From assembly GCA_964447765.1 (NCBI GenBank), contig CAYUTO010000002.1, positions 38,955 to 102,954 of the forward strand: a stretch of DNA of 64,000 nucleotides, written 5' to 3'. Positions 1 through 64,000 of the stretch are shown piece by piece. The notes under the pieces are model-generated. The model did not search any database. It worked only from the letters and a program-made list of their open reading frames with translations, and was not told where the DNA came from. Positions within the stretch are counted from its first letter, which is position 1. The number at the start of each line of letters is the position of its first letter. The stretch comes from an uncultured Gammaproteobacteria bacterium. GTDB lineage: Bacteria > Patescibacteriota > Patescibacteriia > Magasanikbacterales > UBA922. A program made the translations under genes and the position numbers.

Positions 1-77
1 TCTCTCTCAATGGAGCCTCAACTCATGGTATACTAGAAGAGGACGAAGTATTCGGAATTGTGATGAAGCAAGAATAA
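1..77 (+). CDS. 3' end of an upstream CDS (partial; reads ...EEDEVFGIVMKQE then stop TAA at 75-77)
   Basis: Open frame from the window edge to TAA at 75-77. Too short to identify. Confidence 0.2.
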   Translation, partial: SLNGASTHGILEEDEVFGIVMKQE

Positions 78-89
78 TTTTTTTATCTT

Positions 90-2180
90 ATGGCACACGA
101 AAAAAATCCAAAAGATATCGAGGATGTAGAAGAGCTCGAACGTGAATGGAACAATGATACTCCTGGTCATGAAGATGAGGATACTCTTAAGGTTGAGGAG
201 CCTAAACATGGTGAATTTGTAGAACATGATTTGGAAACAGGGGAAAAAATAGAAAAAAAATCCGCCTTGGGTGGAAAGAAAAAAGGAAAGCATGTAGTGA
301 AACATGAAAAAAAGAAAAAACATGCACATGAAAAAGTAGTAGCGTCTGGCGTTGTTGAAGATTCTATTGAGGATGAAGTAATGATAGCCCCAACAGAAGA
401 TGGTGGCGGTCGGGGAAAAGTGATTGCAGATCAGCTTTCTCAGATTTATGAAAATAGTGATGGGTCCATGCCAGACATGAAAACATTTGAGAGTAGAAAA
501 ACGAGTAGATTTGTCCGTGCATTAATGGTTTTTTTGATTTCATGTTTATTTTTTGGAGCATCTGCATGGGTAGGACTTTTTGTACTTCAACCAAAATCAC
601 AGTTTTCTGAAACCGATGTAACACTAGAAATTTCTGGAGAAGATAGTGTGCTTGCAGGGAGTGAAGTGACATACCGAATCCGATATCGAAATGCTCAGAG
701 TGTCTCGCTTCATGATGTGGTGCTCGAAGCGCGTTTTCCTGGAGGATTTAGAATCACTACGACGACGAGACCAGGGGATGATGAGTCAAATGGGAAATGG
801 ACTTTAGGTACTCTTGATCCAGGGAGCGGAGGATATATTGACGTAACCGGAAGATTTTTTGGTGATAGTGGCGGAACACAATCAATTCGAAGCTTTTTAT
901 CTTATAAGCCAGATAATTTTACCTCTACTTTTCAGGCAGTAACCACGAAAACGATTCAAGCAAAAGCAGATGCAGTGACACTGGAAATTGGTGTAGCAGA
1001 GAGTGTCCCTCGCGGTGGAAAAACTCCACTCACTATTACGATTACGCCTACTCCGGATGTAGTGCTTGAACATGTAGAGCTCAGTTGTGATTCACTCGAT
1101 TTTACTCCAGATATCAAGAGTACTCCTGCTTCAAAAGAAGGTTCTCCTTGCTCATGGACTTTTGATGTGATACGCGAAAAAACAGTGATTGAGCTCACTG
1201 GTATGTTTGCTAGTCCAACATCTTCAAGTGATTTTGCAATCGAGCTGCGGGGATGGGAGAATGCAGATCGTATAGGGGAAGGGTTTATACTCGGTAGTGC
1301 GCAAAAGAATGTCGTATTGACTGAGTCAACTACGAATGTAAGTCTGGTCATTAACGGTGGAGCAGGAGATACGACTATTTCTCCCGGAGAAACAATGTCT
1401 GCGAGTATTGTTGTTCAAAACAAAGGAGAAACACCGTTGACTGATGTAGTAATTGAAGCGGTGATTGACGGACCATCATATAGTAATCGCAGTATTTTAG
1501 GGTGGCAAGATTTGGTGCTTACCGGAGATGCTAATGTAGGTGGGGAACAACTAACCCCAGACACCAGACGTGGAAAAATAACCTGGAACAAACAATATGT
1601 TCCTGAACTCGGATCAATTGCTCCTGGCAAGGAGGTTCGGGTGGATGTTTCAATTCCAATTCGCTCGGGGGAGCAGATTACTCTCGGTAACTTTACTACG
1701 AATAATATTGTATTTGCATCGAGCTTTACACATGGAAAAACAGATGAACGCAAAACAATTTCTTCAAATCAAATTAATCTAACGCTCGTGTCTGATTTTG
1801 CACTTAAAACAGAGTACGATCTTACTTCTACGAGTGGATTAGCTGGAACCTACGATATTTCATGGAGACTTACCAATTCATTCCATGGTTTGAAGAATAT
1901 TAAACTAGAAATGGATCTGTATGGCGATGTGGAAGTTGATTCAAGCAAATTTACGGTCGCTGCAGGTGAGATGAAATATGATGAGACAAACAAGCGTATT
2001 ACGTGGACTATACCTGAAATGCCAACAAGCGTTGATATTCTTTCAGCTGAATTCCCAGTAATTCTAAAAGCCGATAATCCTACACAAAAAGATCTTGCAT
2101 CAAAGGTGCGTATGAGTGCTGATGATCAGACGACGAATGTAGTGATAAAAAAAGTAGGGGATGGGATTACGTTGAGATAA
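90..2180 (+). CDS. Membrane-anchored surface protein with DUF11-like (conserved repeat domain) repeats. Has a K/E/H-rich ~150-aa N-terminal tail and a single TM.
   Basis: ORF track 696 aa. Charged N-terminus (HVVKHEKKKKHAHEK). TM at FVRALMVFLISCLFFGASAWVGLFVL. Repeated beta-rich segments resembling DUF11 (TYRIRYRNAQSVSLHDVVLEARFPGGF...). Confidence 0.6.
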   Translation: MAHEKNPKDIEDVEELEREWNNDTPGHEDEDTLKVEEPKHGEFVEHDLETGEKIEKKSALGGKKKGKHVVKHEKKKKHAHEKVVASGVVEDSIEDEVMIAPTEDGGGRGKVIADQLSQIYENSDGSMPDMKTFESRKTSRFVRALMVFLISCLFFGASAWVGLFVLQPKSQFSETDVTLEISGEDSVLAGSEVTYRIRYRNAQSVSLHDVVLEARFPGGFRITTTTRPGDDESNGKWTLGTLDPGSGGYIDVTGRFFGDSGGTQSIRSFLSYKPDNFTSTFQAVTTKTIQAKADAVTLEIGVAESVPRGGKTPLTITITPTPDVVLEHVELSCDSLDFTPDIKSTPASKEGSPCSWTFDVIREKTVIELTGMFASPTSSSDFAIELRGWENADRIGEGFILGSAQKNVVLTESTTNVSLVINGGAGDTTISPGETMSASIVVQNKGETPLTDVVIEAVIDGPSYSNRSILGWQDLVLTGDANVGGEQLTPDTRRGKITWNKQYVPELGSIAPGKEVRVDVSIPIRSGEQITLGNFTTNNIVFASSFTHGKTDERKTISSNQINLTLVSDFALKTEYDLTSTSGLAGTYDISWRLTNSFHGLKNIKLEMDLYGDVEVDSSKFTVAAGEMKYDETNKRITWTIPEMPTSVDILSAEFPVILKADNPTQKDLASKVRMSADDQTTNVVIKKVGDGITLR

Positions 2181-2192
2181 AGATTAAAAAAT

Positions 2193-2242
2193 AAAGATTG
2201 AAGATTAGGAGAACGTATATACGAAAATCTTCAATCTTCTAT
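2193..2242 (+). repeat. Hairpin made of perfect 13-bp inverted repeat AAGATTGAAGATT / AATCTTCAATCTT. Member of a dispersed hairpin-repeat family; terminator-like.
   Basis: Read directly: aaagattgaagatt (2193-2206), loop with gtatatac, aatcttcaatctt (2226-2238). Same motif recurs at 5158-5185 and 5569-5593. Confidence 0.6.
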
Positions 2243-2248
2243 TATTCT

Positions 2249-2467
2249 ATGATTAAACTTGGAAAATATAGGCACTACAAAGGTCATATATGCAATGTGA
2301 TTGGTATTGCAAAGCATAGTGAAAATCCTGAAGAGGAATTGGTTGTATATTCTCATCCTGATGAGAATGGTGTCGATCAGCTCTGGGCACGACCAAAAAG
2401 TATGTTTGTGAGTGACGTAGAAGTTGGGGGAAAAACAATGAAAAGATTTGAGTATGTAGGAGAGTAG
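2249..2467 (+). CDS. DUF1653 family protein
   Basis: MIKLGKYRHYKGHICNVIGIAKHSENPEEELVVY...QLWARP matches the DUF1653 signature (YRHYKG...). Start moved to the internal Met because the annotated N-terminus overlaps the upstream hairpin. Confidence 0.6.
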   Translation: MIKLGKYRHYKGHICNVIGIAKHSENPEEELVVYSHPDENGVDQLWARPKSMFVSDVEVGGKTMKRFEYVGE

Positions 2468-2488
2468 TTGTTACAAAATTTAAAAAAA

Positions 2489-2518
2489 CAGTCTTGAGTG
2501 TATCAAGACTGTTTTTTT
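2489..2518 (+). terminator. Rho-independent terminator (bidirectional; A-run upstream, T7 downstream)
   Basis: cagtcttga-gtgta-tcaagactg followed by ttttttt. Confidence 0.7.
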
Positions 2519-2521
2519 ATA

Positions 2522-2596
2522 TGGTGCCTCCAGAGGGAATCGAACCCCCATCAACGGTTCCGAAGACCGTAGTTTTATCCATTAAACTATAGAGGC
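2522..2596 (-). tRNA. tRNA-Arg (anticodon TCG)
   Basis: Reverse complement folds as a cloverleaf: acceptor GCCTCTA/TGGAGGC, anticodon stem ACGGT/ACCGT, loop CTTCGGA, T-arm GGTTCGATTCC. CCA is encoded. Confidence 0.8.
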
Positions 2597-2648
2597 ATGG
2601 TAAGTTAAAAGGCATAAGTAATAAAATTACTTATACGTTTGTAACTAG

Positions 2649-2721
2649 TGGGTTGCCTGGGGATCGAACCCAGGACCTTGGGCTTAAGAGGCCCCTGCTC
2701 TACCAACTGAGCTAGCAACCC
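2649..2721 (-). tRNA. tRNA-Lys (anticodon CTT)
   Basis: Reverse complement: acceptor GGGTTGC/GCAACCC, D-arm GCTCAGTTGGTAGAGC, anticodon loop CTCTTAA, T-arm GGTTCGATCC. No encoded CCA. Confidence 0.8.
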
Positions 2722-2806
2722 GTGATGGAATAATGGCTCACGAATAAACGTGAGCGTGAGTATATATCAAGTTGTATGTAAAATCAAGAGGTTAACTGTC
2801 AGGATC

Positions 2807-3568
2807 TTACCCAATAGGATCATCATTTTTTCGAGGTGTGACCTGAATTTTTGGCCCTTTCCATGCTTTTACCTTCAAAGCTTCTTCAGCGGCAGCAGTT
2901 TGAGCTTCTTGTTTACTGGTTCCAAATCCTTCGGCAATTTTTTCTTTATTAAGAAAGATTCCAACGACAAAGTTTTTTGCATGATCAGGTCCATCCTCAC
3001 TCATTACTTTGTATGTTGGGGTAATGCCCGTAATTTCTTGCGCTGCTTCTTGGAAGCGTGATTTTGCATCCATCCACAGTCCTTGTTCAAGAACTTCAGG
3101 AAGTTTGGTAATAATAAAACGAGTGACAAATTGTTCAGCCATTTCCCAGCCACGATCAAGGTATATTGAGCCAATCACTGCTTCAAGCGCATTCGCAAGA
3201 ATATAGTCACGTGCTTTTACATTTGAATCCTTTGATTCACCATGACTCAAAAACAAAAACTGCTCAAGATTAAGTTCTCGTGCAACTCGGGCACACATGG
3301 TGCCGTTCACGAGTGCTGCTCGCCAGTTGGTGAGCTCTCCTTCAGGATTGAGATAGTTTTCAAATAAGAATTCAGTGACTGCGAGTTCGAGAATTGCGTC
3401 ACCGAGAAATTCCAATCGTTCATTATGTCCGAGAGGGAAATCACGATTTTCATTGAGGTATGATCGATGAACAAATGCTTGTACCAATAGTTTTTTGTCC
3501 TCAAAGACAACTCCAATGGTATCTTCAATTTTGTGAAATTCTTTTTCTTCGTATACAGCGAGAGACAT
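2807..3568 (-). CDS. rnc: Ribonuclease III
   Basis: RNase III signature ERLEFLGDAILELAVTEFLF, plus a C-terminal dsRBD-like region. 253 aa. Confidence 0.9.
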   Translation of the reverse strand: MSLAVYEEKEFHKIEDTIGVVFEDKKLLVQAFVHRSYLNENRDFPLGHNERLEFLGDAILELAVTEFLFENYLNPEGELTNWRAALVNGTMCARVARELNLEQFLFLSHGESKDSNVKARDYILANALEAVIGSIYLDRGWEMAEQFVTRFIITKLPEVLEQGLWMDAKSRFQEAAQEITGITPTYKVMSEDGPDHAKNFVVGIFLNKEKIAEGFGTSKQEAQTAAAEEALKVKAWKGPKIQVTPRKNDDPIG

Positions 3569-3598
3569 AAATGGGAAAAGCGGAAATGTCTAATTGTT

Positions 3599-3660
3599 CT
3601 AATTATTCTAAATAAAGTCTAAACAAAAAGTGCGTTGAAATTATTTTTTAGAATAATTAG
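3599..3660 (-). promoter_or_regulatory. Long stem-loop in the rnc 5' leader (perfect 14-bp stem, ~34-nt loop). Candidate RNase III autoregulatory target.
   Basis: ctaattattctaaa (3599-3612) and tttagaataattag (3647-3660) are exact reverse complements, located between the rnc start and the nusB stop. Confidence 0.45.
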
Positions 3661-3700
3661 GTCAATTAGTATAATTTAAGATTTATTTAGTTAACCGATA

Positions 3701-4177
3701 TTACGTTTTTTCTTTTGGTTCCTCAGAATCATGTGCGACTTCCTTCACGACTCCTTTTTTTACCAAATCTTTGTAGAGTGCACCAAGTATTCCATTGACG
3801 AATTTTCCGCTGGTTGGTCCGCCGTAATTTTTTGCAAGTTCGATTGCTTCATTAATTGCAACTTTAGGAGGAACATCTGCGGCATTATAGAGGATTTCAT
3901 AAATACCGATACGCAAAATATTTCGGTCTACTAGAGTCATCTGTTCGACCGACCAATGTGTTGCGTATCCGGCAATATGCTCGTCGATCTCTTTCTGATG
4001 TGCGATAACACCATCAATCAGAGACTCGACAAAAGGCTCATGTTCTTCAAGTCCAACACCGAATTCGTGCATCGTCTCCTTGATAATCGCAGGAATTGCA
4101 GCGGAAGGATTACCACGAAAATCCCATTGATAGAGTGTCTGCATGGCGATTGATCGGGCAAGGTGGCGTTTGGACAT
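3701..4177 (-). CDS. nusB: Transcription antitermination factor NusB
   Basis: [20 protein letters not shown]... NusB fold signature. 158 aa. Confidence 0.85.
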
Positions 4178-4187
4178 ACTGCAAGTA

Positions 4188-4403
4188 TTATTTAGCAGCT
4201 TTGTGTGCTCGAGCGAATCGTGCTTTTCGTTTGGTAGTATTTACGACGGTTTTACCTTTGTATTTACCAGTTGCTTTGTTTGCTCGATGAGGAAGCTGAG
4301 GATTGCCGGCTTCATCGTAGGTAACATGAACTTTAGTTAATCCATGATGTGCGCGGCGTTCTCTTTGTGAACGCTTGGTGCGCTGTTTTGAGGGGACTCC
4401 CAT
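4188..4403 (-). CDS. rpmF: 50S ribosomal protein bL32 (form lacking the Zn-binding cysteines), with a C-terminal basic extension
   Basis: [20 protein letters not shown]...[15 protein letters not shown] aligns with the bL32 consensus (RRSHxALT ... LRHH..GYYKGR). Confidence 0.7.
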
Positions 4404-4543
4404 ATACAGGTTGCTACATTAAAAAATAAGGGCCATCGAGTAATTCGATGAAATATAGCTTGAGTATAGCTAATTCCAGAAAAAAAATCAAGCCCTTTCT
4501 ATATATTGCATCTACCCTCTAACTACGCTATGCTTACAGTACT

Positions 4544-5167
4544 ATGTTACACACCGTATCTATTACCGACTCAGAAGCTCTTGATCGAGCTCTAGGAGCA
4601 CTAAATAGTGGTTCTACCCTTATATATCCTACTGAAACATGCTATGGACTTGGCTGTGATGCGAGGAATAGTGCAGCGGTTGACCGTATTTTTAAGATTA
4701 AGGTGCGGGAACCTGATAAGTCAGTATTGGTAATAGTGCATGATATTTCAATCATAATGAAGTACGTTGAGTGGAATGAAACAATTGACGAATTGGCGCG
4801 TACCTACTGGCCAGGACCACTTACCATCGTCGCTCCGCTCAACACGTCGTATGTGGATGAATTGGCGCCAGGCGTGGTGGGTGAGGGGGGTACCCTCGCA
4901 TTTCGGGTCACCAATCATCCGTTTGCTGCATCTCTTGCTCGAAGCTTGGGTGCTCCTATTGTCTCAACGTCTGCAAATATCAGTTCATATTCAAATCCGT
5001 ACGATATTGACTATGTCATAGGGATGTTTGATGGACGTGAATATATGCCTGACTTGATTGTTGACGCAGGTAATCTACCACATCACAGCCCCTCTACTAT
5101 TGTAAAAGTGGAGGCTGATGGGGCAAAGACAATTTTGAGGCAAGGTGAAATAATTATAGAAGATTAA
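4544..5167 (+). CDS. tsaC: L-threonylcarbamoyladenylate synthase, YrdC/TsaC type (single domain)
   Basis: TLIYPTETCYGLGCDARNSAAVDRIFKIKVR...VLVIV is a YrdC/Sua5 domain. 207 aa, with no Sua5 C-terminal domain. Confidence 0.8.
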   Translation: MLHTVSITDSEALDRALGALNSGSTLIYPTETCYGLGCDARNSAAVDRIFKIKVREPDKSVLVIVHDISIIMKYVEWNETIDELARTYWPGPLTIVAPLNTSYVDELAPGVVGEGGTLAFRVTNHPFAASLARSLGAPIVSTSANISSYSNPYDIDYVIGMFDGREYMPDLIVDAGNLPHHSPSTIVKVEADGAKTILRQGEIIIED

Positions 5168-5185
5168 AGACTAAAGATTATTGAA
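5158..5185 (+). repeat. Left arm of a ~25-bp inverted repeat bracketing the four-helix-bundle gene
   Basis: gaagattaaagactaaagattattgaat versus the reverse complement of 5569-5593 (aataatcttcaatctttaatcttc) gives about 22/25 matches. Confidence 0.55.
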
Positions 5186-5191
5186 TCCATA

Positions 5192-5566
5192 TTGGGGGGT
5201 ATGGAATACAAAGATTTTTATCAACTTCAAATTTGGAGGGATGGTTATGATCTCTTGATGAACGTGTATACCTGTACAAATGAATTTCCGGTACACGAAC
5301 AATACGCACTTATCGCGCAAGTATGCCGGTCAGCAAATTCAATTATTGCAAATATAGCCGAATCACATGGTCGGTACTCATATGCTGATAAAATCAGGGT
5401 ACTATACATTGCGCGAGGAGAAATCTTTGAAACTCGTAGTCATATATCTGTTGCGTATGGACGTAGATATGTCTCACTTGAAATGTTTACTCAATTAAAT
5501 GCAGGTTACAAGAAATTAATAAAAGACATAAATTCATATATCAAAAGCCTTCAGAGCAAAAAATAA
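5192..5566 (+). CDS. Four-helix bundle protein (23S rRNA intervening-sequence protein family, TIGR02436-like)
   Basis: MEYKDFYQLQIWRDGYDLLMNVYTCTNEFPVHEQYALIAQVCRSANSIIANIAESHGR is the typical family signature. TTG start per the ORF track. Confidence 0.75.
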   Translation: MGGMEYKDFYQLQIWRDGYDLLMNVYTCTNEFPVHEQYALIAQVCRSANSIIANIAESHGRYSYADKIRVLYIARGEIFETRSHISVAYGRRYVSLEMFTQLNAGYKKLIKDINSYIKSLQSKK

Positions 5567-5568
5567 TC

Positions 5569-5593
5569 TTCAATCTTTAATCTTCTATAGTAT
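5569..5593 (+). repeat. Right arm of the inverted repeat bracketing the four-helix-bundle gene. Contains AATCTTCAATCTT.
   Basis: See the left arm at 5158-5185. Same 13-mer as the hairpin at 2193-2242. Confidence 0.55.
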
Positions 5594-5597
5594 ATTT

Positions 5598-6422
5598 ATG
5601 AGTCTGTTGACCCCAACCCAAATCAAACGTTTGTGCGAAGAGTATTCCTTGTCCCCAAGTAAAAAATACGGGCAGAATTATTTGATTTCAGAGTTACCGG
5701 TACAAAAGATGGTTGAGGCGGCGGGTATTAAACCAGGAGATGTGGTATATGAAATAGGTCCGGGCTTTGGTATTTTAACCTTTGAATTATTGAAAGCTGG
5801 CGCAGTGGTGAGAGCATTTGAAATCGAACAAAAATTAAAACCATATTGGGAAAAATATCAAGCAGAGTATCCAAATTTAGAAATTGTGTGGGGAAATGTA
5901 TTATGGCAATGGGATGAGTATGTAAAAAATGAAAAGCGTCCATATAAAGTAATTGCAAATTTGCCTTATCAAATTACGTCTGAAGTACTAGAAACCATAC
6001 TTGAATCTTCCAATCAGCCAGAGCAAGTGATCTGTATGGTGCAAAAAGAAGTGGCTGAGCGTATTGTTGCTCGTCCGGGGGATATGTCTATTCTTGCTAC
6101 CTCAATCCAGTATTTTGGAATTCCAAAGATTGTGGCAAAAGTATCTCGAGGATCATTTTGGCCGAGTCCCAAGGTGGATTCAGCGGTGATTTCAATTACA
6201 CAGATTCAACCTCGAGCTGACAGTACGATTTTTTTTAAACTTGTTAAAGCAGGTTTTCATCATAAAAGAAAAAAATTGCTCAATAATATTGTCGAAGCGT
6301 ACCATATACCAAAAACAGAGGTTGAAACGGTATTTGAAAGTCTCAATCTCAATTATAATATTCGGGCAGAGGAGTTATCGATTGAAGAGTGGGAAAAATT
6401 TTCAAAGTTACTCACAAGATAG
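5598..6422 (+). CDS. rsmA: 16S rRNA (adenine1518/1519-N6)-dimethyltransferase
   Basis: KYGQNYLISELPVQKMVEAAGIKPGDVVYEIGPGFGILT is a KsgA SAM-binding motif. 274 aa. Confidence 0.9.
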   Translation: MSLLTPTQIKRLCEEYSLSPSKKYGQNYLISELPVQKMVEAAGIKPGDVVYEIGPGFGILTFELLKAGAVVRAFEIEQKLKPYWEKYQAEYPNLEIVWGNVLWQWDEYVKNEKRPYKVIANLPYQITSEVLETILESSNQPEQVICMVQKEVAERIVARPGDMSILATSIQYFGIPKIVAKVSRGSFWPSPKVDSAVISITQIQPRADSTIFFKLVKAGFHHKRKKLLNNIVEAYHIPKTEVETVFESLNLNYNIRAEELSIEEWEKFSKLLTR

Positions 6423-6483
6423 TTTTGTGGGGTGTCTGAATTTTTGCTATACTTACGCTTGAATATATTTAAGCTCTGATTTC

Positions 6484-7152
6484 ATGAATTCGTCGGAGCC
6501 TCGACAATTAGACTCTGCACAAAAGGCTGGATTTATTTCTTTGCTTGTTTTTGCTTTAGTGACCTTTTCATTTAGTTTTCTACATTTGAGAAACACGGTC
6601 TATGGTCGTTTTACGACAGCACAACAAACGTCTTCTGAATTACAACTCGGGGAATATAGTGAAACAGTTCGTCTGCAGAGTATTGATACAGACAAAGACA
6701 CCTTGAGCGATTACGATGAGTTGTATATGTATAGCACCAGTCCCTATCTGCCTGATAGTGATAGTGATGGCAGAACTGACGCGACAGAAATTACTGAAGG
6801 CACTGATCCACTCTGTCCTGAGGGTGAGTCGTGTGGTGAAGGAGAATTTGGATCGGGTACGCCTGAGGAAATTTCACCCGAGTCACCGCTTCTAGAAGAT
6901 AGCGCGACGCCAAGCGATATTGTGCTCCAGAGCCAGCTCGGCACTGCAAGTGGAGGAGCAATTGATCCAGAAGCCGTTGCTGCAATCCTCCAGGACCCCG
7001 TACAAATCAGACAATTGATCCTAAATACGGGAAAAATATCAAAAGAAGATCTGGACCGAATCGATGATGCAACCTTGAAACAACTCGCAGAAGAAATGAT
7101 CAAAGAATATAGTGCTTCAGAAAATAATTCCTCAACCTCGACTGCTCAATAA
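6484..7152 (+). CDS. Membrane-anchored acidic protein with thrombospondin-type-3-like Asp-rich (Ca-binding-like) repeats
   Basis: N-terminal TM (FISLLVFALVTFSFSFL). DTDKDTLSDYDEL and DSDSDGRTDATE DxDxDG-like motifs. Stop lies 2 nt before the giant ORF start. Confidence 0.55.
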   Translation: MNSSEPRQLDSAQKAGFISLLVFALVTFSFSFLHLRNTVYGRFTTAQQTSSELQLGEYSETVRLQSIDTDKDTLSDYDELYMYSTSPYLPDSDSDGRTDATEITEGTDPLCPEGESCGEGEFGSGTPEEISPESPLLEDSATPSDIVLQSQLGTASGGAIDPEAVAAILQDPVQIRQLILNTGKISKEDLDRIDDATLKQLAEEMIKEYSASENNSSTSTAQ

Positions 7153-7154
7153 GT

Positions 7155-10100
7155 ATGTTTTTTCTCTCCAAAAGAACAAAGAAGCATTCAGTCATCGCTA
7201 TTATTGCGGTGGTTGTAGTAGTGAATGTGCTTGGTTTTAATTTACTCCGTCCAACTCCGGTACGTGCGTTTGTCGACGTAAATCAGGGACTCAGAAACGT
7301 CACTGATAATATTGGTGATTCGCTGTTGGCTGCTGGACTGGGAGCTCTCGTTAATGGAGCATCGTATTTCATGCGAAAAATAGCGTATGATACGGCAAAA
7401 TATATTGCTTCAGGTGGAAAAGGGCAGGGAGCGCTTGCATTCCAGGATGGCTTTGGTAGTTATCTGGGAAATGTTGCAGCAGATAGTGCGTTTGATGCGA
7501 TTGATGAATTAGGAAAACCATTCGGTTTGAATATTTGTCAACCTCCCGATATACGATTACAAATTGGGCTTCAGGTCAGTATTTCAAATATTTTTGCTCA
7601 GGATGGTCCGCAGCCAAGTTGTACATACAATCAGTTTAAGGAAAAATGGGACAATGCACGTGATAGTTTGGTGGGTGATCAAAACTTACTTGAAAACTTC
7701 AATGTATCACTCAAAACTTCTCAAGGAAGTTTAGGAACAGCACTTTCAATTTTGGGAAAAGTAGACAGTATCGTTGCTAAGAGTGAGTTGGGGGCACAGT
7801 TGGAGCGACTTGAGGGTGGAGGATTTAAATCGATTACAGGACTTATTTCAGGTGAAATCAAAACTCCTGCGCAAATAACTCGTGAAGAAGCAACTGGACA
7901 ATTGACCGCAACAGCTCAAACCAAATCGAGTGCCGAACAAATTGCTGGACTCTACGGAGCAGATGCTCTTTCCATTTTCCCCATGGCTTTGTCAGTATTT
8001 GCAAATACTCTCGCAAGTACACTACTTCAAAATGTGCTTGAGAAAGGATTATTACCAACCAAAGGTGATCCTTCATCAGTTGCTGATTTTTATGCTTCCA
8101 CAGTGAACAGAAATCGTCAGATTGCAGAAACTGCATTCTCATACCTTATTGCAGGAATTCCACAAAGACCTTTGACTGCATATGACGTGGTCACTGAGTA
8201 TAGTACCTGTGGTAGTAATCCTGGGCTTAATAATTGCGTCATGGATTCAGGTCTTGCTCAGGCTCTTGATCGTGCTCGACTGGGAACACCGCTTACGATT
8301 GGAGAAGCGATGTCATCGCAAAATAATTTACTTCATGATGATTGGTTGCTGATAGCAGATCATCTCGAGGGTATTGACCCAAGTGTAAGTAAAACAAATC
8401 TTACTAATACTAATTTAGAGTATTGTCACAGTTCTGCATACTGTATTTCTAATGTTGAAAAATTGAGAAAAGCTCGTATTTTACCTTTGGGATTTGAAAT
8501 CGCCGTAATGAAATCTCCTCCAGATAATCCATGGAAATTAGGTGATGTGGTGAGAGGATTTAATACTTGTGATCCGAGTGGTAAGCCGAGCGATGCGTAT
8601 CCATACTGCAAATTGATTGATCCTAATTGGATACTCAAAGCTCCTGAAGCTCGCTGTGAAGCTCGGGTGTCTGGTCCTGAACTGTTGACCGAATCTACTC
8701 CAACGAGACGCGAGGAATGTGTAGATTTTTCAACATGCCTTGAAACAGATGAGAATGGTCAGTGTAAAGGTTTTGGGTATTGCACCAAAGAAGAAAATAT
8801 TTGGAACATGCCTGGTCAAGCCTGTGCCCCACAGTTTAATACGTGTAAAACATATGTTTCTGCTAGTGATGGGAAAATTGCCTCGTATCTTTCGCGTACT
8901 CTCGATGTAGAGTCATGTAGTGCTGATTCAATCGGATGTCGTGCCTATAGTCTGGATAAGGACGGAGATGCGTGGGTAACGTCAGCCGAAGCTGATCCTG
9001 CTACTGCATTTTCGGGACGCACACAAGCAATTCATTTCACGAATATTGCTCAGTGCCCATCGTCATCAGAAGGATGTTCGCTCTTCATGGATCCAACAAT
9101 TAGTGACGCCTCAAGTGATGAAGCCCGTGTATTCCTAAAAAAAGCCCCTGATTATTTACAATGCTATGACAGTGATCTTACAACTTCAGATGTAGTTGAA
9201 TGGCCACAAACTCAGGCTGAAATCGTGAAGCTTGATACACAAAAAGCTGCAGCATGTTCGGCATTTGCTGGAGCGTGTACAGGAGAAGAAGTAGGATGTG
9301 AAGTGTATGCTCCTAAAAATGGGGGAGCATCAGTTACTGGTATTATTGGGGGGAATAGCTGTCCTACTCAATGTGTAGGATACGAAACATTCAAACAAGA
9401 AGCTACTACATTTGAATCTGAGAAATTCCCCTTACATTTTATCGCGTCAAATGCCAGAACTTGTACTAGTTTGCAGGTAGGGTGTGATGAGTTTACTAAT
9501 ATTGGTGTGGCGAGTGAGGGTGGAGAAGCGCTCGAATATTATACTGCACTCAAGCGTTGTGAGCGTCCAAGTGGTGATAATAGTGGAGTATTTTATTCAT
9601 GGGAAGGGTCGGAAAGTCAGGGATACCAATTGAGACGAAACATTTTACTACCAATTACATCATCTGACCGCGACTACATTAGTAGTCATGGATTGAATTA
9701 CAAGTCGGGTGATTCACTTGAATCAGTATTCCCTGTGGGATCACCTGCATACGTAGAAGATCTCAAATCAGCCATGCAATCAAATTATGATCAATGTAAT
9801 CAGGAATCATATAATTTGTTATTGAATAATGTGTTGAATGATTCAAGAGTTGCTGATAATGATTGTCGAGCGCTCTATAATTCAAATGGACAAATTTTTT
9901 ACCGAGTATTCAGAAATACCGTAACCGTATCAAATTCTTGCACACCTCTTCGAAAGACCAATTCAGAATTGATGGTAGACGAAAATATTACTGCGGGAAA
10001 TGGGGGACAAACTCTTTGCGAAGCAAAAGGTGGAGTATGGGGTGCGGGAGAATGTAAACGTTGTGCGGCCGGTGGAACATACGAAGTAAATACTGAAGGA

Positions 10101-13100
10101 ATTGGTTCGTGTATCTATCAATCAATTAAAGCAGAAGCAACGAGTTGTCCTGCTGTCGCAAATGGATGTCGATCATATATTGGAAACACCGGTAATAATT
10201 TACAAATCATTACTACCTTTGGATTTGAGCCATCAGGAACCGGAGCAGCTGCACTTGATACAGCGAATGACGGATGGAGTGAGAATACGGTGGTCCAGGC
10301 AGAAGCACTACAGGTAGGGTTGCATTCTCTCAGGGTAAATGGACAAAGTACCAATTATACGTTTGAATCAGGGACATTACAGACAGGTGCGTGGTATGAG
10401 ATCCGTTTCTCTGCACGTGGTAATGCAGCATTTGGATTATCAATTGGATTTAGTCAGGGCGGGCAAAATATCGGGAATGCCTTTACTTACGACCCGTCGC
10501 TTAATCAGAATGCACCAGCTTCTATTGGTTCACAATGGCAGGAATATCGTGTAGGCCCCGTACAATTCACTGGTAATAGTAATGATCCTGTACAATTATA
10601 CTTTGAGGGATCTGGTGGTTCTCAGTTTTATTTCCTTGATACTATTGAATTTGCAAAAATTGGTGATTCAACAGATGATCATATTTTCCGTATAAAAAAT
10701 TCATGGAGAACTTCTGAAGGATACGAAGTTCCTCTTGCATGTGATTCGCAGCCTAATAATGGGCTTCCTGGTGAATATCTAGGATGTCGTGAGTATACAA
10801 ATAATGGAGTATCGTTCCCATTGACTGGCTTTGATCGACTCTGTCGTGATGAGGCAGTAGGTTGTCGTGCGCTTGTTGACACACAGAATACCGTTGAGGG
10901 AGTTCGTCCAGCAGAAAAACAGGCGTATGGAGTGGTGTGTCGAAAAGCTATTGGAGTAACATCGCCGACTCCATGTTCGGTTACACTGACTGAATCATCT
11001 ACCGTGTCTGCAACATATGGCTGTACCGTATCTCGTGGAGAACGCGAATGTCGGTTACCAAACCCTGTAGTAATTCCTGCACAAGCAGACGATGCGCCAG
11101 TGGTATTCGCGAATCTTCAGCAGGTCGCAGGCACTTGTATTTCGCTCAATGGATCATGTGCAATCAATAATAATGATAAATTAGTTATTGATGAATCTAC
11201 GGTTGTGGTGAAAGAAGATTCTGGTTTGATTTACCTTGCGGCACAAGATCAATTTGTATGTCAGGAAGACAACCTCGCATGTACCCGTGTAGGATTGGAA
11301 ACAAAAAATGTGAATGCAAATACGACGAGTGCATACAGTTATCAAGATGCATTTATCAAAAATGACCCACGTATTTATGCGGATATTTTGTGCTCGGGTG
11401 ACGAAGTAGGTTGTGCAGCATTCAAGAATGATAATTCTCTGGTGTATTTCAAGGATCCAGAAGTAAGTGGAGATACACAGTGTGTATATAAAGATAAGGT
11501 TACCCTGGGTGAAGGATTGGCAGCCCGAACGTACAGTGGATGGTTCAAAGATACAGGGAAATGCGCCGTGAGTAATCAGGAATGCCGGGCTGATGCGGAT
11601 TGTGGAGGGAATGATCGATGTATTGATATTGGTGTAGTACCATGTTACGAAAACTATCTGGATTCAGGTAATGAATACAGTATCTGGTCACAGGGAAGCC
11701 TGCAGTACGAAGGTAATGTGGGTATGTGCGATACTAATAACAATGGCTGTACCGAGCTTATTGATCGTGCGGCAATCACCTCTTCGACACCAAATGGAAA
11801 ATCCTACTATGCACTAATGAATGATCGACTCAAAGAAAATATTGCTCAGTGTGAAGGTAGAGTAAGTCAGAAAGAAGGATGTGTGTTATTCGATGTGACT
11901 GAGAATCCAGATAAAATCTTTGATACTTCAGCATCATATGATGCAAGTCGAGCAGCAACGCCGATTGATAGCCTGGTAAATCCAGTCCGCTCACAAAATA
12001 CAAATGATGCTAATTTTATTCTTAAGGTTGAGAGAGACCGTCAGTGTAGCGAGTGGCTTGCGTGTGGAAGCTCTATTACCGTGACTGATGAAAATGGTAA
12101 TGAACAAGTCTTATGTCAGCAATATATCGCATGTAGTAAATTCAATTCGACTGGAGAGTGTATTCAGCCAGTGAATACCTCGCAGGATAACTCGCAGATG
12201 ACTGAGGAAAAATATATTGCTCGAAGTACTGGCTGGACTGCACCAGAATATTCAGGGTACTCATTCTTTGGTCTGTATAATGCAAGTAATTTTGTTTACT
12301 TATTATTTGAAGGAAAAACAGAGGCATACATGGGGTATGAAATGAGTCATTCGTTTTTCCGTAACGAAGATGTGGGTGCAGGATGTCGTGCTACAGCTAA
12401 CATAGGAGGTGATACTAATTATGTAAAAGCTGATGGAGCCGTGTGTGGATTTGATGCGGGTGGACGATGTTATCGTCAGAGATGTATTTATCCAATCGAA
12501 GGAACGTTTGATTTTACTCCAGCTCCTGGAAATGATGTGGCTACGTCACAGGCAAATGTAGAAAAAATGTTGGTAGAGATGCAGCCAGGAATTTGTAAAT
12601 CATACCCAGAATCAACCAGTCCATTCTCTGTTGAGGTTGCAGTGAAAAATACTAATGAAGAAGTGGATATAAAAAGGAATGATGAATTTACCCGATATGA
12701 TTTTACTGAGAAAAAAGAATTATATGAGCGTGCAAATGTATGTCAGCCTGGTAGTGATTCCACTGATTGTTCGTGTGAATATTTGAAGGTTGAATACAAA
12801 AACGGAACCGTGGATTATTGGGCAACAAAAGATACTGAATTAGTAGCTCCTGGAATTTGTGTGGGGGGAGATAATGATGGAAACCCATGTGCTGCTGCAA
12901 GTGAATGTGGAGTTGGGGGAATGTGCAGTACGGTGAAGCAGAAAGGAACGTTTATCGGACAGCGTGGACTCTGTATCGAATATGATCTTAGTCGACCATT
13001 GGGAACTTCAAAATCTACTGCTCGATTGCACGAATCATTTGCCTGCCTCACCTGGCTTCCAATTCAGGTTTCAGCTTCATCAATTGATTTGAATAATCTC

Positions 13101-16100
13101 AATCCAGCCGCTGGGTACTATCCAGTGTCAAATTACGATTCTCCTCTTGGTGGGGGGCATGCATATTGTACGGAGAGCACGAATCGTGGTGCGGGATATT
13201 ATTTTACTGGTCTTGATGTTGAGGCAAACATAGGACCTTTCGGTACTCCTGGTTTGACTGGCGGTGAGAACATACGATTATGGGGTACGAATGTAGATGA
13301 CTTTACGTATTATGAGGATGTACCAGGTGTTCCAGGTGTCTTTAGTTCGAGTGAAACTATTAATTATGACACAATTGGTACGGTGGGAGGAAAATATAGA
13401 AGTCTGATGGAGTCTGCATCAGAAACAGCGGCACATAGATTGAAGATATATCGCGCAATACAGACGTGGGCGTGGAAACATATTGGAAATTCTGCTCGTA
13501 TTCTTCGGGTGGATGTGGCTGGAGGAGATACACCAAGGTATTATTATCCGAATAATGGTAAAATAAGTGATATAGATAGTAATATTGATATGCTTGGGTT
13601 TGCCCCAGATATTAATAACTCTGATATTACTCATGAAGATACGGGTACGGTAATGCACCCTCCAAGGTTGTTCAGTGCTGCTGGGATTGGGTTGGGCGAA
13701 TACTTAATGAACCCGGGAGATGGTGATTTTGGAATCATCGGAAGTGCTGCATTTTCTCCCGAGGTAAACAATAGTGCGGTACTCGATAAATATGTTGCGA
13801 TCGATAGAGAAGTTGAGAAAAAATTGAATGAAGAAGATATTCAGAGCATGCATTTTGTCCCTATAGCATATCCAGGCGGAGCAGAGGGTGATAATCCTGC
13901 AATGTTGACCAAAGAGTTGGCTATCGATTTCGCTAGTCTACGTTCTCTGCCCCGTGGACAGAATCGGGCATATCAAACTACTGTGCCCGCATACCGTGAT
14001 AATGATAATAATGAAGATCAGATTCGGTATAATACCTACGATGCAGATGAACAAATGGTACAGGTGGCATATCTGCTTGAACGAGGTACCAATGGGGTGA
14101 CTGGAGATGGGCTATTGTCGTACGGCGAGTATAAAGATGCGTCAGGTAGTTATTGGAGTGACTATCTTGGTAAGACAGATAAACATGAACGAACAAAAAT
14201 CCATCGTCGGTATGTATCATTGGTATTTAGTAAAAATGAGACAACATTCACAAGCTTGAATGTGAGTCCAACGCAGATTCCTTCAGGCATGTCTGACCCA
14301 TTTGCTACTAATGGTTGTGAAACTCCATCAAACAATATCTCAAAGAATTGGTTTGCAATTGGTATGGATTTCAATAAAGATGGTGAGTTCCTGGGGTACA
14401 TTTCTCGATGGTGTATGAATACACGAAATGAGGGAGACGAAGCAAATGGTATACGTTTTGCGACGATTGCACATATGCAAGATAGATGTCTCGAGTACAA
14501 TGCTGTTGTTGATAATCAGGTTGCTCTCAGTGGAGATAATAATAAAGCATGGACTGACCGTGTGTGGATTAATAGTACCTATCAGTCCGGATCAAGTTTA
14601 CTTGCAATTCTTAAAGCAGGGGCAACTGGGTTGGCACCATATGGATCACTCCCACAAAGTGTGGCGAGCGCTGAAATTCTCCGAGCAAATCCTACAAAAC
14701 CTGTTCCATCCTACGGTTTCCCGGATTATAATTTTGGTGTGCAATATCAGTGTAGTGGTGGTGATGGTTTTTCGAATGACCCGCGTTCTCTATTTGGTTC
14801 AAAAAATTGTGCACGTCCTATTGGAGAGTCAGAAAGTATTACCAACATCACTTTCGAGATTAGTAGGGATCCAAAAGAAGGGCGAGACAAACTTCGTGAG
14901 TTGTTCATGAAATATTATGAAATGAAGAATTTTGAAGCCATTGGTATTGCTCCAAAAGATATTAATACTTTTAACCCTGAAGTTATTGCAGATTTAGGCG
15001 GTGATGTAGGTGCAATTGGTAATGCAACAAGACCTCCGCAGATCTTCTCGATCAATCCATATACCTGTAGTCAAAGAGGAGGAAATTGTACTGCAGCAGA
15101 AGTAGATGCGTTTACTATAAATTTCAGAAACTTCACCTCTACTGATTATAATAATGATGGTAGTCCTGATGAAGATTCAAATCTGCAGGATGGAATCGAT
15201 CCGATTGTTGCCGAGGGAACGTATTATGCAATTGCAAACTTCTTTGCCTATGCCGATGACAATCGAATGCCTATCAAGAGTGTGAAAGTAGAGTGGGGTG
15301 ATAATTCATTCCAAAATGATAGTCCAGATGGATTGTATAAGAATCGAAAACCATACTGTGGTGCAACTGATAATTTTACGTATAACTATAATGCTAATAC
15401 AAATAGTGGACTAGGGCGCTGTGTAGGTACGCAGATTACCTGTAATAGCAGTGAAGATTGTCGGTATGCAGGAGTGAATGGCGCTGCAGTAGCGTGCGAG
15501 AGTCCAGGCATTCCAACTCCATCTCGTGTAGGTGTGTGTAGGTATACCCCAACAGGCCCTGCAACCGTTCCTGGTGTAGCATGCCAATCGGTCGATGAAT
15601 GTCAGCCGTATGATCCTGCCAACTATGTGACAGAGTGTGTACTACCAAATCAGGGTAGTGATCATAGTGGGGGGCAGTGTCTTTCGACTAGACGTCAAAA
15701 TACAGTATTTACCAATAATGTAGACTGTCAGCAGAGCAGTGTGTGTCCGCTTATAAGTGGTGCTGTTGCTGCATGTGATCTTCCCCCGCTTGCTACTCCT
15801 CCTGCAGGACAACGACATTTCGGAGACGCACCACGCGCATGTAGGAGTCAATACTTCGAATACGCACATACTTATCAGTGTACGAGTGCTGATACAAATG
15901 CGAAGGTCGGAGAGTTACAAAATTCTACAGACGATGGAGATCAAGAGGCGTACAGAAGATTGATCGGTCGGGCAGGAGTGACTCCTGAAACAGATATTTG
16001 TGTATTCATACCAAAGGTCCAGGTAATCGATAACTGGGGATGGTGTAATGCTTCACAAATAGCTGCATTAGAAGAAAATGGGGACTTTACACTTTGTCCA

Positions 16101-16214
16101 AATGATAATACAGGCAAAGGGTGTTACGAAGGTAATAATCAATTATGTAGCAGGTCGGTTAACGCTTATACTCAATATAAAGGTAAGATTATTCTACTAC
16201 CAATAAGTGAATAA
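7155..16214 (+). CDS. Giant (3019 aa) N-terminally membrane-anchored, cysteine-rich surface protein with an internal CBM/lectin-like beta-sandwich domain
   Basis: Single uninterrupted ORF. TM near the N-terminus (IAIIAVVVVVNVLGF). More than 12 copies of a G-C-x-x-[YFL] motif (GCRAYSL, GCEVYAP, GCDEFTN, GCRSYIG, GCREYTN, GCRALVD, GCAAFKN, GCTELID...). The region ...FEPSGTG...AWYEIRFSARGNAAFG...QWQEYRVG...FYFLDTIEF resembles CBM4_9 / galactose-binding-like domains. Confidence 0.7.
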   Translation: MFFLSKRTKKHSVIAIIAVVVVVNVLGFNLLRPTPVRAFVDVNQGLRNVTDNIGDSLLAAGLGALVNGASYFMRKIAYDTAKYIASGGKGQGALAFQDGFGSYLGNVAADSAFDAIDELGKPFGLNICQPPDIRLQIGLQVSISNIFAQDGPQPSCTYNQFKEKWDNARDSLVGDQNLLENFNVSLKTSQGSLGTALSILGKVDSIVAKSELGAQLERLEGGGFKSITGLISGEIKTPAQITREEATGQLTATAQTKSSAEQIAGLYGADALSIFPMALSVFANTLASTLLQNVLEKGLLPTKGDPSSVADFYASTVNRNRQIAETAFSYLIAGIPQRPLTAYDVVTEYSTCGSNPGLNNCVMDSGLAQALDRARLGTPLTIGEAMSSQNNLLHDDWLLIADHLEGIDPSVSKTNLTNTNLEYCHSSAYCISNVEKLRKARILPLGFEIAVMKSPPDNPWKLGDVVRGFNTCDPSGKPSDAYPYCKLIDPNWILKAPEARCEARVSGPELLTESTPTRREECVDFSTCLETDENGQCKGFGYCTKEENIWNMPGQACAPQFNTCKTYVSASDGKIASYLSRTLDVESCSADSIGCRAYSLDKDGDAWVTSAEADPATAFSGRTQAIHFTNIAQCPSSSEGCSLFMDPTISDASSDEARVFLKKAPDYLQCYDSDLTTSDVVEWPQTQAEIVKLDTQKAAACSAFAGACTGEEVGCEVYAPKNGGASVTGIIGGNSCPTQCVGYETFKQEATTFESEKFPLHFIASNARTCTSLQVGCDEFTNIGVASEGGEALEYYTALKRCERPSGDNSGVFYSWEGSESQGYQLRRNILLPITSSDRDYISSHGLNYKSGDSLESVFPVGSPAYVEDLKSAMQSNYDQCNQESYNLLLNNVLNDSRVADNDCRALYNSNGQIFYRVFRNTVTVSNSCTPLRKTNSELMVDENITAGNGGQTLCEAKGGVWGAGECKRCAAGGTYEVNTEGIGSCIYQSIKAEATSCPAVANGCRSYIGNTGNNLQIITTFGFEPSGTGAAALDTANDGWSENTVVQAEALQVGLHSLRVNGQSTNYTFESGTLQTGAWYEIRFSARGNAAFGLSIGFSQGGQNIGNAFTYDPSLNQNAPASIGSQWQEYRVGPVQFTGNSNDPVQLYFEGSGGSQFYFLDTIEFAKIGDSTDDHIFRIKNSWRTSEGYEVPLACDSQPNNGLPGEYLGCREYTNNGVSFPLTGFDRLCRDEAVGCRALVDTQNTVEGVRPAEKQAYGVVCRKAIGVTSPTPCSVTLTESSTVSATYGCTVSRGERECRLPNPVVIPAQADDAPVVFANLQQVAGTCISLNGSCAINNNDKLVIDESTVVVKEDSGLIYLAAQDQFVCQEDNLACTRVGLETKNVNANTTSAYSYQDAFIKNDPRIYADILCSGDEVGCAAFKNDNSLVYFKDPEVSGDTQCVYKDKVTLGEGLAARTYSGWFKDTGKCAVSNQECRADADCGGNDRCIDIGVVPCYENYLDSGNEYSIWSQGSLQYEGNVGMCDTNNNGCTELIDRAAITSSTPNGKSYYALMNDRLKENIAQCEGRVSQKEGCVLFDVTENPDKIFDTSASYDASRAATPIDSLVNPVRSQNTNDANFILKVERDRQCSEWLACGSSITVTDENGNEQVLCQQYIACSKFNSTGECIQPVNTSQDNSQMTEEKYIARSTGWTAPEYSGYSFFGLYNASNFVYLLFEGKTEAYMGYEMSHSFFRNEDVGAGCRATANIGGDTNYVKADGAVCGFDAGGRCYRQRCIYPIEGTFDFTPAPGNDVATSQANVEKMLVEMQPGICKSYPESTSPFSVEVAVKNTNEEVDIKRNDEFTRYDFTEKKELYERANVCQPGSDSTDCSCEYLKVEYKNGTVDYWATKDTELVAPGICVGGDNDGNPCAAASECGVGGMCSTVKQKGTFIGQRGLCIEYDLSRPLGTSKSTARLHESFACLTWLPIQVSASSIDLNNLNPAAGYYPVSNYDSPLGGGHAYCTESTNRGAGYYFTGLDVEANIGPFGTPGLTGGENIRLWGTNVDDFTYYEDVPGVPGVFSSSETINYDTIGTVGGKYRSLMESASETAAHRLKIYRAIQTWAWKHIGNSARILRVDVAGGDTPRYYYPNNGKISDIDSNIDMLGFAPDINNSDITHEDTGTVMHPPRLFSAAGIGLGEYLMNPGDGDFGIIGSAAFSPEVNNSAVLDKYVAIDREVEKKLNEEDIQSMHFVPIAYPGGAEGDNPAMLTKELAIDFASLRSLPRGQNRAYQTTVPAYRDNDNNEDQIRYNTYDADEQMVQVAYLLERGTNGVTGDGLLSYGEYKDASGSYWSDYLGKTDKHERTKIHRRYVSLVFSKNETTFTSLNVSPTQIPSGMSDPFATNGCETPSNNISKNWFAIGMDFNKDGEFLGYISRWCMNTRNEGDEANGIRFATIAHMQDRCLEYNAVVDNQVALSGDNNKAWTDRVWINSTYQSGSSLLAILKAGATGLAPYGSLPQSVASAEILRANPTKPVPSYGFPDYNFGVQYQCSGGDGFSNDPRSLFGSKNCARPIGESESITNITFEISRDPKEGRDKLRELFMKYYEMKNFEAIGIAPKDINTFNPEVIADLGGDVGAIGNATRPPQIFSINPYTCSQRGGNCTAAEVDAFTINFRNFTSTDYNNDGSPDEDSNLQDGIDPIVAEGTYYAIANFFAYADDNRMPIKSVKVEWGDNSFQNDSPDGLYKNRKPYCGATDNFTYNYNANTNSGLGRCVGTQITCNSSEDCRYAGVNGAAVACESPGIPTPSRVGVCRYTPTGPATVPGVACQSVDECQPYDPANYVTECVLPNQGSDHSGGQCLSTRRQNTVFTNNVDCQQSSVCPLISGAVAACDLPPLATPPAGQRHFGDAPRACRSQYFEYAHTYQCTSADTNAKVGELQNSTDDGDQEAYRRLIGRAGVTPETDICVFIPKVQVIDNWGWCNASQIAALEENGDFTLCPNDNTGKGCYEGNNQLCSRSVNAYTQYKGKIILLPISE

Positions 16215-16231
16215 TTAGTTCACAATAAAAT

Positions 16232-16268
16232 AAAGCACTCTCTAAAATTTTAGAGAGTGCTTTATTAA
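16232..16268 (+). terminator. Rho-independent terminator downstream of the giant ORF
   Basis: aaagcactctctaaaa-ttttagagagtgcttt is a perfect 14-bp stem, followed by a T-rich tail. Confidence 0.7.
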
Positions 16269-16309
16269 TATAAAAAAATACTCAAGTAGAGTATATGATT
16301 GGGTCAGGG

Positions 16310-16341
16310 CTGGAGACTCGGGTGTGAAACCGAGTCTCCAG
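16310..16341 (-). terminator. Stable hairpin downstream of the lipoprotein gene (12-bp stem, no U-tract)
   Basis: ctggagactcgg-gtgtgaaa-ccgagtctccag. Confidence 0.4.
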
Positions 16342-16370
16342 TTCAGAAGTGTGCTGTCGACGAGCATCTG

Positions 16371-16889
16371 TCACCGGTAGAACGTGGTGAGCAGCGAAGA
16401 GCCTGGCAGGTCAGCTCGGACATCCTTTCGAATGAGGGCCTCTCCTTCGATGAAGAGATAGCTTGTATATTCGTGGATGCCTGAAGCCCATTGACTCGAC
16501 AGCGGTAGCGTCTTGCCGAAGAAGCGTTGTGTGCCGCAGCCGTCGCAGGCGAAGATGAGTTCGCACTGGTCGCCAGCAGCAGAGACCTGGACCGTGATCT
16601 CGAGTCGATCACCGTCGATCAGGTTGTTGTCGCTCTCGCACCACCAGATTCCCCGTAGGTCGAAGAGATCTTCGCAGAGGTCCTCGGCAGTGAGTGGTGG
16701 TGTGAACGTGTCATTTGTGGCGGTATCTGGGACCGCCGTGTAGGTGTCGGGCTGGTGGGGATCATCTCCCTTACCAGTGTCCGACGTATCGGTGGTAGTG
16801 ATTGGACCAGGTTCGACACCTGGATCCGAAGAGTCGCAAGCCGCCATCGCGAGGGCGGCAGCGATGACGGCAATCATCCTGCAGAGCAT
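16371..16889 (-). CDS. Lipoprotein (GC-rich island A); signal peptide with lipobox ALAMAAC
   Basis: MLCRMIAVIAAALAMAACDSS..., T/D/P-rich linker, 4 Cys. GAGGAG SD sits 8 nt upstream of the ATG. Local GC is far above the flanks. Confidence 0.6.
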   Translation of the reverse strand: MLCRMIAVIAAALAMAACDSSDPGVEPGPITTTDTSDTGKGDDPHQPDTYTAVPDTATNDTFTPPLTAEDLCEDLFDLRGIWWCESDNNLIDGDRLEITVQVSAAGDQCELIFACDGCGTQRFFGKTLPLSSQWASGIHEYTSYLFIEGEALIRKDVRADLPGSSLLTTFYR

Positions 16890-17158
16890 ATGCTCATCTC
16901 CTCAACAGTGGAAGCTTTCACTTAGCCGGAACCTACCGACAGAGTAATCACTCCAACATATCAAACCAATAAGATCGAGCTTATAAGGGCCTAATATGTT
17001 GGAGCGACGATACGATTTACGAAGGTACATTCTATGGCGATTAGACCATTTTTTTTGGGTTTTGTCAAGTTTTTATGGAATTCCTCCATAGGGCTTGAAA
17101 AAGAGTAGTATAATTGGTACACTCAACCTATCTTTTCTATAGATAAAATACATACAAT

Positions 17159-18925
17159 ATGTACCGAACGCATACATGTGGAGAGCTCTCAAAAGAAGCT
17201 GTGGGATCAGTAGTAACGCTCGCTGGATGGGTGAATAAACGACGTAAATTTGGAAATTTGGTATTTGTGGATTTGCGTGATCGATATGGTATTACCCAGG
17301 TAGTTTTTAACCCTGAAAAAACAAAAGAATTTGAGCTTGCTGAAAAATTGAAGTATGAGTATGTAATCTCAGTCACCGGGACTGTGGTTGCGCGTGATGA
17401 GAAGAACATTAACACGGAAATTCCGACCGGAACGATTGAACTCTTAGCAAGTGAAATCAAAATTCTCAGCGAAGCAGAGACCTTACCATTTGAAATTTTT
17501 GATTCAGGAAAAGGTGAAGAAGATGAAGAGCTTCGTTTGAAATATCGCTTTCTCGAACTTCGTCGTGAACGCCTCAAAGAAAATATTTTGTTTCGTGCAC
17601 GCATGATTGGGCACATCAGAAATTTCATGGAGTCACGAAATTTTGTAGATATTGCAACTCCGATTTTAACCGTGAGTTCTCCTGAAGGTGCTCGTGATTT
17701 TCTTGTTCCGTCACGTCTACACAAAGGAAAATTCTACGCACTTCCACAAGCTCCACAGCAATACAAACAACTTCTCATGGTTGCAGGATTCGATCGTTAT
17801 TACCAGGTAGCCCCTTGTATGCGTGATGAAGATCCTCGTGCAGATCGCTCACCCGGAGAATTTTATCAGCTGGATTGTGAAACGAGTTTCATGACGCAGG
17901 ATGAATTTTTTGCGCTCATGGAACCACTCTTTGTCGAGCTCACCGAAAAAGTCGCAGGAAAAAAAGTAAAATCAAAACCTTTTCCCCGAATTCCATTTCG
18001 AGAAGTAATGGAAACATACGGCAGTGATCGCCCTGATTTGCGGTATGATTTAAAAATGGTAGAAGTAACTGAATGGGCAAAGAAAAGCTCATTTGAAGTA
18101 TTTACCAAAGCCGATCATGTGCGGTTGCTCGTAATTCCAGGTGGAGACAAATTCACTCGAGCAGAAATCGACAATGAGTATACTGATGCGGCAAAGCGTG
18201 CACATGGCAAAGGGCTAGCGTGGATGAAATATGATGGTAGTGCATTCGATGGTGGTATCACCAAATTCTTTACAGAAGTTCAATTACAAGAATTAGTGCA
18301 GACTCAAAAACTAGAGGCTGGAAGTATTCTATTCTTTGCAGCAGACACATGGGAAGTGTCTTGCAAGGCACTTGGTGCAGTGAGAGATCTTGCGGGAAAA
18401 AAATTACAGCTCGCAGACGATAGTGAAATTGCATGGGCGTGGGTAGTTGATTTCCCATTTTACGAATGGAATGAGGATCAGAAAAAAATTGATTTTGCTC
18501 ACAATCCATTTTCCATGCCACAGGGTGGAATGGATGCACTTCTCAATCAAGATCCGCTTACGATCAAGGCATTTCAATACGATATTATTGCAAATGGTCT
18601 CGAGCTTTCAAGTGGGGCTGTACGAAATAAAGACGCAAGTCTCATGTATAAAGCATTTGAGATCGCAGGGTATGGACCAGAAGTCGTAGATAAGAAATTC
18701 GGCCACATGATTAAGGCCTTTAGCTATGGAGCTCCGCCTCACTGCGGATTTGCGCCAGGAATTGAGCGCCTCGTTATGCTTCTTCGAGGTGAAGATAATA
18801 TCAGGGCCGTTGTTCCATTCCCAAAGAACCAAAAAGCCGAAGAACCAATGGTTGGAAGTCCTGCAGAAGTAGAGGACGTGCAATTGAAAGAATTGGGAAT
18901 AAAAGTTGATATTACAAAAAAATAA
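17159..18925 (+). CDS. aspS: Aspartate--tRNA ligase
   Basis: MYRTHTCGELSKEAVGSVVTLAGWVNKRRKFGNLVFVDLRDRYG is an OB-fold anticodon-binding N-terminus. Class II motifs present (FRNE-like, GGAPPHCGFAPGIER). 588 aa. Confidence 0.9.
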   Translation: MYRTHTCGELSKEAVGSVVTLAGWVNKRRKFGNLVFVDLRDRYGITQVVFNPEKTKEFELAEKLKYEYVISVTGTVVARDEKNINTEIPTGTIELLASEIKILSEAETLPFEIFDSGKGEEDEELRLKYRFLELRRERLKENILFRARMIGHIRNFMESRNFVDIATPILTVSSPEGARDFLVPSRLHKGKFYALPQAPQQYKQLLMVAGFDRYYQVAPCMRDEDPRADRSPGEFYQLDCETSFMTQDEFFALMEPLFVELTEKVAGKKVKSKPFPRIPFREVMETYGSDRPDLRYDLKMVEVTEWAKKSSFEVFTKADHVRLLVIPGGDKFTRAEIDNEYTDAAKRAHGKGLAWMKYDGSAFDGGITKFFTEVQLQELVQTQKLEAGSILFFAADTWEVSCKALGAVRDLAGKKLQLADDSEIAWAWVVDFPFYEWNEDQKKIDFAHNPFSMPQGGMDALLNQDPLTIKAFQYDIIANGLELSSGAVRNKDASLMYKAFEIAGYGPEVVDKKFGHMIKAFSYGAPPHCGFAPGIERLVMLLRGEDNIRAVVPFPKNQKAEEPMVGSPAEVEDVQLKELGIKVDITKK

Positions 18926-18926
18926 G

Positions 18927-20579
18927 ATGAGTGTAATCATCGGTGCCATGTTTAAGAAATTTGTAAGTTCTTACATTTTTTTGATTATTTCAGGCGCCAT
19001 TGGTGCAGTATTTTTTTTGTTACTCTACAGCGAGCTACTCGATACGTCTTACATTGAGTGGACCTTGTGGATCGGGGGAGATCCATTCCAGCACTACATT
19101 GGCTGGGAATTATTCAGGGATTCTCCGTGGTCATTTCCGCTGGGGAATATTAGTCATTTAGTATATCCAAACGGCGTACCACTTACCTTCACTGACTCCA
19201 TTCCTCTGCTTTCATTTATTTTGAAATTATTTTCGACTTGGCTTCCATTTCCATTCCAGTTTGATGGCATCTGGATACTGAGTTGTTTTATTCTGCAAGG
19301 AATGTTTGGGTATCTACTTACCTATCACTATCTGCAGAAGAAAGCTTTGTCTGTAATTGGAAGTATATTTTTTATTTTGTCTCCGATTATGCTCTTCCGT
19401 CTCGGCGGACACTCAGCACTCGGAGCTCACTGGCTGATACTGTGGTCGTTGTGGTTGTTACTAAAAAATGGGAAAACCAGAATCTGGCAGTGGACTACAA
19501 TTTTAATATTGACGGTATTGATTCATCCGTACCTGCTATTTATTTGCGGAGCGTTATTTGTAGCAGATTTAGTGAGACGAATAATGCTGCTCAAAGTATT
19601 ATCAGCACAGAAAGGAAGTTTATTTTTTGGGATCGATGTCGCACTCGTGCTTCTACTTTCATGGGTAGTCGGGGTATTCTCGACTGGAAGCGGAGCAGCG
19701 CCCGGGTATGGAGTCTTCTCTCTTGATCTGAATAGTCTTATCAATCCCTATGGCTGGTCTACGATTATTAAAAACATGAATGTTCGTGAACCCAATGAAG
19801 GGTTTGCTTATCTGGGTCTTGGTGTCCTTATACTTCTAGGACTCTCTCTCTATCAGTTTGTACAGGATAAAAAATATACGAGCATTAAGGAAAAACTCCG
19901 CGAATGGTGGCCACTGATTTCTATTTCAGGAATCCTCATTATTCTTGCTATCTCAAATGTAGTTTCAGTATGGGGTAAAGAAATAGTACTTTTTCCATTA
20001 CCTGACAGTATTCGTGAAGGAATGATGGGTATTGTTCGGTCATCGGGCAGATTATTCTGGCCCGTGTATTACCTAATTGTACTTGCATCTTTTTTTGTCA
20101 TAAAAAAATCTCGTACGTATATTGCGTATGGTCTTATGATTTTTGCGGTTGCGGTACAGGTGTATGATTTCAAGGATAAGCTTTTGGAATTGGATAATTT
20201 TTATGAAGCAGTTGTGTGGCAAAATCCACTAGTTGATCCGTTTTGGAATCGCGCTGCCGAAGAAATAAAACATATTTCATTTGTACCTTCGTATGTACCA
20301 GGAACCTATGAAGCAATTGCATTTTTTGCTGCAGAACATAATATGACATTGAATACAGGGTATGTAGTACGAGCAGCAGGACTTCTCAATAAAGATTTTA
20401 TGGATGCAGAAGTTCGTTCTCTCGAAGAGGGTATCGTTGCGGACAACACACTTTATATGTTTCTTAATGAAAAAACAGCACATGAAATGACTGAGAAAGT
20501 TGATGAATCACTCTACGCGGTAAAAATAATTGATGGGTATGCAATTCTTGCACCAGTCGATTTGTTAATCGAGAAATAA
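18927..20579 (+). CDS. Polytopic integral membrane protein, putative GT-C-type glycosyltransferase
   Basis: More than 10 predicted TM helices with large loops. Directly upstream of a GT2 gene. Start moved to the Met just after the aspS stop. Confidence 0.4.
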   Translation: MSVIIGAMFKKFVSSYIFLIISGAIGAVFFLLLYSELLDTSYIEWTLWIGGDPFQHYIGWELFRDSPWSFPLGNISHLVYPNGVPLTFTDSIPLLSFILKLFSTWLPFPFQFDGIWILSCFILQGMFGYLLTYHYLQKKALSVIGSIFFILSPIMLFRLGGHSALGAHWLILWSLWLLLKNGKTRIWQWTTILILTVLIHPYLLFICGALFVADLVRRIMLLKVLSAQKGSLFFGIDVALVLLLSWVVGVFSTGSGAAPGYGVFSLDLNSLINPYGWSTIIKNMNVREPNEGFAYLGLGVLILLGLSLYQFVQDKKYTSIKEKLREWWPLISISGILIILAISNVVSVWGKEIVLFPLPDSIREGMMGIVRSSGRLFWPVYYLIVLASFFVIKKSRTYIAYGLMIFAVAVQVYDFKDKLLELDNFYEAVVWQNPLVDPFWNRAAEEIKHISFVPSYVPGTYEAIAFFAAEHNMTLNTGYVVRAAGLLNKDFMDAEVRSLEEGIVADNTLYMFLNEKTAHEMTEKVDESLYAVKIIDGYAILAPVDLLIEK

Positions 20580-20584
20580 AGCAT

Positions 20585-21322
20585 ATGGAAAAATCGCGAG
20601 CGATAATTATTCCCGTGTATAATGGGGCACCATACTTATCTGAAACATTTCGAGAATTGGGTCAGTTGGTAAACAATCATCAGATTATTTTTGTTGACGA
20701 TGGAAGTATCGATGATACAGGGGTGCTTTTGGAAAAATTCTATACAGAAAATGCGTCTTCGGTTGCGATTGTGACTTATACAAAAAACATGGGTAAAGGG
20801 TATGCGATACGCGAAGGATTAAAGAAGGTGGGTGAAGGGTGTAAGGTGGTAGCATTCACTGATGTAGAAATTCCTTATGGCGTTGAAGCTCTTCACTCTG
20901 GATTTCGTGTTCTTGAGGAGAGAGATGAATTATCATTTGTATATGGAACGAGAACTGCTGCAGAAAAGACTCAAAGTCAGTATTCAACATATCGAAAAAT
21001 TGGTACACGTTTGTTCAGGTTGTTATTGTCTCGAAAACTGAGAAATATTTCAGATACTCAGAGTGGTTTAAAAGTATTCAAGAAAAAAGCTGCAGAAAAA
21101 ATTTTTCCATTGATCAAAACAAATCGGTGGGTGTTTGATCTCGAGATTTTTCTGATTGCGGAAGAGTATAAAATGAACTATCAAGAATTGCCCGTACAAT
21201 TGAAACCGGCGTGCGTGACACGTAGGGGAGGGGTACACTTTGTGAAACACGGGTGGAAAATTGTAGCTGATATTATTCGTATTCGCTCCTATGCATCTCG
21301 CGGACTATATAAAAAAACCTAG
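20585..21322 (+). CDS. Family 2 glycosyltransferase (polyprenyl-phosphate sugar transferase-like)
   Basis: IIIPVYNGAPYLSETF...IIFVDDGSIDDTG... is a GT2 DxD region. 245 aa. Confidence 0.75.
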   Translation: MEKSRAIIIPVYNGAPYLSETFRELGQLVNNHQIIFVDDGSIDDTGVLLEKFYTENASSVAIVTYTKNMGKGYAIREGLKKVGEGCKVVAFTDVEIPYGVEALHSGFRVLEERDELSFVYGTRTAAEKTQSQYSTYRKIGTRLFRLLLSRKLRNISDTQSGLKVFKKKAAEKIFPLIKTNRWVFDLEIFLIAEEYKMNYQELPVQLKPACVTRRGGVHFVKHGWKIVADIIRIRSYASRGLYKKT

Positions 21323-22946
21323 AATACAAAATGGTCTAGTTGGTGTCGCGCTATTGATACTAGGGTTTTTATTGTATTACCAGACGCTTACCGTTGGATT
21401 TTTGAGTGATGATTGGCATGCAGTGTCAGTCGTCAAAGATACAAAAAATATTTTTCAATTTTTCGTTACGAATATTGTAGGAACTACCACTGGAAGTAGT
21501 TACGGGCCTTTTTGGAATCTTGCATTATTTTTTCAGTATCAATTATTTCATCTGCAGTCAGTTGGCTACCATGTGATAAGTATACTGACGATGGTTGCTA
21601 CCGCTCTCGCATTATACGGATTTACTCGCCGACTAACTAGGTCTTTCATAATCGCGTGTGGTGCTGCATTGCTATTTTTATTTGTACCAAGCCATGTTGA
21701 ATCGGTTGCTTGGATTTCGGGTCAACCACATCTGATAGCGACTGCACTCTATGTAGCTGCACTATATTGCTATAGTGTGTTCTCGTCACAAAAAAAGGTG
21801 ATGTATTATGTCAGTGCATGCGCTTTAGCTCTTGGTTCGTTATTAACAAAAGAAATTGGTATCAGTGTTATTGCAATATTTTTCCTTATTGATGTATGGT
21901 TTGGTACTATTTCATCCAAAAAAACAGAACTAAAAAAAACGTTAGTACATGTGCTGAAATATTATCTCCCTCTGCTGGTGATTTTTGTGTTGTACATGGT
22001 GATGCGTAGATACACAACGGGAGTAGTACTAGGTTATTACGGAAGTCAGTCGTTGATTTTTTCAGTAACAGAAATGATTGAAATGGCGATTCGAATGACT
22101 ATTGGATTATTTGCGTCCTATCCTTTGAGAGAGGATGTGGTTATGTGGATCATGGGTCATATTAGAATAGTCTCGGCGTGTATTGTTGTTGTATATGCAG
22201 GTATTCTGTGGGTGTGTAGAAAGCAGGTGTATAGCGTAATACTGATTACACTCTGCTATGTAGCTTCACTCATGCCGTACCTCACGCTTCAGTATAATGC
22301 TCTAAGTAACGAGGGTGAGCGTTATACCTATTTACCCTCCTTATTTGTATCGTTGGGTATGGCTTATTGCTTGTATGTTATCCTAAACCGATTTCGTGGG
22401 GGTAAAATAATCTATGGGGCAGTTATAGTGGTTATTATGTGGGTATGTATTTTTCCTATTCAGAAAAAAAATGCTGAATGGGTGCGAGCAGGGCGTATGG
22501 TACAAGAAACATTGCCAACAATAGAAAAAATAGACCTTGATCTGGGTAAGCCAATTATACTAGTGGGACTACCCGATCGAATCGAAGGAGCTCAGCTATT
22601 CAGAAATGGAACACTGCTTGCACTAGAATTATTAGGGTATGGTAAGTTTACAGGGGATCGCGTGTTGATGTCGCCCTTATTAGCAGACAGTTATTCAGAA
22701 GAAACTGCGGTTATTGATATGCGTACGTGCGAGGATGATGTGGAAGCACTATGTGTATTCTCAGGAGAGGGTAAAGATCATCAGTTCACTGGATTACCAT
22801 TAGTAGAAATGTTCGATGTAAAGTTTACCTTGGAAGATTTTAGAAAAACTGATCATACGGGAGAATATATACGGATTGAAGGCGCGATTGAAAACACTAA
22901 CATAGTGTATTTCAATCATAATACGTTTCAATTATTTGCCAAATAA
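21291..22946 (+). CDS. Polytopic membrane protein, GT-C-like (PMT/ArnT-like) putative glycosyltransferase
   Basis: First extracytoplasmic loop carries LSDDWH (a DD motif typical of GT-C). About 12 TM helices. C-terminal soluble domain. Confidence 0.4.
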   Translation: MHLADYIKKPRIQNGLVGVALLILGFLLYYQTLTVGFLSDDWHAVSVVKDTKNIFQFFVTNIVGTTTGSSYGPFWNLALFFQYQLFHLQSVGYHVISILTMVATALALYGFTRRLTRSFIIACGAALLFLFVPSHVESVAWISGQPHLIATALYVAALYCYSVFSSQKKVMYYVSACALALGSLLTKEIGISVIAIFFLIDVWFGTISSKKTELKKTLVHVLKYYLPLLVIFVLYMVMRRYTTGVVLGYYGSQSLIFSVTEMIEMAIRMTIGLFASYPLREDVVMWIMGHIRIVSACIVVVYAGILWVCRKQVYSVILITLCYVASLMPYLTLQYNALSNEGERYTYLPSLFVSLGMAYCLYVILNRFRGGKIIYGAVIVVIMWVCIFPIQKKNAEWVRAGRMVQETLPTIEKIDLDLGKPIILVGLPDRIEGAQLFRNGTLLALELLGYGKFTGDRVLMSPLLADSYSEETAVIDMRTCEDDVEALCVFSGEGKDHQFTGLPLVEMFDVKFTLEDFRKTDHTGEYIRIEGAIENTNIVYFNHNTFQLFAK

Positions 22947-22989
22947 CCCTTGCGAGCGAGGGTTATTTTTGCTAGACTAGACCGTACGT

Positions 22990-23676
22990 ATGGATATAAA
23001 AGTAGGACAATTTAGCGGTCCGCTTGATCTGTTGCTCGGGCTTATTCAGGAAGAGAAATTGGAAATCAGCGAGGTTTCCATGTCCAAGGTAACAGAGCAG
23101 TTTCTTCTGTATCTGGAAAAGCTCGAAGAAACAGATGCAGTTGAACTTGCAGATTTTCTGGTAGTCGCTGCAAAATTGTTGTTTGCAAAATCAAAACATT
23201 TGTTATCTTCGATTGAGCCAGATGAAGAGGAAGGACCTCCGTTGGAAGAACAATTGAGGCTATATAGACTATTTGTTGAAACGAGTAAGAAAATAGACGC
23301 GCTATGGCTAGGGCCATTTCATAGTTATGTGAGAATTGAGGAGCCACGACTTCCAACGTCTATTCCAGTTCCTGAAAATCTTACACTGAATAATTGGAGT
23401 CTTTCAATTGCAAATCTCCTCAAACGTTTGTCACCTCCGAAAGCATTGCCTGAAACACGAATTGATCGTACCGTTTCACTGAAAGAAACTATATCACGCT
23501 TGAAAAAATTATTAGAAGTAGAAGGGGCTACGAAGTTTTCAGATATTTTAGGAAGCAGTGCGACAAAAACAGAAATTATTGTGAGTTTTTTGGCACTTCT
23601 CGAATTAGTAAAACAGCGTGAGGCCGAAGTAAATCAAACAACTGCATTTTCAGACATTCACATTGCTAAAGCCTAA
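22990..23676 (+). CDS. scpA: Segregation and condensation protein A
   Basis: MDIKVGQFSGPLDLLLGLIQEEKLEISEVSMSKVTEQFL is the ScpA N-terminal signature. Confidence 0.85.
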   Translation: MDIKVGQFSGPLDLLLGLIQEEKLEISEVSMSKVTEQFLLYLEKLEETDAVELADFLVVAAKLLFAKSKHLLSSIEPDEEEGPPLEEQLRLYRLFVETSKKIDALWLGPFHSYVRIEEPRLPTSIPVPENLTLNNWSLSIANLLKRLSPPKALPETRIDRTVSLKETISRLKKLLEVEGATKFSDILGSSATKTEIIVSFLALLELVKQREAEVNQTTAFSDIHIAKA

Positions 23677-23685
23677 CATTCTCGT

Positions 23686-24237
23686 ATGAAAGACATCATC
23701 AGTATTCTCGAATCAATTCTATTTGTCGCCTCAAAGCCACTCACCGTGAAAGCGCTTGCGCGAGCACTCGAAGTGAATGAAGGGGATATTGAAGGTGGTT
23801 TAGTACCTATAAGTGAAAAATATACGGGGGTATGTGGGATACACTATCTCCGAGTAGATGATACCGTACAATTGGTCACGAATCCTGCAAATACGGTAGA
23901 AGTTGAAAAATTTGTAGCACGGGACATCTTAGGTGAACTTACCAAAGCACAATTGGAAACACTGACAGTTATTGGCTATCGAGGTCCGATTACCAGGCCT
24001 GAGATTGAAGAAATCAGAGGAGTGAATTGTGCGGTCATACTTCGTACATTGCTCATTCGTGACTTGGTGGAAGAACATGAGTCAAGTGACAGTGTTCTTC
24101 CAACATATACCGTGTCTCTCACTGCATTACGACAATTGGGTGTAGGGAAAGTGGAAGAATTGCCAGACTACGCAGAAATTCATAATCATGCCTATTTTTC
24201 TCGACCGGGAGAAAGTTCACCTGCAGAAACAAATTAA
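23686..24237 (+). CDS. scpB: Segregation and condensation protein B
   Basis: ILESILFVASKPLTVKALARALEV is a ScpB winged-helix signature. Confidence 0.85.
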   Translation: MKDIISILESILFVASKPLTVKALARALEVNEGDIEGGLVPISEKYTGVCGIHYLRVDDTVQLVTNPANTVEVEKFVARDILGELTKAQLETLTVIGYRGPITRPEIEEIRGVNCAVILRTLLIRDLVEEHESSDSVLPTYTVSLTALRQLGVGKVEELPDYAEIHNHAYFSRPGESSPAETN

Positions 24238-24256
24238 TTGTCCAAAGATTTTGTAT

Positions 24257-25309
24257 ATGGAAGAACCAAAAATAATTGATACGATGAACAGAATTTCCCC
24301 AAACGCATGGAGGAATAGTATCTGTGTAGTAGTCTTGAGCGCGATTGCGACTGGTTGGGGACTGTATGTATTTCATGGTCGTCTCTACAAACCGCTTGAG
24401 CTCACTGAGTCTGAGCAGACTATGCTCGTGGTGAATAAACCAATCACCGAAGTAAAGGGAATAAAAGAATATCGTCCCTATATCATTGGGGGAGATGTCG
24501 CTCATACGGTGATCATGCCAAAAAAACGGGACATGTTTATCCCGTTTGATATGAGGGGAATTTCTGCTGAGACCGTGTTGATAAAAGATATGGAAACCGG
24601 GGAAGTGTTATTTGGTAATAATGAATACACTTCTCGTTCGCTTGCGAGTATTACTAAATTGATGAGTGCACTAGTTCTCGAAGAACGTGTCTCTGATTGG
24701 AATGCGGTTGTTGCAAGTCCTGCTGATACGATCTTTGATTCCCACATATATGCCTATGACTCAACGTCCCTTGAAGAATGGTTTAGGGTTGCATTGATTG
24801 GATCATCTAATCGCGCAATGCTTACCTTGGTTGATGGTAGTGGGTATACACGCGAGGAGTTTGTTAATCGCATGAATGAAAAAGCTTTTGAATTGGGGAT
24901 GACTGATACTCATTTTACAGAGCCTACCGGAATTGATTCCGGGAATGTTTCTACTGCGTCAGATGTCGCTCTTCTTCTTCGTGAAGCATTGCGTCACGAG
25001 CATATTGTAGCCTCACTCGGAATACACTCAATTGATCATCGGTCTTCGGTAACAGAAAAAACAACCACTATTCGGAATACAAATCGATTACTAACTCAAT
25101 GGGTTGTGAATGAATTTGCTGAATCAGTGATAGGAAAAACAGGCTATATCGTCGAGTCTAAATATAATTTTGCAGGTAAATTTTCAAAAAGTTCTGAACG
25201 TCAGTTGTTGGTCGTAGTGCTTGGGTCAGAGAATGAAACAACGCGTTTTACGGATGCATCAACTCTTGCTGGTTGGGCATTTACGAACTATGAATGGGTT
25301 ATTAACTAA
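24257..25309 (+). CDS. D-alanyl-D-alanine carboxypeptidase (serine-type, peptidase S11 / PBP5-like), membrane-anchored
   Basis: SxxK motif (SITK) in RSLASITKLMSALVVLEE. SGN-like and KTG (GKTGY) motifs present. N-terminal TM. Confidence 0.75.
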   Translation: MEEPKIIDTMNRISPNAWRNSICVVVLSAIATGWGLYVFHGRLYKPLELTESEQTMLVVNKPITEVKGIKEYRPYIIGGDVAHTVIMPKKRDMFIPFDMRGISAETVLIKDMETGEVLFGNNEYTSRSLASITKLMSALVLEERVSDWNAVVASPADTIFDSHIYAYDSTSLEEWFRVALIGSSNRAMLTLVDGSGYTREEFVNRMNEKAFELGMTDTHFTEPTGIDSGNVSTASDVALLLREALRHEHIVASLGIHSIDHRSSVTEKTTTIRNTNRLLTQWVVNEFAESVIGKTGYIVESKYNFAGKFSKSSERQLLVVVLGSENETTRFTDASTLAGWAFTNYEWVIN

Positions 25310-25321
25310 GACATGAAACAA

Positions 25322-26281
25322 TTAACTTTTGTTCGTTGTTTCATGTTCGTTGCTAATAGTAAGAAGTACAATTTCCGGCATGCAGAATAATCGTGCACGC
25401 GGCTCTGATTCTCCCAGTCCTCGTGAAACAAATAAATACTCTCCTTTTCGTTCAGGTTCGTGAAGTCCTTGATATAAGTTTTTGGGGAGGAGGTTGTCTG
25501 CTTTTGCGAGTGGTCCGATATAGGGGAGTCGGAGCTGTCCTCCGTGAGTATGTCCAGAAATCGTCAAGTCAATTCCTTCGGGGTGAGGGTGGTAGAGATA
25601 AGCTGGATTATGGACAAGGGCAATAATAGGAAGTTGGGTGTCTCTCGTATTAACAGATGAATAATTGAGCGTATTTTTCCACACTTCATCTCCGCCAAAT
25701 AAATAGAGTTCCTGGTTTTTGATTTTCAATTTGAGAATTTGGTTTTGAAGGTATTTTATTCCATATGAGTGGAGTATTTTTTTTGTGTGCTCACTCACAT
25801 CGGCATATCGTTTCTGTATAGGGTTAGTACCGATATGATCACTCAGTCCATATTCGTGATTTCCATGAACGGCGTAGACTGGATATTTTTCAGTTAATTT
25901 TTTGAGTGGAGATAAGTAATTCACTTCATCTTGGTGGGGTACACAATTAAAGGTATGATCACCAACCAATACCACTATATCCGGATTAAGCTTAATGGTT
26001 TCTGCGACCACGCGTTCAAAAAAACTAGTCTTTTTATATGGACCTGCATGTAGGTCAGTAAGTACAGCTATGGTAAATTCATGGCGTACCTTGGAAAGTT
26101 TAATTGGTACGTGTTTTATTTCAATTATTTTTGGTTCAATAAAACTTCCCCAGATTAATACAATCGCTGCAATCAGGGAAAAAACTGAGAGCAGAGGAAT
26201 AAATAATAAAAATGCTAGCCACATGAGGAGGCCAAGTAGGATTCCACTACCAATGATTGAATCGTAATATACAGGTTTCAT
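25322..26281 (-). CDS. Membrane-anchored metallophosphoesterase (calcineurin-like, YkuE-type)
   Basis: VLTDLHAGPY, GDHTF, GNHEY, GHTHGGQ phosphoesterase motifs. Two N-terminal TM helices. Confidence 0.8.
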   Translation of the reverse strand: MKPVYYDSIIGSGILLGLLMWLAFLLFIPLLSVFSLIAAIVLIWGSFIEPKIIEIKHVPIKLSKVRHEFTIAVLTDLHAGPYKKTSFFERVVAETIKLNPDIVVLVGDHTFNCVPHQDEVNYLSPLKKLTEKYPVYAVHGNHEYGLSDHIGTNPIQKRYADVSEHTKKILHSYGIKYLQNQILKLKIKNQELYLFGGDEVWKNTLNYSSVNTRDTQLPIIALVHNPAYLYHPHPEGIDLTISGHTHGGQLRLPYIGPLAKADNLLPKNLYQGLHEPERKGEYLFVSRGLGESEPRARLFCMPEIVLLTISNEHETTNKS

Positions 26282-26377
26282 ATGTTAGTCTAATTATTCT
26301 TGAAGAAGAATAGTATTCAAAGATGAGGTGGAGTCTAGCATAGCATGTTCTTTTTGTACACATTAGGTATTCAAAAA

Positions 26378-26455
26378 CCGCATACAAATGCGGCTGCGTG
26401 TGTTGGTAGGGAAAGGTCGAGCAGCGCGTTGTGTTGCGCTGTACTCGACCTTTCC
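26378..26455 (-). terminator. Tandem hairpins: an 18-bp GC-rich stem, then a ccgcat/atgcgg stem with a U-run. Terminator of island-B gene 1.
   Basis: ggaaaggtcgagcagcgc...gcgctgtactcgacctttcc (26409-26455), and ccgcatacaaatgcgg preceded on the plus strand by aaaaa. Confidence 0.65.
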
Positions 26456-26462
26456 TCGGTGT

Positions 26463-27068
26463 TCATCCTGCCTTCCGCGCATCTTGCGCAGGACTGAAGA
26501 TGAACTTTTCTTTTCCCCCGCGACCATGATAGGTGATCGAACCACTGGTGGTCTTCGCATTCTTACCTGTGCGATGCCAGGTGATGGTGGTACCAGGAGA
26601 CATTACGAGAAGAACTTCGTAGATTACTCCGAGGTAGGCGAGTCGGAGAGAATCTTTTCGCCACTTCTCTCCCGACGCAATAGTGATCACCTTGTTGTTC
26701 GTATCGAGCCAGGCTTTGCCTTGGTCGCCAGACTCAATATGGAGGAGGACGAGAACTTTGTCCTCGATCATCGACTTCAGCCACGGTTTGACGATGAGAG
26801 GTTTTCCATTCCCTCCAATCACCACCTCGGCTTCGGCGAGATAGCGGCGCTCGCCCCTCTGTTCCATGCCGTCTTGGTTGGCACGTGTGAAGGGTTCGCG
26901 GATTACCAGCTGTCGTTCAGTACTTAAACTGAGATGAACAAATGTGCCATGTCTTCGAGGTCCTACACCAATGGGGATTGCGAGTCCATCACTGTGTGTG
27001 AAGAGTTGGATCTTTGGAGTATGTTTGTTCGCTCCATCTCGTTGGACTTTGATATCACTGAAATACAT
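26463..27068 (-). CDS. Hypothetical protein (GC-rich island B, gene 1)
   Basis: ORF track 26463..27101. Internal ATG at 27068 has SD GGAGGgaacaATG. No recognisable motif. TTGACT-17-TATCCT promoter candidate upstream. Confidence 0.5.
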   Translation of the reverse strand: MYFSDIKVQRDGANKHTPKIQLFTHSDGLAIPIGVGPRRHGTFVHLSLSTERQLVIREPFTRANQDGMEQRGERRYLAEAEVVIGGNGKPLIVKPWLKSMIEDKVLVLLHIESGDQGKAWLDTNNKVITIASGEKWRKDSLRLAYLGVIYEVLLVMSPGTTITWHRTGKNAKTTSGSITYHGRGGKEKFIFSPAQDARKAG

Positions 27069-27164
27069 TGTTCCCTCCAAGGAAAATGGGTTTGGCTGCA
27101 CATAGGATACTATAAATAAGCTAAAAAGTCAAGGTTAAAGGGACGAAAAGTCTTGTGTATAAAC

Positions 27165-27250
27165 AAAAAACATCCCAGATTAATTAGGATGTTTTATTGA
27201 AGACCGGCACTACTTTATCTAAATTTTATTTAGACAAAGTAGTTGTGGCC
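27165..27250 (-). terminator. Two tandem hairpins. The first is followed by a U-run. Terminator of island-B gene 2.
   Basis: aaaacatcc...ggatgtttt stem plus tract; then ccggcactactttatctaaat / atttagacaaagtagttgtggccgg imperfect ~22-bp stem. Confidence 0.55.
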
Positions 27251-27313
27251 GGCCTCATATGAATGAACGAGATCTCCACGGTTGCTCCTACCCCACGAAT
27301 GGGAGAAAGTAGT

Positions 27314-27814
27314 TTACGACCGGAGGAGGGTGAGGATGTTAGCGAGTCGGCTGCTGAAGCTTGTCGGCGGAGGGGCCAAGCGCTTCATGATGATCTCGAG
27401 AGCGAGAGTGAGCTTCGCCTTTGCTACTCGACCTTCGCCTTCGAAGTCGCCGAGGTAGAAGTGCAGGATGTCTGCTTGGTAAGGTCCGGTTATTTCATCG
27501 GCACTCCCTTCGTCTACTCGAGTGATCTTGATATAGAACACCCAGAGTCCATCGACTGAGGAGTCGTCGGAGGCATCGCCGGCTATGTTTGCCAGAGGAC
27601 CCCAGACAAATTTTTCTTCACGCTCCGTGAAGTTGCCCATTCCATTCGCGTTGCGCAGGTAGACCTGCACTTCACCACCTTCGCAGGTAGCGAGTCCGTT
27701 CAGAGGCTTCAATGCCTCGTGGAGTGAGCCGAGCCACTTTGCCAGAGCTGAGTCAGGACCATCCTGGCTTTCCAGAATGCCGGATTCTGGAAGAGGCACC
27801 GTGATACTTTTCAT
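27314..27814 (-). CDS. Hypothetical protein (GC-rich island B, gene 2)
   Basis: The ORF track extends it to 28084, but that N-terminus overlaps tRNA-Leu. First ATG beyond the tRNA is at 27814. TTGACA-17-TAATTT promoter candidate at ~27860-27890. Confidence 0.45.
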   Translation of the reverse strand: MKSITVPLPESGILESQDGPDSALAKWLGSLHEALKPLNGLATCEGGEVQVYLRNANGMGNFTEREEKFVWGPLANIAGDASDDSSVDGLWVFYIKITRVDEGSADEITGPYQADILHFYLGDFEGEGRVAKAKLTLALEIIMKRLAPPPTSFSSRLANILTLLRS

Positions 27815-27902
27815 TGTCTGTCCATTGTAGAAAGTGCATACCGAGATTCGGCATGGTCGAGAACGACCTATGAAATTATCAGCTTCTCTTCTTTTTGTCA
27901 AG

Positions 27903-27931
27903 AATAGGGGATAAAAAAGAAGTCTTATTAC
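27903..27931 (-). terminator. Terminator of tRNA-Leu
   Basis: agaagtctt-attac-aagacttct, with an A-run on the plus strand (U-run on minus). Confidence 0.65.
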
Positions 27932-27936
27932 AAGAC

Positions 27937-28020
27937 TTCTCATTAGTGCCCAGAGAGAGAATCGAACTCTCACGATATTGCTATCACGGGATTTTGAGTC
28001 CCGCGTGTCTACCAATTCCA
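27937..28020 (-). tRNA. tRNA-Leu (anticodon CAA), type II with a long variable arm
   Basis: Reverse complement GCCCAGATGGTGGAATTGGTAGACACGCGGGACTCAAAATCCCGTGATAGCAATATCGTGAGAGTTCGATTCTCTCTCTGGGCA; anticodon loop CTCAAAA. Confidence 0.8.
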
Positions 28021-28116
28021 CCATCTGGGCATTTTTCACACCATTGGTGAAGATGAGTATAGCCTTTACTCGTACACTTGTCAACGATATGCTATACTGT
28101 ATGAAGCAAAATACCT

Positions 28117-28881
28117 ATGGCAAAAGTAATCTCAGTGGTGAATCAAAAAGGTGGGGTGGGGAAAACTACGACAACAGTCAATGTAGCTGCTTTTTTGGCT
28201 GAATTGGGAAAAATGGTATTGATTATTGATATGGACCCACAGGGGAATGCCTCAAGTGGCCTTGGAGTTAATCGAAGCGAGGTTGAGCATGGAATTTACG
28301 AAGCACTCGCAAAACAAAAACATATTTCAGATACGATATTGGAAACAAGTCATGTGGGTCTTCGTATTGCACCAGCTACTCAAAATCTTGCGGGAGCATC
28401 GGTCGAATTAGTCTCAGTTGAAAATCGAGAATTCCAACTACGTGAATTATTGAGTGAAATTCGACATGGGTATGATTATATTTTAATTGATTGCCCTCCG
28501 TCACTCGGACTTCTTACCGTCAACAGTCTCGTTGCTGCAGATCAGATCCTCATTCCGGTGCAGGCAGAATATTATGCGCTCGAAGGATTGGGGCAATTAT
28601 TAGAAACCGTAAAATTAGTACAAACACATATTCATCCAGACTTACAGGTATTAGGTGCAGTGTTGACGATGTTTGATAAACGCACCAAACTTTCAACTGA
28701 AGTCATGAATGAATTATATAAATATTTCCCAAATAATATTTTTCGATCAGTGATTCCTCGCACGATTCGCCTAGCTGAAGCACCAAGTTTTGGTCAATCA
28801 ATTTTGCAATACGAACCAAACGGTAAAGGCTCAAAAGCATACGAAAAGTTGGCGAGAGAAATTATCGAACGTCACCAATAA
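28117..28881 (+). CDS. parA: Chromosome partitioning ATPase ParA/Soj
   Basis: MAKVISVVNQKGGVGKTTTTVN is a deviant Walker A. 254 aa. Confidence 0.9.
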   Translation: MAKVISVVNQKGGVGKTTTTVNVAAFLAELGKMVLIIDMDPQGNASSGLGVNRSEVEHGIYEALAKQKHISDTILETSHVGLRIAPATQNLAGASVELVSVENREFQLRELLSEIRHGYDYILIDCPPSLGLLTVNSLVAADQILIPVQAEYYALEGLGQLLETVKLVQTHIHPDLQVLGAVLTMFDKRTKLSTEVMNELYKYFPNNIFRSVIPRTIRLAEAPSFGQSILQYEPNGKGSKAYEKLAREIIERHQ

Positions 28882-28891
28882 TTTTTTCTAT

Positions 28892-29755
28892 ATGGCACTT
28901 GGCAAGGGCTTAAGCTCTCTCATTCCTCAACAAACAAAAGTACGTGATATTATCCGCAAAGAAACTGGATTAGTCCCACAAAAAAGAGACGCTATACTTC
29001 AGATTTCACAATCTGAAATTACTCCGAATTCAGAGCAACCTCGTAAAGAATTCAATCATCAGGATCTAGAAGATTTGGTTGCGTCAATAAAAAAACATGG
29101 CATTCTGCAACCACTTGTGGTAACCGAAAAATCAGAAGGTGGATATGAATTAATTGCAGGAGAACGACGTCTTAGAGCTTCTCAAATTGCAGGGCTTGCA
29201 ACCGTTCCAGTCATTGTGCGCACGGCTACACAGCAAGAAAAACTTGAGTTAGCACTTATTGAAAATATTCAGCGCCAGGCATTGAATGCGATTGAAGAAG
29301 CGTATGCATATTCACGGCTCATGGAAGAATTCAATTTGACTCAGGTGCAAGTGGCAGAGCAGGTGGGAAAAAGTCGTCCTGCAGTCGCAAACACGATTCG
29401 ATTACTTGATCTTCCTTCAGTCATTCAAAAAGCATTAATTAGTGGAGAGATTAATGCAGGAAAAGCTCGTGCACTACTTAGTCTGAAAGATGAAGCGGAA
29501 CAGCTCGAAGTATTTCACAGTATGGCAGGTCGAGAGATGAGTGTCCGTTCGCTCGAAGCAGAAGTATTTGGCAAAGGTGCTGCATCTCGCAAAGGATCAG
29601 TAAGACGCGACCCAAATCTGTCCGCACAAGAGCGTATGCTCGAAGATCGTCTTCATGCAAAAGTGCGAATTACGAGAAAAGGGGATCGAGGTACCATTGT
29701 GATTGAATATCATACAAGAGAAGAATTGAAACGAATTTTAGAAGAAATTCTCTAA
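28892..29755 (+). CDS. parB: Chromosome partitioning protein ParB/Spo0J
   Basis: MALGKGLSSLIP... GERRLRAS ParB box. HTH (LTQVQVAEQVGKSRPAVANTIRLLDL). Confidence 0.9.
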   Translation: MALGKGLSSLIPQQTKVRDIIRKETGLVPQKRDAILQISQSEITPNSEQPRKEFNHQDLEDLVASIKKHGILQPLVVTEKSEGGYELIAGERRLRASQIAGLATVPVIVRTATQQEKLELALIENIQRQALNAIEEAYAYSRLMEEFNLTQVQVAEQVGKSRPAVANTIRLLDLPSVIQKALISGEINAGKARALLSLKDEAEQLEVFHSMAGREMSVRSLEAEVFGKGAASRKGSVRRDPNLSAQERMLEDRLHAKVRITRKGDRGTIVIEYHTREELKRILEEIL

Positions 29756-29767
29756 ATAAAACAAAAA

Positions 29768-29800
29768 ACCAGACACAATATGCGTCTGGTTTTTAGTGTA
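29768..29800 (+). terminator. Rho-independent terminator after parB
   Basis: ccagac-acaatatgc-gtctgg followed by ttttt. Confidence 0.65.
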
Positions 29801-30094
29801 GCAAGGAAGATGACCTCAATGCCGAGGGTAATAATAAGGCTCTTCGCTTGCTACGCATGTCAGTATATCGTATACCAAATATAGTCTGCAAGTATGTAAA
29901 ATAGGGGGGTACAATCAGTATAAATAAGAAAACCCCGATCAATTAAGACTGGGGTTTCCTCTAAGCGTTGAGATCAACGCCTTATTATTACTTAGACGCA
30001 CTATGCCATATTTTAATGGTTTTGTCAAGATTAAAGGCTTATATTAAGCACTAAATTAGTGTAAATCTTGCCAAAAAAGTAAGCTGGTGATACA

Positions 30095-31603
30095 TTGAAT
30101 AATATGCCGAAAAGAAATAGAAATGAGACAATTGATGGGTTGATCGAGCTCGTCCGTGGGTATAATCCCAAGGCTGATTTTGATATGATCCGCCTGGCGT
30201 ATGATTTTGCAGAAGAAGCTCACCGCGGGCAGACCAGAAAATCAGGAGAGCCTTATATTACACATCCGCTATCAGCAGCATATATTTTGGCAGATATCCG
30301 TATTGATCCGGTTATTGTGATTGCAACCCTACTTCATGATGTGCCAGAAGATACGTCGCGCACACTTGAAGATGTTGAGAAGAATTTCGGATCAGAAGTT
30401 TCGTCAATGGTTCGAGGTATTACGAAGCTCGGAAAATTGAAATACCGTGGTGTCGAGCGTTATATTGAAAATCTTCGCAAAATGTTTGTTGCGATGGCTG
30501 AGGATATTCGAGTGATGATTATCAAATTCGCTGACCGTATTCATAATCTGGAAACACTGGATGCACTTCCTCCTCAAAAAAGATATCGAATCGCGCTTGA
30601 GAGTCTCGAGATTTATGCTCCGATTGCCAATAGACTAGGAATGGATGATATCAAGGGTCAACTGGAGGATTTATCTTTTAAACATGTCTATCCAAAAGAA
30701 TATGAGCGAGTGAAGAAGATTCGTGATGAGCGTCTTCAGGGAAAAGAAAAATATGTTGCAACTATTATCAAGAGAGCTAATGAAGAATTGATCAAAGCGG
30801 GGATTACACCTATTTCAACCGAGGGTAGAAATAAACGTCTCTATAGTTTGTATCGCAAACTTATTCGTAAAAATAACGATATCAATAAAGTGTATGATCT
30901 TGTTGCGATTAGAATTGTCGTAAAAACCGTAGGCGAATGTTATGCAACATTGGGAATTTTGCACAACGTGTGGACTCCGATGAAAGGAAGAATCAAAGAC
31001 TATATCTCTCAACCAAAACCCAATGATTATCAGTCACTCCATACAAGTGTGTTTGGGGACGAAGGAGAGGTAGTGGAATTTCAAATTCGAACCGAGGAAA
31101 TGGATGAAAATGCTGAGTTTGGTATTGCTGCACACTGGCATTATACCGAGAGTGGTAGTCGTATGCCGTCACGAGAAATAAAATGGGTAAAGGAACTGGC
31201 AGAAATTCAGAAAGATATTTTGAACAAATTATCAGACCTTGAAGAAATCAAAGTTGATTTTCTCCAAAGCCGTATCTTTGTCTTTACTCCAAAAGGAGAT
31301 GTGATTGATCTGCCCGAAGGAGCAACTTCGATTGATTTTGCGTACCATATTCACTCTGAAATTGGAAACAAATGTACTGCAGCTATTGTGAACGATAAAA
31401 TGGTTTCCCTTGATACCGAACTGAATAATGGAGATGTGGTCGAAATTGTGACTGATAAGAATCGCAAACTCCCGAGCCAAGATTGGTTGAAAATTGTAAA
31501 GACACATAGTGCGAGAGAGCATATTCGAAACGCGTTGAAGCAAGACGGAAAAATGACGATTAGAAAACTTTTGAAGTCAGTCATGCCGGGAAAAAAAGGA
31601 TAA
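30095..31603 (+). CDS. rel: Small bifunctional (p)ppGpp synthetase/hydrolase of the RelA/SpoT family (HD + synthetase + TGS; no ACT domain)
   Basis: HD motif LLHDVPEDT. Synthetase region (YISQPKPNDYQSLHTSV, RTEEMDENAEFGIAAHW). TGS (IFVFTPKGDVIDLPEGATSIDFAYHIH). 502 aa. Confidence 0.85.
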   Translation: MNNMPKRNRNETIDGLIELVRGYNPKADFDMIRLAYDFAEEAHRGQTRKSGEPYITHPLSAAYILADIRIDPVIVIATLLHDVPEDTSRTLEDVEKNFGSEVSSMVRGITKLGKLKYRGVERYIENLRKMFVAMAEDIRVMIIKFADRIHNLETLDALPPQKRYRIALESLEIYAPIANRLGMDDIKGQLEDLSFKHVYPKEYERVKKIRDERLQGKEKYVATIIKRANEELIKAGITPISTEGRNKRLYSLYRKLIRKNNDINKVYDLVAIRIVVKTVGECYATLGILHNVWTPMKGRIKDYISQPKPNDYQSLHTSVFGDEGEVVEFQIRTEEMDENAEFGIAAHWHYTESGSRMPSREIKWVKELAEIQKDILNKLSDLEEIKVDFLQSRIFVFTPKGDVIDLPEGATSIDFAYHIHSEIGNKCTAAIVNDKMVSLDTELNNGDVVEIVTDKNRKLPSQDWLKIVKTHSAREHIRNALKQDGKMTIRKLLKSVMPGKKG

Positions 31604-31646
31604 GTATATTTATATAAAATGCAGTGTGCGCTATAAAAATAGCGAA

Positions 31647-31679
31647 GCCCTGTCACGATGAATCGTGCAGGGCTTTTTA
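31647..31679 (+). terminator. Bidirectional rho-independent terminator (rel on plus; small-membrane-protein operon on minus)
   Basis: gccctgtcacga-tga-atcgtgcagggc, then ttttt. Confidence 0.7.
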
Positions 31680-31696
31680 CTTCAGCCATCTCCTCC

Positions 31697-31972
31697 TCAG
31701 TGATGGCTGGTATGTGTGTGTTTCTTTTTTTCGTCCTTCTTCTTGTCCTCCAGTTCAGAAATCTTCTCGAAGGGGTACATGATCGCTTCCCCTATACTCG
31801 GTGTGAAACCGACTGTGACTAGGAAGAACATTCCTAGAACGAAGTTTACATCAAAGAAACAATATGTGATGTACAGCGCCACGATTCCGAACCATGGGAA
31901 CTTGGCCCCTTCTTTCTTCTTCTTTTTCTTCTTCTTGGCTTTGGAGCCGTGACCGTGTGCGTCGTGAGACAA
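31697..31972 (-). CDS. Small 2-TM membrane protein with His-rich termini and a K8 tract (island C, gene 3)
   Basis: MSHDAHGHGSKAKKKKKKKKEG...HTHTSHH. TTG start preceded by GGAGGtgtcta. GC is elevated relative to the flanks. Confidence 0.5.
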   Translation of the reverse strand: MSHDAHGHGSKAKKKKKKKKEGAKFPWFGIVALYITYCFFDVNFVLGMFFLVTVGFTPSIGEAIMYPFEKISELEDKKKDEKKKHTHTSHH

Positions 31973-31982
31973 TAGACACCTC

Positions 31983-32228
31983 CTATGGAGTGGGTGTGTT
32001 CCTTGATTGGTACTCTCTCCAGAGCCAGACGCAGAGCCAGCCGAGGAGAGTGAATACTAGGATACACAGATTGATGAATGCCTGGATCATCCACGCCACG
32101 ATGGCGAAGGTGATGAATACACAGAATCCGATTGGTCCAGAGTTCAACGCGAGGTTGAGCAATATGACGAACATCCCTATCTTGATCCATGGAATATCCA
32201 TCTGTATACGTTCTTTTTTACGGAACAC
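31983..32228 (-). CDS. Small 2-TM membrane protein (island C, gene 2)
   Basis: Hydrophobic helices FVILLNLALNSGPIGFCVFITFAIVAWMI and LCILVFTLLGWLCVWLW. GTG start with AAGGAG 5 nt upstream. The ORF track starts 2 codons earlier. Confidence 0.45.
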   Translation of the reverse strand: MFRKKERIQMDIPWIKIGMFVILLNLALNSGPIGFCVFITFAIVAWMIQAFINLCILVFTLLGWLCVWLWREYQSRNTPTP

Positions 32229-32239
32229 AGACACTCCTT

Positions 32240-32464
32240 CTATTTTGATTTGAGAGTCTTCTCACGTTTGGATATTACTGCACCTAAGAGGACTATGAGC
32301 GGGGAGATGAGGAACTTGGCGATGCCTCGTAGTGTCGGCGGATGATTGTGAAACATTCCGGCGGACAGAGAGTTGGCGAAGTCCATCATGCCTAGCATCA
32401 CAGAACAGATGATGCATGTAATCAGGTAACCTATGATCAAAAGGACAATGACACCCGTCATCAT
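32240..32464 (-). CDS. Small 2-TM membrane protein (island C, gene 1)
   Basis: MMTGVIVLLIIGYLITCIICSVMLGMM...LISPLIVLLGAVIS. AAGGAGAcggat-ATG SD. Confidence 0.5.
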   Translation of the reverse strand: MMTGVIVLLIIGYLITCIICSVMLGMMDFANSLSAGMFHNHPPTLRGIAKFLISPLIVLLGAVISKREKTLKSK

Positions 32465-32530
32465 ATCCGTCTCCTTGGTTGTTTGGGTGACCCCACAGTA
32501 TAGCATATTTGAGTGATTTTGTCAATACAA

Positions 32531-32551
32531 AAGAGCCATATTTTGGCTCTG
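32531..32551 (-). terminator. Rho-independent terminator downstream of topA
   Basis: On the minus strand: agagcc-aaaatat-ggctct then ttttgtatt. Confidence 0.6.
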
Positions 32552-32608
32552 TTGAGATAAAAAATAAATCCCTGAACGGATCAGAGATTTATGATATGAA
32601 GTATATAT

Positions 32609-34900
32609 TTAGGTAACGGCTTTCTTGACTCTTTTTTTGAACCCTCCACGTCTCGGTCTACTTGGCGCTTCAGTTAATAGTTTCTGGCAATCTTCGAGTG
32701 TAAGATTCTGAGGCTCGGTATCTTTGGGAATTTTGGCATTTGTTTTTGTTGCAGTATCGGTGATGTATGGCCCATAGCGTCCATTCAATACTTGCACCGT
32801 TGATCCTTCAAATAGTTTAATGGTCTTTTCATCATCTGCTTTTTTCTTTGCTGCGATCACTTCATTCGCTTCTTCGAGCGTGATCGTATACGGGTCTTTA
32901 TCTTTGATTGAAATAAATTTTGAACCATGTTTTACATACGGACCAAAACGTCCAACATTTGCAATAATATCATTTCCTTCGGCATCCACGCCGAGTGTGC
33001 GGGGGAGATCAAACAGTTTTACCGCGTCTTCAATCGTAATTTCCTGAAGAGTTTGTCCTGGCCTTAGAGATGCAAACGCTGGTTTTTCTTCACTTTCGGC
33101 TTCACCTTTTTGTACAAAGGCTCCAAATCTTCCAATGCGACCATAAATTGGTTTACCACTTTTGGGGTCTGTACCAATGAGATGCAATTTCACGGTATCT
33201 TCTTTTGAAAGGTCTTCAGTTTTTTTGGTAATCAAATCATGAAATGGGTGATAGAAGGTCGCGATAATTGGTTGCCAATCTTTGGTACCTTCTGCGATTT
33301 CATCTAGATTTTCTTCCATCTGTGCCGTAAATTTGTAATCAACAATGTCTGGAAAATGTTCTACCAATAGATCACTTACCAAAAATGCAATATCATTTGG
33401 TTTCAATCGTTTACTGTCGTCTCGCTCTACGTACCCACGAGCTTCAATTGTTCCAATGGTTGGGGCATACGTTGAAGGTCGACCAATACCGTATTCTTCG
33501 AGTGCTTTGACGAGTGTCGCGTCAGAATACCTCGCTGGTGGCTCGGTAAAATGTTGTTCAGGGAGAACACTTTCGAGTTTCAGCGGATCATTTTCTTTGA
33601 GTTCAGGTAAAATCTCTTCTTTGATTTCCTGAGGATAGAGAGCCAGCCAGCCTGGGAAAATCATGGTTTGTCCGCTTGCTCTGAACGTATGATGGGTGCC
33701 TGAAATATCAATCGTCGTTTTATTAAGACGCGCTTCTGCCATCTGTGTCGCGACTGCGCGATTGTATATTAGCTGATAGAGCTTGTGTTGTTGTGGGCTC
33801 AAATAAGCTCTGATGCTATCAGGAGTGCGATTAGGGTCAGTAGGGCGGATTGCTTCGTGTGCTTCCTGGGCTCCTTTTGAAGTATTTTTAAATTTGCGTG
33901 GAGCATCGAGCGTATATTCTGTACCAAAATTTTTAGCTACCATTTCTTTGGTTTCAGCCAAAAATTTATCAGAAAGATTGAGAGAATCAGTACGCATATA
34001 GGTAATAAGACCTACTTCACCCTCATCTCCAACTTTCATACCTTCGTACAATTGTTGTGCCAATCGCATGGTTTGTTTTGCAGAATACCCGAGTTTATGA
34101 CTCGCTTGCTGCTGCATTGTTGAGGTAGTAAATGGAGCTGGGGGAGTACGCTTGGTTTCTTTTTTGGTAATTGATGAAATGGTGTATGATTCTTTTTGTA
34201 TTGCCTCAACAATTCCCTCAGCTTGTGCCTGATTTGCAATATCAAATTTGTCTAATTTTTTATCATCAATTGCACAGAGTTCAGAAGTGATGGCGACTCC
34301 TTTGTCTGCAAACATTCCTTTGATACTCCAATACTCCTGCGTTTTGAACGCCGTTCGTTCACGTTCACGTTCTACGACGAGTCGTACGGCGACAGATTGT
34401 ACACGCCCTGCAGACAATCCTCGAGCTACTTTTTTCCACAAAAAAGGAGAAAGCTCATACCCAACTAGTCGATCGAGAATACGTCGTGCTTGCTGCGCAT
34501 CGACGAGTTTCAAGTCAATCGTACGAGGATTTTTGATGGCCTCTTCAATCGCGTGTTTGGTAATTTCATGAAACACGATACGTTCTGCTTTTGCAGGGTC
34601 GATATCGAATAGTTCTGCCAAATGCCAGGAGATGGCTTCTCCTTCCCGGTCTTCGTCAGTTGCAAATATGATTCGCTTGTTTGCTTTTGCAAGTTTTTTG
34701 AGCTTATCTGCCTGGGGTTTGCGATCCTTGGAGACCGTATAGGTAGGTAGAAAAGTGCCCCCATCAATATCAATCCCCATTTTACTTTTTGGAAGATCAC
34801 GAACATGGCCGAATGATGATTCGACAATATATCCTTTTCCCAAAAAACGAGAAATTGTTTTGGCTTTGGTAGGTGACTCGACGATTACTAATATTCCCAT
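32609..34900 (-). CDS. topA: DNA topoisomerase I
   Basis: MGILVIVESPTKAKTISRFLGKGY is a TOPRIM domain. Active-site Tyr region present. C-terminal repeats without Zn ribbons. 763 aa. Confidence 0.9.
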   Translation of the reverse strand: MGILVIVESPTKAKTISRFLGKGYIVESSFGHVRDLPKSKMGIDIDGGTFLPTYTVSKDRKPQADKLKKLAKANKRIIFATDEDREGEAISWHLAELFDIDPAKAERIVFHEITKHAIEEAIKNPRTIDLKLVDAQQARRILDRLVGYELSPFLWKKVARGLSAGRVQSVAVRLVVERERERTAFKTQEYWSIKGMFADKGVAITSELCAIDDKKLDKFDIANQAQAEGIVEAIQKESYTISSITKKETKRTPPAPFTTSTMQQQASHKLGYSAKQTMRLAQQLYEGMKVGDEGEVGLITYMRTDSLNLSDKFLAETKEMVAKNFGTEYTLDAPRKFKNTSKGAQEAHEAIRPTDPNRTPDSIRAYLSPQQHKLYQLIYNRAVATQMAEARLNKTTIDISGTHHTFRASGQTMIFPGWLALYPQEIKEEILPELKENDPLKLESVLPEQHFTEPPARYSDATLVKALEEYGIGRPSTYAPTIGTIEARGYVERDDSKRLKPNDIAFLVSDLLVEHFPDIVDYKFTAQMEENLDEIAEGTKDWQPIIATFYHPFHDLITKKTEDLSKEDTVKLHLIGTDPKSGKPIYGRIGRFGAFVQKGEAESEEKPAFASLRPGQTLQEITIEDAVKLFDLPRTLGVDAEGNDIIANVGRFGPYVKHGSKFISIKDKDPYTITLEEANEVIAAKKKADDEKTIKLFEGSTVQVLNGRYGPYITDTATKTNAKIPKDTEPQNLTLEDCQKLLTEAPSRPRRGGFKKRVKKAVT

Positions 34901-34958
34901 AGGATGTGTGATTGGAATTGATTTTGAGCCGTGAGCATACGTGAACGGACTCTAATTG

Positions 34959-36284
34959 TCAACCAAGGAGACGTCCTCGTAATTCTCCTGACATAAAAAT
35001 AGAACCCGTCGCAAGAATACAATCATGTGGTTTCGCGATCCTCTTAGTATACTCGTATGCGTCTTTTGGATCAAGAAAAATTTCTACTTTGCATTTCGGT
35101 AATGTGCGTCGTATATGCGTTCGGATCAAATCCATCGCGGCAACTTTGCGAAACGGGTTAACACTGTTTCGTGTAATCGAAATGCTCGTGGGTTTTAAAC
35201 TAAGTAATTGTTTGAGCATTCCCAAAACATCTTTATCACCTGAAAAGCTAATAATAAGATGGAGATTTTTGATTCCAAAAAGTGGAAGTAATGTCGCTGT
35301 AGTTTCGGTAGTAGAGCGTATCTTGTCTCTATTGTGCGCGCCATCAAGTATCGTGAGAGGTTTTGGCAAAACTACCTCCATTCGAAGTGGTTGTGTAGTG
35401 TCTCGAAGACCTTGTGCAATATGCTTACTATTGATGTGTAATTTTTTTGCAGATTCAATACAGAGAACTGCGTTGTGAATTTGGTGAGTACCGTATGCTC
35501 TAAGTTTGAAAGTGGTATTATCGTACACAAATGAGGTGCCCATTTTTGAAATCGACACATCGGTAACTTGGGGTTTGTTGATGCGAGTATAAGGAACTCG
35601 ATGTTTATACGCTTCTGCCTCAATAATATGTGCAAAACGAGTATTTTTTTCAGACGTTATCGCATGTTTGGTTTTCTTGGTAATAATTCCTGCTTTTTCA
35701 TAGGCAATCTCTGATTTATTATTTCCAATAATTCCCACATGGTCGAGTCCAATATTGGTAATAATGGCAATATCTTTGTGAGGAATAATATTGCTTGAAT
35801 CATATCTTCCGCCACATGCAACTTCCATTACCACATGTGTCACACGGTGACGTGCAAAAAATATGAAGCCGATTGCTTCGGTGAGTTCAAAAAAAGAAAT
35901 CATGTCATATTTCGTAGTTCGGATATATTCATCAAGTTTTGGCTTGAGATATTCCACAATTGAGATAAATTCCTTTTCGCTCATATACGCGTCTCCGATT
36001 TTCCATCTTTCAGTAATACTGCTCGGGTGCGGAGAATAGGTGGAGCCAACTTTGTATCCCGCTGCATGGAGAATGCCATGCATAAATGCGGTAGTCGAGC
36101 CTTTACCACTCGTACCAGTTACGTGTATGTAGTGTTTTATTTTTTTTTCTGGGTTTCCGAGGACATCAAGAAATGCTTGGAGCCGATCTAGATACCATCC
36201 GCATGCTCGTGGATCAGTCATGTATTCTTTTCGTGGAATATTTGATAACGATAGAATCCAACTGTAAGCTTCATTGAATGTCAT
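34959..36284 (-). CDS. Mur-ligase-family enzyme, folylpolyglutamate synthase/dihydrofolate synthase-like
   Basis: HVTGTSGKGSTTAFMHGIL is a P-loop of Mur ligase/FolC type. 441 aa. Confidence 0.6.
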   Translation of the reverse strand: MTFNEAYSWILSLSNIPRKEYMTDPRACGWYLDRLQAFLDVLGNPEKKIKHYIHVTGTSGKGSTTAFMHGILHAAGYKVGSTYSPHPSSITERWKIGDAYMSEKEFISIVEYLKPKLDEYIRTTKYDMISFFELTEAIGFIFFARHRVTHVVMEVACGGRYDSSNIIPHKDIAIITNIGLDHVGIIGNNKSEIAYEKAGIITKKTKHAITSEKNTRFAHIIEAEAYKHRVPYTRINKPQVTDVSISKMGTSFVYDNTTFKLRAYGTHQIHNAVLCIESAKKLHINSKHIAQGLRDTTQPLRMEVVLPKPLTILDGAHNRDKIRSTTETTATLLPLFGIKNLHLIISFSGDKDVLGMLKQLLSLKPTSISITRNSVNPFRKVAAMDLIRTHIRRTLPKCKVEIFLDPKDAYEYTKRIAKPHDCILATGSIFMSGELRGRLLG

Positions 36285-36295
36285 ATTTTTTCTTT

Positions 36296-37390
36296 TTACT
36301 TTTTAATTACGTACATCATATTCCCGATATTTTGCACCCTACCTTTCATTTCAAGTACGGTGAGCATTGCAATTACTGTAGGTGGGGTAAAGGTTGATTT
36401 TCGTGTAATTTCATCAATGTGTAGTGGTTCGAGACTGAGAAGTGCTATGAGTTGCGCTTCATCACTGGTATCGGGGATAGTTTCTTGTACTTTGATGTGT
36501 CCTTCAAATGCGATGAGGTTTAGATTTTCAAGTATGTCCTCGGCATTTCGCACGAGATACGCTCCGTCACGGATTAGTTTGTGAGGGCCAGCTCCGGTAG
36601 GCGAGGTGAGTGCATGAGGTACAGCGTATACATCACGCCCATATTCGAGAGAGCATGTTGCGGTAATGAGGGCGCCTGATTTTTCAGGAGCTTCAATAAC
36701 CAATGTTGCAAGAGAGATCCCAGCTACAATTCGGTTTCGTTTGGGGAAACTATAGGTGGTTGGGAGTGCTCCTGGTGGGTATTCTCCAATAAGAGCACCA
36801 TTTTTGTCAATGATAGCTTCTGCAAGCTGATAATGCGCCCGAGGGTACACTGATTTTCGATCTATGCCCGAGCCAAGTACTCCGATCGTGGTACCTCCTC
36901 CACTAATAGAAGCTTTGTGGGCTACGCCATCAATGCCTAGTGCCAACCCACTGACCACTTCAACTCCATGCTTTACAAGCTCGCCTGCGATTTCTTCAGT
37001 CATTTGTTTTCCATATACAGTCATTTTCCGAGTGCCCACAATTGCCACTCGAGGACGAGAATTATCGAGAATTCCTCGAACAAAGAGTGCGACCGGTGGA
37101 TCAAAGATTTCTTTCAATAGTGGAGGATAAGCAGCGTCTTCGATTGAAATAACCCTCATTGCATCATCCGCAAGAATGCGTTCGTATTCTTCTTTCCTAA
37201 ACGCATCTCTCCACTCAAGAAATTCATGTGCGTCGACACTATCAAATCCTGCTTTGGTGAGTTCTCCGAATTCCGCAGACCAAGCATATTCAAAATCACC
37301 AAACACACGTTTCAATATGCGGTATTTTGAGAGAGTAAATTTTGGATAAAAAACAAACTTCTGTAACCCCTCCATAGGTTGATAGAACAC
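36296..37390 (-). CDS. dprA: DNA processing protein DprA (Smf)
   Basis: RVAIVGTRKMTVYGKQMTEEIAGELVKHGVEVVSGLALGIDGVAHK is a DprA Rossmann signature. Confidence 0.85.
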   Translation of the reverse strand: MFYQPMEGLQKFVFYPKFTLSKYRILKRVFGDFEYAWSAEFGELTKAGFDSVDAHEFLEWRDAFRKEEYERILADDAMRVISIEDAAYPPLLKEIFDPPVALFVRGILDNSRPRVAIVGTRKMTVYGKQMTEEIAGELVKHGVEVVSGLALGIDGVAHKASISGGGTTIGVLGSGIDRKSVYPRAHYQLAEAIIDKNGALIGEYPPGALPTTYSFPKRNRIVAGISLATLVIEAPEKSGALITATCSLEYGRDVYAVPHALTSPTGAGPHKLIRDGAYLVRNAEDILENLNLIAFEGHIKVQETIPDTSDEAQLIALLSLEPLHIDEITRKSTFTPPTVIAMLTVLEMKGRVQNIGNMMYVIKK

Positions 37391-37452
37391 AGATTTCCAT
37401 GATTCCCAAGATAAACCCAGATGTTATTTTGGGTAAATCCAGGTGATCCTGG

Positions 37453-37998
37453 TTATCTGCGTTCTATGAACGAGAGTAATTTCTGCGTGCTCTCATTAAG
37501 CATCACGTCTAATTTTTTCTTTTCAAACAATCCAAACTTTTTTAACACAAATTCTCCCGTGTCTTTCATTTTTTTTGGATCTGCGATTCCTAATCGTACG
37601 CGAGTAAATTCTTTGGTGGTAGTATGTTCAATAATTGATTTCACTCCATTGTGACCTGCATGTCCACGATCTTCTTGCACTTTAATTTCCCCAAGTAGAA
37701 TATCTTTCTCATCATGTACGACAATCAAATCCCTGGCTGGTATTTTATAAAAATGCATAATCATGGCGACTGATTCGCCAGACTGATTCATGTAGGTAGT
37801 CGGTTTTGCAAGAATGATTTTGTTTCCATTAATCGTCGTGCCTGAGATGTGCGCATTGAATTTGGTGCTCAATTCCCAATCATTAATTCCGCTGCTTTTT
37901 AGTGTGCGATGGAGTCGGTCGAGCGCCATAAATCCTGCATTATGGCGAGTACGTTCATATTTTTTCCCGGGGTTACCAAGGCCGACAATGAGTTTCAT
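37453..37998 (-). CDS. pth: Peptidyl-tRNA hydrolase
   Basis: MKLIVGLGNPGKKYERTRHNAGFMALDRL. Confidence 0.9.
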   Translation of the reverse strand: MKLIVGLGNPGKKYERTRHNAGFMALDRLHRTLKSSGINDWELSTKFNAHISGTTINGNKIILAKPTTYMNQSGESVAMIMHFYKIPARDLIVVHDEKDILLGEIKVQEDRGHAGHNGVKSIIEHTTTKEFTRVRLGIADPKKMKDTGEFVLKKFGLFEKKKLDVMLNESTQKLLSFIERR

Positions 37999-37999
37999 A

Positions 38000-39394
38000 C
38001 TAGATACGCTTCATTTTGGTCATTTTGATTACAATAGGAGTTCCTTCGAAATTAAACTGTTCACGAAGTTGTCTCTCGAGATATTGTAGATATGAGCGAT
38101 GCAATGAAGTGCGATATTTGATAAACGCTTCAAATATTGGTGGATCAGTATTAATCTGTCTGAAGCGCATAATCGAAGGTTGTCTCGTACCTTTTCCTCG
38201 TGCAGGTTTGTGTAGGAAGGTGACTCGTTTGATGAAGATATCAAGCTGTGCCTGAGGAACCTCTGTTTTTCTGGCTTCGGCAATGCTTGCAAGTAAGGGG
38301 AATACTTGTTGTACACGATATCCAGATTTTCCACTGACAAAAAGAATAGCAGCAAAATCTAGGTGGGGGAAGTGAGCATAAACCATTTCCTTTACCGCAT
38401 TGCGGTTTGCATCACTATTGTCTTCAGCAAGATCCCATTTGTTCACGAGAATGACGACACTCTTGCTGCGTTTTTCAATAAGTCCTGCAAGTTGCATATC
38501 TTGCACAGAAATCGGCTCACTTCCGTCAATCACCATGAGAATAATATCTGAATGCTCGATCATTTTGATACTTTTGCTGATACCTTGTCGTTCGAGTTGT
38601 CCTGATACTTTTGCTTTGCGTCTAATACCTGCAGTATCAATAAAAGTAATTAAATATTTTTTACCATCCATATCATAATCAACGGTGGTATCAAAAGGTT
38701 CGCGGGTAGTATGCGCGATGGGGGATACGATTACTTTTTCTTCATCAATCAATTTATTAAACAAACTTGATTTTCCTGCATTTGGTTTGCCAATAAGTGC
38801 TACATGGATAGTTTCTACTTGTTCCAAACTTTTTAGTTTTGGTTTTTTTGATGCAAGATCAAGTGATTGGTATATGAGGTCGAGTAAATCTCCAACACCT
38901 CGTCCAGTTGCGGCTGAAATCATGTGTGGTTCTCCCATAGCAAGAGACGCCCAGTCTGAAATGAGAAATCCCTGCTCAATTTTTTTACTATCAGCTTTAT
39001 TTGCAACGAGAAATAAGTCAGCATTTTTTTTGTATGTGCGCACAATCATTCGAGCGAGCTCCTTATCCTGAGGAAGAACTCCTTCTTGTGAATCAATCAC
39101 AAATAGTATGATATCCGCCTCTTTGAGAGCTTTGCCCGACTGCTCGAGAATTTCACTAGCAAACAATTCATTTTCTTTTGAATCGATTCCACCAGTATCA
39201 ATCAGACGCACATATTGTCCGCGCCAGAGGATATTACCTTCGTTATTGGTGCGAGTGGTACCTGCGATATCAGAAACCAGAGCTTTGTTTTCTTCAATAA
39301 GCGCGTTAAACAACGTCGATTTACCTGCATTTGCTCGGCCGACGATAACCACGACTGGTAATTGTTCTTTGAGTGCGACTCCAGGTATTGCCAT
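38000..39394 (-). CDS. der: Ribosome-biogenesis GTPase Der (EngA)
   Basis: Two GTPase domains (GRANAGKSTLFNAL; GKPNAGKSSLFNKL) plus a KH-like C-terminus. 464 aa. Confidence 0.9.
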   Translation of the reverse strand: MAIPGVALKEQLPVVVIVGRANAGKSTLFNALIEENKALVSDIAGTTRTNNEGNILWRGQYVRLIDTGGIDSKENELFASEILEQSGKALKEADIILFVIDSQEGVLPQDKELARMIVRTYKKNADLFLVANKADSKKIEQGFLISDWASLAMGEPHMISAATGRGVGDLLDLIYQSLDLASKKPKLKSLEQVETIHVALIGKPNAGKSSLFNKLIDEEKVIVSPIAHTTREPFDTTVDYDMDGKKYLITFIDTAGIRRKAKVSGQLERQGISKSIKMIEHSDIILMVIDGSEPISVQDMQLAGLIEKRSKSVVILVNKWDLAEDNSDANRNAVKEMVYAHFPHLDFAAILFVSGKSGYRVQQVFPLLASIAEARKTEVPQAQLDIFIKRVTFLHKPARGKGTRQPSIMRFRQINTDPPIFEAFIKYRTSLHRSYLQYLERQLREQFNFEGTPIVIKMTKMKRI

Positions 39395-39421
39395 AGTAGT
39401 TGTAGTATATAGGATGATGAG

Positions 39422-40861
39422 TTATTCAACAAAGTCGTCGCCCAGTAATACCACAATATTGGTACTTGTGGCAAGGGGGGAGGCATGGGGCGGAAGTGTG
39501 GTCTTGATTGGAATATCTAATTCTTCAGAGATTTGCTTGGCTATAGACTCCACGTTAGGGTTGAGTACGTAGATAGCGCTCGAGGCGACGGGCTTGTATT
39601 CAGGGTCAATATTTCCAATAGTATCTGAGTAGATCTGTTTTTCTTTGAGCTGTGCCTCTACACGTGCAGCTAATCCGGCGCTCCAGGTGCCATTTTGGAT
39701 CTCAATTGCAGGTTCTACTATTACGACCTCTGGTGCGGTTTGTACGGGCGGTGTGGAGGTGAGGGGGGTGCTGGTCGAAGTGAAAATATTCTCTATTGCG
39801 GAAGATATGTCATCAAAAGAGTTCTTTTTTGGACTAAGAATGAATGCTCCTCCAGGAGTCGAAGCATTTACCAGGTATCCAGTAGGACTATCGTCAAGAA
39901 CGAGCGTTTGCATATTTGTGGTATCAAGTTCACGCCCCAAACTCACGAGCTCGATAATTTCATCAAACTGCATATTGGTGGACATATTCTTTTCCAGTGC
40001 ATCCATGATTTTTTTGATTCGGAGCGGATTGGTAAGTGTTGCAAAAGATAATACTTTTTCTTTGAGGGCTAAAAGTATTTGTTGTTGTCGTCGTGCTCGT
40101 GCAAAGTCTGAGCCTTCTCCATTGTTGCCATGACGGGAGCGTGCATATTTGAGTGCGGTTTCTCCATCCATAGTTTGAGGTCCGGCTTTGAAACTTACGG
40201 TCTGGTAACTATCTTTCGGACCGGGGTATTGGTAATCGGTAAATGTTTTTGCAACTTCGATTCGCACGCCACCGACTTCATCAATAATTTCTTTGAAAGC
40301 AGTAAAATCAAGTCGAATATAGTAGGGAATATCCACTCCAAACGTTTCGGATATTACTTCGGTTGCGTACGCTCCTCCCCAGCCTGGTTTATCAGTCTCA
40401 CCATACGCATTTGCACTGTTGATTCGATATACTCCACGATCTTTCAGGGGTACTCCTAAATCACGAGGAATAGAAATGAGAGCTACTTGATTGGTAGAAG
40501 GCTGGATACTAGCAATAATAATAGTGTCCGTGAGATAGGGCCCATCGTGTCCAGGACCACCCATACCAAGAAGTAATATATTGATACGATCCATCTTTTC
40601 TCCCTCGAGGTTGATGTCTTTTTTGAATACCAAATAGCTTAATTTTTTGAAAAATCCCTCAGGCTGTTTTGGTTCAAGGGTATTTGGATCATACGCAAGT
40701 GTGTCGCTCCTGTGACTAATAATAGCAAGTGCGCTACATCCGCCTACTATCAGGACAATAATTGCAATCAACAAAAAAAGCCACCTCGATTTTTTTCGAG
40801 GGACTGGTTGTTCGAAATTAGCATGCTTTTTAAGCAGGTTGATATGTTGTTCGTCTAACAT
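39422..40861 (-). CDS. LytR-CpsA-Psr (LCP) family cell-envelope phosphotransferase, membrane-anchored
   Basis: INILLLGMGGPGHDGPYLTDTIIIASIQP...ISIPRDL is an LCP signature. N-terminal TM. Start chosen at the internal Met (the ORF track extends to 41011). Confidence 0.75.
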   Translation of the reverse strand: MLDEQHINLLKKHANFEQPVPRKKSRWLFLLIAIIVLIVGGCSALAIISHRSDTLAYDPNTLEPKQPEGFFKKLSYLVFKKDINLEGEKMDRINILLLGMGGPGHDGPYLTDTIIIASIQPSTNQVALISIPRDLGVPLKDRGVYRINSANAYGETDKPGWGGAYATEVISETFGVDIPYYIRLDFTAFKEIIDEVGGVRIEVAKTFTDYQYPGPKDSYQTVSFKAGPQTMDGETALKYARSRHGNNGEGSDFARARRQQQILLALKEKVLSFATLTNPLRIKKIMDALEKNMSTNMQFDEIIELVSLGRELDTTNMQTLVLDDSPTGYLVNASTPGGAFILSPKKNSFDDISSAIENIFTSTSTPLTSTPPVQTAPEVVIVEPAIEIQNGTWSAGLAARVEAQLKEKQIYSDTIGNIDPEYKPVASSAIYVLNPNVESIAKQISEELDIPIKTTLPPHASPLATSTNIVVLLGDDFVE

Positions 40862-40970
40862 AGATAACGGAAAGTATAGAATAATTTTTCGTTTTTTGCA
40901 ATTTATCGGAGCTCTAGCAGTCGCAAGTAAATTTGTGCTATACTTACCCACAGTAATTTTAGAGATATCT

Positions 40971-41474
40971 ATGCCAAAAGTAGTTGATGATTCAACAATT
41001 GTAGGGAACACACTTCTTGAGTGGAGTGTTGCAGAATATGAACGTCATATGCGTCCAGTAGCGTGGTACGTAATTATGACCATTGTGGGGTGTTTTCTCG
41101 TAGGGTATGCAATATTTACTGATAATTTCATGTTTGCGATTATCGTAGTGTTGTTTTCGATTATTCTATTTTTACAATCACATCAGAGCCCAATTGTGGT
41201 TCCTTTTAGAATTACTGAGCTTGGTATTATTATCAACAATCGTTTGTACATCTATTCTGAACTTAAAGATTTTTTTATTATCTACAAACCACCAGAGATC
41301 AAAATGCTTTTTATCGAAACTAATTCCACGATTCGTCCGCGACTGCGTGTACCTCTGATGGATGTGAACCCAAACGATGTGCGTGAATTATTACTTGAAT
41401 TTCTTGAGGAGAATTTGCAAAAAGAAGAGGAACCTTTCAGTGATATGGTGGCAAGGCAGTGGAGGATTCATTAG
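40971..41474 (+). CDS. Hypothetical 2-TM membrane protein
   Basis: MPKVVDD...WYVIMTIVGCFLVGYAIFTDNFMFAIIVVLFSIILFL. Divergent from the LCP gene. The ORF track begins at 40839. Confidence 0.45.
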   Translation: MPKVVDDSTIVGNTLLEWSVAEYERHMRPVAWYVIMTIVGCFLVGYAIFTDNFMFAIIVVLFSIILFLQSHQSPIVVPFRITELGIIINNRLYIYSELKDFFIIYKPPEIKMLFIETNSTIRPRLRVPLMDVNPNDVRELLLEFLEENLQKEEEPFSDMVARQWRIH

Positions 41475-41483
41475 TCGAAAGTA

Positions 41484-41555
41484 AAAAGTCATAAAGTCAA
41501 AAAGTCACGCTCTCTCAGTGTGTTCGGTTTTCGACTTTAAGGACTTTATGACTAG
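41484..41555 (+). repeat. Iteron-like array: AAAGTCA x3 direct, then an inverted copy (gactttaaggactttatgact) forming a ~25-bp imperfect hairpin
   Basis: gtaaaaagtcataaagtcaaaaagtcacg ... cgactttaaggactttatgactag. Confidence 0.5.
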
Positions 41556-41569
41556 TCCTCGTATTATTC

Positions 41570-41599
41570 TTGACTTTTAACTATTTTTTGGGGTATACT
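41570..41599 (+). promoter_or_regulatory. Sigma70-like promoter TTGACT-18-TATACT upstream of tRNA-Arg
   Basis: ttgacttttaactattttttggggtatact. Confidence 0.5.
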
Positions 41600-41623
41600 T
41601 CGCCTCGTTGTTTTTATATTTAC

Positions 41624-41695
41624 GCACTCGTCGTTTAATGGATAGGACACTAGCTTGCGGAGCTGGTAATCGTGGTTCGATTCCACGCGAGTGCA
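41624..41695 (+). tRNA. tRNA-Arg, anticodon read as GCG (unusual; bacteria normally encode ACG)
   Basis: GCACTCGTCGTTTAATGGATAGGACACTAGCTTGCGGAGCTGGTAATCGTGGTTCGATTCCACGCGAGTGCA. Anticodon stem CTAGC/GCTGG, loop TTGCGGA. D-arm GTTTAATGGATA is shared with the other two Arg tRNAs in the window. Confidence 0.65.
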
Positions 41696-41699
41696 CACT

Positions 41700-41728
41700 T
41701 ACAAAAGAACCTTAAAAGGTTCTTTTGT
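41700..41728 (+). terminator. Perfect 10-bp hairpin after tRNA-Arg(GCG)
   Basis: caaaagaacc-ttaaaa-ggttcttttg. Confidence 0.55.
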
Positions 41729-41754
41729 ATTGGCAATTGTATAGAATATTATTT

Positions 41755-41773
41755 TGTGATATTACTTATCACA
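41755..41773 (+). promoter_or_regulatory. Palindromic operator-like site TGTGATATTACTTATCACA upstream of ORF 41803
   Basis: TGTGA-N9-TCACA perfect dyad, 30 nt upstream of the SD AGGAGGGG. Confidence 0.4.
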
Positions 41774-41802
41774 CACGACTGCATCCCTGAATAGGAGGGG
41801 AT

Positions 41803-42270
41803 ATGGAATCTGAAAAGTCTAAAATACCTCAATGGGCAAAGGGGTTTATTCTAAAAAAAGGAGGTACAGGGATTGTAGAGTATCGGAACAAGCAATACGA
41901 GTATGTGGTCCTGAAAAGGGGGATGATACCAGGTCTTTTGAATTTCGTCGGATTTGTCGAGAGCAGCAATTTTCTGTATATCTCTGAAGATGTTCCAGTC
42001 AAATACCGAAAATATGTGCTCAGGCACGAGCTTCGAAAGTGTCTAGGATACGGCGGAAGTGGTAAAGAAAAGTGCCGTAGGTCGCTTGAAGCAGAGTTGA
42101 AAGAAGTTCCTGACGCACTCAAAAGAAGGTATATCTGGTGGCGATTCAGATCTTTCAATAATCTGTTTTGGTATTACAGTGAAGGACCAGGAAGAGTGGC
42201 GTATAACGAGAAATGTCTATATGAAATTCTCGGGAGCCTGCTTTTTCTTGAAAGTGCTCTAAATGCATAG
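41803..42270 (+). CDS. Hypothetical protein encoded between two tRNA-Arg genes
   Basis: 155 aa. Strong SD (aggaggggatATG). No recognisable catalytic motif (HELRK has no second His). Followed by a GC-rich hairpin terminator gcgcgtatgg...ccatgcgcgc. Confidence 0.5.
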   Translation: MESEKSKIPQWAKGFILKKGGTGIVEYRNKQYEYVVLKRGMIPGLLNFVGFVESSNFLYISEDVPVKYRKYVLRHELRKCLGYGGSGKEKCRRSLEAELKEVPDALKRRYIWWRFRSFNNLFWYYSEGPGRVAYNEKCLYEILGSLLFLESALNA

Positions 42271-42334
42271 TGGGCGCGTATGGGGTGGAGAACCATGCGC
42301 GCTTCGTCTGTTTATGGTAGTATTAGGCGATTAG

Positions 42335-42406
42335 GTCCTCGTAGGTTAATGGATAGACCTCTGGCCTCCGAAGCCGGAAATTCAGGTTCGACTCCTGACG
42401 GGGACA
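42335..42406 (+). tRNA. tRNA-Arg (anticodon CCG)
   Basis: GTCCTCGTAGGTTAATGGATAGACCTCTGGCCTCCGAAGCCGGAAATTCAGGTTCGACTCCTGACGGGGACA; anticodon loop CTCCGAA. Confidence 0.8.
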
Positions 42407-42445
42407 CAACGTAAAAATCCTTGCGGATTCACGTTGTGATACGCA

Positions 42446-43054
42446 TTGACCAATGGTGATGGAACAAGCTATGATTTACACAGTATGGAACAAAAAAAAA
42501 TTCTAAAACTTATTCTTCAGGGATTATCATTGATTATTGTTATTGCGGTTGCGTTTTATTTTGCGGATCTCGCTCGAGGAAATGAAAATATACAAAAAAT
42601 AATTGCCGGATACGGGTATATTGGAATTTTTATCGTGTCATTGATTAGTGGGTTTAATTTTGTCGTACCAATACCTGCGATTTCATTTTTACCACTGTTT
42701 CTCGAATCAGGACTTAGTTTTCCAATAACCATTGCGATTATTAGTCTTGGAATGACAACTGCGGATACTATTGCATATCTTCTGGGAAACCTGGGAAAAA
42801 AAATGGTTTCTGGTTCGTATATGGAAAAAATACAGTTGAAAATAAAGATTATTCATGAAAAATATAATTGGGCACCATTAGTAATATTATTTCTGTTTGC
42901 GTCAGTGGCTCCGCTTCCCAATGAAGTGTTGTTGGTTCCATTTGCATTCCTCAATTACCGGCTACTTCATATTCTGCCAATAATATTTACGGGAAATGTA
43001 GTTTTCAATTTGCTTTATTCAAAAGGGATAGTGAATATTTTTAATTTATTGTAA
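42446..43054 (+). CDS. DedA/SNARE-associated (TVP38/TMEM64) family membrane protein
   Basis: GYIGIFIVSLISGFNFVVPIPAISFLP...VAPLPNEVLLVPFAFLNY. Confidence 0.65.
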   Translation: MTNGDGTSYDLHSMEQKKILKLILQGLSLIIVIAVAFYFADLARGNENIQKIIAGYGYIGIFIVSLISGFNFVVPIPAISFLPLFLESGLSFPITIAIISLGMTTADTIAYLLGNLGKKMVSGSYMEKIQLKIKIIHEKYNWAPLVILFLFASVAPLPNEVLLVPFAFLNYRLLHILPIIFTGNVVFNLLYSKGIVNIFNLL

Positions 43055-43079
43055 TTTGTAAAGAAAAGTGTGGAGTTTT

Positions 43080-43105
43080 GACACACGCTACGGGTGTGTT
43101 TTTTT
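43080..43105 (+). terminator. Rho-independent terminator after the dedA-like gene
   Basis: acacac-gctacgg-gtgtgt followed by ttttttt. Confidence 0.6.
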
Positions 43106-43111
43106 GTTTTG

Positions 43112-43666
43112 ATGAGCGGGGTATTACATGCTACTATAGTATGTACTATGGTAGATTTACTTCTCACAATAGCTTGTGTCTTCCTCATGACGCTTTTGTT
43201 CACCTATGTCTATGGGGGACTAAAAGCAGCCCCATGGGTTCCTATGCGTTCTCGTGATCTCTCGAGGCTTGATCGATTGATTCCGGTTAGGTCAACCGAT
43301 CGGGTGTACGATCTCGGCTGTGGTGACGCACGCACGCTCGCTCATGCGCTAGAAAAAGGAGCTCATTCGGCAACGGGGTATGAAGTCTCCTTGATTCCAT
43401 TTATTTTGGCACAGAGATACAAGAGGGTATATGGTAAAAAACTAAGACTATTGTTCCGAGATTTCTGGAAAGAAGATTTATCCGACGCAACGGTTATTTT
43501 TATATTTTTAAGTTACAAGGCTCATGCTCGACTCGGCAAAAAGTTTATGAATGAATTGAAACCAGGTACACGAATCGCAACATACGTCTGGCCAATTGAA
43601 GGTTGGACTCCGATAGTCGTGGATAAACCAATAGATGATTTATCGATCTATGTGTATGAAAGGTAA
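43112..43666 (+). CDS. Class I SAM-dependent methyltransferase with an N-terminal TM helix
   Basis: RVYDLGCGDARTLAHALEKGAHSATGYE is methyltransferase motif I. Start placed after the upstream terminator (the ORF track starts at 43094). Confidence 0.6.
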   Translation: MSGVLHATIVCTMVDLLLTIACVFLMTLLFTYVYGGLKAAPWVPMRSRDLSRLDRLIPVRSTDRVYDLGCGDARTLAHALEKGAHSATGYEVSLIPFILAQRYKRVYGKKLRLLFRDFWKEDLSDATVIFIFLSYKAHARLGKKFMNELKPGTRIATYVWPIEGWTPIVVDKPIDDLSIYVYER

Positions 43667-45778
43667 TTGTGTATGAGTACACTTCGTCTTACAACTCCGG
43701 TTGCCGAGCTCCATCGCGTGGGAAAAAATCTAGAAAATAAACTAGCCAATCTTCGGATACAAAAAGTACAGGATGTATTGTTTCATTTTCCTTTTCGATA
43801 TGAAGATTATCGTTCAGTTGTTGCAATCGCGAATGTAATGCCAGGAGTTGACCTTACGATTAAAGGTACCATTGAACTTATTGCTAATAAGCGCAGCCCT
43901 CGTAAACGCACGATGATTACTGAAGCAGTGGTTCGAGATGAGACTGATGTGATTCGAGTAATTTGGTTTGGTCAGCCATTTATCGGGAAAATATTGAAAG
44001 TGGGTGATGAAGTGTTTTTATCTGGTTCGATAAAAGAAGATATGTTTGGAGTGCACATGGCAAGTCCAGCGTATGAACGTGTGCGTGAAGACAAGCAGGC
44101 AACGCATACCGCACGCATTGTTCCTATGTATCCACTTACTGCAGGTGTGACACAAAAACAAATGCGATTTCTTGTGGAGCAAGTACTCCCGCTCGCTGAG
44201 CAAATCAAAGAATGGATTCCTGAAAGCATTCTTAAAAATAACGAGCTCATTCCATTGTCTCGTGCAATACAAAAAATTCATTTTCCAGAAAATCATGAAG
44301 AACGAACCCTCGCGGAACAAAGGCTAAAATTTGGAGAATTATTTGTCTTACAACTGCGAGCAGAGTTGATTCGCCAGGCAAATGCGAGACAAATTGCACC
44401 AAATATTGGGTTTAAAGAAAAAGAAATCCGTGAGTTTGTACAGGAACTTCCTTTTGAATTGACGGTGGATCAGAAAAAGTCTGCCTGGGAGATTTTTCAA
44501 GATATTGACCGTGGGACCCCCATGAACCGTCTTCTTCAGGGAGACGTGGGATCGGGAAAAACAATTGTTGCTGGTTTATGTGCGTATTTGAGTTTCCTTA
44601 ATGGGTATCAGACCGTTATTATGGCCCCGACAGAAATTTTGGCAACTCAGCATTTCGAAACATTTGGTAAAGTGTTTGGTGACAAGCTGAATTTTTGTCT
44701 ACTGACTGGTTCAGAAATAAGGAATTGGAAAGATGGTATTGAAGGGGAATCGAAAGCAGCACGGAAGTTGTACTTAAAAAAAGAAATTTTTGAAGGTAGG
44801 GTGAATGTTATTATTGGAACGCATGCACTTCTGACGGAAGATACACAGTTTCATAAATTAGGCCTCGTGGTAATCGACGAGCAACATCGATTTGGGGTAG
44901 AGCAGCGAAAAACAATTCGTGATAAATCGGGAATGGAAGGAATGTATCCACATTTTTTATCCATGACTGCAACGCCAATTCCACGCTCGTACGCACTGAC
45001 CTTGTATGGGGATCTTGATGTGTCGTATATCAAAACAAAACCAGCAGGGAGAAAAGATATTATTACGAGACTAGTCGAGCCAAGTAAAAGGGATCGCGCA
45101 TATGGATTTATCAGAGAACAGGTACACAAAGGGCGACAAGTGTTTGTCGTGTGTCCTTTGATTCAGGAAAAAACCAAAGAAGGTGAAAGTATGGGGGTAG
45201 TATCAGAAAAGAAAACCGTGTTGTCTGAATACGAAAAGTTATCAACAAAAATTTTTCCTGATTTGCGAGTCGACTATCTTCATGGAAAAATGAAATCAAA
45301 AGAAAAAGAAGGAATCATGAAAAAGTTCGCAGAGGGCGTTACTGATATTCTAGTTTCAACTTCTGTAATTGAAGTTGGGGTAAATATTCCAAACGCGTCG
45401 ATCATGATGATTGAAGGTGCTGAGCGATTTGGGTTGGCGCAGCTGCACCAATTCCGTGGAAGGGTGGGGCGAGCCGAACATCAGTCGTATTGTATTTTGT
45501 TTACCGAGATTGAGAGTGTAACATCAAAAGGGCGATTAGAGTACTTCGCTAAAACACTTGATGGATTTGCGCTTGCTGAATACGACCTTGAAACAAGAGG
45601 TCCAGGAGAAGTATATGGTACTGCGCAGAGCGGAATGGAAGAACTCCGTCTTGCGACTATGCGTGATCAAAGTATCATTAAAGCTGCGAGAGAATCAGCG
45701 CGAGGTATGGATTTTGAAAAGTTCCCCGAGCTGAAAGATCGGGTGCAAGAGTGGGAAGCACGGGTGCATATGGAATGA
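43667..45778 (+). CDS. recG: ATP-dependent DNA helicase RecG
   Basis: Wedge/OB N-terminus. Helicase motifs GDVGSGKT and DEQHRFGV. 703 aa. Confidence 0.9.
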   Translation: MCMSTLRLTTPVAELHRVGKNLENKLANLRIQKVQDVLFHFPFRYEDYRSVVAIANVMPGVDLTIKGTIELIANKRSPRKRTMITEAVVRDETDVIRVIWFGQPFIGKILKVGDEVFLSGSIKEDMFGVHMASPAYERVREDKQATHTARIVPMYPLTAGVTQKQMRFLVEQVLPLAEQIKEWIPESILKNNELIPLSRAIQKIHFPENHEERTLAEQRLKFGELFVLQLRAELIRQANARQIAPNIGFKEKEIREFVQELPFELTVDQKKSAWEIFQDIDRGTPMNRLLQGDVGSGKTIVAGLCAYLSFLNGYQTVIMAPTEILATQHFETFGKVFGDKLNFCLLTGSEIRNWKDGIEGESKAARKLYLKKEIFEGRVNVIIGTHALLTEDTQFHKLGLVVIDEQHRFGVEQRKTIRDKSGMEGMYPHFLSMTATPIPRSYALTLYGDLDVSYIKTKPAGRKDIITRLVEPSKRDRAYGFIREQVHKGRQVFVVCPLIQEKTKEGESMGVVSEKKTVLSEYEKLSTKIFPDLRVDYLHGKMKSKEKEGIMKKFAEGVTDILVSTSVIEVGVNIPNASIMMIEGAERFGLAQLHQFRGRVGRAEHQSYCILFTEIESVTSKGRLEYFAKTLDGFALAEYDLETRGPGEVYGTAQSGMEELRLATMRDQSIIKAARESARGMDFEKFPELKDRVQEWEARVHME

Positions 45779-45815
45779 TGGTGTGTAGATACGTCAAAAG
45801 AGTGGAAAATCGTCC

Positions 45816-45854
45816 CCAGTTTGCATTGACAAACTGGGTTTTTTTGTGTATACT
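45816..45854 (+). promoter_or_regulatory. recG rho-independent terminator whose loop contains the -35 box of a consensus promoter TTGACA-17-TATACT driving the island-D gene
   Basis: ccagtttg-cattga-caaactgg then gttttttt. TTGACA at ~45826 and TATACT at ~45849. Confidence 0.65.
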
Positions 45855-45919
45855 CCGCCAGTCTGTTCCACAGGGGCAGGCACCGTCACGCACGAAAGTG
45901 CATTATCAGGAGTCTCACT

Positions 45920-46405
45920 TTGAAAGAATCGGTTCTCAATCGGATCAACAAGATGTCCTATGAGGAGGGTGCCAACCTCCTCACGAACCTCCGCCTGAAC
46001 GCGATCCCTCCGTACCGTCTCCACACCCACCCCGTCGAGTTCACGATCCACACCTTCGGCGTCGACTGCGAGGCCAGGGTCAAGTCGGACACGATGGATA
46101 CGCGTCGTGCCATGAGTGATCTCGGCATGCCGCGGGTCCAGGAGATCGCCAACACGATCTACTTGCACCCGACGCTCGGGGAGGATGCTCTGAACGCGAT
46201 GCTCGACGGCAAACGTGTCGTGATCAACGTCCAGCGTCACCCGAAGACGGAGACGAAGCCCGCGATGCAGGCGGTTCCGATGGCGCCGGTCGAGGTCATC
46301 GCCTCGGTGCTCGACGACGTGCCGGAGGACAAGAGCAAGAAGAAGGTCGAGAACAAGTCTCGGCGCAAGCAGCAGCCCGCGGTCTCCGCGGAATTGCTCC
46401 ACTAG
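45920..46405 (+). CDS. Hypothetical protein (GC-rich island D, ~65% GC). TTG start with AGGAG SD.
   Basis: ORF track 161 aa. AGGAG sits 7 nt upstream of TTG. Opposite-strand ORF 45794..46492 is Arg-rich, typical of an antisense artefact in GC-rich DNA. Confidence 0.55.
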   Translation: MKESVLNRINKMSYEEGANLLTNLRLNAIPPYRLHTHPVEFTIHTFGVDCEARVKSDTMDTRRAMSDLGMPRVQEIANTIYLHPTLGEDALNAMLDGKRVVINVQRHPKTETKPAMQAVPMAPVEVIASVLDDVPEDKSKKKVENKSRRKQQPAVSAELLH

Positions 46406-46558
46406 GTCAAATGATCTAGTAAGAGAAGCAGGCGGTCGCCCATGGCGACTGTCCTGCGTCTCGAATACAAAATCCACACTCGAATCACGCAATAAGTCTC
46501 ATCTATATGGGAACTATCGCGGGAGGGCGAGTGTGGATTTTTGTTTTGCAGTGTATTA

Positions 46559-46591
46559 TTCCTCTCCTAAGAGGAGAGGTTAGGTGAGGTC
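46559..46591 (+). repeat. Left terminal inverted repeat: palindromic core cctctcctaagaggagagg plus aggtgaggtc
   Basis: Pairs with 47049-47080 (gacctcacct plus the same palindromic core). Confidence 0.6.
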
Positions 46592-46628
46592 ATTCGAAGG
46601 GTATAATTATGAGTGACTATCTTATTGC

Positions 46629-47000
46629 TTAAGTAGTTAACTGAGAAGAAATATTGCAGGCATTTTTTATTTTCTCTATTACACTTTCTCTTTCAAATAA
46701 TACTTTATCATTTTTAAATCGTATTATTTTGAATCCTTTATTTTTTAGAAAATTTTCTCGTCGGCGATCATATTCTTTCTGTTCGTCATGAACCGGTCCA
46801 TCGAGTTCGATTACCAATCTAAATTCATGACAATAAAAATCAACAATAAATGATCCAATACTGTATTGTCTTCTAAATCTTATTCCTATTTTTCCACCAT
46901 ACAATTCTCGCCAGAGTATTTGCTCAGCCTTGGTCGGATTTTTTCGAAGTAATTTTCTCTTATTAATTAAAGAACGTTTGTTTGAATAAACATACGGCAT
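46629..47000 (-). CDS. DUF559 endonuclease-domain protein (Vsr/MutH-like restriction endonuclease fold)
   Basis: LWRELYGGKIGIRFRRQYSIGSFIVDFYCHEFRLVIELDGPVHDEQ...ENFLKNKGFKIIRFKNDKVL matches DUF559. AAGGAGGG SD. Confidence 0.7.
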   Translation of the reverse strand: MPYVYSNKRSLINKRKLLRKNPTKAEQILWRELYGGKIGIRFRRQYSIGSFIVDFYCHEFRLVIELDGPVHDEQKEYDRRRENFLKNKGFKIIRFKNDKVLFERESVIEKIKNACNISSQLTT

Positions 47001-47048
47001 AATCCCTCCTTGTTAAGTTTTAGTATAGAGTAAAGTCGAAGCTTCGGT

Positions 47049-47080
47049 AGACCTCACCTGTCCTCTCCTAAGAGGAGAGG
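47049..47080 (+). repeat. Right terminal inverted repeat of the DUF559 cassette
   Basis: gacctcacctg + tcctctcctaagaggagagga. Confidence 0.6.
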
Positions 47081-47091
47081 AACGTTTTAAG

Positions 47092-48432
47092 TTAAGTCTT
47101 CTTTATCAACTCTTCAATATTTTTAACTTCAATCATATTCACTCCAGGTTGTTCGGTAATTTTTTTTCCGGCAGGAACAATGATACGTTTCATGCCAAGA
47201 TCAACTGATTCTTTGATTCGTTTTTCATTATGTCGCACTGAGCGTACTTCTCCGCCGAGTCCTACTTCACCAAACACTACCGTGTCACGACCGAGAGATT
47301 TATCTTTGTACGAGCTTGCAATTGCGAGGCATACTGCCAGATCAGCTGCTGGTTCTTGAATCTTTATTCCACCCACAATATTCAGGTGAATATCGTATTG
47401 TGCAAGAGTGAGTCCTGCGCGTTTTTCAAGCACCGCAGTGAGCAGATGTAAACGGTTCAGATCAAATCCACTTGCTTTCCGAACGGGGTATCCAAACGTA
47501 GTCTTATGAACTAATGCTTGTACTTCTACGAGAAGTGGGCGAGTACCTTCCATCACACAAGTCACCACATTCCCGGGCATATCCTCTCCGCGTTCGCGAA
47601 GTAGTGATGCCGAAGGATTTGCAACCGAGATAAGACCTACTCCTTCCATTTCAAAAATTCCTACTTCATCAGTCGCACCAAATCTATTTTTTACTGCACG
47701 TAAAATTCGATACGTATGATACTGGTCTCCCTCGAGGTAGAGCACGGTATCGACGAGATGTTCAAGAGTTTTTGGTCCCGCGACACTACCTTCTTTTGTC
47801 ACGTGCCCGATAATCACAATCGGTGTTCCAGATTGCTTTGCTACATCGAGAAGTAGCGTTGCGCATGCGCGTACCTGAGACACTGATCCAGCTTCGCCCT
47901 GTACCTGTTCACTTGAGATTGTCTGGATCGAATCAATAATCGCAAGTTTGGGTTTGTGTGCAGAAATAGTTGCTATAATCGTTTCAACCGAGGTTTCATT
48001 CGAAAGGGAAAGAGTGGGGGAGGTAATATTCAGTCTATCAGCGCGCATCTTTACCTGGCTTACTGATTCTTCTGCAGAAATGTAGAGAGAAGAGGGAATT
48101 GCAGCTGCCAGCTGTAATGCGAGAGTTGATTTACCAATACCAGGTTCTCCACCAAGTAACATAAAACTACCAGGGACAATTCCGCCACCAAGTACACGAT
48201 CAAGTTCTGAAATCGTAGTTTGTGTTCTTTCGGTCGAATGGGAATCAACGCTTGCGAGTGTGTGAATTGAAGCGGGTTGGGAAGTAGACGTGGTGGTATT
48301 GTTTTCTGGAATTTTCTCAGCTGTTTCTATGACCGTACCCCACGAGCCGCATTCGAGGCATCTCCCAATCCATTTTTGGTATTGAGCATCACACTTGGAG
48401 CAGGCGAAAATTGTTTTTGTTTTTGAGGACAT
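47092..48432 (-). CDS. radA: DNA repair protein RadA (Sms)
   Basis: N-terminal C4 zinc finger (CSKCDAQYQKWIGRCLECGSW). RecA-like Walker A (GEPGIGKST). Lon-like C-terminus. Confidence 0.9.
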   Translation of the reverse strand: MSSKTKTIFACSKCDAQYQKWIGRCLECGSWGTVIETAEKIPENNTTTSTSQPASIHTLASVDSHSTERTQTTISELDRVLGGGIVPGSFMLLGGEPGIGKSTLALQLAAAIPSSLYISAEESVSQVKMRADRLNITSPTLSLSNETSVETIIATISAHKPKLAIIDSIQTISSEQVQGEAGSVSQVRACATLLLDVAKQSGTPIVIIGHVTKEGSVAGPKTLEHLVDTVLYLEGDQYHTYRILRAVKNRFGATDEVGIFEMEGVGLISVANPSASLLRERGEDMPGNVVTCVMEGTRPLLVEVQALVHKTTFGYPVRKASGFDLNRLHLLTAVLEKRAGLTLAQYDIHLNIVGGIKIQEPAADLAVCLAIASSYKDKSLGRDTVVFGEVGLGGEVRSVRHNEKRIKESVDLGMKRIIVPAGKKITEQPGVNMIEVKNIEELIKKT

Positions 48433-48599
48433 AAATCTAATAGGTTTACCACTGAAGTAGTATACATATAGGTAGAAGAGAATTACAAGTTATACTAAGA
48501 AAATATAGGTTGAGCCGTCTAATCTATTTTCGGCATTACTTATTGAGTTTTGAATAAGTAAATGTTTATTTTTCTATATTGTTTAAACACTAGATATAA

Positions 48600-50708
48600 T
48601 CATTGCTTACAGGTACAAAGAGGGGTAGGAACTCCTCTATTAGAATCTCCCACAGCTGTTGTGGTGCAAGTATTGGTTCTGCATCCTGATGAAGTATTGT
48701 AATCAAAATGCCACACCTCTCCAGTAAATCGTTTCCATCCAACGACTGAGTAGAACAGTTCGGCAAGTATTTTGTTACCTATTTTCCATTTACCATCTCC
48801 AGTGCTGGTGCACACTTTACTACTACCTGATCCTGTACATGTTTTTGAATTTTCTTGAAGTATGACAGCAGTATCAAAATCAGGGTTTGTAATTGGTTCA
48901 TTATTTTTGTCAAAAAGAATGGTGTCAACTGCGCCCCCGCCCGCATAGTTATGGGCATTAGCGCCAGGAAAAGATAGTTTGGTTCCTAGATCTCCTGTAT
49001 TATTAGGGAATTTAGTGCAGACACGTGTTATAGCGTCTTCCAAAGATCTCCATGAACTATTAATTTGTATGGTAAAAGGTCCAGCTGGATGAGCTTGTGC
49101 TTTTAATCCGACAGCCTTTAAAGGTTCTACAAGCATTATAGGGATGCGTTTGCTCGTTCGAATTCCAGGAGCCCTAAGACCAACTTGTGTTTCGGATATT
49201 GGCATAGATCCTATCACACTTTGTTCTGGCCATGTCTCAGGTGGGTGTTGAGCACACCATTGGCGACAGCCCTCTATGCTGTCACACACATAACCTCTGG
49301 GACCAGTATATGGTCTTGGTAACGTGCTACCACCTGGGGTAGTTGGGGGAGGAGTGGTACCTGGGGTAGTTTGAGCTGATTGATCAGATTGATACGATAC
49401 ATGTGTACCATTATCTGAGTTAACTGTTTCACTAGCTTCAATCTCAGGTTCCTCAAGAAGTTTTTGGGGTATTACTAATATCTTCAAATTCTTCAAATTC
49501 ACCAAATCAGGATTCACGGTATAGAGAATCGTGTATGATCCTGCAGTAATTACAATTGCAATTACTGAGGACACAATTCGATGTTTCGCGCTACTGATAG
49601 TCTCGCTATTTCCAGCTGAAGTAATAATCTGCACTCCAGAGATAATGAGTACCATGACTGCAATAAGTGAGATCAGTCCTACACTATATTTATAAATCGC
49701 AGAAATAAATTCTCCGAGAAATGGAATATTGAGCCAGCTTGCACCAAATTCATCAGTAGTGATGTGAGTCTCTTTGGTAATATTGGTAAAAAATACTCCA
49801 GGTATCCCAATTTTTGTTTCAGGTGTGACGAGCTCTGGGGCCTCCATCGAAATATCAAAGCCGAGGAAAGTGGTCTGAACTAGATTATCTGGAGAGCTAG
49901 GAGAAGTGGGTCCTGCCCATGTACGCATCGTCTGAAGGGAAGTCGGCATCCAGTTGTTTTTTGCAGTATTCTGACACACATGAAGATTGGCTAAATCACC
50001 TGTTCCGTCTGCCTTAACCCAGGTGCCATCTCCATATTGCTCGGTGCAAACTTCCTGTATGGTGTTCGCAGGAGCTACATTGACAATAGTACCTAAATTA
50101 CAGATTTTAAGTTCTTTATCCTGAGCAAACCATGGATCATTTTCAACAGTGCTTGCGATAGTAGTGGAGTCACACACATGGTATCCTCCTCGTTGAGATA
50201 AACATGCATCATGGTCATCGCATGCATAGCCCATAAGAATTTTTTTTTCAACAGGATACTTAACATCATTTGTCGAATTTTTTGGAAGACTACTAAGATA
50301 GTCCGCTTTTTTACAAAAATTCCATTCAGCTCGGGACGAATCAGGATCTTGATCTGAGTCCATACACTTCCAGCCAGAAGCAGTGCCCCCATATCCGCCG
50401 TATAAGGTGTTTTCGCAATGGTCACTTTTTTGCTTATCCTGGTCATCGCATACACAAAAACTATTCTGGCATAGGCCTGTAGTACACTGATCATCATCAC
50501 TACAAGCTTGTCCAATTTTTTTCCCAATACAGATTGAGGATTGGCACAATCCACTATCACAATCACTGTTGACGCTACATGCACCACCTGCGTCTGTTGC
50601 TGTATGTACAGAGATTGCCTGTGTGATTCCAAGTATAATAAAAAACAAACTTGCTAGGATACGTAATGTAATTGCGTGTATTTTCATAACCCAAGTATAC
50701 GCTCCCAA
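48600..50708 (-). CDS. Secreted/membrane Cys-rich protein: signal peptide, EGF/Dickkopf-like CxxC modules, two central TM helices, Pro/Thr linker, C-terminal peptidase M15 (VanY / L-Ala-D-Glu endopeptidase-like) domain
   Basis: CSVNSDCDSGLCQSSICIGKK...CSDDDQCTTGLCQNSFCVCDD. TMs ISAIYKYSVGLISLIAVMVLIISGV and IVSSVIAIVITAGSYTILY. C-terminal SFPGANAHNYAGGGAVD and EVWHFDY resemble the M15 SxHxxGxAxD and EWWHF motifs. Confidence 0.55.
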   Translation of the reverse strand: MGAYTWVMKIHAITLRILASLFFIILGITQAISVHTATDAGGACSVNSDCDSGLCQSSICIGKKIGQACSDDDQCTTGLCQNSFCVCDDQDKQKSDHCENTLYGGYGGTASGWKCMDSDQDPDSSRAEWNFCKKADYLSSLPKNSTNDVKYPVEKKILMGYACDDHDACLSQRGGYHVCDSTTIASTVENDPWFAQDKELKICNLGTIVNVAPANTIQEVCTEQYGDGTWVKADGTGDLANLHVCQNTAKNNWMPTSLQTMRTWAGPTSPSSPDNLVQTTFLGFDISMEAPELVTPETKIGIPGVFFTNITKETHITTDEFGASWLNIPFLGEFISAIYKYSVGLISLIAVMVLIISGVQIITSAGNSETISSAKHRIVSSVIAIVITAGSYTILYTVNPDLVNLKNLKILVIPQKLLEEPEIEASETVNSDNGTHVSYQSDQSAQTTPGTTPPPTTPGGSTLPRPYTGPRGYVCDSIEGCRQWCAQHPPETWPEQSVIGSMPISETQVGLRAPGIRTSKRIPIMLVEPLKAVGLKAQAHPAGPFTIQINSSWRSLEDAITRVCTKFPNNTGDLGTKLSFPGANAHNYAGGGAVDTILFDKNNEPITNPDFDTAVILQENSKTCTGSGSSKVCTSTGDGKWKIGNKILAELFYSVVGWKRFTGEVWHFDYNTSSGCRTNTCTTTAVGDSNRGVPTPLCTCKQ

Positions 50709-51349
50709 TCACTCAATAACTTTGGAGTCTCTATTTGTACATTATTTATAAATAATGTGGGAACAGACTGAAGATTGAGTGTGTTCGCAATATTTTTATT
50801 AAGTTCAATAATCCGATCTGGACGATCTGATTCAAGACATGTATTTAATTTTTCGATATCAAGTTTGATTTCTTGGCTAATTTTGGTAAGCGTGCCTTCT
50901 GAGAGATTGTCGCTGTTGGAGAATGCATAGGCTGCAAACTGATCGAATTGTTTTTGTTCATGAGCGCATACCCCATATCGAAGTGCGGTCAGTGAAGGGT
51001 GGGGAAAATTATTCACCGGGAGACCTTTCCAAACCATCTTTACTTTATCCGGGTGTTTTTGTTGTACCTGGAGAAAGAGATCGTGTTGTGTTCTGCATGC
51101 ACTACAGGAAAAGTCTTCAAATGCGATTACGGTTATGGGTGATTTTTTGCTTCCAATGATGGGGTCTGTCGGGAGGGTAGGAATTTTGAATTCAGAAGCT
51201 ACATTTTCTTCTACTGCTGCAATTTTTGGATTGAGTGGTTGGTAGCGAACAATTTGGATAAAAAGCGCAAGAGCCCCTAGGAGAATAGCTGGTAAAAAGA
51301 CGGCGTAGATTTTTTTGTGTGTGAGTTCGTGGGACATAGTTTTTTGCAA
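50684..51349 (-). CDS. DsbA-like thiol:disulfide oxidoreductase, membrane-anchored
   Basis: Thioredoxin-fold CxxC (FEDFSCSACRTQHDLF). N-terminal TM. Confidence 0.7.
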   Translation of the reverse strand: MQKTMSHELTHKKIYAVFLPAILLGALALFIQIVRYQPLNPKIAAVEENVASEFKIPTLPTDPIIGSKKSPITVIAFEDFSCSACRTQHDLFLQVQQKHPDKVKMVWKGLPVNNFPHPSLTALRYGVCAHEQKQFDQFAAYAFSNSDNLSEGTLTKISQEIKLDIEKLNTCLESDRPDRIIELNKNIANTLNLQSVPTLFINNVQIETPKLLSDWERILGL

Positions 51350-51354
51350 CTCCC

Positions 51355-52605
51355 TTATTTAAGTGGAATGCTAAACAATCCACTTTGATTTTTGTCAGTG
51401 AAGTAGAGTGTACTTCCATCTCCACTGACAAACATAGAGTCTACTACATGCGAGTCGTCAGTCTGGAGTGCTGTTCTAATTCCTGTGACGGTATCAATTC
51501 GATAAAAAGTATCTGCCGTAAAATTGGCAACTTCGGGGGCAAATCCTGCGCCACTTTCAAGGGTCGTTGGTACCCCGCAGTAGACGGTGCGTTCATCTGC
51601 CATCGTACATTTGGATGCCCAAGTGTTTACGCCCAATGGTTTTCGGTTTGCGCCAGCATTTTCTGGGCTTGCGTCCACAATCCATAATTCAGGCTTATAA
51701 TCAGTTCGTGAGCTGTGCACACTGTGTAGTAGTTTATTGCCTTCAGGAGACCATTGAGTTTGCAGTCCGCGTCCTTCGACTTCGATTGATCTAAAATTTT
51801 CATTGTTTTGTCCGACGAGGAGTAATTCTTGTCGCTGTCCACCAATTTCGTCTCCAGTCAAAGAAAGTGCTACTACTTGTCGGTTGGGTGACCAATCAAC
51901 GATTACTTTTGATGCATTATTACCAAGTGCCTCGACAAGGGATACATTATTTCCTGTAGGGTCACTCGTGATAAGCCAACGATTGTCGGGGGATAACCCC
52001 ATGCTTTTTGCAGTGATTTGTGAGCCTTCTTCGGAGAAAGAAAATGATTCCCAGTGTTTGGGGAGTGTTACCTGAGTATTCGAATCAAAATCATAATAAA
52101 TATTTGATCCATCAGGGTATTCAATAATTGTTTCATTGGTCTCGGGTGACCATGTAGCCTGAGTGACATTATAAAACACCGTATCACTCAGTACTCGTAC
52201 ACCCCCATTTCGATCAAGGGTATAAAATTTTCCGTCATTCTCATTGTAAAATCGTGCATTTCCGCTCGGTCCCGGACTAGGACTCCCTATGCTCACGTCT
52301 ACTACACGGGTAATTAATGGTTGGGAATTTGGTCGGTTGATCGTATTCGGCTGGATAATCCCTCCGGTTGTTTGTCCGCCACCCGTCTGACCGCTGCCAG
52401 TCGGTAAGGTACCTCCTCCTGAGGTGATAGGGGGAATATCCCGTTCTCCCGTCTCGGGGAATAGACTGCCGTCAGTTTGTGTTCCGGTCCCAGGAGGAAC
52501 AGTGCTTACAGGAGCTTGTCGAAAAAATACCCAATAAATGGCAAATCCCAAGAGTACACAAATGCCGAGAAAACCGACGGTAAGTAATATTTGCTTTTTT
52601 TCCAT
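51355..52605 (-). CDS. TolB-like beta-propeller (PD40/WD40-like) protein, N-terminally membrane-anchored
   Basis: TM, then G/T/P-rich linker, then repeated WSPETN / WSPNRQ / WSPEGN blades. Confidence 0.6.
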   Translation of the reverse strand: MEKKQILLTVGFLGICVLLGFAIYWVFFRQAPVSTVPPGTGTQTDGSLFPETGERDIPPITSGGGTLPTGSGQTGGGQTTGGIIQPNTINRPNSQPLITRVVDVSIGSPSPGPSGNARFYNENDGKFYTLDRNGGVRVLSDTVFYNVTQATWSPETNETIIEYPDGSNIYYDFDSNTQVTLPKHWESFSFSEEGSQITAKSMGLSPDNRWLITSDPTGNNVSLVEALGNNASKVIVDWSPNRQVVALSLTGDEIGGQRQELLLVGQNNENFRSIEVEGRGLQTQWSPEGNKLLHSVHSSRTDYKPELWIVDASPENAGANRKPLGVNTWASKCTMADERTVYCGVPTTLESGAGFAPEVANFTADTFYRIDTVTGIRTALQTDDSHVVDSMFVSGDGSTLYFTDKNQSGLFSIPLK

Positions 52606-52649
52606 ACCACGTAGGGAATCAGAGAGAAAATAATTTCTAATTATTTATC

Positions 52650-53786
52650 TTAAGTTGCTTGCGGGACATCAAACTTCGGGGTAGGTGCACGAGGTCCACT
52701 TCTTTTTTGTCGCTGGATAGATTGTATCACATTTACAGCTTTTTCTCGATCTTTTTTGGCTTTATCGATTTTTTCATCGATTGTTTTGATTTGCTTTTCG
52801 AGTAGATCTATCAATTCGCTTATTCCGTATTGTATGAATTTCAATAACCAATCTAAACCTTTGAGTATTAACCCGATAATAGCGAGGATGATAGTGAAAT
52901 ATAATATTGCTATCACAATGGCAAGGAGTCCTCGGGCAATCAAAATAAATAGTTTTGAAACTTGTAGAGTGCGCAGTGCGACTTGTAGAGGTAATTTTTT
53001 TAACCGTAAATTTTTGATTTTTTGATCCAGTTTTTGCTTGATACGCATGACACGATTCATCTTTTGTGACGCCTGTTGATCCTGCTTCATGGACATTTCC
53101 TGTCCTTGAGTCTGTTGCAAAACTCTCATTCCCAAATTTCGTTTTTGTTGCACTTCCTGTTTTTTCTTCCCACGCTCTTGTTCAAGTTGTTGCTCTCGGA
53201 CTTGTTCTTCTTGGAGTGCTTGATCTAGGAATGCACTCTGATCTTCTTCGCTTTGATCTTCATTTTCTTCGTCGCCCTCTTTGGTACCTTCTTTGGAAGA
53301 AGGATTTGATTCGGCATCAGCGAGGGGAAATGGATTTTCTTCTGTACCCTCCCCTTGGTCAGGGGTATCGGGGACGGTATCAGGAGTAGAGGGGTCGGTC
53401 TGTTGAGTTTGGTTTTGAGTAGATGAGTTTCGTTGTGTTCGGCGTGCGGAAGGTGATAATTGTGTCTGTGCAGAAGATGGTACATCAAATTTGAGTTTTA
53501 ACTTTACACCAGCTGAACCATCCGATGTTGTTTCAAGACTAGAACTATCATTACCCCCTGATTCGAGGCTTGCTTGGATATGATCAATTTCAAGACCAGT
53601 AGCCTCATCTTCGTTATTAATTGCTAGTTTTGCATCATTTCGTGCGCTATTCTGACTGCGATATATCTGAGATGCTTGGTTCTGCTCCGTAGGTGTGGCG
53701 GACGCAGGTTTACCGGAACCGATGGCAGCAGCAAGAGCGGCTCCGCGAGCAAAACGTCCGACGAAGTTGCCTTTTTTTGATGCCAT
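52650..53786 (-). CDS. Q/E/S-rich intrinsically disordered protein with coiled-coil segments and a C-proximal TM helix
   Basis: QEEQVREQQLEQERGKKKQEVQQKRN... TM LFILIARGLLAIVIAILYFTIILAIIGLIL. Start overlaps the stop of the upstream Clp gene. Confidence 0.5.
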   Translation of the reverse strand: MASKKGNFVGRFARGAALAAAIGSGKPASATPTEQNQASQIYRSQNSARNDAKLAINNEDEATGLEIDHIQASLESGGNDSSSLETTSDGSAGVKLKLKFDVPSSAQTQLSPSARRTQRNSSTQNQTQQTDPSTPDTVPDTPDQGEGTEENPFPLADAESNPSSKEGTKEGDEENEDQSEEDQSAFLDQALQEEQVREQQLEQERGKKKQEVQQKRNLGMRVLQQTQGQEMSMKQDQQASQKMNRVMRIKQKLDQKIKNLRLKKLPLQVALRTLQVSKLFILIARGLLAIVIAILYFTIILAIIGLILKGLDWLLKFIQYGISELIDLLEKQIKTIDEKIDKAKKDREKAVNVIQSIQRQKRSGPRAPTPKFDVPQAT

Positions 53787-53787
53787 A

Positions 53788-56373
53788 CTAACTTAAGAGA
53801 TACTCATCTTTTTTACGAGTGAGTGTATACGCTTTCTTTTTCTTTTTTGAGAGTATGTCGATTACTAGTTGTTCAATAATTCGCTCGAGCTTTCGTTCGA
53901 TGTTTCGTGCACCCAAATCTTTGTCCCGAGTTTCCCGAGCCAGAGCCTCAAGAGCATCAGTATCGGTGGCAATCGTAATCTGCTGACTCTCATTGAGAGA
54001 ATTACTTAGTTTTGCAATATGCTTCAAGATAATATTGCGCACATCTGCTTCGGTGAGCTGATTGAATACACATACGGCATTGATTCTGCTCATGAGTGCT
54101 GAAGAGAAGCCTTCTTTGAGTTTTCCCATGATTGCTTTTTCGAGCGTGTGCCTCGTTTCAACGGTACTCTTGTGCGTATCTCCAAATCCGATTCCCTGAG
54201 ATTTGTATAACTCAGCTCCGATGTTTGAGGTAAGAATGATAATTGAGTGTGTGAGTTTTACTTTTTTTCCATTGGTATCACTGATTTCTCCTTCATCAAG
54301 AATCTGGAGTAATAATTTCATGACATCAGGATGCGCTTTGTCGATTTCATCAAACAACAATACTGAATATGGTCGTAATTTTAATTTTTCGAGGAATGGG
54401 TTACGGTCTTTGTACCCAATATATCCAGCAGGGGAGCCAAGTAGCTTTGCCGTACTATTTCCTTCTGAAAATTCACCCATGTCGAGACGAATAAAAGCTT
54501 TGGCATCATGGTACAGTGCTTCGGCTAGTTGCTTTGCAAGCTCAGTTTTGCCCACTCCAGATGGCCCGGTGAAGAGAAATGAGGCGTAGGGCTTTTTGGT
54601 ATCTCTAATACCCAGTTCGGCCATTTTGAGGGTTTCTACTACTTCTTCCAATACCTCATCTTGTCCCATGATATGAGTTTTCAGTTTTTCTTTGAGTGTT
54701 TTCAACTGTTCCCATTCATTCTGATTGAGCATGGTCCGGTCAATATGCATTTTTTTACTAAGCACATCGCGCACGTGTTCGACCGTAACAGAAGGGAGAG
54801 TGAGTACCTTCTTTTTTGAAGTTTTTTCGAGAGCATTTTTTGCTCGAGCTAATTTTTTTTCAAGTGCTGTTATTGCATCTTTGATTTTTGCCGCATCTTT
54901 CAATCGTTCTTCGGCAATCGCTTGGTTCTTTTTTTCAATATATTCTTCGAGTTTTTTTTCAAGCGTCTCAAATTTTGCAACAGACACGGGTGTTTTTTGT
55001 TTGGTTTTGACCGAGCTTGCTGCTTCATCAATCAGGTCGAGTGCTTTATCAGGCTGGAAATTATCATGGATATAACGGTTGCTGAGGCGCACTGCTTCCT
55101 CAATTGCATCGTCAAGAATTTGTACCTGGTGGTACCCTTCGTAGTGTTTCTTGACACCAGTAAGAATCGTAAGTACTTCATCACGATTTGGTTCATCCAC
55201 ATCAATTTTCTGGAAACGTCGTTCAAGCGCGGGGTCAGAAGAAATATATTTTTTGTATTCATCATACGTGGTTGCACCAATACAGCGGAGAAGACCTCTG
55301 GCAAGGGCGGGTTTCAGAATATTTGCCGCATCCATCGTACCTTGATTGGATCCCGCACCAATAATATTATGGAGCTCGTCGATAAACAGGATGTAATTTG
55401 GGTTTTTCGCGCATTCATCAATAATTGATTTGAGTCGTGCTTCGAATTCTCCGCGATAAATAGTCCCTGCAACGAGGAGGGTAAGGTCGAGAGAGAGAAT
55501 TTTTTTTCGTTTCAAAATATCTGGAATATCTCCTTCGGCAATTCGTTTTGCAAGACCTTCAACAATCGCTGTTTTTCCAACGCCAGGTTCCCCGACGAGA
55601 ATCGGGTTGTTTTTGTTTCTTCGTGAAAGGATGTTGATCATTCGCTCGATCTCATCTTCGCGACCAATCACTGGGTCAATTTTTTCAGTATGCTGGCGAT
55701 GAGTAAGGTTGGTGGTAAATAGGGCGACTGCCGACGTTTGTTTTCGATCACGAGAGAGTGATGCGGGCATGGTATCTGGTTTTGAGTTTTCTGACGGTTG
55801 TTCTTCGTGTTCGTCTTCTTCGGTTTCTTCCTCATGGGCAGATTCGAGTGGAGTACCTTGAATTTCCTCAAATATTTCCATCACTTCTCCCATCTGGGTA
55901 AATTTTTCCGCGTTATGGAATGAAATATCGAGTTGCGCTTTGAGTTCGCCCACATTTACCGAAAGAGTCCCGAATAATTCTTGTATTTCTTTATTTTTGA
56001 GAGATAGTATTCCAAAAAGTAAATGCTCGGTACCAATATATGAATGTCCTTCCTCGTGTGCGCGAAGGAGTGCTTTTTCGAGTGCGCTTCGGGAAGTGGT
56101 ACTGAGATTAGGGACTGGAGTAGAAACTTTGTCTGAGGTGACGGTATGAGCTTCCTCGAAATGTTCCGTCAAATGATCACTAATAAGCTCGGGTGTAATT
56201 GAGAATTTTTTTAAAAGCTCACTACCAATACTTCCGGTTTCTTCGGTAAGTGCATGCAAAAGGTGAGGCAATTCTACCTGTGATTTCTTCAAGCGTGCAG
56301 CAAGAGAAATCGATCGGGCGATCGTATTTTTTAAATGTGTAGAGAAATTATCAAGAAGTTTTTGTGCGTCCAT
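53788..56373 (-). CDS. clpC: Clp/Hsp100 AAA+ chaperone, ClpC/ClpB-type (two AAA+ modules, Clp_N repeats, short middle coiled-coil)
   Basis: Walker A GEPGVGKTAIVEGLA and GPSGVGKTELAK. Clp_N at the N-terminus. ~60-aa M-domain. 861 aa. Confidence 0.8.
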   Translation of the reverse strand: MDAQKLLDNFSTHLKNTIARSISLAARLKKSQVELPHLLHALTEETGSIGSELLKKFSITPELISDHLTEHFEEAHTVTSDKVSTPVPNLSTTSRSALEKALLRAHEEGHSYIGTEHLLFGILSLKNKEIQELFGTLSVNVGELKAQLDISFHNAEKFTQMGEVMEIFEEIQGTPLESAHEEETEEDEHEEQPSENSKPDTMPASLSRDRKQTSAVALFTTNLTHRQHTEKIDPVIGREDEIERMINILSRRNKNNPILVGEPGVGKTAIVEGLAKRIAEGDIPDILKRKKILSLDLTLLVAGTIYRGEFEARLKSIIDECAKNPNYILFIDELHNIIGAGSNQGTMDAANILKPALARGLLRCIGATTYDEYKKYISSDPALERRFQKIDVDEPNRDEVLTILTGVKKHYEGYHQVQILDDAIEEAVRLSNRYIHDNFQPDKALDLIDEAASSVKTKQKTPVSVAKFETLEKKLEEYIEKKNQAIAEERLKDAAKIKDAITALEKKLARAKNALEKTSKKKVLTLPSVTVEHVRDVLSKKMHIDRTMLNQNEWEQLKTLKEKLKTHIMGQDEVLEEVVETLKMAELGIRDTKKPYASFLFTGPSGVGKTELAKQLAEALYHDAKAFIRLDMGEFSEGNSTAKLLGSPAGYIGYKDRNPFLEKLKLRPYSVLLFDEIDKAHPDVMKLLLQILDEGEISDTNGKKVKLTHSIIILTSNIGAELYKSQGIGFGDTHKSTVETRHTLEKAIMGKLKEGFSSALMSRINAVCVFNQLTEADVRNIILKHIAKLSNSLNESQQITIATDTDALEALARETRDKDLGARNIERKLERIIEQLVIDILSKKKKKAYTLTRKKDEYLLS

Positions 56374-56530
56374 AGGGCATTAGTCAGAAAGTCGAAAGTA
56401 AAATACGCAACTTATTGCGTCTAGTATGGTAGGTAGTATATACTGTTTTTACATCAAAATCAATCAGGATAAAGCCTAAAAGGCTAATGCAACTTAAAAA
56501 GCTCTAAATTAACCAGACAACCAGAAAAAT

Positions 56531-57892
56531 ATGCATCCCAAACACATATTCAAAGCCTACGATATTCGTGGACTCGCTGAATCAGAACTTTCAGAAGAAC
56601 TCGCATGGTCAGTAGGTCATGCATTTGCACATATACTTGAAAAAAACGGAGTAGCATTGTCGGACCGGTCTATCGTAGTTGGTTATGACATGAGACCGAC
56701 GAGCATTCCATTTGCCAAAAAAGTAATTGAAGGAATCCAGGCGCACGGAGTGTCGGTCGTAGATATTGGGCTTACCTCGACTCCAGTATTTAATTTTGCG
56801 TGTGCGCATTACCCGGCTCATGCGGGGGGAATTATGGTGACTGCAAGTCACAATCCTGCAGAATACAATGGGTTCAAACTTACGTATGAAAATGGACTAG
56901 CATTGGGTACCGGAAGCGGGATGGAAGAGCTCCGTGATTTGATTATTTCCAATTATCGAGAAGAAAAACCAGAAAAAGGAGGGTATACAACATATGCGGT
57001 AGTTGATGAATATATTGAATATATTTTGAGCTTAGTGGATACCTCAAAAATTAGACCCATGAAAATCGTGGTCGATGCGGGAAATGGAATGGCAAGTGTC
57101 TCAATTCCAAAATTACTCGAAAAACTTCCAGTCACTGTTGAGTATCTATTTCTCGAACCAGATGGGACATTCCCCAATCATGAAGCAAATCCGCTGAAAG
57201 AGGAAACACTGAGAGATCTGCAAAAGAAAGTAATAGAAAATAACGCAGATTTTGGATTTGCACTCGATGGTGACGCTGATCGTATTGGATTGGTGGATGA
57301 ATTGGGCCAAGTCGTTCCTGCGTCATTTGTTGGTGGGTTGGTAGGGCTTGAAATTTTAAAACTACATCCAGGAGCGCACATGTTCTACGATCTTCGTATG
57401 AGTAGGAGTGTCAAAGAATCATGGGAATCCCATGGGGCAACTACTGAAATATGCAAAGTAGGACATGCGAACATTAAGAAGATGATGAAAGATAAGAAGG
57501 CAGTATTTGCTGCTGAGTTGTCACTTCATTTGTTCTATCAAGATACGCATGATGTAGAATCAACTGATTTTTCATTACTACTCACCCTCCTTATGCTTTC
57601 GACATCGGAGACACCTTTGAGTGCGCTCTGGAAAACACTGGAGAAATATGCACATTCAGGTGAGATTAATTTTCATGTAGAACATACGGATGAGGTGATA
57701 CAAAAAATCACCGAACGTTTTTCAGACGCACAAATCAGTGAACTAGACGGAGTATTATTTGAATATCCGGAGTATTGGATTAGTGTGCGCAAAAGTAATA
57801 CTGAGCCAGTGCTCAGATTGAATGTCGAAGCGCATAATAAACAGAAGATGAATGAAATTGTTGAGGAGATTAGAGGGCTGATTGTACTTTGA
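56531..57892 (+). CDS. Phosphoglucomutase/phosphomannomutase (alpha-D-phosphohexomutase)
   Basis: Active-site TASHNPAEYNGFK. Mg-binding DGDADR. 453 aa. Confidence 0.85.
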   Translation: MHPKHIFKAYDIRGLAESELSEELAWSVGHAFAHILEKNGVALSDRSIVVGYDMRPTSIPFAKKVIEGIQAHGVSVVDIGLTSTPVFNFACAHYPAHAGGIMVTASHNPAEYNGFKLTYENGLALGTGSGMEELRDLIISNYREEKPEKGGYTTYAVVDEYIEYILSLVDTSKIRPMKIVVDAGNGMASVSIPKLLEKLPVTVEYLFLEPDGTFPNHEANPLKEETLRDLQKKVIENNADFGFALDGDADRIGLVDELGQVVPASFVGGLVGLEILKLHPGAHMFYDLRMSRSVKESWESHGATTEICKVGHANIKKMMKDKKAVFAAELSLHLFYQDTHDVESTDFSLLLTLLMLSTSETPLSALWKTLEKYAHSGEINFHVEHTDEVIQKITERFSDAQISELDGVLFEYPEYWISVRKSNTEPVLRLNVEAHNKQKMNEIVEEIRGLIVL

Positions 57893-57934
57893 GATGTGGA
57901 AAATTAAATAAGATTATTTATTGTCATAAAAAAT

Positions 57935-58666
57935 ATGTCTGAAAGAGGTGAGGGGTTTGATAGAAATAATTCTGAAAATGTACACGAAGAATCTGTGAAT
58001 GATATTTTTAACGAGTCGTCTGATAAAGAACCGAGACGTGCTTTGGTTGAAAAATTCCAGGGGTTGTATAGTAAGATTGATCAGCTAAAGTTTAAGGAGG
58101 AAAAAGAAATCGCAATTCAAAATTTTTATACTGCATTAGATACGTGGGCTCGTGAAAATGGAGTAGTATTTTCACCATTTGAAGGCGCAGAAAGCCCCCT
58201 CCTGAATAAAGGTGATATAGTGAGGCGTGATAATCCTGAGAGAGTGCTAGCACTACTTACAGGGCAGGAACCGATTCATATACAGCCACTGAACGAAGGA
58301 GACGCTAATGTGGCAACAGATGCGTATGAAGGTCTTAATCTTGCACTTACTGAAGGGTTCCATGGAAAAAATGTTGTCTCCATATACGGATTTCATCCAA
58401 ATAAAGATGCAAAGGTTGTTCAGGTGAAAAAACCCTCAGAAGATATGCGAGATCCAAAACGATTTCACTATATACGTTCATTTTCTGGAGAGGTGAATCC
58501 AGAAGATATTAGATTTGTGTTATTTCGGTTTCCGAGTGTTGGAGTTCCAGAAAGTGCATTGACTGAGTCAGAAGAAGAAAAACTAGAAGATGATATACCT
58601 TTGCGATATATATATCGGTCAATTTCCTTTCCAAAAGGAATTAACGGTCAACAAAAAACTCAATAA
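57935..58666 (+). CDS. Hypothetical acidic protein
   Basis: ORF track 243 aa. No recognisable motif. Confidence 0.45.
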   Translation: MSERGEGFDRNNSENVHEESVNDIFNESSDKEPRRALVEKFQGLYSKIDQLKFKEEKEIAIQNFYTALDTWARENGVVFSPFEGAESPLLNKGDIVRRDNPERVLALLTGQEPIHIQPLNEGDANVATDAYEGLNLALTEGFHGKNVVSIYGFHPNKDAKVVQVKKPSEDMRDPKRFHYIRSFSGEVNPEDIRFVLFRFPSVGVPESALTESEEEKLEDDIPLRYIYRSISFPKGINGQQKTQ

Positions 58667-58671
58667 AAACA

Positions 58672-58702
58672 GAAAGGCGTTTCCCCGAAAGGAAACGCCG
58701 TG
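58672..58702 (-). terminator. Terminator of the island-E operon (perfect 9-bp stem; U-run on the minus strand)
   Basis: ggcgtttcc-ccgaaa-ggaaacgcc, preceded on the plus strand by aaaaacagaaa. Confidence 0.65.
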
Positions 58703-58706
58703 TGGT

Positions 58707-58964
58707 CTACGGAGCAGATCGGACTAAGCCGACAAACTCTATAAACGGCAAGTGGTCGCAAGTGATCAAGTCCTGTTCGGACTCGGTCAGCTCGACAAAC
58801 CGCTTTGCAAGTACAGTGTCTAAGGTCATCTGAATTCGCTGATGCATTCGCACCCAGATCGCTCGGAGTGCTATTACGTCAGTCGAATCCGGCAAGAAAA
58901 TCGTCTCGGCCAATGCCTCGGAGATGATTGTCTGCCAAACGCTTTCTTCGCTAGAGTTACTCAT
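58707..58964 (-). CDS. Hypothetical small protein co-transcribed with the TraR/DksA-like gene (island E)
   Basis: MSNSSEESVWQTIISEALAETIFLPDS... AGGAGagagcatc-ATG SD. The ORF track extends it to 59078 in another frame, overlapping the zinc-finger gene. Confidence 0.4.
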   Translation of the reverse strand: MSNSSEESVWQTIISEALAETIFLPDSTDVIALRAIWVRMHQRIQMTLDTVLAKRFVELTESEQDLITCDHLPFIEFVGLVRSAP

Positions 58965-59269
58965 GATGCTCTCTCCTGGTCGGACTTTTCCAAATCGGAA
59001 AGGCATGAGACACAGAAACGAGTCTCCGGACGGTGCATCAATCTCTTGAATGAGATCGCTTCGTCGCACCGCTCGCAAACGCCGATGGTCCCGAATTCGA
59101 GCCGCTTCAAGGCGGCCTCCACTTCCGGGATCTCAATCGTCGTCTTGTGGGTACGGAGCTGCTCCAGCATGCTGGTGTCTCTTAAGGAGACCCAAACAGC
59201 CATAAGCTTGTCGCTTAGGCGGTTCTTGAGCTTCTGGAGCTCGACTTCGGTCATGATGTGCGTGGACAA
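58961..59269 (-). CDS. TraR/DksA family C4-type zinc-finger protein
   Basis: CERC-x17-CVSC spacing (CERCDEAISFKRLMHRPETRFCVSCL). AGAGGTGA SD. 102 aa. About 52% GC versus ~40% in the flanks. Confidence 0.65.
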   Translation of the reverse strand: MSTHIMTEVELQKLKNRLSDKLMAVWVSLRDTSMLEQLRTHKTTIEIPEVEAALKRLEFGTIGVCERCDEAISFKRLMHRPETRFCVSCLSDLEKSDQERAS

Positions 59270-59313
59270 AATTCACCTCTTTCGTGTAAAGGAACAAGTT
59301 AAGACAACAAAAG

Positions 59314-59349
59314 AATATATCATAAAATGACTATATTGTCAATAGTCAT
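59314..59349 (-). promoter_or_regulatory. Consensus promoter TTGACA-17-TATATT whose -35 lies in the centre of a 23-bp palindrome (atgactatattgtcaatagtcat). Promoter plus operator of the TraR/DksA-like gene.
   Basis: Read directly: palindrome 59327-59349; on the minus strand TTGACA at 59342-59337 and TATATT at 59319-59314. Confidence 0.6.
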
Positions 59350-59390
59350 TCTAAGAGAGGGGGAGGTTGGTTGAGGAAATGAGGGGGAGG

Positions 59391-60266
59391 TTATGCTATA
59401 TTCTCTCTTAATCGCTTAACCCGCTCTTCAATCGGCGGATGAGTGGAGAATGCCGACGCAAACATTTTGCCTTTAAATGGGTTTGAAATAAACAAATGCG
59501 CAGTTGCGGAGTTTGCAGTTTTCAAGGGTACATTTGATTGCTGAATTTTTTCAAGGGCTTTTGCTAGTCCTTCGGGGTATCTGGTCATGAGAGCCCCAGA
59601 CGCATCAGCGAGATATTCGCGTTTGCGTGATACTGCAAGCTTGATGAGCTCAGCAATAATCGGGGAGAGGATGAGTAATACAATTCCAACGATTGCAAGA
59701 ACTCCACCGGCTTTGCTATCAGAATCACGTTTGCCAAAAAGTCCAAATCGGAAAAACATATCAGCAAGAAGTGATACTGCTCCGACCAGTACAATGACGA
59801 TGGTCATGACACGAATATCATAATTTTTTACGTGTGATAATTCATGTGCCAGTACTCCTTCGAGCTCTTCGTTTTCAAGAGCCTCGATCAATCCGGTGGT
59901 GACTGCAATTGAAGCGTGTTCAGGATCTCGTCCAGTCGCAAAGGCATTTAAGGCAGGAGAATCAATAATGTGTACACGTGGCGTAGGCATACCATTTGCA
60001 ATCGCGAGGTTTTCTATCATGCGATACACATAGGGATTATCTTCTTTTTTAATTTCCTTGGCACCTGTCGATCGGAGTGCTATTGCATCGCCTTTGTAAT
60101 ACGACACCAGGGTCATGACGATCGAGATGATGAGTGCGAGAAAAACTGATTCATATCCGAGACCAAGATAACTTGCGCCAAGCCAGCCAAGACCAATGAT
60201 GAACGCACAAAAAATTGCGATAAGCATTCTCGTTTTTCGTTTGTTGGAATCAATCTGACTATACAT
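59391..60266 (-). CDS. htpX: Zinc metalloprotease HtpX (peptidase M48)
   Basis: HELSHVKNYD HExxH motif. Four TM helices. 291 aa. Confidence 0.9.
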   Translation of the reverse strand: MYSQIDSNKRKTRMLIAIFCAFIIGLGWLGASYLGLGYESVFLALIISIVMTLVSYYKGDAIALRSTGAKEIKKEDNPYVYRMIENLAIANGMPTPRVHIIDSPALNAFATGRDPEHASIAVTTGLIEALENEELEGVLAHELSHVKNYDIRVMTIVIVLVGAVSLLADMFFRFGLFGKRDSDSKAGGVLAIVGIVLLILSPIIAELIKLAVSRKREYLADASGALMTRYPEGLAKALEKIQQSNVPLKTANSATAHLFISNPFKGKMFASAFSTHPPIEERVKRLRENIA

Positions 60267-60273
60267 AGTTTCT

Positions 60274-60837
60274 TTAGAACGCTACTTTAACATTTTCACG
60301 CTCAGCAGCATCTTCGATTTCGAAGTATTCAAACTTAGTGAATTTCAATTGTCCTGCAATCATGTTGTTTGGGAATGATTCAATTTTGGTATTGAAATCA
60401 CGTACCATGGTGTTGTAGAAGCGTCGTGATGCCTGGATTTTGTTTTCAGTGTCTGACAATTCGTCCATCAATTGTGCAACATTCGTGTTTGCCTTGAGAT
60501 CTGGATATGCTTCGAAAGCGACTTGTAATTTGCCGAGACTACTTCCGAGCATGCTTTCAGCTGAGGCAAGAGCCTGAGTATCACCACTACTTTGTGCAGA
60601 CATTGCTGCTGTTCGATACTTCGTTACATTTTCGAGGATTTCACGCTCATGAGTCATGAATCCTTTGACACTGGCGATTAAGTTTGGGATCAGATCATGG
60701 CGGCGTTTGAGCTGGACATCAATATCGCTCCATCCTTCTTGGGTACGATTGCGGAGGCGGATAAGGGCATTGTAGAGAAACACGACCCAGAGCACAATTA
60801 CTCCTACTACTATTAATACAATGAAAAGTGGTGACAT
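60274..60837 (-). CDS. lemA: LemA family protein
   Basis: N-terminal TM then LemA domain (YNALIRLRNRTQEGWSDIDVQLKRRHDLIPNL). Confidence 0.85.
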   Translation of the reverse strand: MSPLFIVLIVVGVIVLWVVFLYNALIRLRNRTQEGWSDIDVQLKRRHDLIPNLIASVKGFMTHEREILENVTKYRTAAMSAQSSGDTQALASAESMLGSSLGKLQVAFEAYPDLKANTNVAQLMDELSDTENKIQASRRFYNTMVRDFNTKIESFPNNMIAGQLKFTKFEYFEIEDAAERENVKVAF

Positions 60838-60969
60838 AGACTTGAGACTAAGATTAAATAATTTAAATAAAACTGTCTATTGAAAAAAACTATTATCTAT
60901 GGAATACTTGAGGCTATTACAATTAGATTGTAGAGAAAATATAACTTTTGGTCAATACTAAGCGAAATT

Positions 60970-62139
60970 ATGGTTACTATCCTTTTGTTTATTGTCATCC
61001 TCGGTATTTTGGTAGTTGTACATGAATGGGGTCATTATTACACGGCAAAAAAATTCGGTATTAAAGTCCATGAGTTTGGATTTGGCTATCCACCACGCGC
61101 GTTCGGGTGGTATCGGGATCCGAAGACGAAAAAGCTCGTGTGGATCTGGGGAAAGGGAAAGAGTAGTCTCAAAGAGACCGTATCTGGTAACGAACAAAAT
61201 GCTGAATTTCCTGGAATGCTCTGGAGTATTAATTGGCTTCCGCTTGGTGGATTTGTACGAATCAAAGGTGAGAATGGTGAACGTGCTAAGGAAGCAGACA
61301 GTTTTGGGTACCATAAAGCATGGAAACGAATTACGGTTCTTGCTGCTGGGGTTATCATGAATTTTATCCTTGCTGCAGTCGTCCTTTCCTTTGGTTTTAT
61401 GATCGGACTTCCAACTGATTTATCCCAAGGGATAGATAAACATGCTGAAATCGTTGAAGCTCCAAGTGTCATTGTAGAGTCAGTGGAAGAAGGCTTGCCC
61501 GCTGATCTAGCAGGTATGGTATTTGGAGATAAGATTACCTCAGTTGATGGTGTTCTTGTGGCTGGAGCAAACGACCTAATTGAATATATCAAGACACATG
61601 GGGACAATGAAGTCACGGTACATATCGTCCGGGGACAAGAAGAACTTGATATAAAACTTAAGCCTACTGTAACAGACGGCAGTACGGCGCCTCGGCTTGG
61701 AATTGCAATTGCTGAAGCCGGAATTATTAGGTACCCATGGTATATTGCACTCTATAAAGGATTTGTTGCAGCAGGAATTGGTCTGGTAACTATATTTGTC
61801 TCATTTTATTATCTCATTGGAAGTCTAGTTACTGGACAGGGTCTCATGTTTGATATCGCAGGTCCTGTCGGAATCGCACAGATTGTAGGACAGAGTGCAA
61901 AACTTGGTTTCCATTATGTATTAAATGTAGTCGCCATGCTCTCGCTTAGTCTCGCGGCAATTAATATTCTGCCCATTCCAGCGCTTGATGGGGGGCGTAT
62001 CTTGTTTATCCTCATTGAAAAAATCATTGGTCGACCAGTATCTATGAAATACGAGCAAATTGCTCATACGATTGGGTTTGTATTGCTTATGGCGCTCGTC
62101 GTGGTCGTTACTTGGAGAGATATCGCGAAATTATTCTAA
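60970..62139 (+). CDS. rseP: RIP site-2 zinc metalloprotease RseP
   Basis: HEWGHYYTAKKFG HExxH in TM1. PDZ domain. C-terminal LDGG motif. 389 aa. Confidence 0.85.
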   Translation: MVTILLFIVILGILVVVHEWGHYYTAKKFGIKVHEFGFGYPPRAFGWYRDPKTKKLVWIWGKGKSSLKETVSGNEQNAEFPGMLWSINWLPLGGFVRIKGENGERAKEADSFGYHKAWKRITVLAAGVIMNFILAAVVLSFGFMIGLPTDLSQGIDKHAEIVEAPSVIVESVEEGLPADLAGMVFGDKITSVDGVLVAGANDLIEYIKTHGDNEVTVHIVRGQEELDIKLKPTVTDGSTAPRLGIAIAEAGIIRYPWYIALYKGFVAAGIGLVTIFVSFYYLIGSLVTGQGLMFDIAGPVGIAQIVGQSAKLGFHYVLNVVAMLSLSLAAINILPIPALDGGRILFILIEKIIGRPVSMKYEQIAHTIGFVLLMALVVVVTWRDIAKLF

Positions 62140-62145
62140 TCAGGT

Positions 62146-63177
62146 ATGATTGAAAAATTAGAGAACTTAAAAAAAGAAGCAATTAGTGCAGTCAAAAAAG
62201 TAACTTCACTTATTGAGCTCGAAGCAGTGCGCGAACGTTTTTTTTCTAGAAAAACAGGTACGTTCACTTTGCTTACAAAAAACATGAAAGGGTTAACAGA
62301 TGCTGAGCGTAAAGAAGTGGGGCAAAAAATAAATGAAGTGAAGGTTGCGATTGAATCTGAATTTGAAAACAAAAAAGGAGAGTTTGAAAGTCAAGTATGG
62401 GATTCAATTGGAATAACTGAAGCGCTTGATGTAACACAGCCACAAGTGCAAGGGGTTAGTCGGGGTCACGTCCATCCAATGTCTACTGTCCATACTGAAC
62501 TCGAAGATTTGTTTACCTCAATGGGGTTCATGCTCCTCGATGGTCCTGAACTTGAGAGTGAACATTATAATTTTGACGCATTGAATATCCCAGAAAACCA
62601 TCCAGCAAGAGATTCACAAGATACTTTTTTTATCAAAGATCATGACGAATGGGTAATGCGCACACACACCAGTCCGGTACAAATTCGCGCAATGCAAAAA
62701 TATGGAGCACCCTTGCGTGCTGTAGTTTCTGGTCGCTGTTTTAGAAATGAATCAACTGATGCGAGTCATGAGCATACGTTCTATCAAATGGAAGGTATTG
62801 TGATTGATAAAGATATATCAATTGCAAACTTGATTGGGGTTATGAAAGAATTGTTACAAGGCGTGCTTCGAAAAGATGTTGAAGTACGATTGCGCCCTGG
62901 ATATTTTCCTTTTGTCGAACCTGGATTTGAACTTGATATGAAATGTTTGGTATGTGCGGGAGTAGGATGCGGTGCATGCAAACATAGTGGCTGGATCGAA
63001 ACTCTGCCGTGTGGATTGGTACATCCAAAAGTGATTGAAGCGGGAGGACTTGATCCGAAAGTATGGAGCGGTTTTGCATTTGGTCTTGGATCCATGCGTC
63101 TCTGTATGCAAAAATACGGAATTGAAGATATTCGCCAATTGCACGGAGGAAATGTAAGTTTTCTTGAACAATTCTAA
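62146..63177 (+). CDS. pheS: Phenylalanine--tRNA ligase alpha subunit
   Basis: FRNESTDASHEHTFYQMEG class II motif 2. GFAFGLGSMRL motif 3. 343 aa. Confidence 0.9.
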   Translation: MIEKLENLKKEAISAVKKVTSLIELEAVRERFFSRKTGTFTLLTKNMKGLTDAERKEVGQKINEVKVAIESEFENKKGEFESQVWDSIGITEALDVTQPQVQGVSRGHVHPMSTVHTELEDLFTSMGFMLLDGPELESEHYNFDALNIPENHPARDSQDTFFIKDHDEWVMRTHTSPVQIRAMQKYGAPLRAVVSGRCFRNESTDASHEHTFYQMEGIVIDKDISIANLIGVMKELLQGVLRKDVEVRLRPGYFPFVEPGFELDMKCLVCAGVGCGACKHSGWIETLPCGLVHPKVIEAGGLDPKVWSGFAFGLGSMRLCMQKYGIEDIRQLHGGNVSFLEQF

Positions 63178-63179
63178 TT

Positions 63180-64000
63180 ATGCTTATTTCATACAAGTGG
63201 CTTAAACAATATGTAGATCTCCCAGACTCTCTATCGCCCGCAGAGCTAGGACTTGCTTTGACTATGTCGACGGTTGAAGTCGAAGGAGTGGAATATCAGG
63301 CAAAGCAGTTTGAAAATCTCGTGGTTGGTGTCATACAAAAAGTAAGAAAACATGAAAATGCTGACTCGCTCAAAGTATGTGATGTAGATGCAGGGACTGA
63401 AATCGTACAAATTGTGTGCGGTGGATCAAATGTGCGCGAAGGAATGAAAGTAATTTTGGGAAAAATTGGTGCGCGTGTAAAATGGCATGGAGAAGGTGAA
63501 CTGGTTGAGCTTGCGCCAACCAAAATTCGCGGAGTTGAATCATTCGGCATGATTTGTGGTGCTGATGAAGTGGGACTGCTTGAAATGTTTGGAAAATTAG
63601 AAGAAAAAGAAATTGCAGATTTATCAAAACTCAAAGCAAAAGCAGGGACTCCACTTGCAGAAGCGCTACAGCTTAACGACGTAGTGATTGAAGTAGATAA
63701 TAAATCAATCAATCATCGTCCAGACCTGTGGGGACACTATGGAATCGCTCGCGAAGTTGCGGCAAAATACCGAAAGAAATTGGCGCCGTACACGATTCCT
63801 GAAATCAAAGAAGGTGATGAGAAAAAAATTAAAGTCACGATTGAGGACGGAAATGATTCAATGAAATATACAGCAGTTGCACTTGATGGAATAACTATTA
63901 GTCCATCACCTGAGAAACTACAAGCCCGTCTACGAGCTGTTGGAATTCGTCCAATCAATAATATTGTCGACATTACCAATTACGTCATGTGTGATTTGGG
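63180..64000 (+). CDS. pheT: Phenylalanine--tRNA ligase beta subunit (5' partial; runs off the window)
   Basis: MLISYKWLKQYVDLPDSLSPAELGLALTMSTVEVEGVEY is the PheT N-terminus. No stop before 64000. Confidence 0.8.
   Translation, partial: MLISYKWLKQYVDLPDSLSPAELGLALTMSTVEVEGVEYQAKQFENLVVGVIQKVRKHENADSLKVCDVDAGTEIVQIVCGGSNVREGMKVILGKIGARVKWHGEGELVELAPTKIRGVESFGMICGADEVGLLEMFGKLEEKEIADLSKLKAKAGTPLAEALQLNDVVIEVDNKSINHRPDLWGHYGIAREVAAKYRKKLAPYTIPEIKEGDEKKIKVTIEDGNDSMKYTAVALDGITISPSPEKLQARLRAVGIRPINNIVDITNYVMCDL

Follow-up and report, generated by a model that had tools for sequence, protein, structure and literature searches.

How does a strongly GC-rich gene come to be joined, at a razor-sharp junction, to the end of the housekeeping gene recG? 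The 64,000 nucleotides analysed here (the window) average 41.7% GC, while an island of 60–70% GC extends over about positions 45950–46450. A sequence-only reading of this DNA had seen a precise splice of a foreign gene onto a native terminator. We consider a different answer probable, namely that the gene occupies an expression unit that is conserved in CPR bacteria of the Candidatus Magasanikbacteria type, is self-contained and monocistronic, carries exchangeable cassettes and owes its GC-richness to selection on the RNA. No description of this unit was found in the literature. Its upstream end comprises the following features.

43667..45778, + strand: recG, a 703-aa ORF, the housekeeping gene upstream, with its terminator fused to the promoter of the unit
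45815..45845, + strand: intrinsic terminator of recG found by terminator scan, with stem CCCAGTTTG/CAAACTGGG and loop CATTGA, followed by T7
45826..45854, + strand: sigma-70-type promoter, with -35 box TTGACA, a 17-nt spacer ending in T7GTG, and -10 box TATACT

The RecG protein is 82–88% identical to that of Ca. Magasanikbacteria MAGs. Its gene is followed, 37 nt past the stop codon, by a hairpin (45815–45838; 9 bp stem with 5 G-C pairs, 6-nt loop) that shows the G+C stem-loop and U-tract of a Rho-independent terminator. The overlap of this terminator with a promoter, as first read from the CATTGA loop and the T7 run, is borne out by the sequence. The -35 box (45826–45831) had been placed in the hairpin loop, which holds for TTGA but not for CA, as these two bases belong to the 3' arm. 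The distance to the -10 box (45849–45854) is exactly 17 nt, as had been stated, and the promoter matches the consensus at 11 of 12 positions. The 3' arm of the hairpin and the T-run thus double as promoter spacer.

Nine other Candidatus Magasanikbacteria-type contigs carry the same promoter, each time followed by a GC-rich ORF. The hexamers are identical in all 14 listed instances, of which 13 have a 17-nt spacer and one (L003) has a spacer of 18 nt. Three exact copies of TTGACA-N17-TATACT occur in the window, where 0.01 would be expected, and as one of these lies directly upstream of tRNA-Leu, this would be the native strong-promoter form of the lineage. The unit was found in two genomic settings, one following recG and the other next to or near rpsT. 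In the latter, the same TTGACA, T-rich 17-nt spacer and TATACT are present without the terminator hairpin, which is restricted to the recG context, and on this comparison of sequences we assign the promoter to the gene unit and not to recG. A stable hairpin (-9 to -18 kcal/mol) is predicted in all nine close recG-context instances. Its pairing is kept by compensatory changes in L005 (CAATTTG/CAAATTG), and the distant locus L013 has an equivalent terminator stem of unrelated sequence (AGACGG/CCGTCT). In the process that we envisage, recG would have gained a 5' arm complementary to the promoter spacer wherever the unit is located downstream of it, so that spacer and T-run would then also serve as recG terminator.

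What follows the promoter differs between relatives. In the window, the features are these.

45856..46420, + strand: exchangeable cassette, consisting of 5' leader, ORF and about 15 nt, without nucleotide homology to close relatives
45920..46405, + strand: type-A cassette gene of 161 aa, with a domain at residues 1–110 and a disordered Lys-rich tail ending in LLH
45794..46492, - strand: antisense 232-aa ORF, not a gene but a shadow of the high-GC3 sense frame

The cassette boundaries are sharply defined. Homology by blastn to L001–L005 stops at 45855 in all five, one base past TATACT, and resumes at 46421–46474. At least four protein types (A–D) plus singletons occupy this slot, with types B, C and D found in relatives, and family B is, like type A, confined to the unit (here the recG slot). 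There is one cassette per locus, except for L004, which has two. No tblastn cross-hits were obtained among the cassette types, and hhalign comparisons were not significant; in view of a weak resemblance between the profiles of types A and B, aligned at corresponding positions (hhalign pairwise E = 0.018, probability 2.5%), some of the types may represent one extremely diverged family rather than unrelated genes.

Cassette type conflicts with recG phylogeny: L093 (type B) and L003 (type D) are 89% identical in recG, and L004 (type C) is 84% identical to L002 (type B), while L004 and L005, both with type C, are only 75% identical. The locus thus combines the marks of allelic replacement, with unrelated sequences in one slot, sharp breakpoints, and incongruence with the phylogeny of the flanks, and this incongruence would imply exchange by homologous recombination. 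We envisage that leader and coding part constitute the exchangeable allele, with unrelated cassettes (A–D and others) replacing one another, the most likely route being homologous recombination between the promoter and 3' UTR arms, which are conserved. Within the 64 kb window there is no second copy or repeat of any cassette part and no DGR template/variable pair, and a diversity-generating retroelement (DGR) or silent-cassette donor was rejected for lack of repeats in this region.

The type-A ORF has GC1/2/3 values of 0.60/0.36/0.87 as compared to a window mean GC3 of 0.345, and is the single extreme GC3 outlier, the maximum among ORFs of at least 200 aa being 0.55. Its third positions are A 0.02, C 0.43, G 0.43–0.44 and T 0.10–0.11. 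It had been described as having no obvious homologue, and this is true for ordinary searches: a word-index protein search with the single 161-aa sequence gave no homologue, there is no record of the exact sequence, and in the scans that were run (window ORF, antisense ORF, alternative cassettes) no cassette protein was matched by Pfam, PHROGs, PADLOC or NCBIfam. Only an exhaustive HMMER search of 1.84 billion representative proteins revealed a small family of six homologues (P0002–P0005, P0008, P0009) with 35–51% identity. Three further hits were discarded, among them the top-scoring one (P0001, E = 1.8e-44), which is a tandem-repeat translation, while P0006 and P0007 are repeat or low-complexity noise. 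Genomic context is known for five of the six homologues, and all five are located inside this unit, on low-GC CPR contigs. Two type-A contigs, L082 and L092, come from groundwater (PRJNA229517 / ERZ909571). Type A occurs beside or near rpsT on three contigs, from genomes of 32–34% GC. Within the family, dN/dS is about 0.2–0.45, which indicates purifying selection, and protein motifs are conserved although dS, at about 0.8–1.6, is near saturation. By these sequence criteria, the 161-aa ORF on the + strand is a protein-coding gene. The suspicion that the minus-strand 232-aa ORF is antisense noise agrees with its GC1/2/3 values (0.78/0.41/0.55), its lack of family hits, the restriction of homologues to the + frame, and its unconserved length, only 66 aa in the homologous loci L081–L083.

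We attach next to no probability to the locus being an artefact, that is, an assembly chimera or a case where the minus-strand ORF is the real gene. The composition does change abruptly and the antisense ORF is long, but more than 10 MAGs and contigs, assembled independently in different studies, show the same architecture flanked by host sequence at either end, and the antisense frame shows neither coding periodicity nor homologues.

Splicing of the gene onto the recG terminator by a single recent horizontal acquisition from a high-GC donor, with the terminator by chance supplying the promoter, would account for the sharp breakpoint at 45855, for the deviation from host genes (GC3 0.87 vs 0.34) and for a third-position composition like that of a high-GC actinobacterial gene. 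While the junction is as precise as originally claimed, a foreign origin found no support. When the recG–radA region was compared between relatives, L001–L005, L087, L093 and L094 all proved to have a GC-rich cassette, so that every close relative has one behind the same promoter, and this promoter also accompanies the unit in its other genomic setting. No member of the family outside the unit was found among the 1.84 billion representative proteins, and exhaustive HMMER together with phage, plasmid and viral collections gave no type-A homologue from a high-GC organism or virus; blastn against the phage and plasmid collections was likewise without match. Of the features that characterise genomic islands, the deviant composition is present, but the locus is not absent from relatives and donor homologues are lacking. 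Signatures of mobility were not seen at the island, which has no flanking repeats and lies more than 3 kb from the nearest tRNAs, in an analysis that covered some of the neighbouring ORFs in the window, and no integrase gene was called in the flanks of L081–L083 or L093. A further argument is the divergence within the family: in hosts of 32–42% GC, GC3 is kept 0.4–0.5 above that of the host despite near-saturated dS, and therefore the GC-richness has been maintained in place. We thus regard a recent import as highly improbable, and the unit belongs to the conserved features of the lineage rather than being a single foreign insertion.

In the conserved unit that we favour, transcription from the native promoter would yield an RNA opening with the elements listed below. 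The start site, at approximately 45861, is predicted from the position of the -10 box.

45861..45881, + strand: 5'-terminal hairpin of the predicted transcript, GUCUGUUCC-ACA-GGGGCAGGC, from folding
45883..45888, + strand: CCGTCA motif between the two leader hairpins, mostly unpaired in predicted folds
45890..45901, + strand: second small leader hairpin GCAC-GAAA-GUGC with GNRA-type loop, from folding
45908..45912, + strand: Shine-Dalgarno sequence AGGAG, read from the sequence, 7 nt before the start codon

A 5' hairpin of the GUCU.../...AGRC type, with different arms, is found in the minimum-energy folds of eight of 11 leaders, where it begins about 0–4 nt from the predicted 5' end. These are single-sequence folds, as hairpin lengths vary and a MAFFT/RNAalifold consensus of the leaders was unusable. 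CCGTCA is invariant in the leader alignment of the window with L001–L005 and also present in L081, L085 and L088; L090 has CCATCA, and the motif is missing in L087. The extended form CCGTCAC presumably resembles 16S rRNA positions around 1400, a likeness to which we give no weight. L004 (CGC-GAAA-GCG) and L005 have hairpins analogous to the second one, SD-like motifs occupy the same place in other leaders, and the leader is conserved within an ORF family. The arrangement of AGGAG, 7 nt and TTG had been recognised correctly, and the TTG start at 45920 is backed by homology, as residues 1–12 align with the N-termini of ATG-starting homologues. The two ends of the transcript showed no complementarity to each other, by eye or in the minimum-energy fold.

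At its other end, the transcript would terminate in a conserved two-hairpin 3' UTR, the second hairpin of which is an elaborate predicted intrinsic terminator.

46423..46462, + strand: 3' UTR hairpin H0, with fixed base GAGA-A-GC.../...GC-G-UCUC and a variable, compensating top
46473..46548, + strand: composite intrinsic terminator, made up of P1 (UCCACACUCG/CGAGUGUGGA), P2 (CGCAAU/AUCGCG) and P3 (UCUCAU/AUGGGA), followed by U5GU4

In all 11 instances H0 forms a predicted hairpin some 40 nt long, with energies of -22 to -31 kcal/mol, even though the sequences of the top differ. In the composite terminator, P1 encloses P2, P3 and an internal loop (AAUCA / GGAGGG) that is invariant in its AAUCA / GGAGG part. 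Of its cells, 96% are paired, as against 29–55% when the partners are slid. Four pairs have changed on both sides and none of 500 shuffles reaches the observed covariation score, a result based on nine distinct sequences that represent few independent events, with P3 invariant throughout. A covariance model (R1) detects this terminator at the unit's end in the window and 10 further loci, the match in L094 being truncated, and gives weaker matches in L016 and L013. The 3' UTR is present in all eight contigs that extend that far, two others breaking off inside. SD-like purine motifs recur in the leader, past the stop codon and in the internal loop of the terminator. With Rfam 15 at gathering threshold, only tRNAs were found in the window and 12 related loci, and at a permissive threshold the best sub-threshold hits in the island had E above 2. 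We rejected a tmRNA, RNase P RNA, 6S or tRNA-like identity of the conserved ends, as ARAGORN and Rfam were negative and the units contain long ORFs with SD sequences. Scanning with a 3'-core pattern gave a single hit in the JGI metagenome collection, on one of the contigs compared here, and no match in the viral collection, so that the unit is rare in the collections scanned.

Further downstream, two features adjoin the unit.

46561..46579, strand not assigned: hairpin CCUCUCCU-AAG-AGGAGAGG between the unit and the convergent DUF559 gene, its membership in the unit being uncertain
46629..47000, - strand: DUF559 gene (Vsr-like endonuclease fold; Pfam PF04480, E = 3e-34), the convergent neighbour

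The hairpin is conserved in L001–L003 and has an analogue in L090, but is missing in L081 and L085. The DUF559 gene adjoins the unit in the window, in L093 and probably in L002, where the downstream sequence matches the DUF559 region of the window. It is replaced by rmuC in L081 and L085, and probably lies outside the unit.

Such an endonuclease-fold neighbour might indicate that a remnant mobile element, be it a phage moron, an integron-like cassette or a miniature transposable element, resides at this site, and the same can be said of variable gene content within constant ends, of a moron-like combination of own promoter, terminator and deviant composition, and of a phage-type integrase about 4 kb away in L085. 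However, the flanks are housekeeping genes (recG/radA, or rpsT/rmuC in L081 and L085) without other phage genes, and the flanks of L081–L083 and L093 were free of called integrases. Comparison with PHROGs gave nothing below E = 0.1 for any cassette protein, and viral contigs gave no matches. Flanking direct or inverted repeats are lacking, as is a second copy in the 64 kb, and the 3' element is conserved in sequence between cassette types, unlike integron attC sites. In our view a mobile element is very unlikely.

If the unit is a resident of the lineage, its base composition becomes the actual puzzle. GC3 periodicity of 0.63–0.87 is found in every cassette, with an offset from the host that amounts to 0.65 vs 0.24 in L081 and 0.87 vs 0.345 in the window. 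Since the adjacent rpsT has a GC3 of just 0.14–0.24, the offset does not reflect a host codon preference for highly expressed genes. The GC-richness of the cassettes runs opposite to the host's own codon preference. Enrichment affects the third coding positions and also the non-coding parts of the variable segment, but neither the promoter arms nor the 3' module (41–46% GC). When codons were permuted synonymously, all 10 coding sequences folded better than their permutations (z -0.3 to -4.3, mean about -1.8), although three of four recG control pieces were also slightly negative. The cassette coding sequences are about 60% more stable per nucleotide than recG mRNA, and the whole transcript has a folding z of -5.4. 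Our best inference from these comparisons is that the persistent GC-richness results from selection on mRNA structure and stability. The whole variable transcript would be kept GC-rich so as to give a compact, nuclease-resistant and long-lived mRNA, which would fit with the hairpins at both ends, 5' and 3', and with the SD-like purine motifs.

There is a smaller but appreciable chance that anatomy and exchange are as we propose while GC-biased gene conversion, acting at a hot spot of recombination, produces the GC-richness incidentally. Allele turnover and the conflict between flanks and cassettes imply frequent recombination, the enrichment extends over third positions and non-coding variable parts alike, and the structure signal in the synonymous permutations is only modest. 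Yet the recombining arms themselves are not GC-enriched, although it must be kept in mind that they are constrained, and all 10 coding sequences fold better than their permuted versions. In addition, a GC3 offset of +0.4 to +0.5 is far above the effects that are usually attributed to biased gene conversion in bacteria, which counts against this explanation.

GC-rich islands in AT-rich genomes are typically structured RNAs, and the unit might accordingly be viewed as primarily a structured non-coding or dual-function RNA gene, its ORFs being incidental or secondary. The UTR modules are indeed more conserved than the coding part, the transcript z is strongly negative, the codons used are the rarest of the host, and in the distant loci L007, L010 and L011 much of the GC-rich island is outside the best ORF. 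We nevertheless consider this unlikely, because every cassette has a strong three-base GC periodicity, SD and start codon are at a conserved distance, dN/dS is below 0.5, protein motifs are conserved and the predicted fold is confident, whereas the variable region contains no RNA sequence or structure that is conserved between types and has no Rfam match. More speculatively, and with considerable doubt on our part, the locus might be a dedicated CPR expression site where fixed arms dock exchangeable cassettes and where the extreme, persistent GC-richness is functionally required. In one version, the transcript may be a dual-function, very long-lived structured RNA; in another, more radical one, the message or its product may be tuned to function inside the possibly high-GC host cell rather than inside the symbiont.

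Returning to an mRNA that may be selected for stability, the question is what it encodes. The structure prediction suggested for the 161-aa protein was carried out and gave, by AlphaFold with the six-sequence alignment, a confident domain at residues 1–110 (pLDDT mostly 85–95), as against a pLDDT of 38 from the single sequence. Foldseek searches of this model against PDB and BFVD detected no neighbour, the best E being about 0.7 with TM below 0.2. When PDB sequences were searched with a profile, the one match, to the N-terminal region of Lon (E = 0.02), was marginal and was treated as chance. Type A is a small, basic (pI 8.7), soluble protein, and its confidently modelled domain resembles none of the structures searched. 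Its C-terminus has a conserved ending of two hydrophobic residues followed by His or Asn, which may be a degradation or docking tag. The cassette proteins are small and basic, evolve rapidly and replace one another as alleles, which suggests that they bind nucleic acid or interact with a fast-changing partner.

CPR bacteria (Patescibacteria) make up a large uncultured share of bacterial diversity and have tiny genomes, so that each conserved feature beyond housekeeping is informative. The unit offers a compact case from nature of a gene slot in which the regulatory ends stay constant and the content is replaced, and it poses the puzzle of a coding sequence that is held for long periods 40–50 points above the GC3 of its host, against mutational bias and codon preference. 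Solving this puzzle would make it possible to tell selection on mRNA structure apart from biased gene conversion in a real system, and would reveal the function of several orphan protein families, among which one has a confident, neighbour-less predicted fold. For genetics in these organisms, the promoter, the leader and the 3' UTR could be used as expression parts.

Several known systems share part of this organisation. Overlapping terminator-promoters, where one stretch ends the upstream gene and starts the next, are known from compact genomes, and the recG end is alike in that a single stretch of DNA does both jobs. Here, comparative data show that the spacer is intrinsic to the promoter in all contexts and that only the 5' arm is added where recG is upstream, while the stem sequence in L013 is independent. 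The unit thus shows how a terminator can be built onto an already existing promoter.

Gram-positive mRNAs can be stabilised by 5' stem-loops and by the SD-like STAB-SD (ermC, aprE, cryIIIA), and in Bacillus thuringiensis cry genes a 3' terminator, the "positive retroregulator", has the same effect. The predicted 5'-end hairpin, the purine SD-like motifs and the large, stable 3' hairpins of the unit are similar in kind, but there is no sequence similarity, stabilisation by the elements of the unit is putative, and its mRNA body is GC-enriched as well, unlike in the known cases.

Phage morons are independent promoter-gene-terminator units of deviant composition, and like them the unit brings a promoter and a terminator of its own and differs from its neighbours in base composition. 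A moron is situated within a prophage or phage genome, whereas the unit is outside of any prophage, between housekeeping genes and without match in viral databases, has a conserved chromosomal position across species, and combines constant ends with replaceable content.

The closest parallel is with loci that undergo allelic replacement, to which the staphylococcal agr and pneumococcal com/blp specificity loci belong. Bacterial capsule (K/cps) loci are hypervariable loci of this type, flanked by conserved genes (PMC13043062). The unit is like all of these in having unrelated alleles in one slot, sharp breakpoints and incongruence with the flanks. It differs in that a single small gene of about 0.25–0.5 kb is exchanged, that promoter and 3' UTR rather than neighbouring genes would act as homology arms, and that all alleles share an extreme compositional offset from the host.

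A sequence-only reading had placed a promoter in the loop of the recG terminator, driving a GC-rich orphan gene (~65% GC) that was taken to be a foreign gene spliced precisely onto a native terminator. The elements that it named are in place, and two 3′ UTR structures follow them:

43667–45778 (+), recG
45815–45838, recG terminator hairpin CCCAGTTTG-CATTGA-CAAACTGGG, 37 nt from the recG stop codon (45778) and followed by T7
45826–45831, −35 box TTGACA, spanning the loop (TTGA) and the 3′ arm of the stem (CA)
45849–45854, −10 box TATACT, after a spacer of exactly 17 nt (promoter match to consensus, 11/12)
45908–45912, AGGAG, followed by 7 nt
45920–46405 (+), ORF of 161 aa starting with TTG
46423–46462, first 3′ UTR hairpin (H0)
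46473–46548, composite terminator (stems P1, P2 and P3)

Of that interpretation, the overlap, the coding strand and the sharp junction (45855) stand, but the foreign splice does not, as the spacer appears intrinsic to the promoter and the relatives all have cassettes (leader plus ORF). The exact pattern TTGACA-N17-TATACT occurs three times in the window against 0.01 expected in the shuffled window, and is probably the lineage's native strong-promoter form, since one copy (28084–28056, − strand) directly precedes tRNA-Leu(CAA) (28030–27946). Both hexamers are present in 14 instances of the unit, with a spacer of 17 nt in 13 and 18 nt in L003 (a relative), the spacer being a T-run with GTN at its end. 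In the recG context, the promoter spacer forms the 3′ arm of a stable hairpin in all nine close instances (−9 to −18 kcal/mol). The terminator hairpin of L005 carries a compensatory double change, and the distant L013 has a wholly different stem (AGACGG/CCGTCT) with TTGACA still in the loop, then the T-run and TATACT. Copies adjacent to rpsT have the identical promoter and T-run without a stable hairpin, which argues that the T-rich spacer belongs intrinsically to the promoter. It would follow that the recG terminator arose by gain of a 5′ arm complementary to the promoter spacer, an order of events apparently opposite to the earlier view, in which the gene joined an existing terminator.

Between the recG stop codon and this hairpin, two relatives carry ~100 nt of AT-rich imperfect repeats (AAAACTCAAAG / AAAGTTCAAAAC-like units; ~8115–8225 in L002, ~8115–8210 in L004) that the window lacks. 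In L093, recG (7736–9853) is called in several fragments (107, 103, 81 and 405 aa), reflecting either frameshift errors or a decaying recG; the unit downstream is intact.

By its RecG, the window belongs to Candidatus Magasanikbacteria (CPR/Patescibacteria), and five species-level relatives (L001–L005) have RecG proteins 82–88% identical to its own. The region downstream of recG was compared in these relatives, and all five keep hairpin, TTGACA, T-run and TATACT as one module, followed by a GC-rich island of their own (250–600 bp) with a + strand ORF (GC3 0.70–0.82); in the window and all five, a conserved 3′ module lies downstream of the ORF. Against each of the five, the window's nucleotide homology ends exactly at 45855, one base past TATACT, and resumes at 46421–46474, so that the variable segment comprises leader and ORF (45856–46420). 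The proteins occupying this slot are of unrelated types.

Cassette types in the recG slot
Type A: window
Type B: L001, L002
Type C: L004, L005
Type D: L003

Between types, tblastn found no cross-similarity and hhalign nothing significant (A versus B, probability 2.5%, though the aligned positions are equivalent). Cassette type conflicts with the recG phylogeny: L093 (type B) and L003 (type D) are nearest neighbours (89%), L004 (type C) is closest to L002 (type B, 84%), and L004 and L005 are both of type C, yet their recG genes are only 75% identical, L005 being the most divergent genome. The recG of the window (type A) is closest to that of L093, and the other type A genes are found in far more distant genomes. 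The window and L001 have identical H0 hairpins and unrelated cassettes. The pattern would fit either allelic replacement by recombination in the conserved arms or a long-maintained polymorphism; within the 64 kb window the cassette has neither a silent copy nor a repeat. In L004, a second small GC-rich ORF with its own terminator (8819–9028; 69 aa, GC3 0.70) follows the first unit in tandem, so cassettes can be stacked.

The GC island noted earlier is genuine, with 60–70% GC in a window of 41.7% GC. The GC3 of its ORF (0.87) is the sole outlier among all window ORFs (mean 0.345, maximum 0.55 among ORFs of 200 aa or more), and GC at codon positions 1/2/3 (0.60/0.36/0.87) follows the three-base rhythm of a real gene that favours GC-rich codons. 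The 232-aa ORF on the minus strand shows 0.78/0.41/0.55 and gave no match in family searches; these values, and homologues for the + frame only, agree with the earlier view that the + strand codes and the minus-strand ORF does not. The TTG start is supported by the alignment of residues 1–12 with the N-termini of ATG-starting homologues.

That the 161-aa protein has no obvious homologue holds for ordinary searches, which find nothing, but not for deeper ones: HMMER, run exhaustively over 1.84 billion representative proteins, yielded four true homologues and a profile search two more (six in all), 35–51% identical to it over residues 1–110. The top-scoring HMMER match, P0001, was rejected as a tandem-repeat artefact. 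Genomic context was read for five of the six, leaving out P0003. P0002 lies immediately after recG behind a matching hairpin-promoter (L087), and P0004 and P0005 lie between rpsT and rmuC in genomes of 32–34% GC (L081–L085). The short contig of P0008 (L088) shares its upstream sequence with L081, and those of P0009 (L090–L092) carry no neighbouring gene. All type A contigs that are long enough have the same promoter, leader type and 3′ module. Family B (P0010–P0013) is also confined to such units, with members in the recG slot; promoter and 3′ module are common to it, but its leader is family-specific. Phage, plasmid and viral collections gave no match. As homologues occur on the recG side and on the rpsT/rmuC side with a common promoter and 3′ module, we regard the unit as a conserved, predicted transcription unit of these bacteria, found in more than one chromosomal context.

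The cassette proteins are all small (64–161 aa), hydrophilic and basic (pI 7.9–10.5), and their sequences show no evident signal peptide or membrane segment. Orthologous pairs (dN/dS ~0.2–0.45, dS 0.7–1.6) point to purifying selection, yet fast evolution; the cassette proteins of L001 and L002 are 58% identical, and the RecG of each is 87–88% identical to the window's. For type A, AlphaFold, with six sequences only, predicts an alpha/beta fold for residues 1–110 (pLDDT mostly 85–95; helices 5–10, 14–26, 31–36, 59–82 and 87–95, strands 41–53 and 98–106) and a disordered tail; Foldseek found no neighbour of the model in PDB or BFVD. Proteins of families A and B, though unrelated, have a common C-terminal pattern, hydrophobic-hydrophobic-His/Asn/Tyr (LLH, LLN, FLN, YLH, QLN, HFH, HLY; window 46391–46402), with similar DNA around the stop codon (YTCCACTRR), which could represent a C-terminal tag or an RNA-level constraint.

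Both untranslated ends are predicted to be structured. In minimum-energy folds, 8 of 11 leaders begin, ~0–4 nt from the inferred 5′ end, with a hairpin GUCU.../...AGRC whose arms vary in sequence while complementarity is kept; a mostly unpaired CCGTCA motif, a second small hairpin (often with a GNRA loop) and the SD follow. H0 (~40 nt, −22 to −31 kcal/mol) was found in 11/11 instances; its base (GAGA-A-GC / GC-G-UCUC) is constant, and its top differs in sequence between instances with pairing kept. The composite terminator has P1 as its outer stem; inside it lie P2, P3 and an internal loop with AAUCA in its 5′ strand and the SD-like GGAGG in its 3′ strand, and a U-run follows. Across nine distinct sequences, 96% of cells pair, compared with 29–55% when partners are slid; four pairs have changes on both sides, and the covariation score was reached by none of 500 shuffles. 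A covariance model built from it matches at full length at the unit ends in the window and 10 fetched loci, truncated in L094, and more weakly at the ends of recG-downstream islands in two more distant loci, L016 and L013. No match to Rfam was obtained for any part of the unit.

Just past this terminator (46561–46579) lies a CU-rich/GA-rich hairpin, CCUCUCCU-AAG-AGGAGAGG, then UUAGGUGAGGUC; it is kept in L001–L003, and L090 has an analogous one. A DUF559 gene (46629–47000, −; Vsr-like endonuclease fold, Pfam E = 3e-34) converges on the unit; with PADLOC, its protein scores weakly against DpdF and against a methyl-directed restriction enzyme. The gene also adjoins the unit in L093 and probably L002, and is absent there in L081 and L085.

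As the source of the cassettes' GC-richness, recent import appears excluded, because all five close relatives have GC-rich cassettes in the slot, the family is restricted to the unit, and synonymous divergence among its members is saturated with GC3 still 0.4–0.5 above the hosts (0.65 vs 0.24 in L081, 0.87 vs 0.345 in the window). Host codon preference is excluded as well, because the adjacent rpsT has a GC3 of 0.14–0.24 and 47–56% A at third positions, against 2–9% A in the cassettes. GC enrichment extends beyond the codons to untranslated stretches of the variable segment, a feature clearest in distant relatives; according to the main rival explanation, it could be a by-product of GC-biased gene conversion at a hot spot of recombination. 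We consider selection on mRNA stability the most coherent reading: selection for a compact, nuclease-resistant, long-lived mRNA would keep the unit GC-rich. It is suggested by the folding signal at the RNA level, by the hairpins at the transcript ends (one 5′, two 3′) and by purine motifs that resemble an SD. Each of the 10 coding sequences has a more stable fold than versions of itself with synonymous codons permuted (z −0.3 to −4.3), and per nucleotide their stability exceeds that of recG mRNA by ~60%; for the full predicted transcript, z = −5.4.

Other parts of the window are also GC-rich. The third exact promoter copy precedes three consecutive small hydrophobic ORFs (32525–31697, −; 88, 83 and 91 aa, the last with Lys-rich and His-rich ends), with GC3 likewise raised (0.61–0.64 vs 0.345); strongly promoted small genes may be generally GC3-enriched in this genome. 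A second GC-rich island (16371–16889, −, leader to ~17033; 58% GC, GC1/2/3 0.59/0.50/0.66) encodes a 172-aa protein whose start, MLCRMIAVIAAALAMAAC, looks like a lipoprotein signal with lipobox, behind a promoter-like TTGACA-17-TCTAAT site and a long leader; family searches with the protein found nothing (best NCBIfam E = 0.023), and Rfam nothing in the island. Moderately GC-rich stretches (26388–27101 and 27314–28084, 52–56% GC) have long ORFs on both strands. The window's tRNA genes (2522–2721, 41624–42407) include tRNA-Arg (TCG, GCG, CCG) and tRNA-Lys (CTT), so the genome retains tRNAs that read the codons ending in G or C on which the cassette draws heavily.

Taken together, the data point to a conserved expression slot of CPR bacteria, whose exchangeable cassettes stay GC-rich and encode orphan basic proteins; this poses a testable evolutionary puzzle. 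A literature search found no description of the unit, and foreign island, moron, DGR target and known RNA family were each rejected, as the unit lacks defining features of each. In their working, its 5′ and 3′ elements would resemble Gram-positive mRNA stabilisers, with which they have no sequence in common. The slot does show the unrelated alleles, sharp breakpoints and phylogenetic incongruence of an allelic-replacement locus, and capsule loci are a described analogue of such replacement by recombination in conserved arms (PMC13043062).

Follow-up and report, generated by a model that had tools for sequence, protein, structure and literature searches.

What kind of element is formed when a small DUF559 gene lies between two inverted repeats in the gap between radA and recG, and do gene and repeats belong together? 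The question was raised by the 64-kb stretch of DNA analysed here (the window), in which an earlier note had seen a miniature mobile or selfish cassette. Our answer, to which we give a probability of roughly 55%, is that the locus holds a cassette of ~520 bp in which a YcjD-like DUF559 nuclease gene stands between two inverted BoxC/PIT/TM motifs, and that this cassette would spread in a homing-like manner through recognition of the motifs.

To our knowledge, BoxC/PIT/TM repeats have been recorded in E. coli since the 1990s and in hundreds of genomes, and they have been assigned neither an origin nor a partner protein nor a function. We also know of no role for the stand-alone DUF559 proteins, a very large family that includes E. 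coli YcjD and N. gonorrhoeae NGO0050. A package of nuclease and repeat at unrelated sites in several phyla may link this orphan enzyme family to this orphan repeat family. Such a link gives each of them a hypothesis in a model organism, namely binding or cutting by YcjD at the 23 TM_ECO sites of E. coli K-12.

Results

The inverted repeat is built from two hairpin-plus-arm units

A repeat search of the window showed that the DUF559 gene is bracketed by a 41-nt inverted repeat with arms at 46559-46599 and 47042-47082 (80% complementary). The earlier note had placed and spelled the repeats around this 123-aa gene correctly to within 1-2 nt, and the sequence bears out its identical cores and its exactly reverse-complementary arms. 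The terminal inverted repeats of about 30 bp that it described are real and reach 41 nt, but their cores form a direct repeat and just the arms are inverted. The core, TCCTCTCCTAAGAGGAGAGG, has a stem of 8-9 bp and a loop of 3 nt. Read on one strand, the loop is identical in the two copies, which makes the cores a direct repeat of 20 nt. Exactly two copies of the core occur in the 64 kb (46560-46579 and 47061-47080), against 0.02 expected by shuffling, and 0 of 100 shuffles matched the observed count. The arms AGGTGAGGTC (46582-46591) and GACCTCACCT (47050-47059) are exact reverse complements; taken alone, they are not above chance. On the inner side, the inverted repeat continues for 8 nt more (ATTCGAAG and CTTCGGTA).

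At both ends, hairpin and arm together follow the purine-motif intrastrand triplex rule with 0 mismatches. Each unit has 8/8 Watson-Crick pairs and 8/8 triads, and the two are the sole strict triplex motifs in the 64 kb (2 observed vs 0-1 in 20 shuffles of the window). Both lie between ORFs, with their arms facing each other. The features of the repeat are:

46560-46591, plus strand: triplex-motif unit 3' of the gene, from sequence, hairpin fold and triplex-rule scan; pyrimidine block CCTCTCCT at 46561-46568, loop AAG, purine block AGGAGAGG at 46572-46579, loop TTA, third strand GGTGAGGT(C) at 46583-46591
46592-46599, no strand assigned: inner extension ATTCGAAG of the inverted repeat, pairing with 47042-47049 and conserved in five orthologous loci
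47037-47046, no strand assigned: palindrome CGAAGCTTCG in the 5' untranslated region, invariant in orthologues
47050-47081, minus strand: triplex-motif unit 5' of the gene, its plus-strand arm at 47050-47059 and hairpin at 47061-47081; on the minus strand it reads (T)CCTCTCCT, loop CTT, AGGAGAGG(A), loop ACA, third strand GGTGAGGT(C)

The palindrome CGAAGCTTCG overlaps the inner extension CTTCGGTA (47042-47049).

Folded as DNA, the 3'-side hairpin had an energy of -7.6 kcal/mol (z -3.5); the 5'-side hairpin had -8.6 kcal/mol. The 3'-side unit is kept in the orthologous loci L003, L005, L006 and L007, and the changes in its stem are compensatory. In L007, all three strands of this unit have changed in a co-ordinated way. 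The 5'-side unit of the orthologues is a compensated variant, CCTCCCCT/AGGGGAGG. The arms diverge independently and without compensation in L005, L006 and L007, and the relations between hairpin and third strand are preserved. On account of this uncompensated drift, we rejected a long-range interaction in which the arms would pair the 5' untranslated region with the 3' one.

Could the units be no more than a common pair of terminators acting in both directions, or an inverted repeat that arose by chance? Each holds a stable, GC-rich hairpin immediately behind a stop codon, and a lone hairpin follows radA in a relative described below (L180). We nevertheless regard such a reading as highly improbable. 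A terminator scan found none at either hairpin, and the case that the earlier note had set against its own proposal, a unique repeat serving as a bidirectional terminator pair, does not describe the locus, as no T-run follows either hairpin. The core is present in 2 copies vs 0.02 expected, the unit with its third strand recurs in many phyla, and an Rfam scan of 45500-47300 at E<=1 matched 0 families.

The bracketed gene is predicted to encode a Vsr-fold nuclease

The gene, which has one copy in the window, and its ribosome-binding site are:

46629-47000 including the stop codon, minus strand: DUF559/YcjD-like Vsr-fold nuclease gene, 123 aa (Pfam PF04480)
47004-47010, minus strand: Shine-Dalgarno sequence AGGAGGG, 3 nt upstream of the ATG

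Pfam PF04480 matched the protein at E 3.4e-34 (117.4 bits vs a gathering score of 20.6). The NCBIfam YcjD model NF007294 matched at E 2.7e-22, which is below the equivalog cut-off of that model. Sequence matches in the PDB were 3HRL (E 2e-31) and 3R3P (E 4e-4). The first of these is N. gonorrhoeae NGO0050, and both this protein and YcjD are full-length homologues of the window protein and, like it, uncharacterised stand-alone DUF559 proteins. An AlphaFold model of the window protein (pLDDT 86, pTM 0.80) had its best folds in 3HRL, I-Bth0305I (3R3P) and Vsr (1CW0/1VSR), with a TM-score of 0.84 on target for 3HRL. The protein is accordingly modelled as a Vsr-like alpha/beta nuclease fold. An ExDGxxH catalytic block occupies residues 65-71; D54, E65, D67 and H71 were invariant among 40 homologues, and the residue after H71 was variable. 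The EDxHD-type catalytic block has been defined in the homing endonucleases of that name, the nearest structurally characterised enzyme family with a known role (PMC3239194).

Among orthologues, dN/dS ranged from 0.15 to 0.43. The protein is thus under purifying selection, with its catalytic residues kept. The strong Shine-Dalgarno sequence claimed earlier is present as AGGAGGG and is near-invariant in orthologues, with a single G-to-T change in L007. The GC content of the gene is about 30% vs about 41% for the window, and a GC island of 63% adjoins it. Pfam found no transposase domain in the protein, and a PADLOC search for known defence systems gave just weak partial matches to nuclease domains.

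The units are assigned to the BoxC/PIT/TM class

Judged by its sequence, each "terminal inverted repeat" is a BoxC/PIT/TM intrastrand-triplex motif, that is, a member of an already known class of elements. The grammar of this class consists of a pyrimidine block, a Watson-Crick complementary purine block and a mirror third block (G*G, A*A, T*A), separated by short loops. In single-stranded DNA, the mirror-image purine strand that follows the purine half of the hairpin could bend back and complete a purine-motif triplex as its third strand. In a set of 140 unique units, the arm agreed more often with the mirror rule than with the direct-copy rule (70 vs 37), most clearly in asymmetric stems such as GGAAGGGG followed by GGGGAAGG. 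For BoxC/PIT/TM_ECO elements, a published description gives in-vitro evidence of triplexes and connects the elements with genomic instability (Holder et al. 2015, PMC4666352). In that study, triplex formation was demonstrated for TM_ECO, and motif loci were more rearranged than control sites; mobile elements were not linked to the motifs, and no associated protein was reported.

The window units do not fit the published E. coli consensus, CCCTCNCCC N3-6 GGGNGAGGG N3 GGGNGAGGG. Their pattern is CCTCTCCT N3 AGGAGAGG N3 GGTGAGGT, with 8-nt blocks, A/T at the outer positions and a related core, and we classify them as a sequence variant of the class and not as TM_ECO itself. They share with the E. 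coli elements the three-block grammar, a TTA-type second loop, the intergenic position and a closely related core (E. coli GGAGAGGGTTAGGGTGAGGG; window AGGAGAGGTTAGGTGAGGTC). Inverted pairs with facing arms are also frequent in E. coli (pairs 1+2, 7+8 and others). By contrast, the blocks of the window units are 8 nt long and richer in A/T, and the units enclose a gene and number just two within 64 kb. Multiple copies of the motif were found in MAGs of Ignavibacteria, Saccharibacteria and Cyanobacteria. There were 0 motif matches in IMG/VR viral contigs, and carriage by phages was rejected on this count. The idea that an "anti-Shine-Dalgarno mimic" caused the conservation across phyla was dropped, because sister types such as TCCCCC/GGGGGA share the grammar without any resemblance to Shine-Dalgarno sequences.

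If the units acted in cis, through termination, mRNA stability or masking of the ribosome-binding site, they might restrain a toxic nuclease or insulate its gene, and the dispersed copies would have unrelated uses. The units stand in the untranslated regions, one 5' and one 3', and their distances are conserved, which agrees with this reading, as do the covarying hairpin stems and the Shine-Dalgarno-like purine blocks, whose pyrimidine counterparts could mask AGGAGGG. Neither hairpin has a T-run, however, and both orientations occur in the family. The long-range 5'-3' pairing of the arms is not conserved, whereas the mirror third-strand rule is. As far as the account of earlier work in PMC4666352 goes, PIT elements showed no promoter or terminator activity, and RNA does not adopt purine-motif triplexes. 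Regulation in cis therefore seems to us a poor candidate.

The motif is associated with DUF559 genes in other genomes

A DNA-pattern scan for the hairpin-plus-arm unit matched 91 loci. The unit occurred in many phyla, and a DUF559 gene lay a few hundred bases away or less in 11 of these loci. For the converse sample, 80 DUF559 loci (81 genes) were chosen by protein similarity alone, and a triplex-type unit was found within 250 nt of 42 of the 81 genes. The co-occurrence of repeat and DUF559 gene, which the earlier note had proposed as a check, is thus seen from the DNA side as well as from the protein side. Motif density was 0.90/kb at <=250 nt from DUF559 vs 0.037/kb elsewhere in the same loci, a 24-fold enrichment. 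A significant flank-to-flank inverted repeat was present for 21 of 61 DUF559 genes, and the bracketed arrangement recurs in L020 and L144. Orientation varies: the arms are inside in the window, and arms outside are commoner in the family overall. Explicit pattern and triplex-rule scanners were used in place of a covariance model of the unit, because MAFFT placed the length variation at the 5' end and not in the loop.

Simple co-evolution of the repeat type with the protein tree was not seen, in that proteins just 30-38% identical carry near-identical CCTCTCCT-type units. Taken together, the sequence comparisons tie the triplex motif class specifically to this DUF559 clade in many phyla, E. coli ycjD included. 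In the open-access literature, we found no published link between DUF559/YcjD and BoxC or intrastrand-triplex repeats.

In E. coli, TM_ECO no. 9 lies 168 nt downstream of ycjD, and a degenerate copy covers the ycjD stop codon. The gene resembles that of the window in adjoining a BoxC/TM unit and in its patchy presence. It differs in not being bracketed, as the inverted motif pair (one of them degenerate) is downstream only. The motifs were present in 5426 of 5426 E. coli genomes and ycjD in 3378 (62%). Phylogroups A, B1 and C are ycjD-positive and B2, D, E and F ycjD-negative, and E. coli has roughly 63 TM loci. Since ycjD is missing from many motif-bearing genomes, the motifs persist without the gene on that time scale. 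The gene is located at the site of the lost eefRABCD operon.

These data also bear on a passive association, in which triplex motifs are fragile, recombination-prone spots that collect foreign or dispensable small genes, the nuclease being unrelated to them. The greater rearrangement of motif loci than of controls (Holder et al.) would be expected, and so would ycjD at the site of eefRABCD loss and the persistence of motifs in E. coli genomes without ycjD. The radA/recG gap is likewise variable, with GC-rich inserts and, in L182, a GIY-YIG gene. The 24-fold enrichment, on the other hand, is measured against all other genes of the same loci. The motifs also bracket the gene symmetrically at fixed short distances, with similarity stopping at the motifs in four unrelated contexts (see below), and the GIY-YIG gene of the same hotspot has a different flanking repeat. 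We consider a passive association unlikely, while giving it some weight.

Motif, gene and motif behave as one unit

The earlier proposal of a mobile or selfish cassette gains support from the co-occurrence of motif and gene, and further from the boundaries of the element and from empty sites. In four Ignavibacteria cassettes (L032, L038, L046 and L069), two of them in one MAG, similarity starts and ends at the two motifs, and the flanks are unrelated. No target-site duplication was seen at these cassettes. At radA/recG, the cassette is present in the window genome and in L003, L005, L006 and L007. Relatives with RadA 94-97% identical keep it there, and RadA identities put the filled genomes in one clade. 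In L180, L181, L182 and L183 (RadA 84%, 84%, 73% and 67% in the set), radA and recG are convergent and the cassette gene is absent, so that the comparison with empty sites suggested earlier found the radA/recG synteny kept without the gene. At the very position of the hairpin-arm-gene-arm-hairpin series of the filled genomes, L180 has one hairpin and no arms. In the window, the difference corresponds to:

46580-47080, no strand assigned: segment of 501 bp absent from the empty site of L180 (one hairpin copy, both arms and the gene)

This length follows from the direct-repeat spacing of 501 nt and from the alignment of the filled loci with L180. The hairpin of L180 is chimeric, which agrees equally well with an ancestral target and with loss of the segment when the two hairpins recombined. 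Only in the window are the hairpin cores identical over 20 nt in direct orientation; in L003, L005 and L007, the copies at the two ends have different stems and loops. From these alignments, motif, gene and motif are read as one unit, which occurs in unrelated contexts and is present or absent at radA/recG among related Magasanikbacteria.

The radA/recG gap itself is a variable hotspot, with different GC-rich inserts in each relative. The GIY-YIG gene found in this gap in L182 is flanked by a different repeat, which does not consist of triplex motifs.

Within the closest clade of five genomes, sequence comparison indicates that the cassette is vertically inherited at one locus. There is no sign of current mobility in this clade, all five genomes of which have the cassette fixed at that locus, and no further copy of motif or cassette occurs in the 64 kb of the window. 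Vertical inheritance beside the repair genes radA and recG could also point to a host function, in which a domesticated structure-specific nuclease clears or processes hairpins or triplexes that stall replication, and the motifs are its substrates or sensors tying expression to load; nothing would then be selfish. Such a role would suit the purifying selection (dN/dS 0.15-0.43) and the activity of Vsr, a repair nickase of the same fold. It would also suit the block that PIT elements impose on DNA polymerase in vitro, to the extent that PMC4666352 relates the work it cites. It accounts less well for the patchy presence among close relatives and E. coli lineages, the atypical GC (30% vs about 41%) and the copies at unrelated sites, two of them in one MAG. 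We hold a host repair role to be decidedly unlikely.

Discussion

A homing-like cassette, our preferred reading, would work as follows. The nuclease would recognise the motif in its folded state, as a hairpin or triplex that single-stranded or supercoiled DNA exposes, and would nick or cut at that place. Repair or strand transfer would then copy the cassette into hairpin-type sites. Over time, gene-less single motifs and inverted motif pairs would be left as non-autonomous derivatives, related to the nuclease gene much as REP/REPIN elements are to the RAYT gene. In the clade of the window, a common ancestor most likely acquired the cassette at a hairpin close downstream of radA, and inheritance has been vertical since then.

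A bolder extension is tentative, and we put the odds somewhat against it. YcjD-like DUF559 nucleases might be the missing protein partners of BoxC/PIT repeats, from E. coli to CPR. A Vsr-fold enzyme would recognise the folded triplex or hairpin DNA end, generate and spread both the repeats and itself and cause the reported genomic instability, as a second and mechanistically unrelated counterpart of REPIN/RAYT. If true, this would explain the rearrangement hotspots at motif loci. It would also imply a nuclease for which the structure of the DNA, not plain sequence, is the recognition signal, and a new type of selfish or domesticated element with non-B DNA structures as its ends.

How does the cassette compare with known mobile systems? 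The earlier note had offered a MITE-like or homing cassette. The discrete mobile unit stands; recognition of its ends as BoxC/PIT triplex motifs changes the kind of element, as there is no transposase. Like MITEs and IS elements, the cassette is a discrete unit with short inverted ends, and gene-less forms would be its derivatives. Unlike these, the cassette lacks a transposase of a known family and a consistent target-site duplication, and its ends are self-folding motifs that also exist alone as a single end.

EDxHD homing endonucleases such as I-Bth0305I (PMC3239194) share the catalytic fold and the ExD...H residues. Free-standing homing endonuclease genes are likewise small and selfish-looking, with presence or absence at one otherwise conserved site, and the radA/recG gap of one relative holds a GIY-YIG gene. 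By contrast, the window gene lies outside any intron or intein, its protein lacks an additional DNA-binding region at the N-terminus such as I-Bth0305I has, its target cleavage is putative, and the structured terminal repeats of the cassette are normally missing from homing genes.

The pairing of REP/REPIN with RAYT (Bertels and Rainey 2011, PMC3116915) likewise has a single-copy nuclease-type gene flanked by inverted short structured repeats. There, too, the repeat occurs elsewhere without the gene, singly or as inverted doublets, and inheritance is mostly vertical. However, RAYT is an HUH/Y1 transposase of the IS200 family and the window protein has a predicted Vsr/PD-(D/E)XK fold, and REP is a GTAG-tagged palindrome while the window repeat is triplex-type. 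The triplex motif is near-identical across phyla and not lineage-specific, and it persists in E. coli genomes without ycjD. The cassette may at most work like a REP/RAYT pairing, and we do not count it as a member. Dispersal of the motif within one genome was seen in other lineages and in E. coli; the window has the flanking copies only.

Anatomy of the cassette

A repeat search of the window recovered a 41-nt inverted repeat (46559-46599 against 47042-47082) that is 80% complementary. Its core, the 20-nt TCCTCTCCTAAGAGGAGAGG, occurs twice in the 64 kb, both times in the cassette ends, with 0.02 copies expected, and the two 10-nt arms, AGGTGAGGTC and GACCTCACCT, are exact complements. Between the arms lies the only DUF559 gene of the window:

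46629-47000, minus strand: DUF559 gene (PF04480, E 3.4e-34)

A Shine-Dalgarno-like AGGAGGG stands 3 nt upstream of its ATG, and its GC content is ~30%, compared with 41% for the window and 63% for the neighbouring island. This agrees with the region as the earlier note had described it, with a DUF559 ORF bracketed by inverted repeats. The core folds as a hairpin of 8-9 bp whose loop is identical on one strand at both ends; the cores are therefore direct repeats, and the inversion is confined to the arms. We rejected a terminator pair as the explanation of the two ends, given the core count (2 against 0.02 expected) and a negative terminator scan. In the window, DUF559 runs three codons (LTT, at 46629-46640) past the end of its orthologues, the ancestral TAA stop having become TTA.

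The ends are triplex motifs

We scanned one genome per species for the DNA pattern AGGRGAGGNNAGGTGAGGTC (half-stem plus arm). The scan returned 91 loci, against ~35 expected by chance (a rough estimate under uniform composition), and the other hairpin half, left unspecified in the scan, was also present in 73 distinct units, a few of them from the orthologous loci. The matches span Cyanobacteria, Bacteroidota, Ignavibacteria, several Patescibacteria lineages, Gammaproteobacteria and others. In E. coli, the DUF559 gene ycjD adjoins CCCTCGCCCCTCTGGGGAGAGGGTTAGGGTGAGGGG, an element of the type called BoxC, PIT or TM_ECO, a potential intrastrand triplex motif (PMC4666352). Its consensus is CCCTCNCCC N3-6 GGGNGAGGG N3 GGGNGAGGG (PMC4666352), and the window unit has the same block grammar.

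Laid antiparallel on AGGAGAGG across a loop of TTA or ACA, the window arm GGTGAGGT gives the triads G*G, G*G, T*A, G*G, A*A, G*G, G*G and T*A. Run with 7-nt blocks, a perfect hairpin and no more than one triad mismatch, a strict triplex finder picked out the two cassette ends and nothing else in the window; 20 shuffles each gave 0 or 1. Among 140 unique units the arm was the mirror image of the purine half in 70, a direct copy in 37 and a tie in 33, the mirror rule being clearest where stems are asymmetric. At the orthologous locus L007, the third strand changes in step with a stem change. Together, the triad fit, the strict-finder count, the mirror rule and the co-change in L007 indicate that the arm acts as the third strand of a potential triplex and differs from a conventional transposon terminus. 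The terminal inverted repeats of the earlier note are re-identified as BoxC/PIT-type triplex motifs.

Triplex-type units also occur within longer tandem arrays (L014 2312-2585, L010 1047-1846, L024 7435-7760 and L086 2623-3479), with a period of 127 nt in a Chitinophaga MAG; in Cyanobacteria, the arrays next to DUF559 are 146-nt and irregular ones. The unit can therefore belong to larger repeat modules. Two further loci (L031 6024-6068 and L061 about 2434-2474) carry a perfect long palindrome, GACCTCACCTAACCTCTCCT-loop-AGGAGAGGTTAGGTGAGGTC, which forms one hairpin with a 20-bp stem and arms on both sides and looks like a gene-less version of the arms-outside layout.

Association with DUF559 and cassette boundaries

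The association was quantified in 80 metagenome loci picked solely by similarity to an alignment of DUF559 homologues. It was specific: strict triplex motifs occurred at 0.90 per kb within 250 nt of DUF559, compared with 0.037 per kb in the remainder of these loci. At least one lay within 250 nt of 42 of the 81 DUF559 genes; a GC-rich pyrimidine/purine hairpin lay within 220 nt of 57 of 73 small DUF559 genes, and a flank-to-flank inverted repeat well above shuffles was found for 21 of 61. From the DNA side, DUF559 stood beside the motif in 11 of the 91 scan loci. Repeat and gene co-occur whether loci are chosen by protein or by DNA pattern, and the association is general. Arms face the gene in the window, L020, L032, L038, L069, L102 and L144; the layout with arms outward is commoner overall.

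The cassette also has discrete boundaries. Four Ignavibacteria cassettes (L032, L038, L046 and L069, of which the contigs L038 and L046 belong to a single MAG by their record titles) are 66-73% identical over a span that opens ~8 nt ahead of the 5' motif and closes with the 3' motif, and outside this span none of the four aligned, which means that their flanks are unrelated. Motifs of this lineage that lack a gene have the short prefix (T)AACTTT in common. In a different Magasanikbacteria genome (L020), another DUF559, 39% identical, has equivalent brackets at another site. L032 carries a second 5'-end copy, including the 15-nt prefix AACTGTTCTAACTTT, ~40 nt past the 3' motif (1155-1185, plus strand; excerpt 1192-1230), which may be a tandem-cassette remnant or a duplicated target.

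The protein and its orthologous loci

Profile searches matched the DUF559 protein to PDB 3HRL (N. gonorrhoeae NGO0050, E 2e-31), to 3R3P, the catalytic domain of the homing endonuclease I-Bth0305I (E 4e-4), and over its full length to the YcjD model NF007294. Its AlphaFold model (pLDDT 86) is nearest to 3HRL and 3R3P, with weaker likeness to Vsr and PvuRts1I-type enzymes. Residues D54, E65, D67 and H71 are invariant in 40 homologues and correspond to the EDxHD-type catalytic block (PMC3239194). Judged from sequence and model, the protein is likely an active nuclease.

The window's protein had exact matches in two Logan contigs and relatives at 82-94% identity in Candidatus Magasanikbacteria MAGs. 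L003 and L005 have the same arrangement as the window, with DUF559 between radA and recG; the L007 sequence stops short of recG. L006 shows the recG side, with fragmented gene calls: its recG region (2295-4412, JGI contig) is called in several pieces, and no RadA gene is recognisable upstream of DUF559. Frameshifts or low-quality assembly could explain this, which makes L006 weaker evidence for intact synteny. Every orthologous locus keeps the hairpin at both flanks, most with intact arms. Stem changes among orthologues are compensatory (CCTCTCCT/AGGAGAGG, CCTCCCCT/AGGGGAGG, CCTTCCCT/AGGGAAGG), with 8 of 8 pairs kept in all 10 units of the window and orthologous loci. That the ends act as cis-regulatory structures is a rival explanation. 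The gene has a dN/dS of 0.15-0.43 among orthologues, i.e. purifying selection. A domesticated repair enzyme is another rival. Conserved hairpins, compensated stems and purifying selection show that the cassette is vertically inherited within the clade with constrained ends.

Presence and absence at radA/recG

Relatives of the window differ in the presence of the cassette.

Occupancy of the radA/recG site, with RadA identity to the window
L003 and L005, 97% and 94%: DUF559 cassette between radA and recG
L180, 84%: radA-recG 536 nt; no DUF559; one armless hairpin
L181, 83%: radA-recG 1023 nt; no DUF559; unrelated hairpin
L182, 73%: no DUF559 in the radA-recG gap; 96-aa GIY-YIG gene
L183, 67%: radA-recG 598 nt; no DUF559

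All four relatives lacking DUF559 retain the thioredoxin-like gene, radA and convergent recG, providing the empty site in otherwise conserved synteny. After its radA stop, L180 has a lone armless hairpin, CCCTCCCCTAAAAGGAGAGG, and then the conserved downstream block; the alignment gap covers both arms together with the gene and a single copy of the hairpin, a segment of 501 bp in the window. This hairpin is chimeric, its 5' half as in L003's upstream and its 3' half as in L003's downstream hairpin, which allows two readings: an ancestral target duplicated at insertion, or deletion via hairpin-hairpin recombination. Parsimony on RadA relationships tentatively favours a single gain of the cassette at this site.

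The GIY-YIG gene of L182 (6516-6806) parallels the DUF559 case as a small nuclease gene flanked by its own structured repeat, here direct repeats of ~65 nt that start with AATAYGTCATTGCGA and end with GCAATCTA:

L182 6376-6441: first direct repeat
L182 6840-6900: second direct repeat

This shows that small nuclease genes settle at the site, each type accompanied by a repeat of its own. L183 has a lone copy of the GTCATTGCGAGG element after radA. Passive association at a hotspot is a further rival explanation.

Between the cassette and the GC-rich island lies a long, strongly conserved hairpin with an A-run, stem and T-run (AAAATCCACACTCG...CGAGTGTGGATTTT) and a conserved inner stem:

window 46469-46542
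L003 6458-6529
L005 6460-6531
L006 1558-1629
L180 6370-6441
L181 6724-6802
L182 7287-7364

Seven of its pairs changed on both sides with pairing kept. No Rfam family matched it; possible identities are a bidirectional terminator, a small RNA and a variable-island border. The island (45950-46400) has 60-66% GC against 41% for the genome, and its ORFs of 161 aa (plus) and 232 aa (minus) overlap on both strands, with no Pfam or NCBIfam match. Each relative (L003, L005, L006, L180-L183) has a counterpart of different content and length, and in some it encodes small GC-rich proteins (L180 6563-6823, L181 about 6850-7140).

Proposed mechanism and the E. coli ycjD locus

The bounded unit in unrelated flanks, the presence/absence at radA/recG and the co-occurrence across phyla support the earlier note's proposal of a miniature mobile or selfish cassette. 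The nuclease, which is probably active, would read the folded motif and cut there; repair or strand transfer would then produce new copies of the cassette or of its ends. On this model, solitary motifs and inverted pairs lacking the gene, among them five E. coli pairs whose arms face each other, would have arisen as non-autonomous derivatives. In its logic the scheme most resembles REPIN/RAYT (PMC3116915); in its enzymology it is closest to the EDxHD homing endonucleases. Strict dependence of the motifs on the DUF559 gene is made less likely by several results: BoxC/TM units occur in all 5426 complete E. coli genomes (median 19 places) and ycjD in 3378 of them, repeat type does not track the protein tree, and the triplex-unit pattern was absent from viral contigs.

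The triplex elements and the protein family were known already. Holder et al. sought functional correlations and mobile-element links of the motifs and found none, and the words endonuclease and ycjD are absent from their paper (PMC4666352). The open-access literature searched contained no account of DUF559 and BoxC coupled into a bounded cassette across phyla, E. coli ycjD included. The coupling is directly testable.

In E. coli K-12 (L179, NC_000913.3 1351204-1351760), a degenerate inverted TM copy overlaps the ycjD stop codon, and a numbered motif lies downstream:

NC_000913.3 1351204-1351239: TM_ECO no. 9, 168 nt downstream of ycjD

At this locus ycjD alternates with the eefRABCD operon. 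Just upstream of the ycjD start there is also a perfect 17-nt inverted repeat, TCACCTCATTCTGACAA.

Follow-up and report, generated by a model that had tools for sequence, protein, structure and literature searches.

The five open reading frames of the cluster were all recovered on the minus strand of the 64-kb window (the whole stretch of DNA that was analyzed, from an ultra-small, uncultured member of the Magasanikbacteria), at the positions originally predicted (Table 1). The junctions between them were confirmed only in part. The 44-nt gap between genes 2 and 3 was found as predicted, while the supposed 1-bp overlap of genes 1 and 2 is actually a 1-nt gap (TAG t ATG). Two junctions depend on the start codon: the 5-nt gap between genes 3 and 4 holds with a TTG start of gene 4 but becomes 17 nt with the ATG at 51337, which has GGGAG upstream, and the 25-bp overlap of genes 4 and 5 holds with a TTG start of gene 5 but shrinks to a 4-nt overlap (ATGA) with the ATG at 50687, the start of the 695-aa NCBI model P0001. 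Furthermore, the unit is larger than the five genes initially described, since radA, which follows the pilin gene or genes in related loci and lies 167 nt beyond gene 5 in the window, also belongs to it.

Table 1 Features of the clpC-radA cluster, with positions in the 64-kb window.
Feature	Position	Strand	Basis or remark
Sigma-70-like clpC promoter, TTGATT-17-TATACT with extended AGTATATACTAC motif	56434..56463	-	exact TTGAY-N18-TATAMTA match
Palindrome/hairpin ACGCAA-TAAG-TTGCGT in clpC 5' leader, followed by T-rich run	56405..56420	-	
Gene 1, ClpC-type double-ring AAA+ unfoldase, 861 aa	53788..56373	-	Pfam and solved-structure alignment
Gene 2, Q/E/S-rich, cysteine-free protein, coiled-coil-like segments flanking a 2-TM hairpin, 378 aa	52650..53786	-	
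Gene 2 hydrophobic hairpin, ~45 residues (residues 273-318)	52833..52970	-	
Gene 3, N-terminal TM anchor, linker and 7-bladed beta-propeller, 416 aa	51355..52605	-	
Gene 4, membrane-anchored DsbA-like thiol-disulfide oxidoreductase, 221 aa	50684..51349	-	probable ATG start 51337
Gene 5, signal peptide, Cys-rich N-ectodomain, VirB2-like pilin hairpin and M15 ectodomain	48600..50708	-	702 aa from TTG
Gene 5 signal peptide (MKIHAITLRILASLFFIILGITQAISVHTA)	50598..50687	-	hydrophobicity and sequence reading
Gene 5 N-terminal ectodomain, 18 Cys, two C-x5-C-x3-G-x-C-x4-C knots	49839..50597	-	
Gene 5 pilin core: IPG-x-F-T/S, FLGE(F/Y)I, TM1, short K/H/R loop, TM2, SYTILYTVNP	49434..49838	-	
Gene 5 C-terminal M15/LAS metallopeptidase domain, 10 Cys	48603..49307	-	
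Gene 5 predicted catalytic/Zn residues	R547 49047-49049; H579 48951-48953; D588 48924-48926; E657 48717-48719; H660 48708-48710		
Replaced cassette: C-domain and gene 5-radA spacer	48415..49473	-	no DNA match to closest relative
Weak promoter-like site ahead of radA	48459-48488		
radA (sms)	47092..48432	-	conserved last gene of cluster; TIGR00416 score above cut-off

Gene 1 contains the Pfam domains Clp_N, AAA, AAA_lid_9, AAA_2 and ClpB_D2-small, Walker A motifs at residues 261 and 603, and a GIGFG loop of the ClpP-docking type (residues 727-731, nt 54181-54195). Its best solved relatives, ClpC of S. aureus and B. subtilis, align in one contiguous stretch (6em9, E 5e-177), whereas ClpB aligns in pieces, and it combines the two AAA+ modules, Clp_N, short middle domain and (I/V)GF loop of the ClpC class. 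No NCBIfam equivalog cut-off was reached by gene 1. The Pfam domains and the ClpC structures agree with its prediction as a Clp AAA+ unfoldase.

The composition of gene 2 and its two-helix membrane hairpin fit the predicted disordered, Q/E-rich transmembrane protein. No family could be assigned to it, and the homologue search returned four matches. In the 74 related loci examined, the corresponding position holds an analogue with the same hydrophobic hairpin; besides position, only an iterative HMM could track the family, and it picks up a member in 49 of the 74. In the AlphaFold model of gene 3 (pLDDT 83.5), a TM helix at the N-terminus leads through a disordered linker rich in T/G/P (residues 34-93) to a 7-bladed propeller. 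WSP motifs recur in gene 3, which also has an invariant cysteine pair (C333, C343). There was no direct Pfam match to gene 3, and a PF07676 match is precomputed for a few of its homologues. The predicted TolB-like propeller therefore holds in the generic sense of a propeller but not as TolB itself, an identity that we rejected in view of the seven blades and the generic character of the Foldseek matches. No Tol genes were detected near the cluster among the window ORFs scanned, in line with the prediction that this is not a canonical Tol-Pal operon.

The DsbA assignment of gene 4 rests on a Thioredoxin_4/DSBA match (E 1e-24; PF13462 at 88 bits and PF01323 at 27.6 bits, both above their cut-offs), a CSAC motif (residues 78-81, nt 51095-51106) and an N-terminal TM anchor (residues 8-32), giving it the thioredoxin fold, CxxC motif and extracytoplasmic location that characterize the class. 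Related genomes contain a second conserved dsbA-pilin pair, located beside uvrA and without a Clp gene, which strengthens the predicted pairing of DsbA with the cysteine-rich protein. A re-oxidizing partner of the DsbB, BdbC or VKOR type was not found in the scan of about 45 window ORFs.

Gene 5 was predicted to carry more than 20 extracytoplasmic cysteines, and 28 were counted, all outside the membrane core and in even number per domain: 18 in the N-domain and 10 in the C-domain. Its hydrophobic segments comprise residues 1-30, 327-360 and 370-391, with the loop TSAGNSETISSAKHR. Because of the positive-inside rule, this short basic loop would lie inside and both termini outside. The suggestion of a TrbC/VirB2-like central region proved sound, with a PF18895 (T4SS_pilin) match that is at threshold for the isolated core of the window gene (26.8 bits, gathering cut-off 26.6; 22.4 bits for the whole protein) and clear for its relatives (18 of 19 related cores, best E 1.6e-11; TrbC PF04956 was matched by 2 of 19). 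Moreover, NF045849, a family of pilin-like conjugal transfer proteins, matches the gene 5 core (E 7e-6). The N-ectodomain belongs to no family that we could find, a weak EB-module match being the only one, and the AlphaFold model of gene 5 is of low confidence (pLDDT 59). No description of a pilin-hydrolase fusion of this kind was found in the literature searched.

The C-terminal domain of gene 5 alone gave no Pfam or PDB match. A profile of six homologous C-domains, however, matches B. subtilis YodJ/LdcB (4ox3, E 3.4e-7) and VanY/VanXY/VanX (1e-3 to 6e-3), and Pfam VanY was matched by three of the six homologues (best E 6.5e-10). The five predicted catalytic and Zn-binding residues are invariant in the six domains and form the M15 motifs W/Y-R-S, H-x(6-8)-D and E-x-x-H, with an H-to-D spacing of 8 rather than 6. 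The M15 assignment stands up to the alignment of the Zn-ligand motifs, and the domain has the characteristics of the LAS fold.

Upstream of clpC, which is flanked by a divergent PGM gene, a promoter-like motif is kept in related loci. The consensus TTGAY-N18-TATAMTA has nine matches in the window, compared to 1.8 expected, and none inside the cluster. The stem of the hairpin in the clpC leader is also kept, with a different loop, in one relative (L001). Within the cluster, terminator- and promoter-like consensus matches occur at chance level and neither divide nor prove an operon. Regulation of the CtsR type was rejected, as operator matches are at chance level with none upstream of clpC, and an Rfam scan of the window returned tRNAs only.

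The conservation of the cluster was examined in 80 species-representative Magasanikbacteria loci. The order clpC, gene 2, propeller, dsbA, pilin gene(s) and radA recurs in essentially all of them with gaps of a few nucleotides (medians of 4 nt from gene 3 to dsbA, 1.5 nt from dsbA to the pilin gene and 14.5 nt from there to radA), bearing out the predicted tight packing and conservation. Counted in each case among loci with enough flanking sequence, ClpC was present in 51 of 51, DsbA in 74 of 74, the pilin gene in 67 of 69 and RadA in 43 of 50, and a pilin-domain gene comes directly after dsbA in 74 of 74. Most relatives encode an additional helical soluble protein of ~115 aa between clpC and gene 2. 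A scan with a 5-sequence pilin alignment identified the cluster in eight metagenome loci, and it is also present in a much more distant genome (L006) at only 25-52% identity. As judged from gene order, clpC, gene 2, gene 3, dsbA, a pilin fusion gene and radA constitute a core-genome operon conserved across Magasanikbacteria, in which a cassette of envelope genes sits between the partners clpC and radA. Since synteny in these genomes reaches the flanking PGM, RadA and RecG genes, conserved order alone is weak evidence of joint function, and the conservation could conceivably reflect mere general synteny; against this, L006 retains the cluster although its upstream flank is rearranged.

Links to type IV secretion were also sought in these loci. 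VirB4 was absent from the 64-kb window, and none of the 80 Magasanikbacteria loci has it less than 10 kb away from the cluster, so the connection of the gene 5 locus to a T4SS or pilus is indirect. The search of 80 loci for neighbouring VirB4, TraC-like or ComF genes was negative except in L006, L088 (ComF) and L118, with VirB4 in L006 and L118 alone. In L118 this pilin core comes after VirB4/TraC-like genes, and L006 has T4SS genes at a distance of 6-10 kb from the cluster. VirB2-like pilins are widespread in Patescibacteria, most genomes that have them lack VirB1, and they are essential, in Southlakia for epibiotic growth (PMC12102498, PMC10633639).

A different pattern of evolution was observed for the ends of gene 5. 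Comparison with the closest relative (L096), in which housekeeping proteins are about 97% identical, gave 65% identity for the N-ectodomain of gene 5 and an Amidase_2 domain in place of the C-domain. The cassette of C-domain and spacer listed in Table 1 and a sub-segment of the N-ectodomain (49877-50247) have no DNA match in this relative, so that non-alignable blocks flank the conserved pilin core. The dN/dS ratio is 0.03-0.05 for ClpC (0.03), gene 3 (0.04), RadA and the pilin core (0.04), 0.14 for DsbA, and 0.26-0.32 for the N-ectodomain and gene 2 (0.32 for the latter), with dS saturated in the swapped parts of gene 5. ClpC and RadA evolve at housekeeping rates and gene 3 stays at about 50% identity or more throughout the lineage, whereas gene 2, DsbA and gene 5 are hotspots of divergence. 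Purifying selection on the pilin core is strong, and the N- and C-ectodomains are replaced as cassettes. Among relatives, the C-terminal head can be of M15, VanX-like, Amidase_2, M23, C39-like or NlpC/P60 type, the M23-type cargo scoring below the Pfam cut-off (26.3 versus 28.7 bits), and the N-terminal head an EEP nuclease or esterase-like domain. On our own reading, an SLT-like motif may follow the M23-type cargo and metallophosphatase motifs may be present in L047. By these comparisons, gene 5 is one allele of a polymorphic locus and a modular, cassette-swapping member of a family of pilin-anchored hydrolases, and the locus behaves like one for polymorphic surface enzymes. Such swapping had not been part of the original prediction.

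Taken together, these data suggest a conserved operon for an exchangeable, DsbA-oxidized and pilin-anchored wall hydrolase shown at the cell surface, a reading to which we give an even chance of being correct. Gene 5 would be exported by Sec and held in the membrane by its VirB2/TrbC-like hairpin with both large ectodomains outside. The adjoining membrane-anchored DsbA would then form roughly 14 disulfides in these ectodomains, and probably also that of the propeller cysteine pair, and the Zn-dependent, LdcB/VanY-like M15 domain would cut peptidoglycan stem peptides. In this scheme the pilin core serves as the invariant scaffold, on which heads may be exchanged by recombination anchored on the conserved core and radA. 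The strongly conserved propeller of gene 3 and the membrane hairpin protein of gene 2, with its disordered and putatively cytoplasmic region, would be envelope partners of the conserved core. The displayed enzyme, which may be incorporated into a VirB2-like pilus as a minor subunit, could do the wall-breaching job of the separate VirB1-type hydrolases in Gram-positive T4SSs. A partner's or host's wall would be a likelier target than the cell's own. Two observations speak against this reading: without extrusion in a filament, ectodomains of ~230-260 aa on a 2-TM anchor should reach no wall but that of the cell itself, and a housekeeping-operon locus with one or two copies is unusual for effectors.

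The 2-TM anchor, which keeps the enzyme at its own membrane, and the low copy number also count for a rival reading, remodelling of the own wall, with gene 5 as an anchored autolysin or stem-peptide trimmer like LdcB/VanY that acts in growth and division or, in VirB1-like manner, opens the cell's own wall for a pilus or T4SS, DsbA as its folding factor and genes 2 and 3 as envelope scaffolds. The nearest solved relatives are indeed housekeeping LD/DD-carboxypeptidases, the core-operon locus is present throughout the lineage, the organism has wall genes of its own (S11 DD-carboxypeptidase, Mur ligase, LCP), and the Gram-positive VirB1-like proteins PrgK and TraG are membrane-anchored enzymes of the M23/SLT/CHAP families (PMC12102498). 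A housekeeping autolysin is, however, unlikely to switch between carboxypeptidase, amidase, M23 endopeptidase and cysteine peptidase in genomes with about 97% identity, its other end would not be expected to carry nuclease or esterase domains, and the ectodomains of gene 5 are replaced while its anchor is under strong purifying selection. We regard a role on the own wall as possible, but not probable.

An involvement in DNA uptake or transfer was also considered, in which the pilin-domain protein works in a T4SS- or competence-like apparatus and owes its place beside radA to a coordination of uptake with recombination. Genes of this pilin family occur directly beside radA, uvrA and, in L104, ruvC, some alleles carry an EEP nuclease domain, dprA, recG and radA all lie within the same 64 kb, and comF and VirB4 follow radA-recG in L006; for T4SS loci of the class ABY1, recG and radA are common, comF has been noted and coordination has been suggested (PMC12102498). 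In small genomes, however, adjacency to common housekeeping genes easily arises by coincidence, radA of the window is at some distance from gene 5 and may have its own promoter, gene 5 has no DNA-binding part, and in Southlakia the T4SS has neither relaxase nor coupling protein and comEC is not essential (PMC10633639, PMC12857230). A link to DNA uptake seems improbable.

Finally, the five-gene machine originally proposed, in which ClpC powers or controls the folding and export of the wall enzyme and gene 2 is a membrane adaptor, seems very doubtful: clpC is always the first gene (51 of 51) with its stop next to the gene 2 start, and the disordered, presumably cytoplasmic region beside the gene 2 hairpin might be a tether or ClpC substrate and the ~115-aa helical protein of relatives an adaptor, but nothing found supports a part for ClpC, a cytoplasmic ClpP-docking unfoldase with a housekeeping-like dN/dS, unlike gene 2, DsbA and gene 5, in handling a protein with a Sec signal peptide that would be oxidized outside the cell and that has a DsbA-paired counterpart at a locus without a Clp gene. 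The B. subtilis operon is ctsR-mcsA-mcsB-clpC-radA-disA, a structure that reportedly goes back to Kruger et al. In Bacillus, clpC and radA are co-regulated neighbours without these envelope genes (PMC10633939), and the combination is an old Firmicute-type pairing. Because of this, the presence of ClpC in the cluster may reflect inherited gene order rather than membership in a machine. ClpC and RadA may be no more than co-transcribed neighbours of the envelope genes, and the clpC gene should not be taken as part of an export machine absent evidence.

Returning to the surface-displayed, pilin-anchored hydrolase, a bolder and rather speculative extension is that Magasanikbacteria have joined a wall-breaching function of the VirB1 type to VirB2-like pilins. 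A filament or anchor with disulfide-stabilized lytic heads (peptidoglycan amidases and peptidases, nucleases, esterases) would open and feed on the host in a contact-dependent manner, and the dsbA-pilin region would be a recombination hotspot that matches heads to host wall chemistry, with DsbA co-diverging. If true, it would account for the lack of VirB1 in most Patescibacteria that have VirB2, and modular T4SS-type pilins would form a new class. Patescibacteria represent much of bacterial diversity. They live on other cells, but their way through a partner's envelope is unexplained, as is the role in Southlakia of VirB2-like pilins, one of the few components on which epibiotic growth has been shown to depend. 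The locus offers a lineage-wide, easily recognized operon as a testable candidate for the missing wall-cutting function. Its alleles provide a natural catalogue of disulfide-stabilized lytic domains, and as a marker the locus might serve to relate allele type to the identity of the host in metagenomes.

Several known systems resemble parts of the cluster. The VirB1-like hydrolases PrgK of pCF10, TraG of pIP501 and CwlT of ICEBs1 are likewise membrane-anchored, multi-domain wall hydrolases associated with T4SS biology, and they use the M23 and NlpC/P60-type cysteine peptidase families that also occur among the alleles here; in contrast to gene 5, they have a single N-terminal TM anchor, are encoded in T4SS operons and lack a pilin fusion, and the window allele carries an M15 domain. 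The VirB2/TrbC-like T4SS pilins of Patescibacteria (PF18895) share the two-helix hairpin with its short basic loop as well as tandem duplication and high variability, as in described pilin arrays. Those described are small and arrayed near virB4 (PMC12102498, PMC10633639), whereas the gene 5 hairpin bears ectodomains of ~250 aa at both ends, one of them a putative peptidoglycan hydrolase, and follows a dedicated dsbA in a clpC...radA operon distant from virB4. From the LD-/DD-carboxypeptidases LdcB/VanY (MEROPS M15B), with which it shares all three motifs, the gene 5 domain differs in its H-D spacing, its 10 cysteines and its place C-terminal to a pilin hairpin.

In B. subtilis, BdbD/BdbC oxidize the ComGC pilin (PMC8262900), a precedent for the need of a DsbA-like oxidoreductase for pilin disulfides in a monoderm and for the role proposed here for gene 4. 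As a type IV (pseudo)pilin with one disulfide, the Bacillus substrate differs from the VirB2-like fusion here, which would have about 14, and the present cluster is without a visible BdbC/DsbB/VKOR partner. The clpC operon of B. subtilis resembles the cluster in its ClpC-type unfoldase and radA, encoded in the same direction, but the locus here has neither ctsR, mcsA, mcsB and a CtsR operator nor disA, and four envelope genes intervene between clpC and radA. Lastly, TolB of Tol-Pal is also a beta-propeller with PD40/WSP-type repeats encoded in an envelope gene cluster; it is six-bladed with an N-terminal alpha/beta domain, whereas gene 3 is seven-bladed with a TM anchor and disordered linker, in a monoderm organism and a locus without tolQRA or pal.

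The locus of gene 5 is polymorphic and modular, gene 5 being one of its alleles, and the window that holds it is core chromosome of Candidatus Magasanikbacteria (Patescibacteria/CPR). All named close homologues come from the Magasanikbacteria lineage, and the cluster is surrounded by housekeeping genes (AspRS, ScpAB, S11 DD-carboxypeptidase, TopA, Mur ligase, DprA, Der, LCP, RelA, ParB, RecG, RseP and PheS). Many GTDB species-representative MAGs with the cluster are titled 'uncultured Gammaproteobacteria bacterium' (loci L012, L015-L018 and others) and one 'Methanosarcinales archaeon'; such titles seem to reflect placeholder names or wrong taxonomy, the Gammaproteobacteria ones being taken as placeholders since the proteins are 45-97% identical to those named Magasanikbacteria. 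The five minus-strand open reading frames were present exactly where the original prediction had placed them, and reading of the junctions returned the expected 44-nt gap between genes 2 and 3; the 1-bp overlap ascribed to genes 1 and 2 is instead a 1-nt gap (TAG-t-ATG). The 5-nt gap between genes 3 and 4 and the 25-bp overlap between genes 4 and 5 hold with TTG starts, and become a 17-nt gap and an ATGA overlap with the ATG codons at 51337 and 50687, respectively. The NCBI model of gene 5 (P0001) has an ATG start and 695 aa. Elsewhere in the window, a 3019-aa ORF without a Pfam match at E<=1e-4, preceded by a 222-aa ORF also lacking a match, probably encodes one of the giant surface proteins that CPR genomes often carry.

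Gene 5 consists of four parts: a signal peptide, an 18-Cys N-ectodomain, a two-helix hairpin and a 10-Cys C-ectodomain. Its 28 cysteines all lie in predicted extracytoplasmic parts, with an even number per domain. The proposed TrbC/VirB2 nature of the central 2-TM region was borne out: the hairpin scanned alone reached PF18895 (T4SS_pilin; 26.8 bits versus a cut-off of 26.6), and among 19 related pilin cores 18 matched PF18895 and two matched TrbC. The C-domain gave no match when searched directly, so that the M15 assignment rests on indirect evidence, which agrees with it: a profile of six homologous C-domains matches B. subtilis LdcB/YodJ (E 3.4e-7), VanY-like enzymes, VanXY and VanX, and R547, H579, D588, E657 and H660 are invariant in these six C-domains.

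Conservation was assessed by phmmer on all ORFs in the contexts of gene 5 homologues, in 80 species-representative loci retrieved by means of an alignment of gene 3 and in 25 metagenome loci retrieved with the pilin core, counting genes only on contigs extending far enough. The gene neighbourhood recurs across these loci, with the order PGM (divergent) / clpC - g2 - g3 - dsbA - one or two pilin-domain genes - radA; where sequence sufficed, ClpC was present in 51/51, DsbA in 74/74, the pilin gene in 67/69 and RadA in 43/50 loci. The distant genome L006 keeps the cluster despite only 25-52% identity in these proteins, and its upstream flank is rearranged. Since PGM, RadA and RecG are also syntenic, part of this conservation is general synteny. 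Median intergenic distances are 4 nt (g3-dsbA), 1.5 nt (dsbA-pilin) and 14.5 nt (pilin-radA); in the window, radA is preceded by a 167-nt spacer and a weak promoter-like site. A promoter upstream of clpC, TTGATTTT...AGTATATACTAC, is conserved among related loci. The promoter-like motif TTGAY-N18-TATAMTA occurs nine times in the window versus 1.8 expected, with none inside the cluster, and seems to be the consensus of the organism's housekeeping promoters; scans for consensus terminators and promoters gave matches at chance level. Transcription of the unit most likely begins at clpC and, in most relatives, extends through radA. The clpC leader contains a perfect palindrome (ACGCAA-TAAG-TTGCGT) with a T-rich run after it, a candidate operator or attenuator. 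In the related locus L001 the stem is kept with another loop (ACGCAA-CCAG-TTGCGT).

Across loci the pilin core is highly conserved and the attached domains vary. C-terminal cargo includes M15 of the window type, VanX-like M15, Amidase_2, Peptidase_M15_4, VanY, Peptidase_C39_2, a large cluster with a sub-threshold M23 match, NlpC/P60 (weak match) and two clusters without a family match, while N-terminal cargo includes the Cys-rich domain of the window, an Exo_endo_phos nuclease/phosphatase (Pfam 56.9 bits), an esterase- or SGNH-like domain without a Pfam match and, by motif reading only, metallophosphatase motifs (GNHD/GHNH). One third of loci carry two tandem pilin-cargo genes. Compared with the closest relative (L096, GCA_018061425.1), amino-acid identity is 96.7% for PGM, 97.9% for ClpC, 96.6% for g3, 97.3% for RadA and 97.1% for RecG, versus 71% for g2, 82% for DsbA, 65% for the gene 5 N-domain and 87% for its pilin core, and Amidase_2 stands in place of the C-domain. 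The flanks align at 88-92% in DNA, and two blocks, the C-domain with the spacer behind it and part of the N-domain, have no DNA match in this relative. Values of dN/dS were 0.03-0.05 for PGM, ClpC, g3, RadA, RecG and the pilin core, 0.14 for DsbA, 0.26 for gene 5 residues 1-150 and 0.32 for g2, with synonymous sites saturated in the swapped blocks. The pattern is that of a conserved scaffold whose surrounding cassettes are replaced, which goes beyond fast point mutation.

Coordinates of features in the window and, where a locus handle (L-number) precedes them, in related loci
Feature	Position	Strand	Remark
Promoter-like motif	2758-2787, 4462-4491, 28055-28084, 32496-32525, 35045-35074, 45826-45855, 56434-56463		often TTGATTTT...TATACTA/C; mostly 5' of genes
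222-aa ORF	6484-7152		
3019-aa ORF	7155-16214	+	
topA	32609-34900		recombination/transformation gene within 16 kb of operon
dprA	36296-37390		as topA
recG	43667-45778		as topA
radA	47092-48432		as topA
Variable region 3' of radA	45856-47000		L001 has a GIY-YIG gene
Part of variable region	45856-46420		no DNA match in L096 or L001; overlapping ORFs on both strands, no family
DUF559 endonuclease-like gene	46629-47000		also present in L096
C-domain and spacer	48415-49473		no DNA match in L096
Part of N-domain	49877-50247		no DNA match in L096
Palindrome	56405-56420	-	between clpC promoter and start codon
N-terminal domains unrelated to wall hydrolysis	L047:13980-16124, L024:12046-14487, L028:6932-9688		one each nuclease, esterase-like and, in L047, metallophosphatase-motif; on same-locus pilin proteins
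Extra helical protein	L028:3429-3785, L030:8363-8728, L040:8453-8818		about 40 other loci
Second dsbA-pilin locus	L010:9245-11502; L092-L095 (about 5245-7575)		
Three tandem pilin-domain genes	L104:3027-8878		directly after yebC, methyltransferase-like gene, ruvC

Gene 1 encodes a ClpC-type unfoldase with Clp_N, two AAA+ modules, a D2-small domain and a GIGFG loop of the ClpP-docking type (residues 727-731), which aligns contiguously with ClpC of S. aureus (E 5e-177) and B. subtilis (1.5e-167) and only in pieces with ClpB. Gene 2, to which no family could be assigned, has zero cysteines, a Q/E/S-rich N-terminus of 270 residues and one hydrophobic stretch of ~45 residues (residues 273-318), sufficient in length to form a helical hairpin, with charged, coiled-coil-like segments on either side. 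The high-confidence gene 3 model (pLDDT 83.5) has a seven-bladed propeller joined to a TM helix by a disordered linker (residues 34-93); its Foldseek matches are generic propellers (tricorn, oligogalacturonate lyase, WD40; E about 1e-9), and therefore the predicted propeller stands with 'TolB-like' as a loose description only. Gene 4 is a membrane-anchored DsbA (Thioredoxin_4, 88 bits; CSAC motif).

ClpC had been proposed as a functional partner of the envelope genes; nothing ties them together functionally, ClpC being cytoplasmic and evolving at a housekeeping rate. In Bacillus, clpC and radA share the operon ctsR-mcsA-mcsB-clpC-radA-disA, whereas neither ctsR/mcsAB genes nor a CtsR operator was found here. 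The two genes are co-regulated in Bacillus (PMC10633939). In most Magasanikbacteria a further soluble, helical protein of ~105-125 aa, without a family, is encoded immediately downstream of clpC and ahead of g2; the window and its closest relatives lack this ~115-aa protein, which could be a ClpC adaptor. That this protein and the tight clpC-g2 junction leave room for a ClpC-g2 relation is speculation.

A pilin-domain gene lies directly downstream of dsbA in every locus. A second conserved locus of the same lineage, with neither a Clp gene nor a propeller, comprises secG (divergent), dsbA (~240 aa), a Cys-rich pilin gene (~490-525 aa) and uvrA, so that a genome has two DsbA-pilin pairs, and a DNA-repair gene comes after each. 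Pilin genes abut a recombination or repair gene in three cases (radA, uvrA, ruvC), which may be coincidence in small genomes. DsbA is a divergence hotspot adjoining gene 5, which we infer to be its substrate; no DsbB/VKOR partner was found in the window. Oxidation of the ComGC pilin by BdbD/BdbC in monoderm B. subtilis (PMC8262900) provides a monoderm precedent for DsbA oxidising a pilin.

What the sequences establish is the architecture, the conservation, the motifs and the selection pattern. Beyond these, gene 5 would be exported by Sec and folded oxidatively by DsbA, with its hairpin inserted in the membrane and both ectodomains outside, as judged by the positive-inside loop TSAGNSETISSAKHR; the C-domain would cleave peptidoglycan stem peptides in a Zn-dependent manner. 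Orthologous positions hold enzymes cutting different bonds, even nucleases and esterases, and selection thus appears to favour the display of some lytic activity on this scaffold over the cleavage of a particular bond; in this the locus is closer to polymorphic interaction proteins than to a housekeeping autolysin. The main rival, action on the cell's own wall, draws on the 2-TM anchoring of gene 5 and its location in a core operon, and we consider it rather unlikely. As a whole, the reading that gene 5 breaches walls as an enzyme displayed on the surface or on a pilus, with a partner cell as the more likely target, is about evenly balanced; its architectural part, taken alone, is probable.

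Taken singly, the VirB2-like pilins of Patescibacteria, M15 peptidases, DsbA and the pairing of clpC with radA are known. In the literature searched, three features appear to be undescribed: exchangeable wall hydrolases fused to a VirB2-like hairpin, the constant association of this fusion with a dedicated DsbA and a conserved propeller, and its position inside a lineage-wide clpC...radA operon. Among 80 Magasanikbacteria loci, none had VirB4 within 10 kb of the cluster. ABY1-class T4SS loci commonly include comF, recG and radA (PMC12102498, section 14), and L006 fits, with comF, VirB4-like, TraC-like and PrgI genes downstream of radA-recG. The partner-directed, wall-breaching role is favoured because the lytic cargo is varied, its enzyme families are those found among VirB1-like hydrolases of Gram-positive T4SS, most Patescibacteria with VirB2-like pilins lack VirB1 (PMC12102498), and epibiotic growth of Southlakia reportedly requires such pilins (PMC10633639, PMC12857230).
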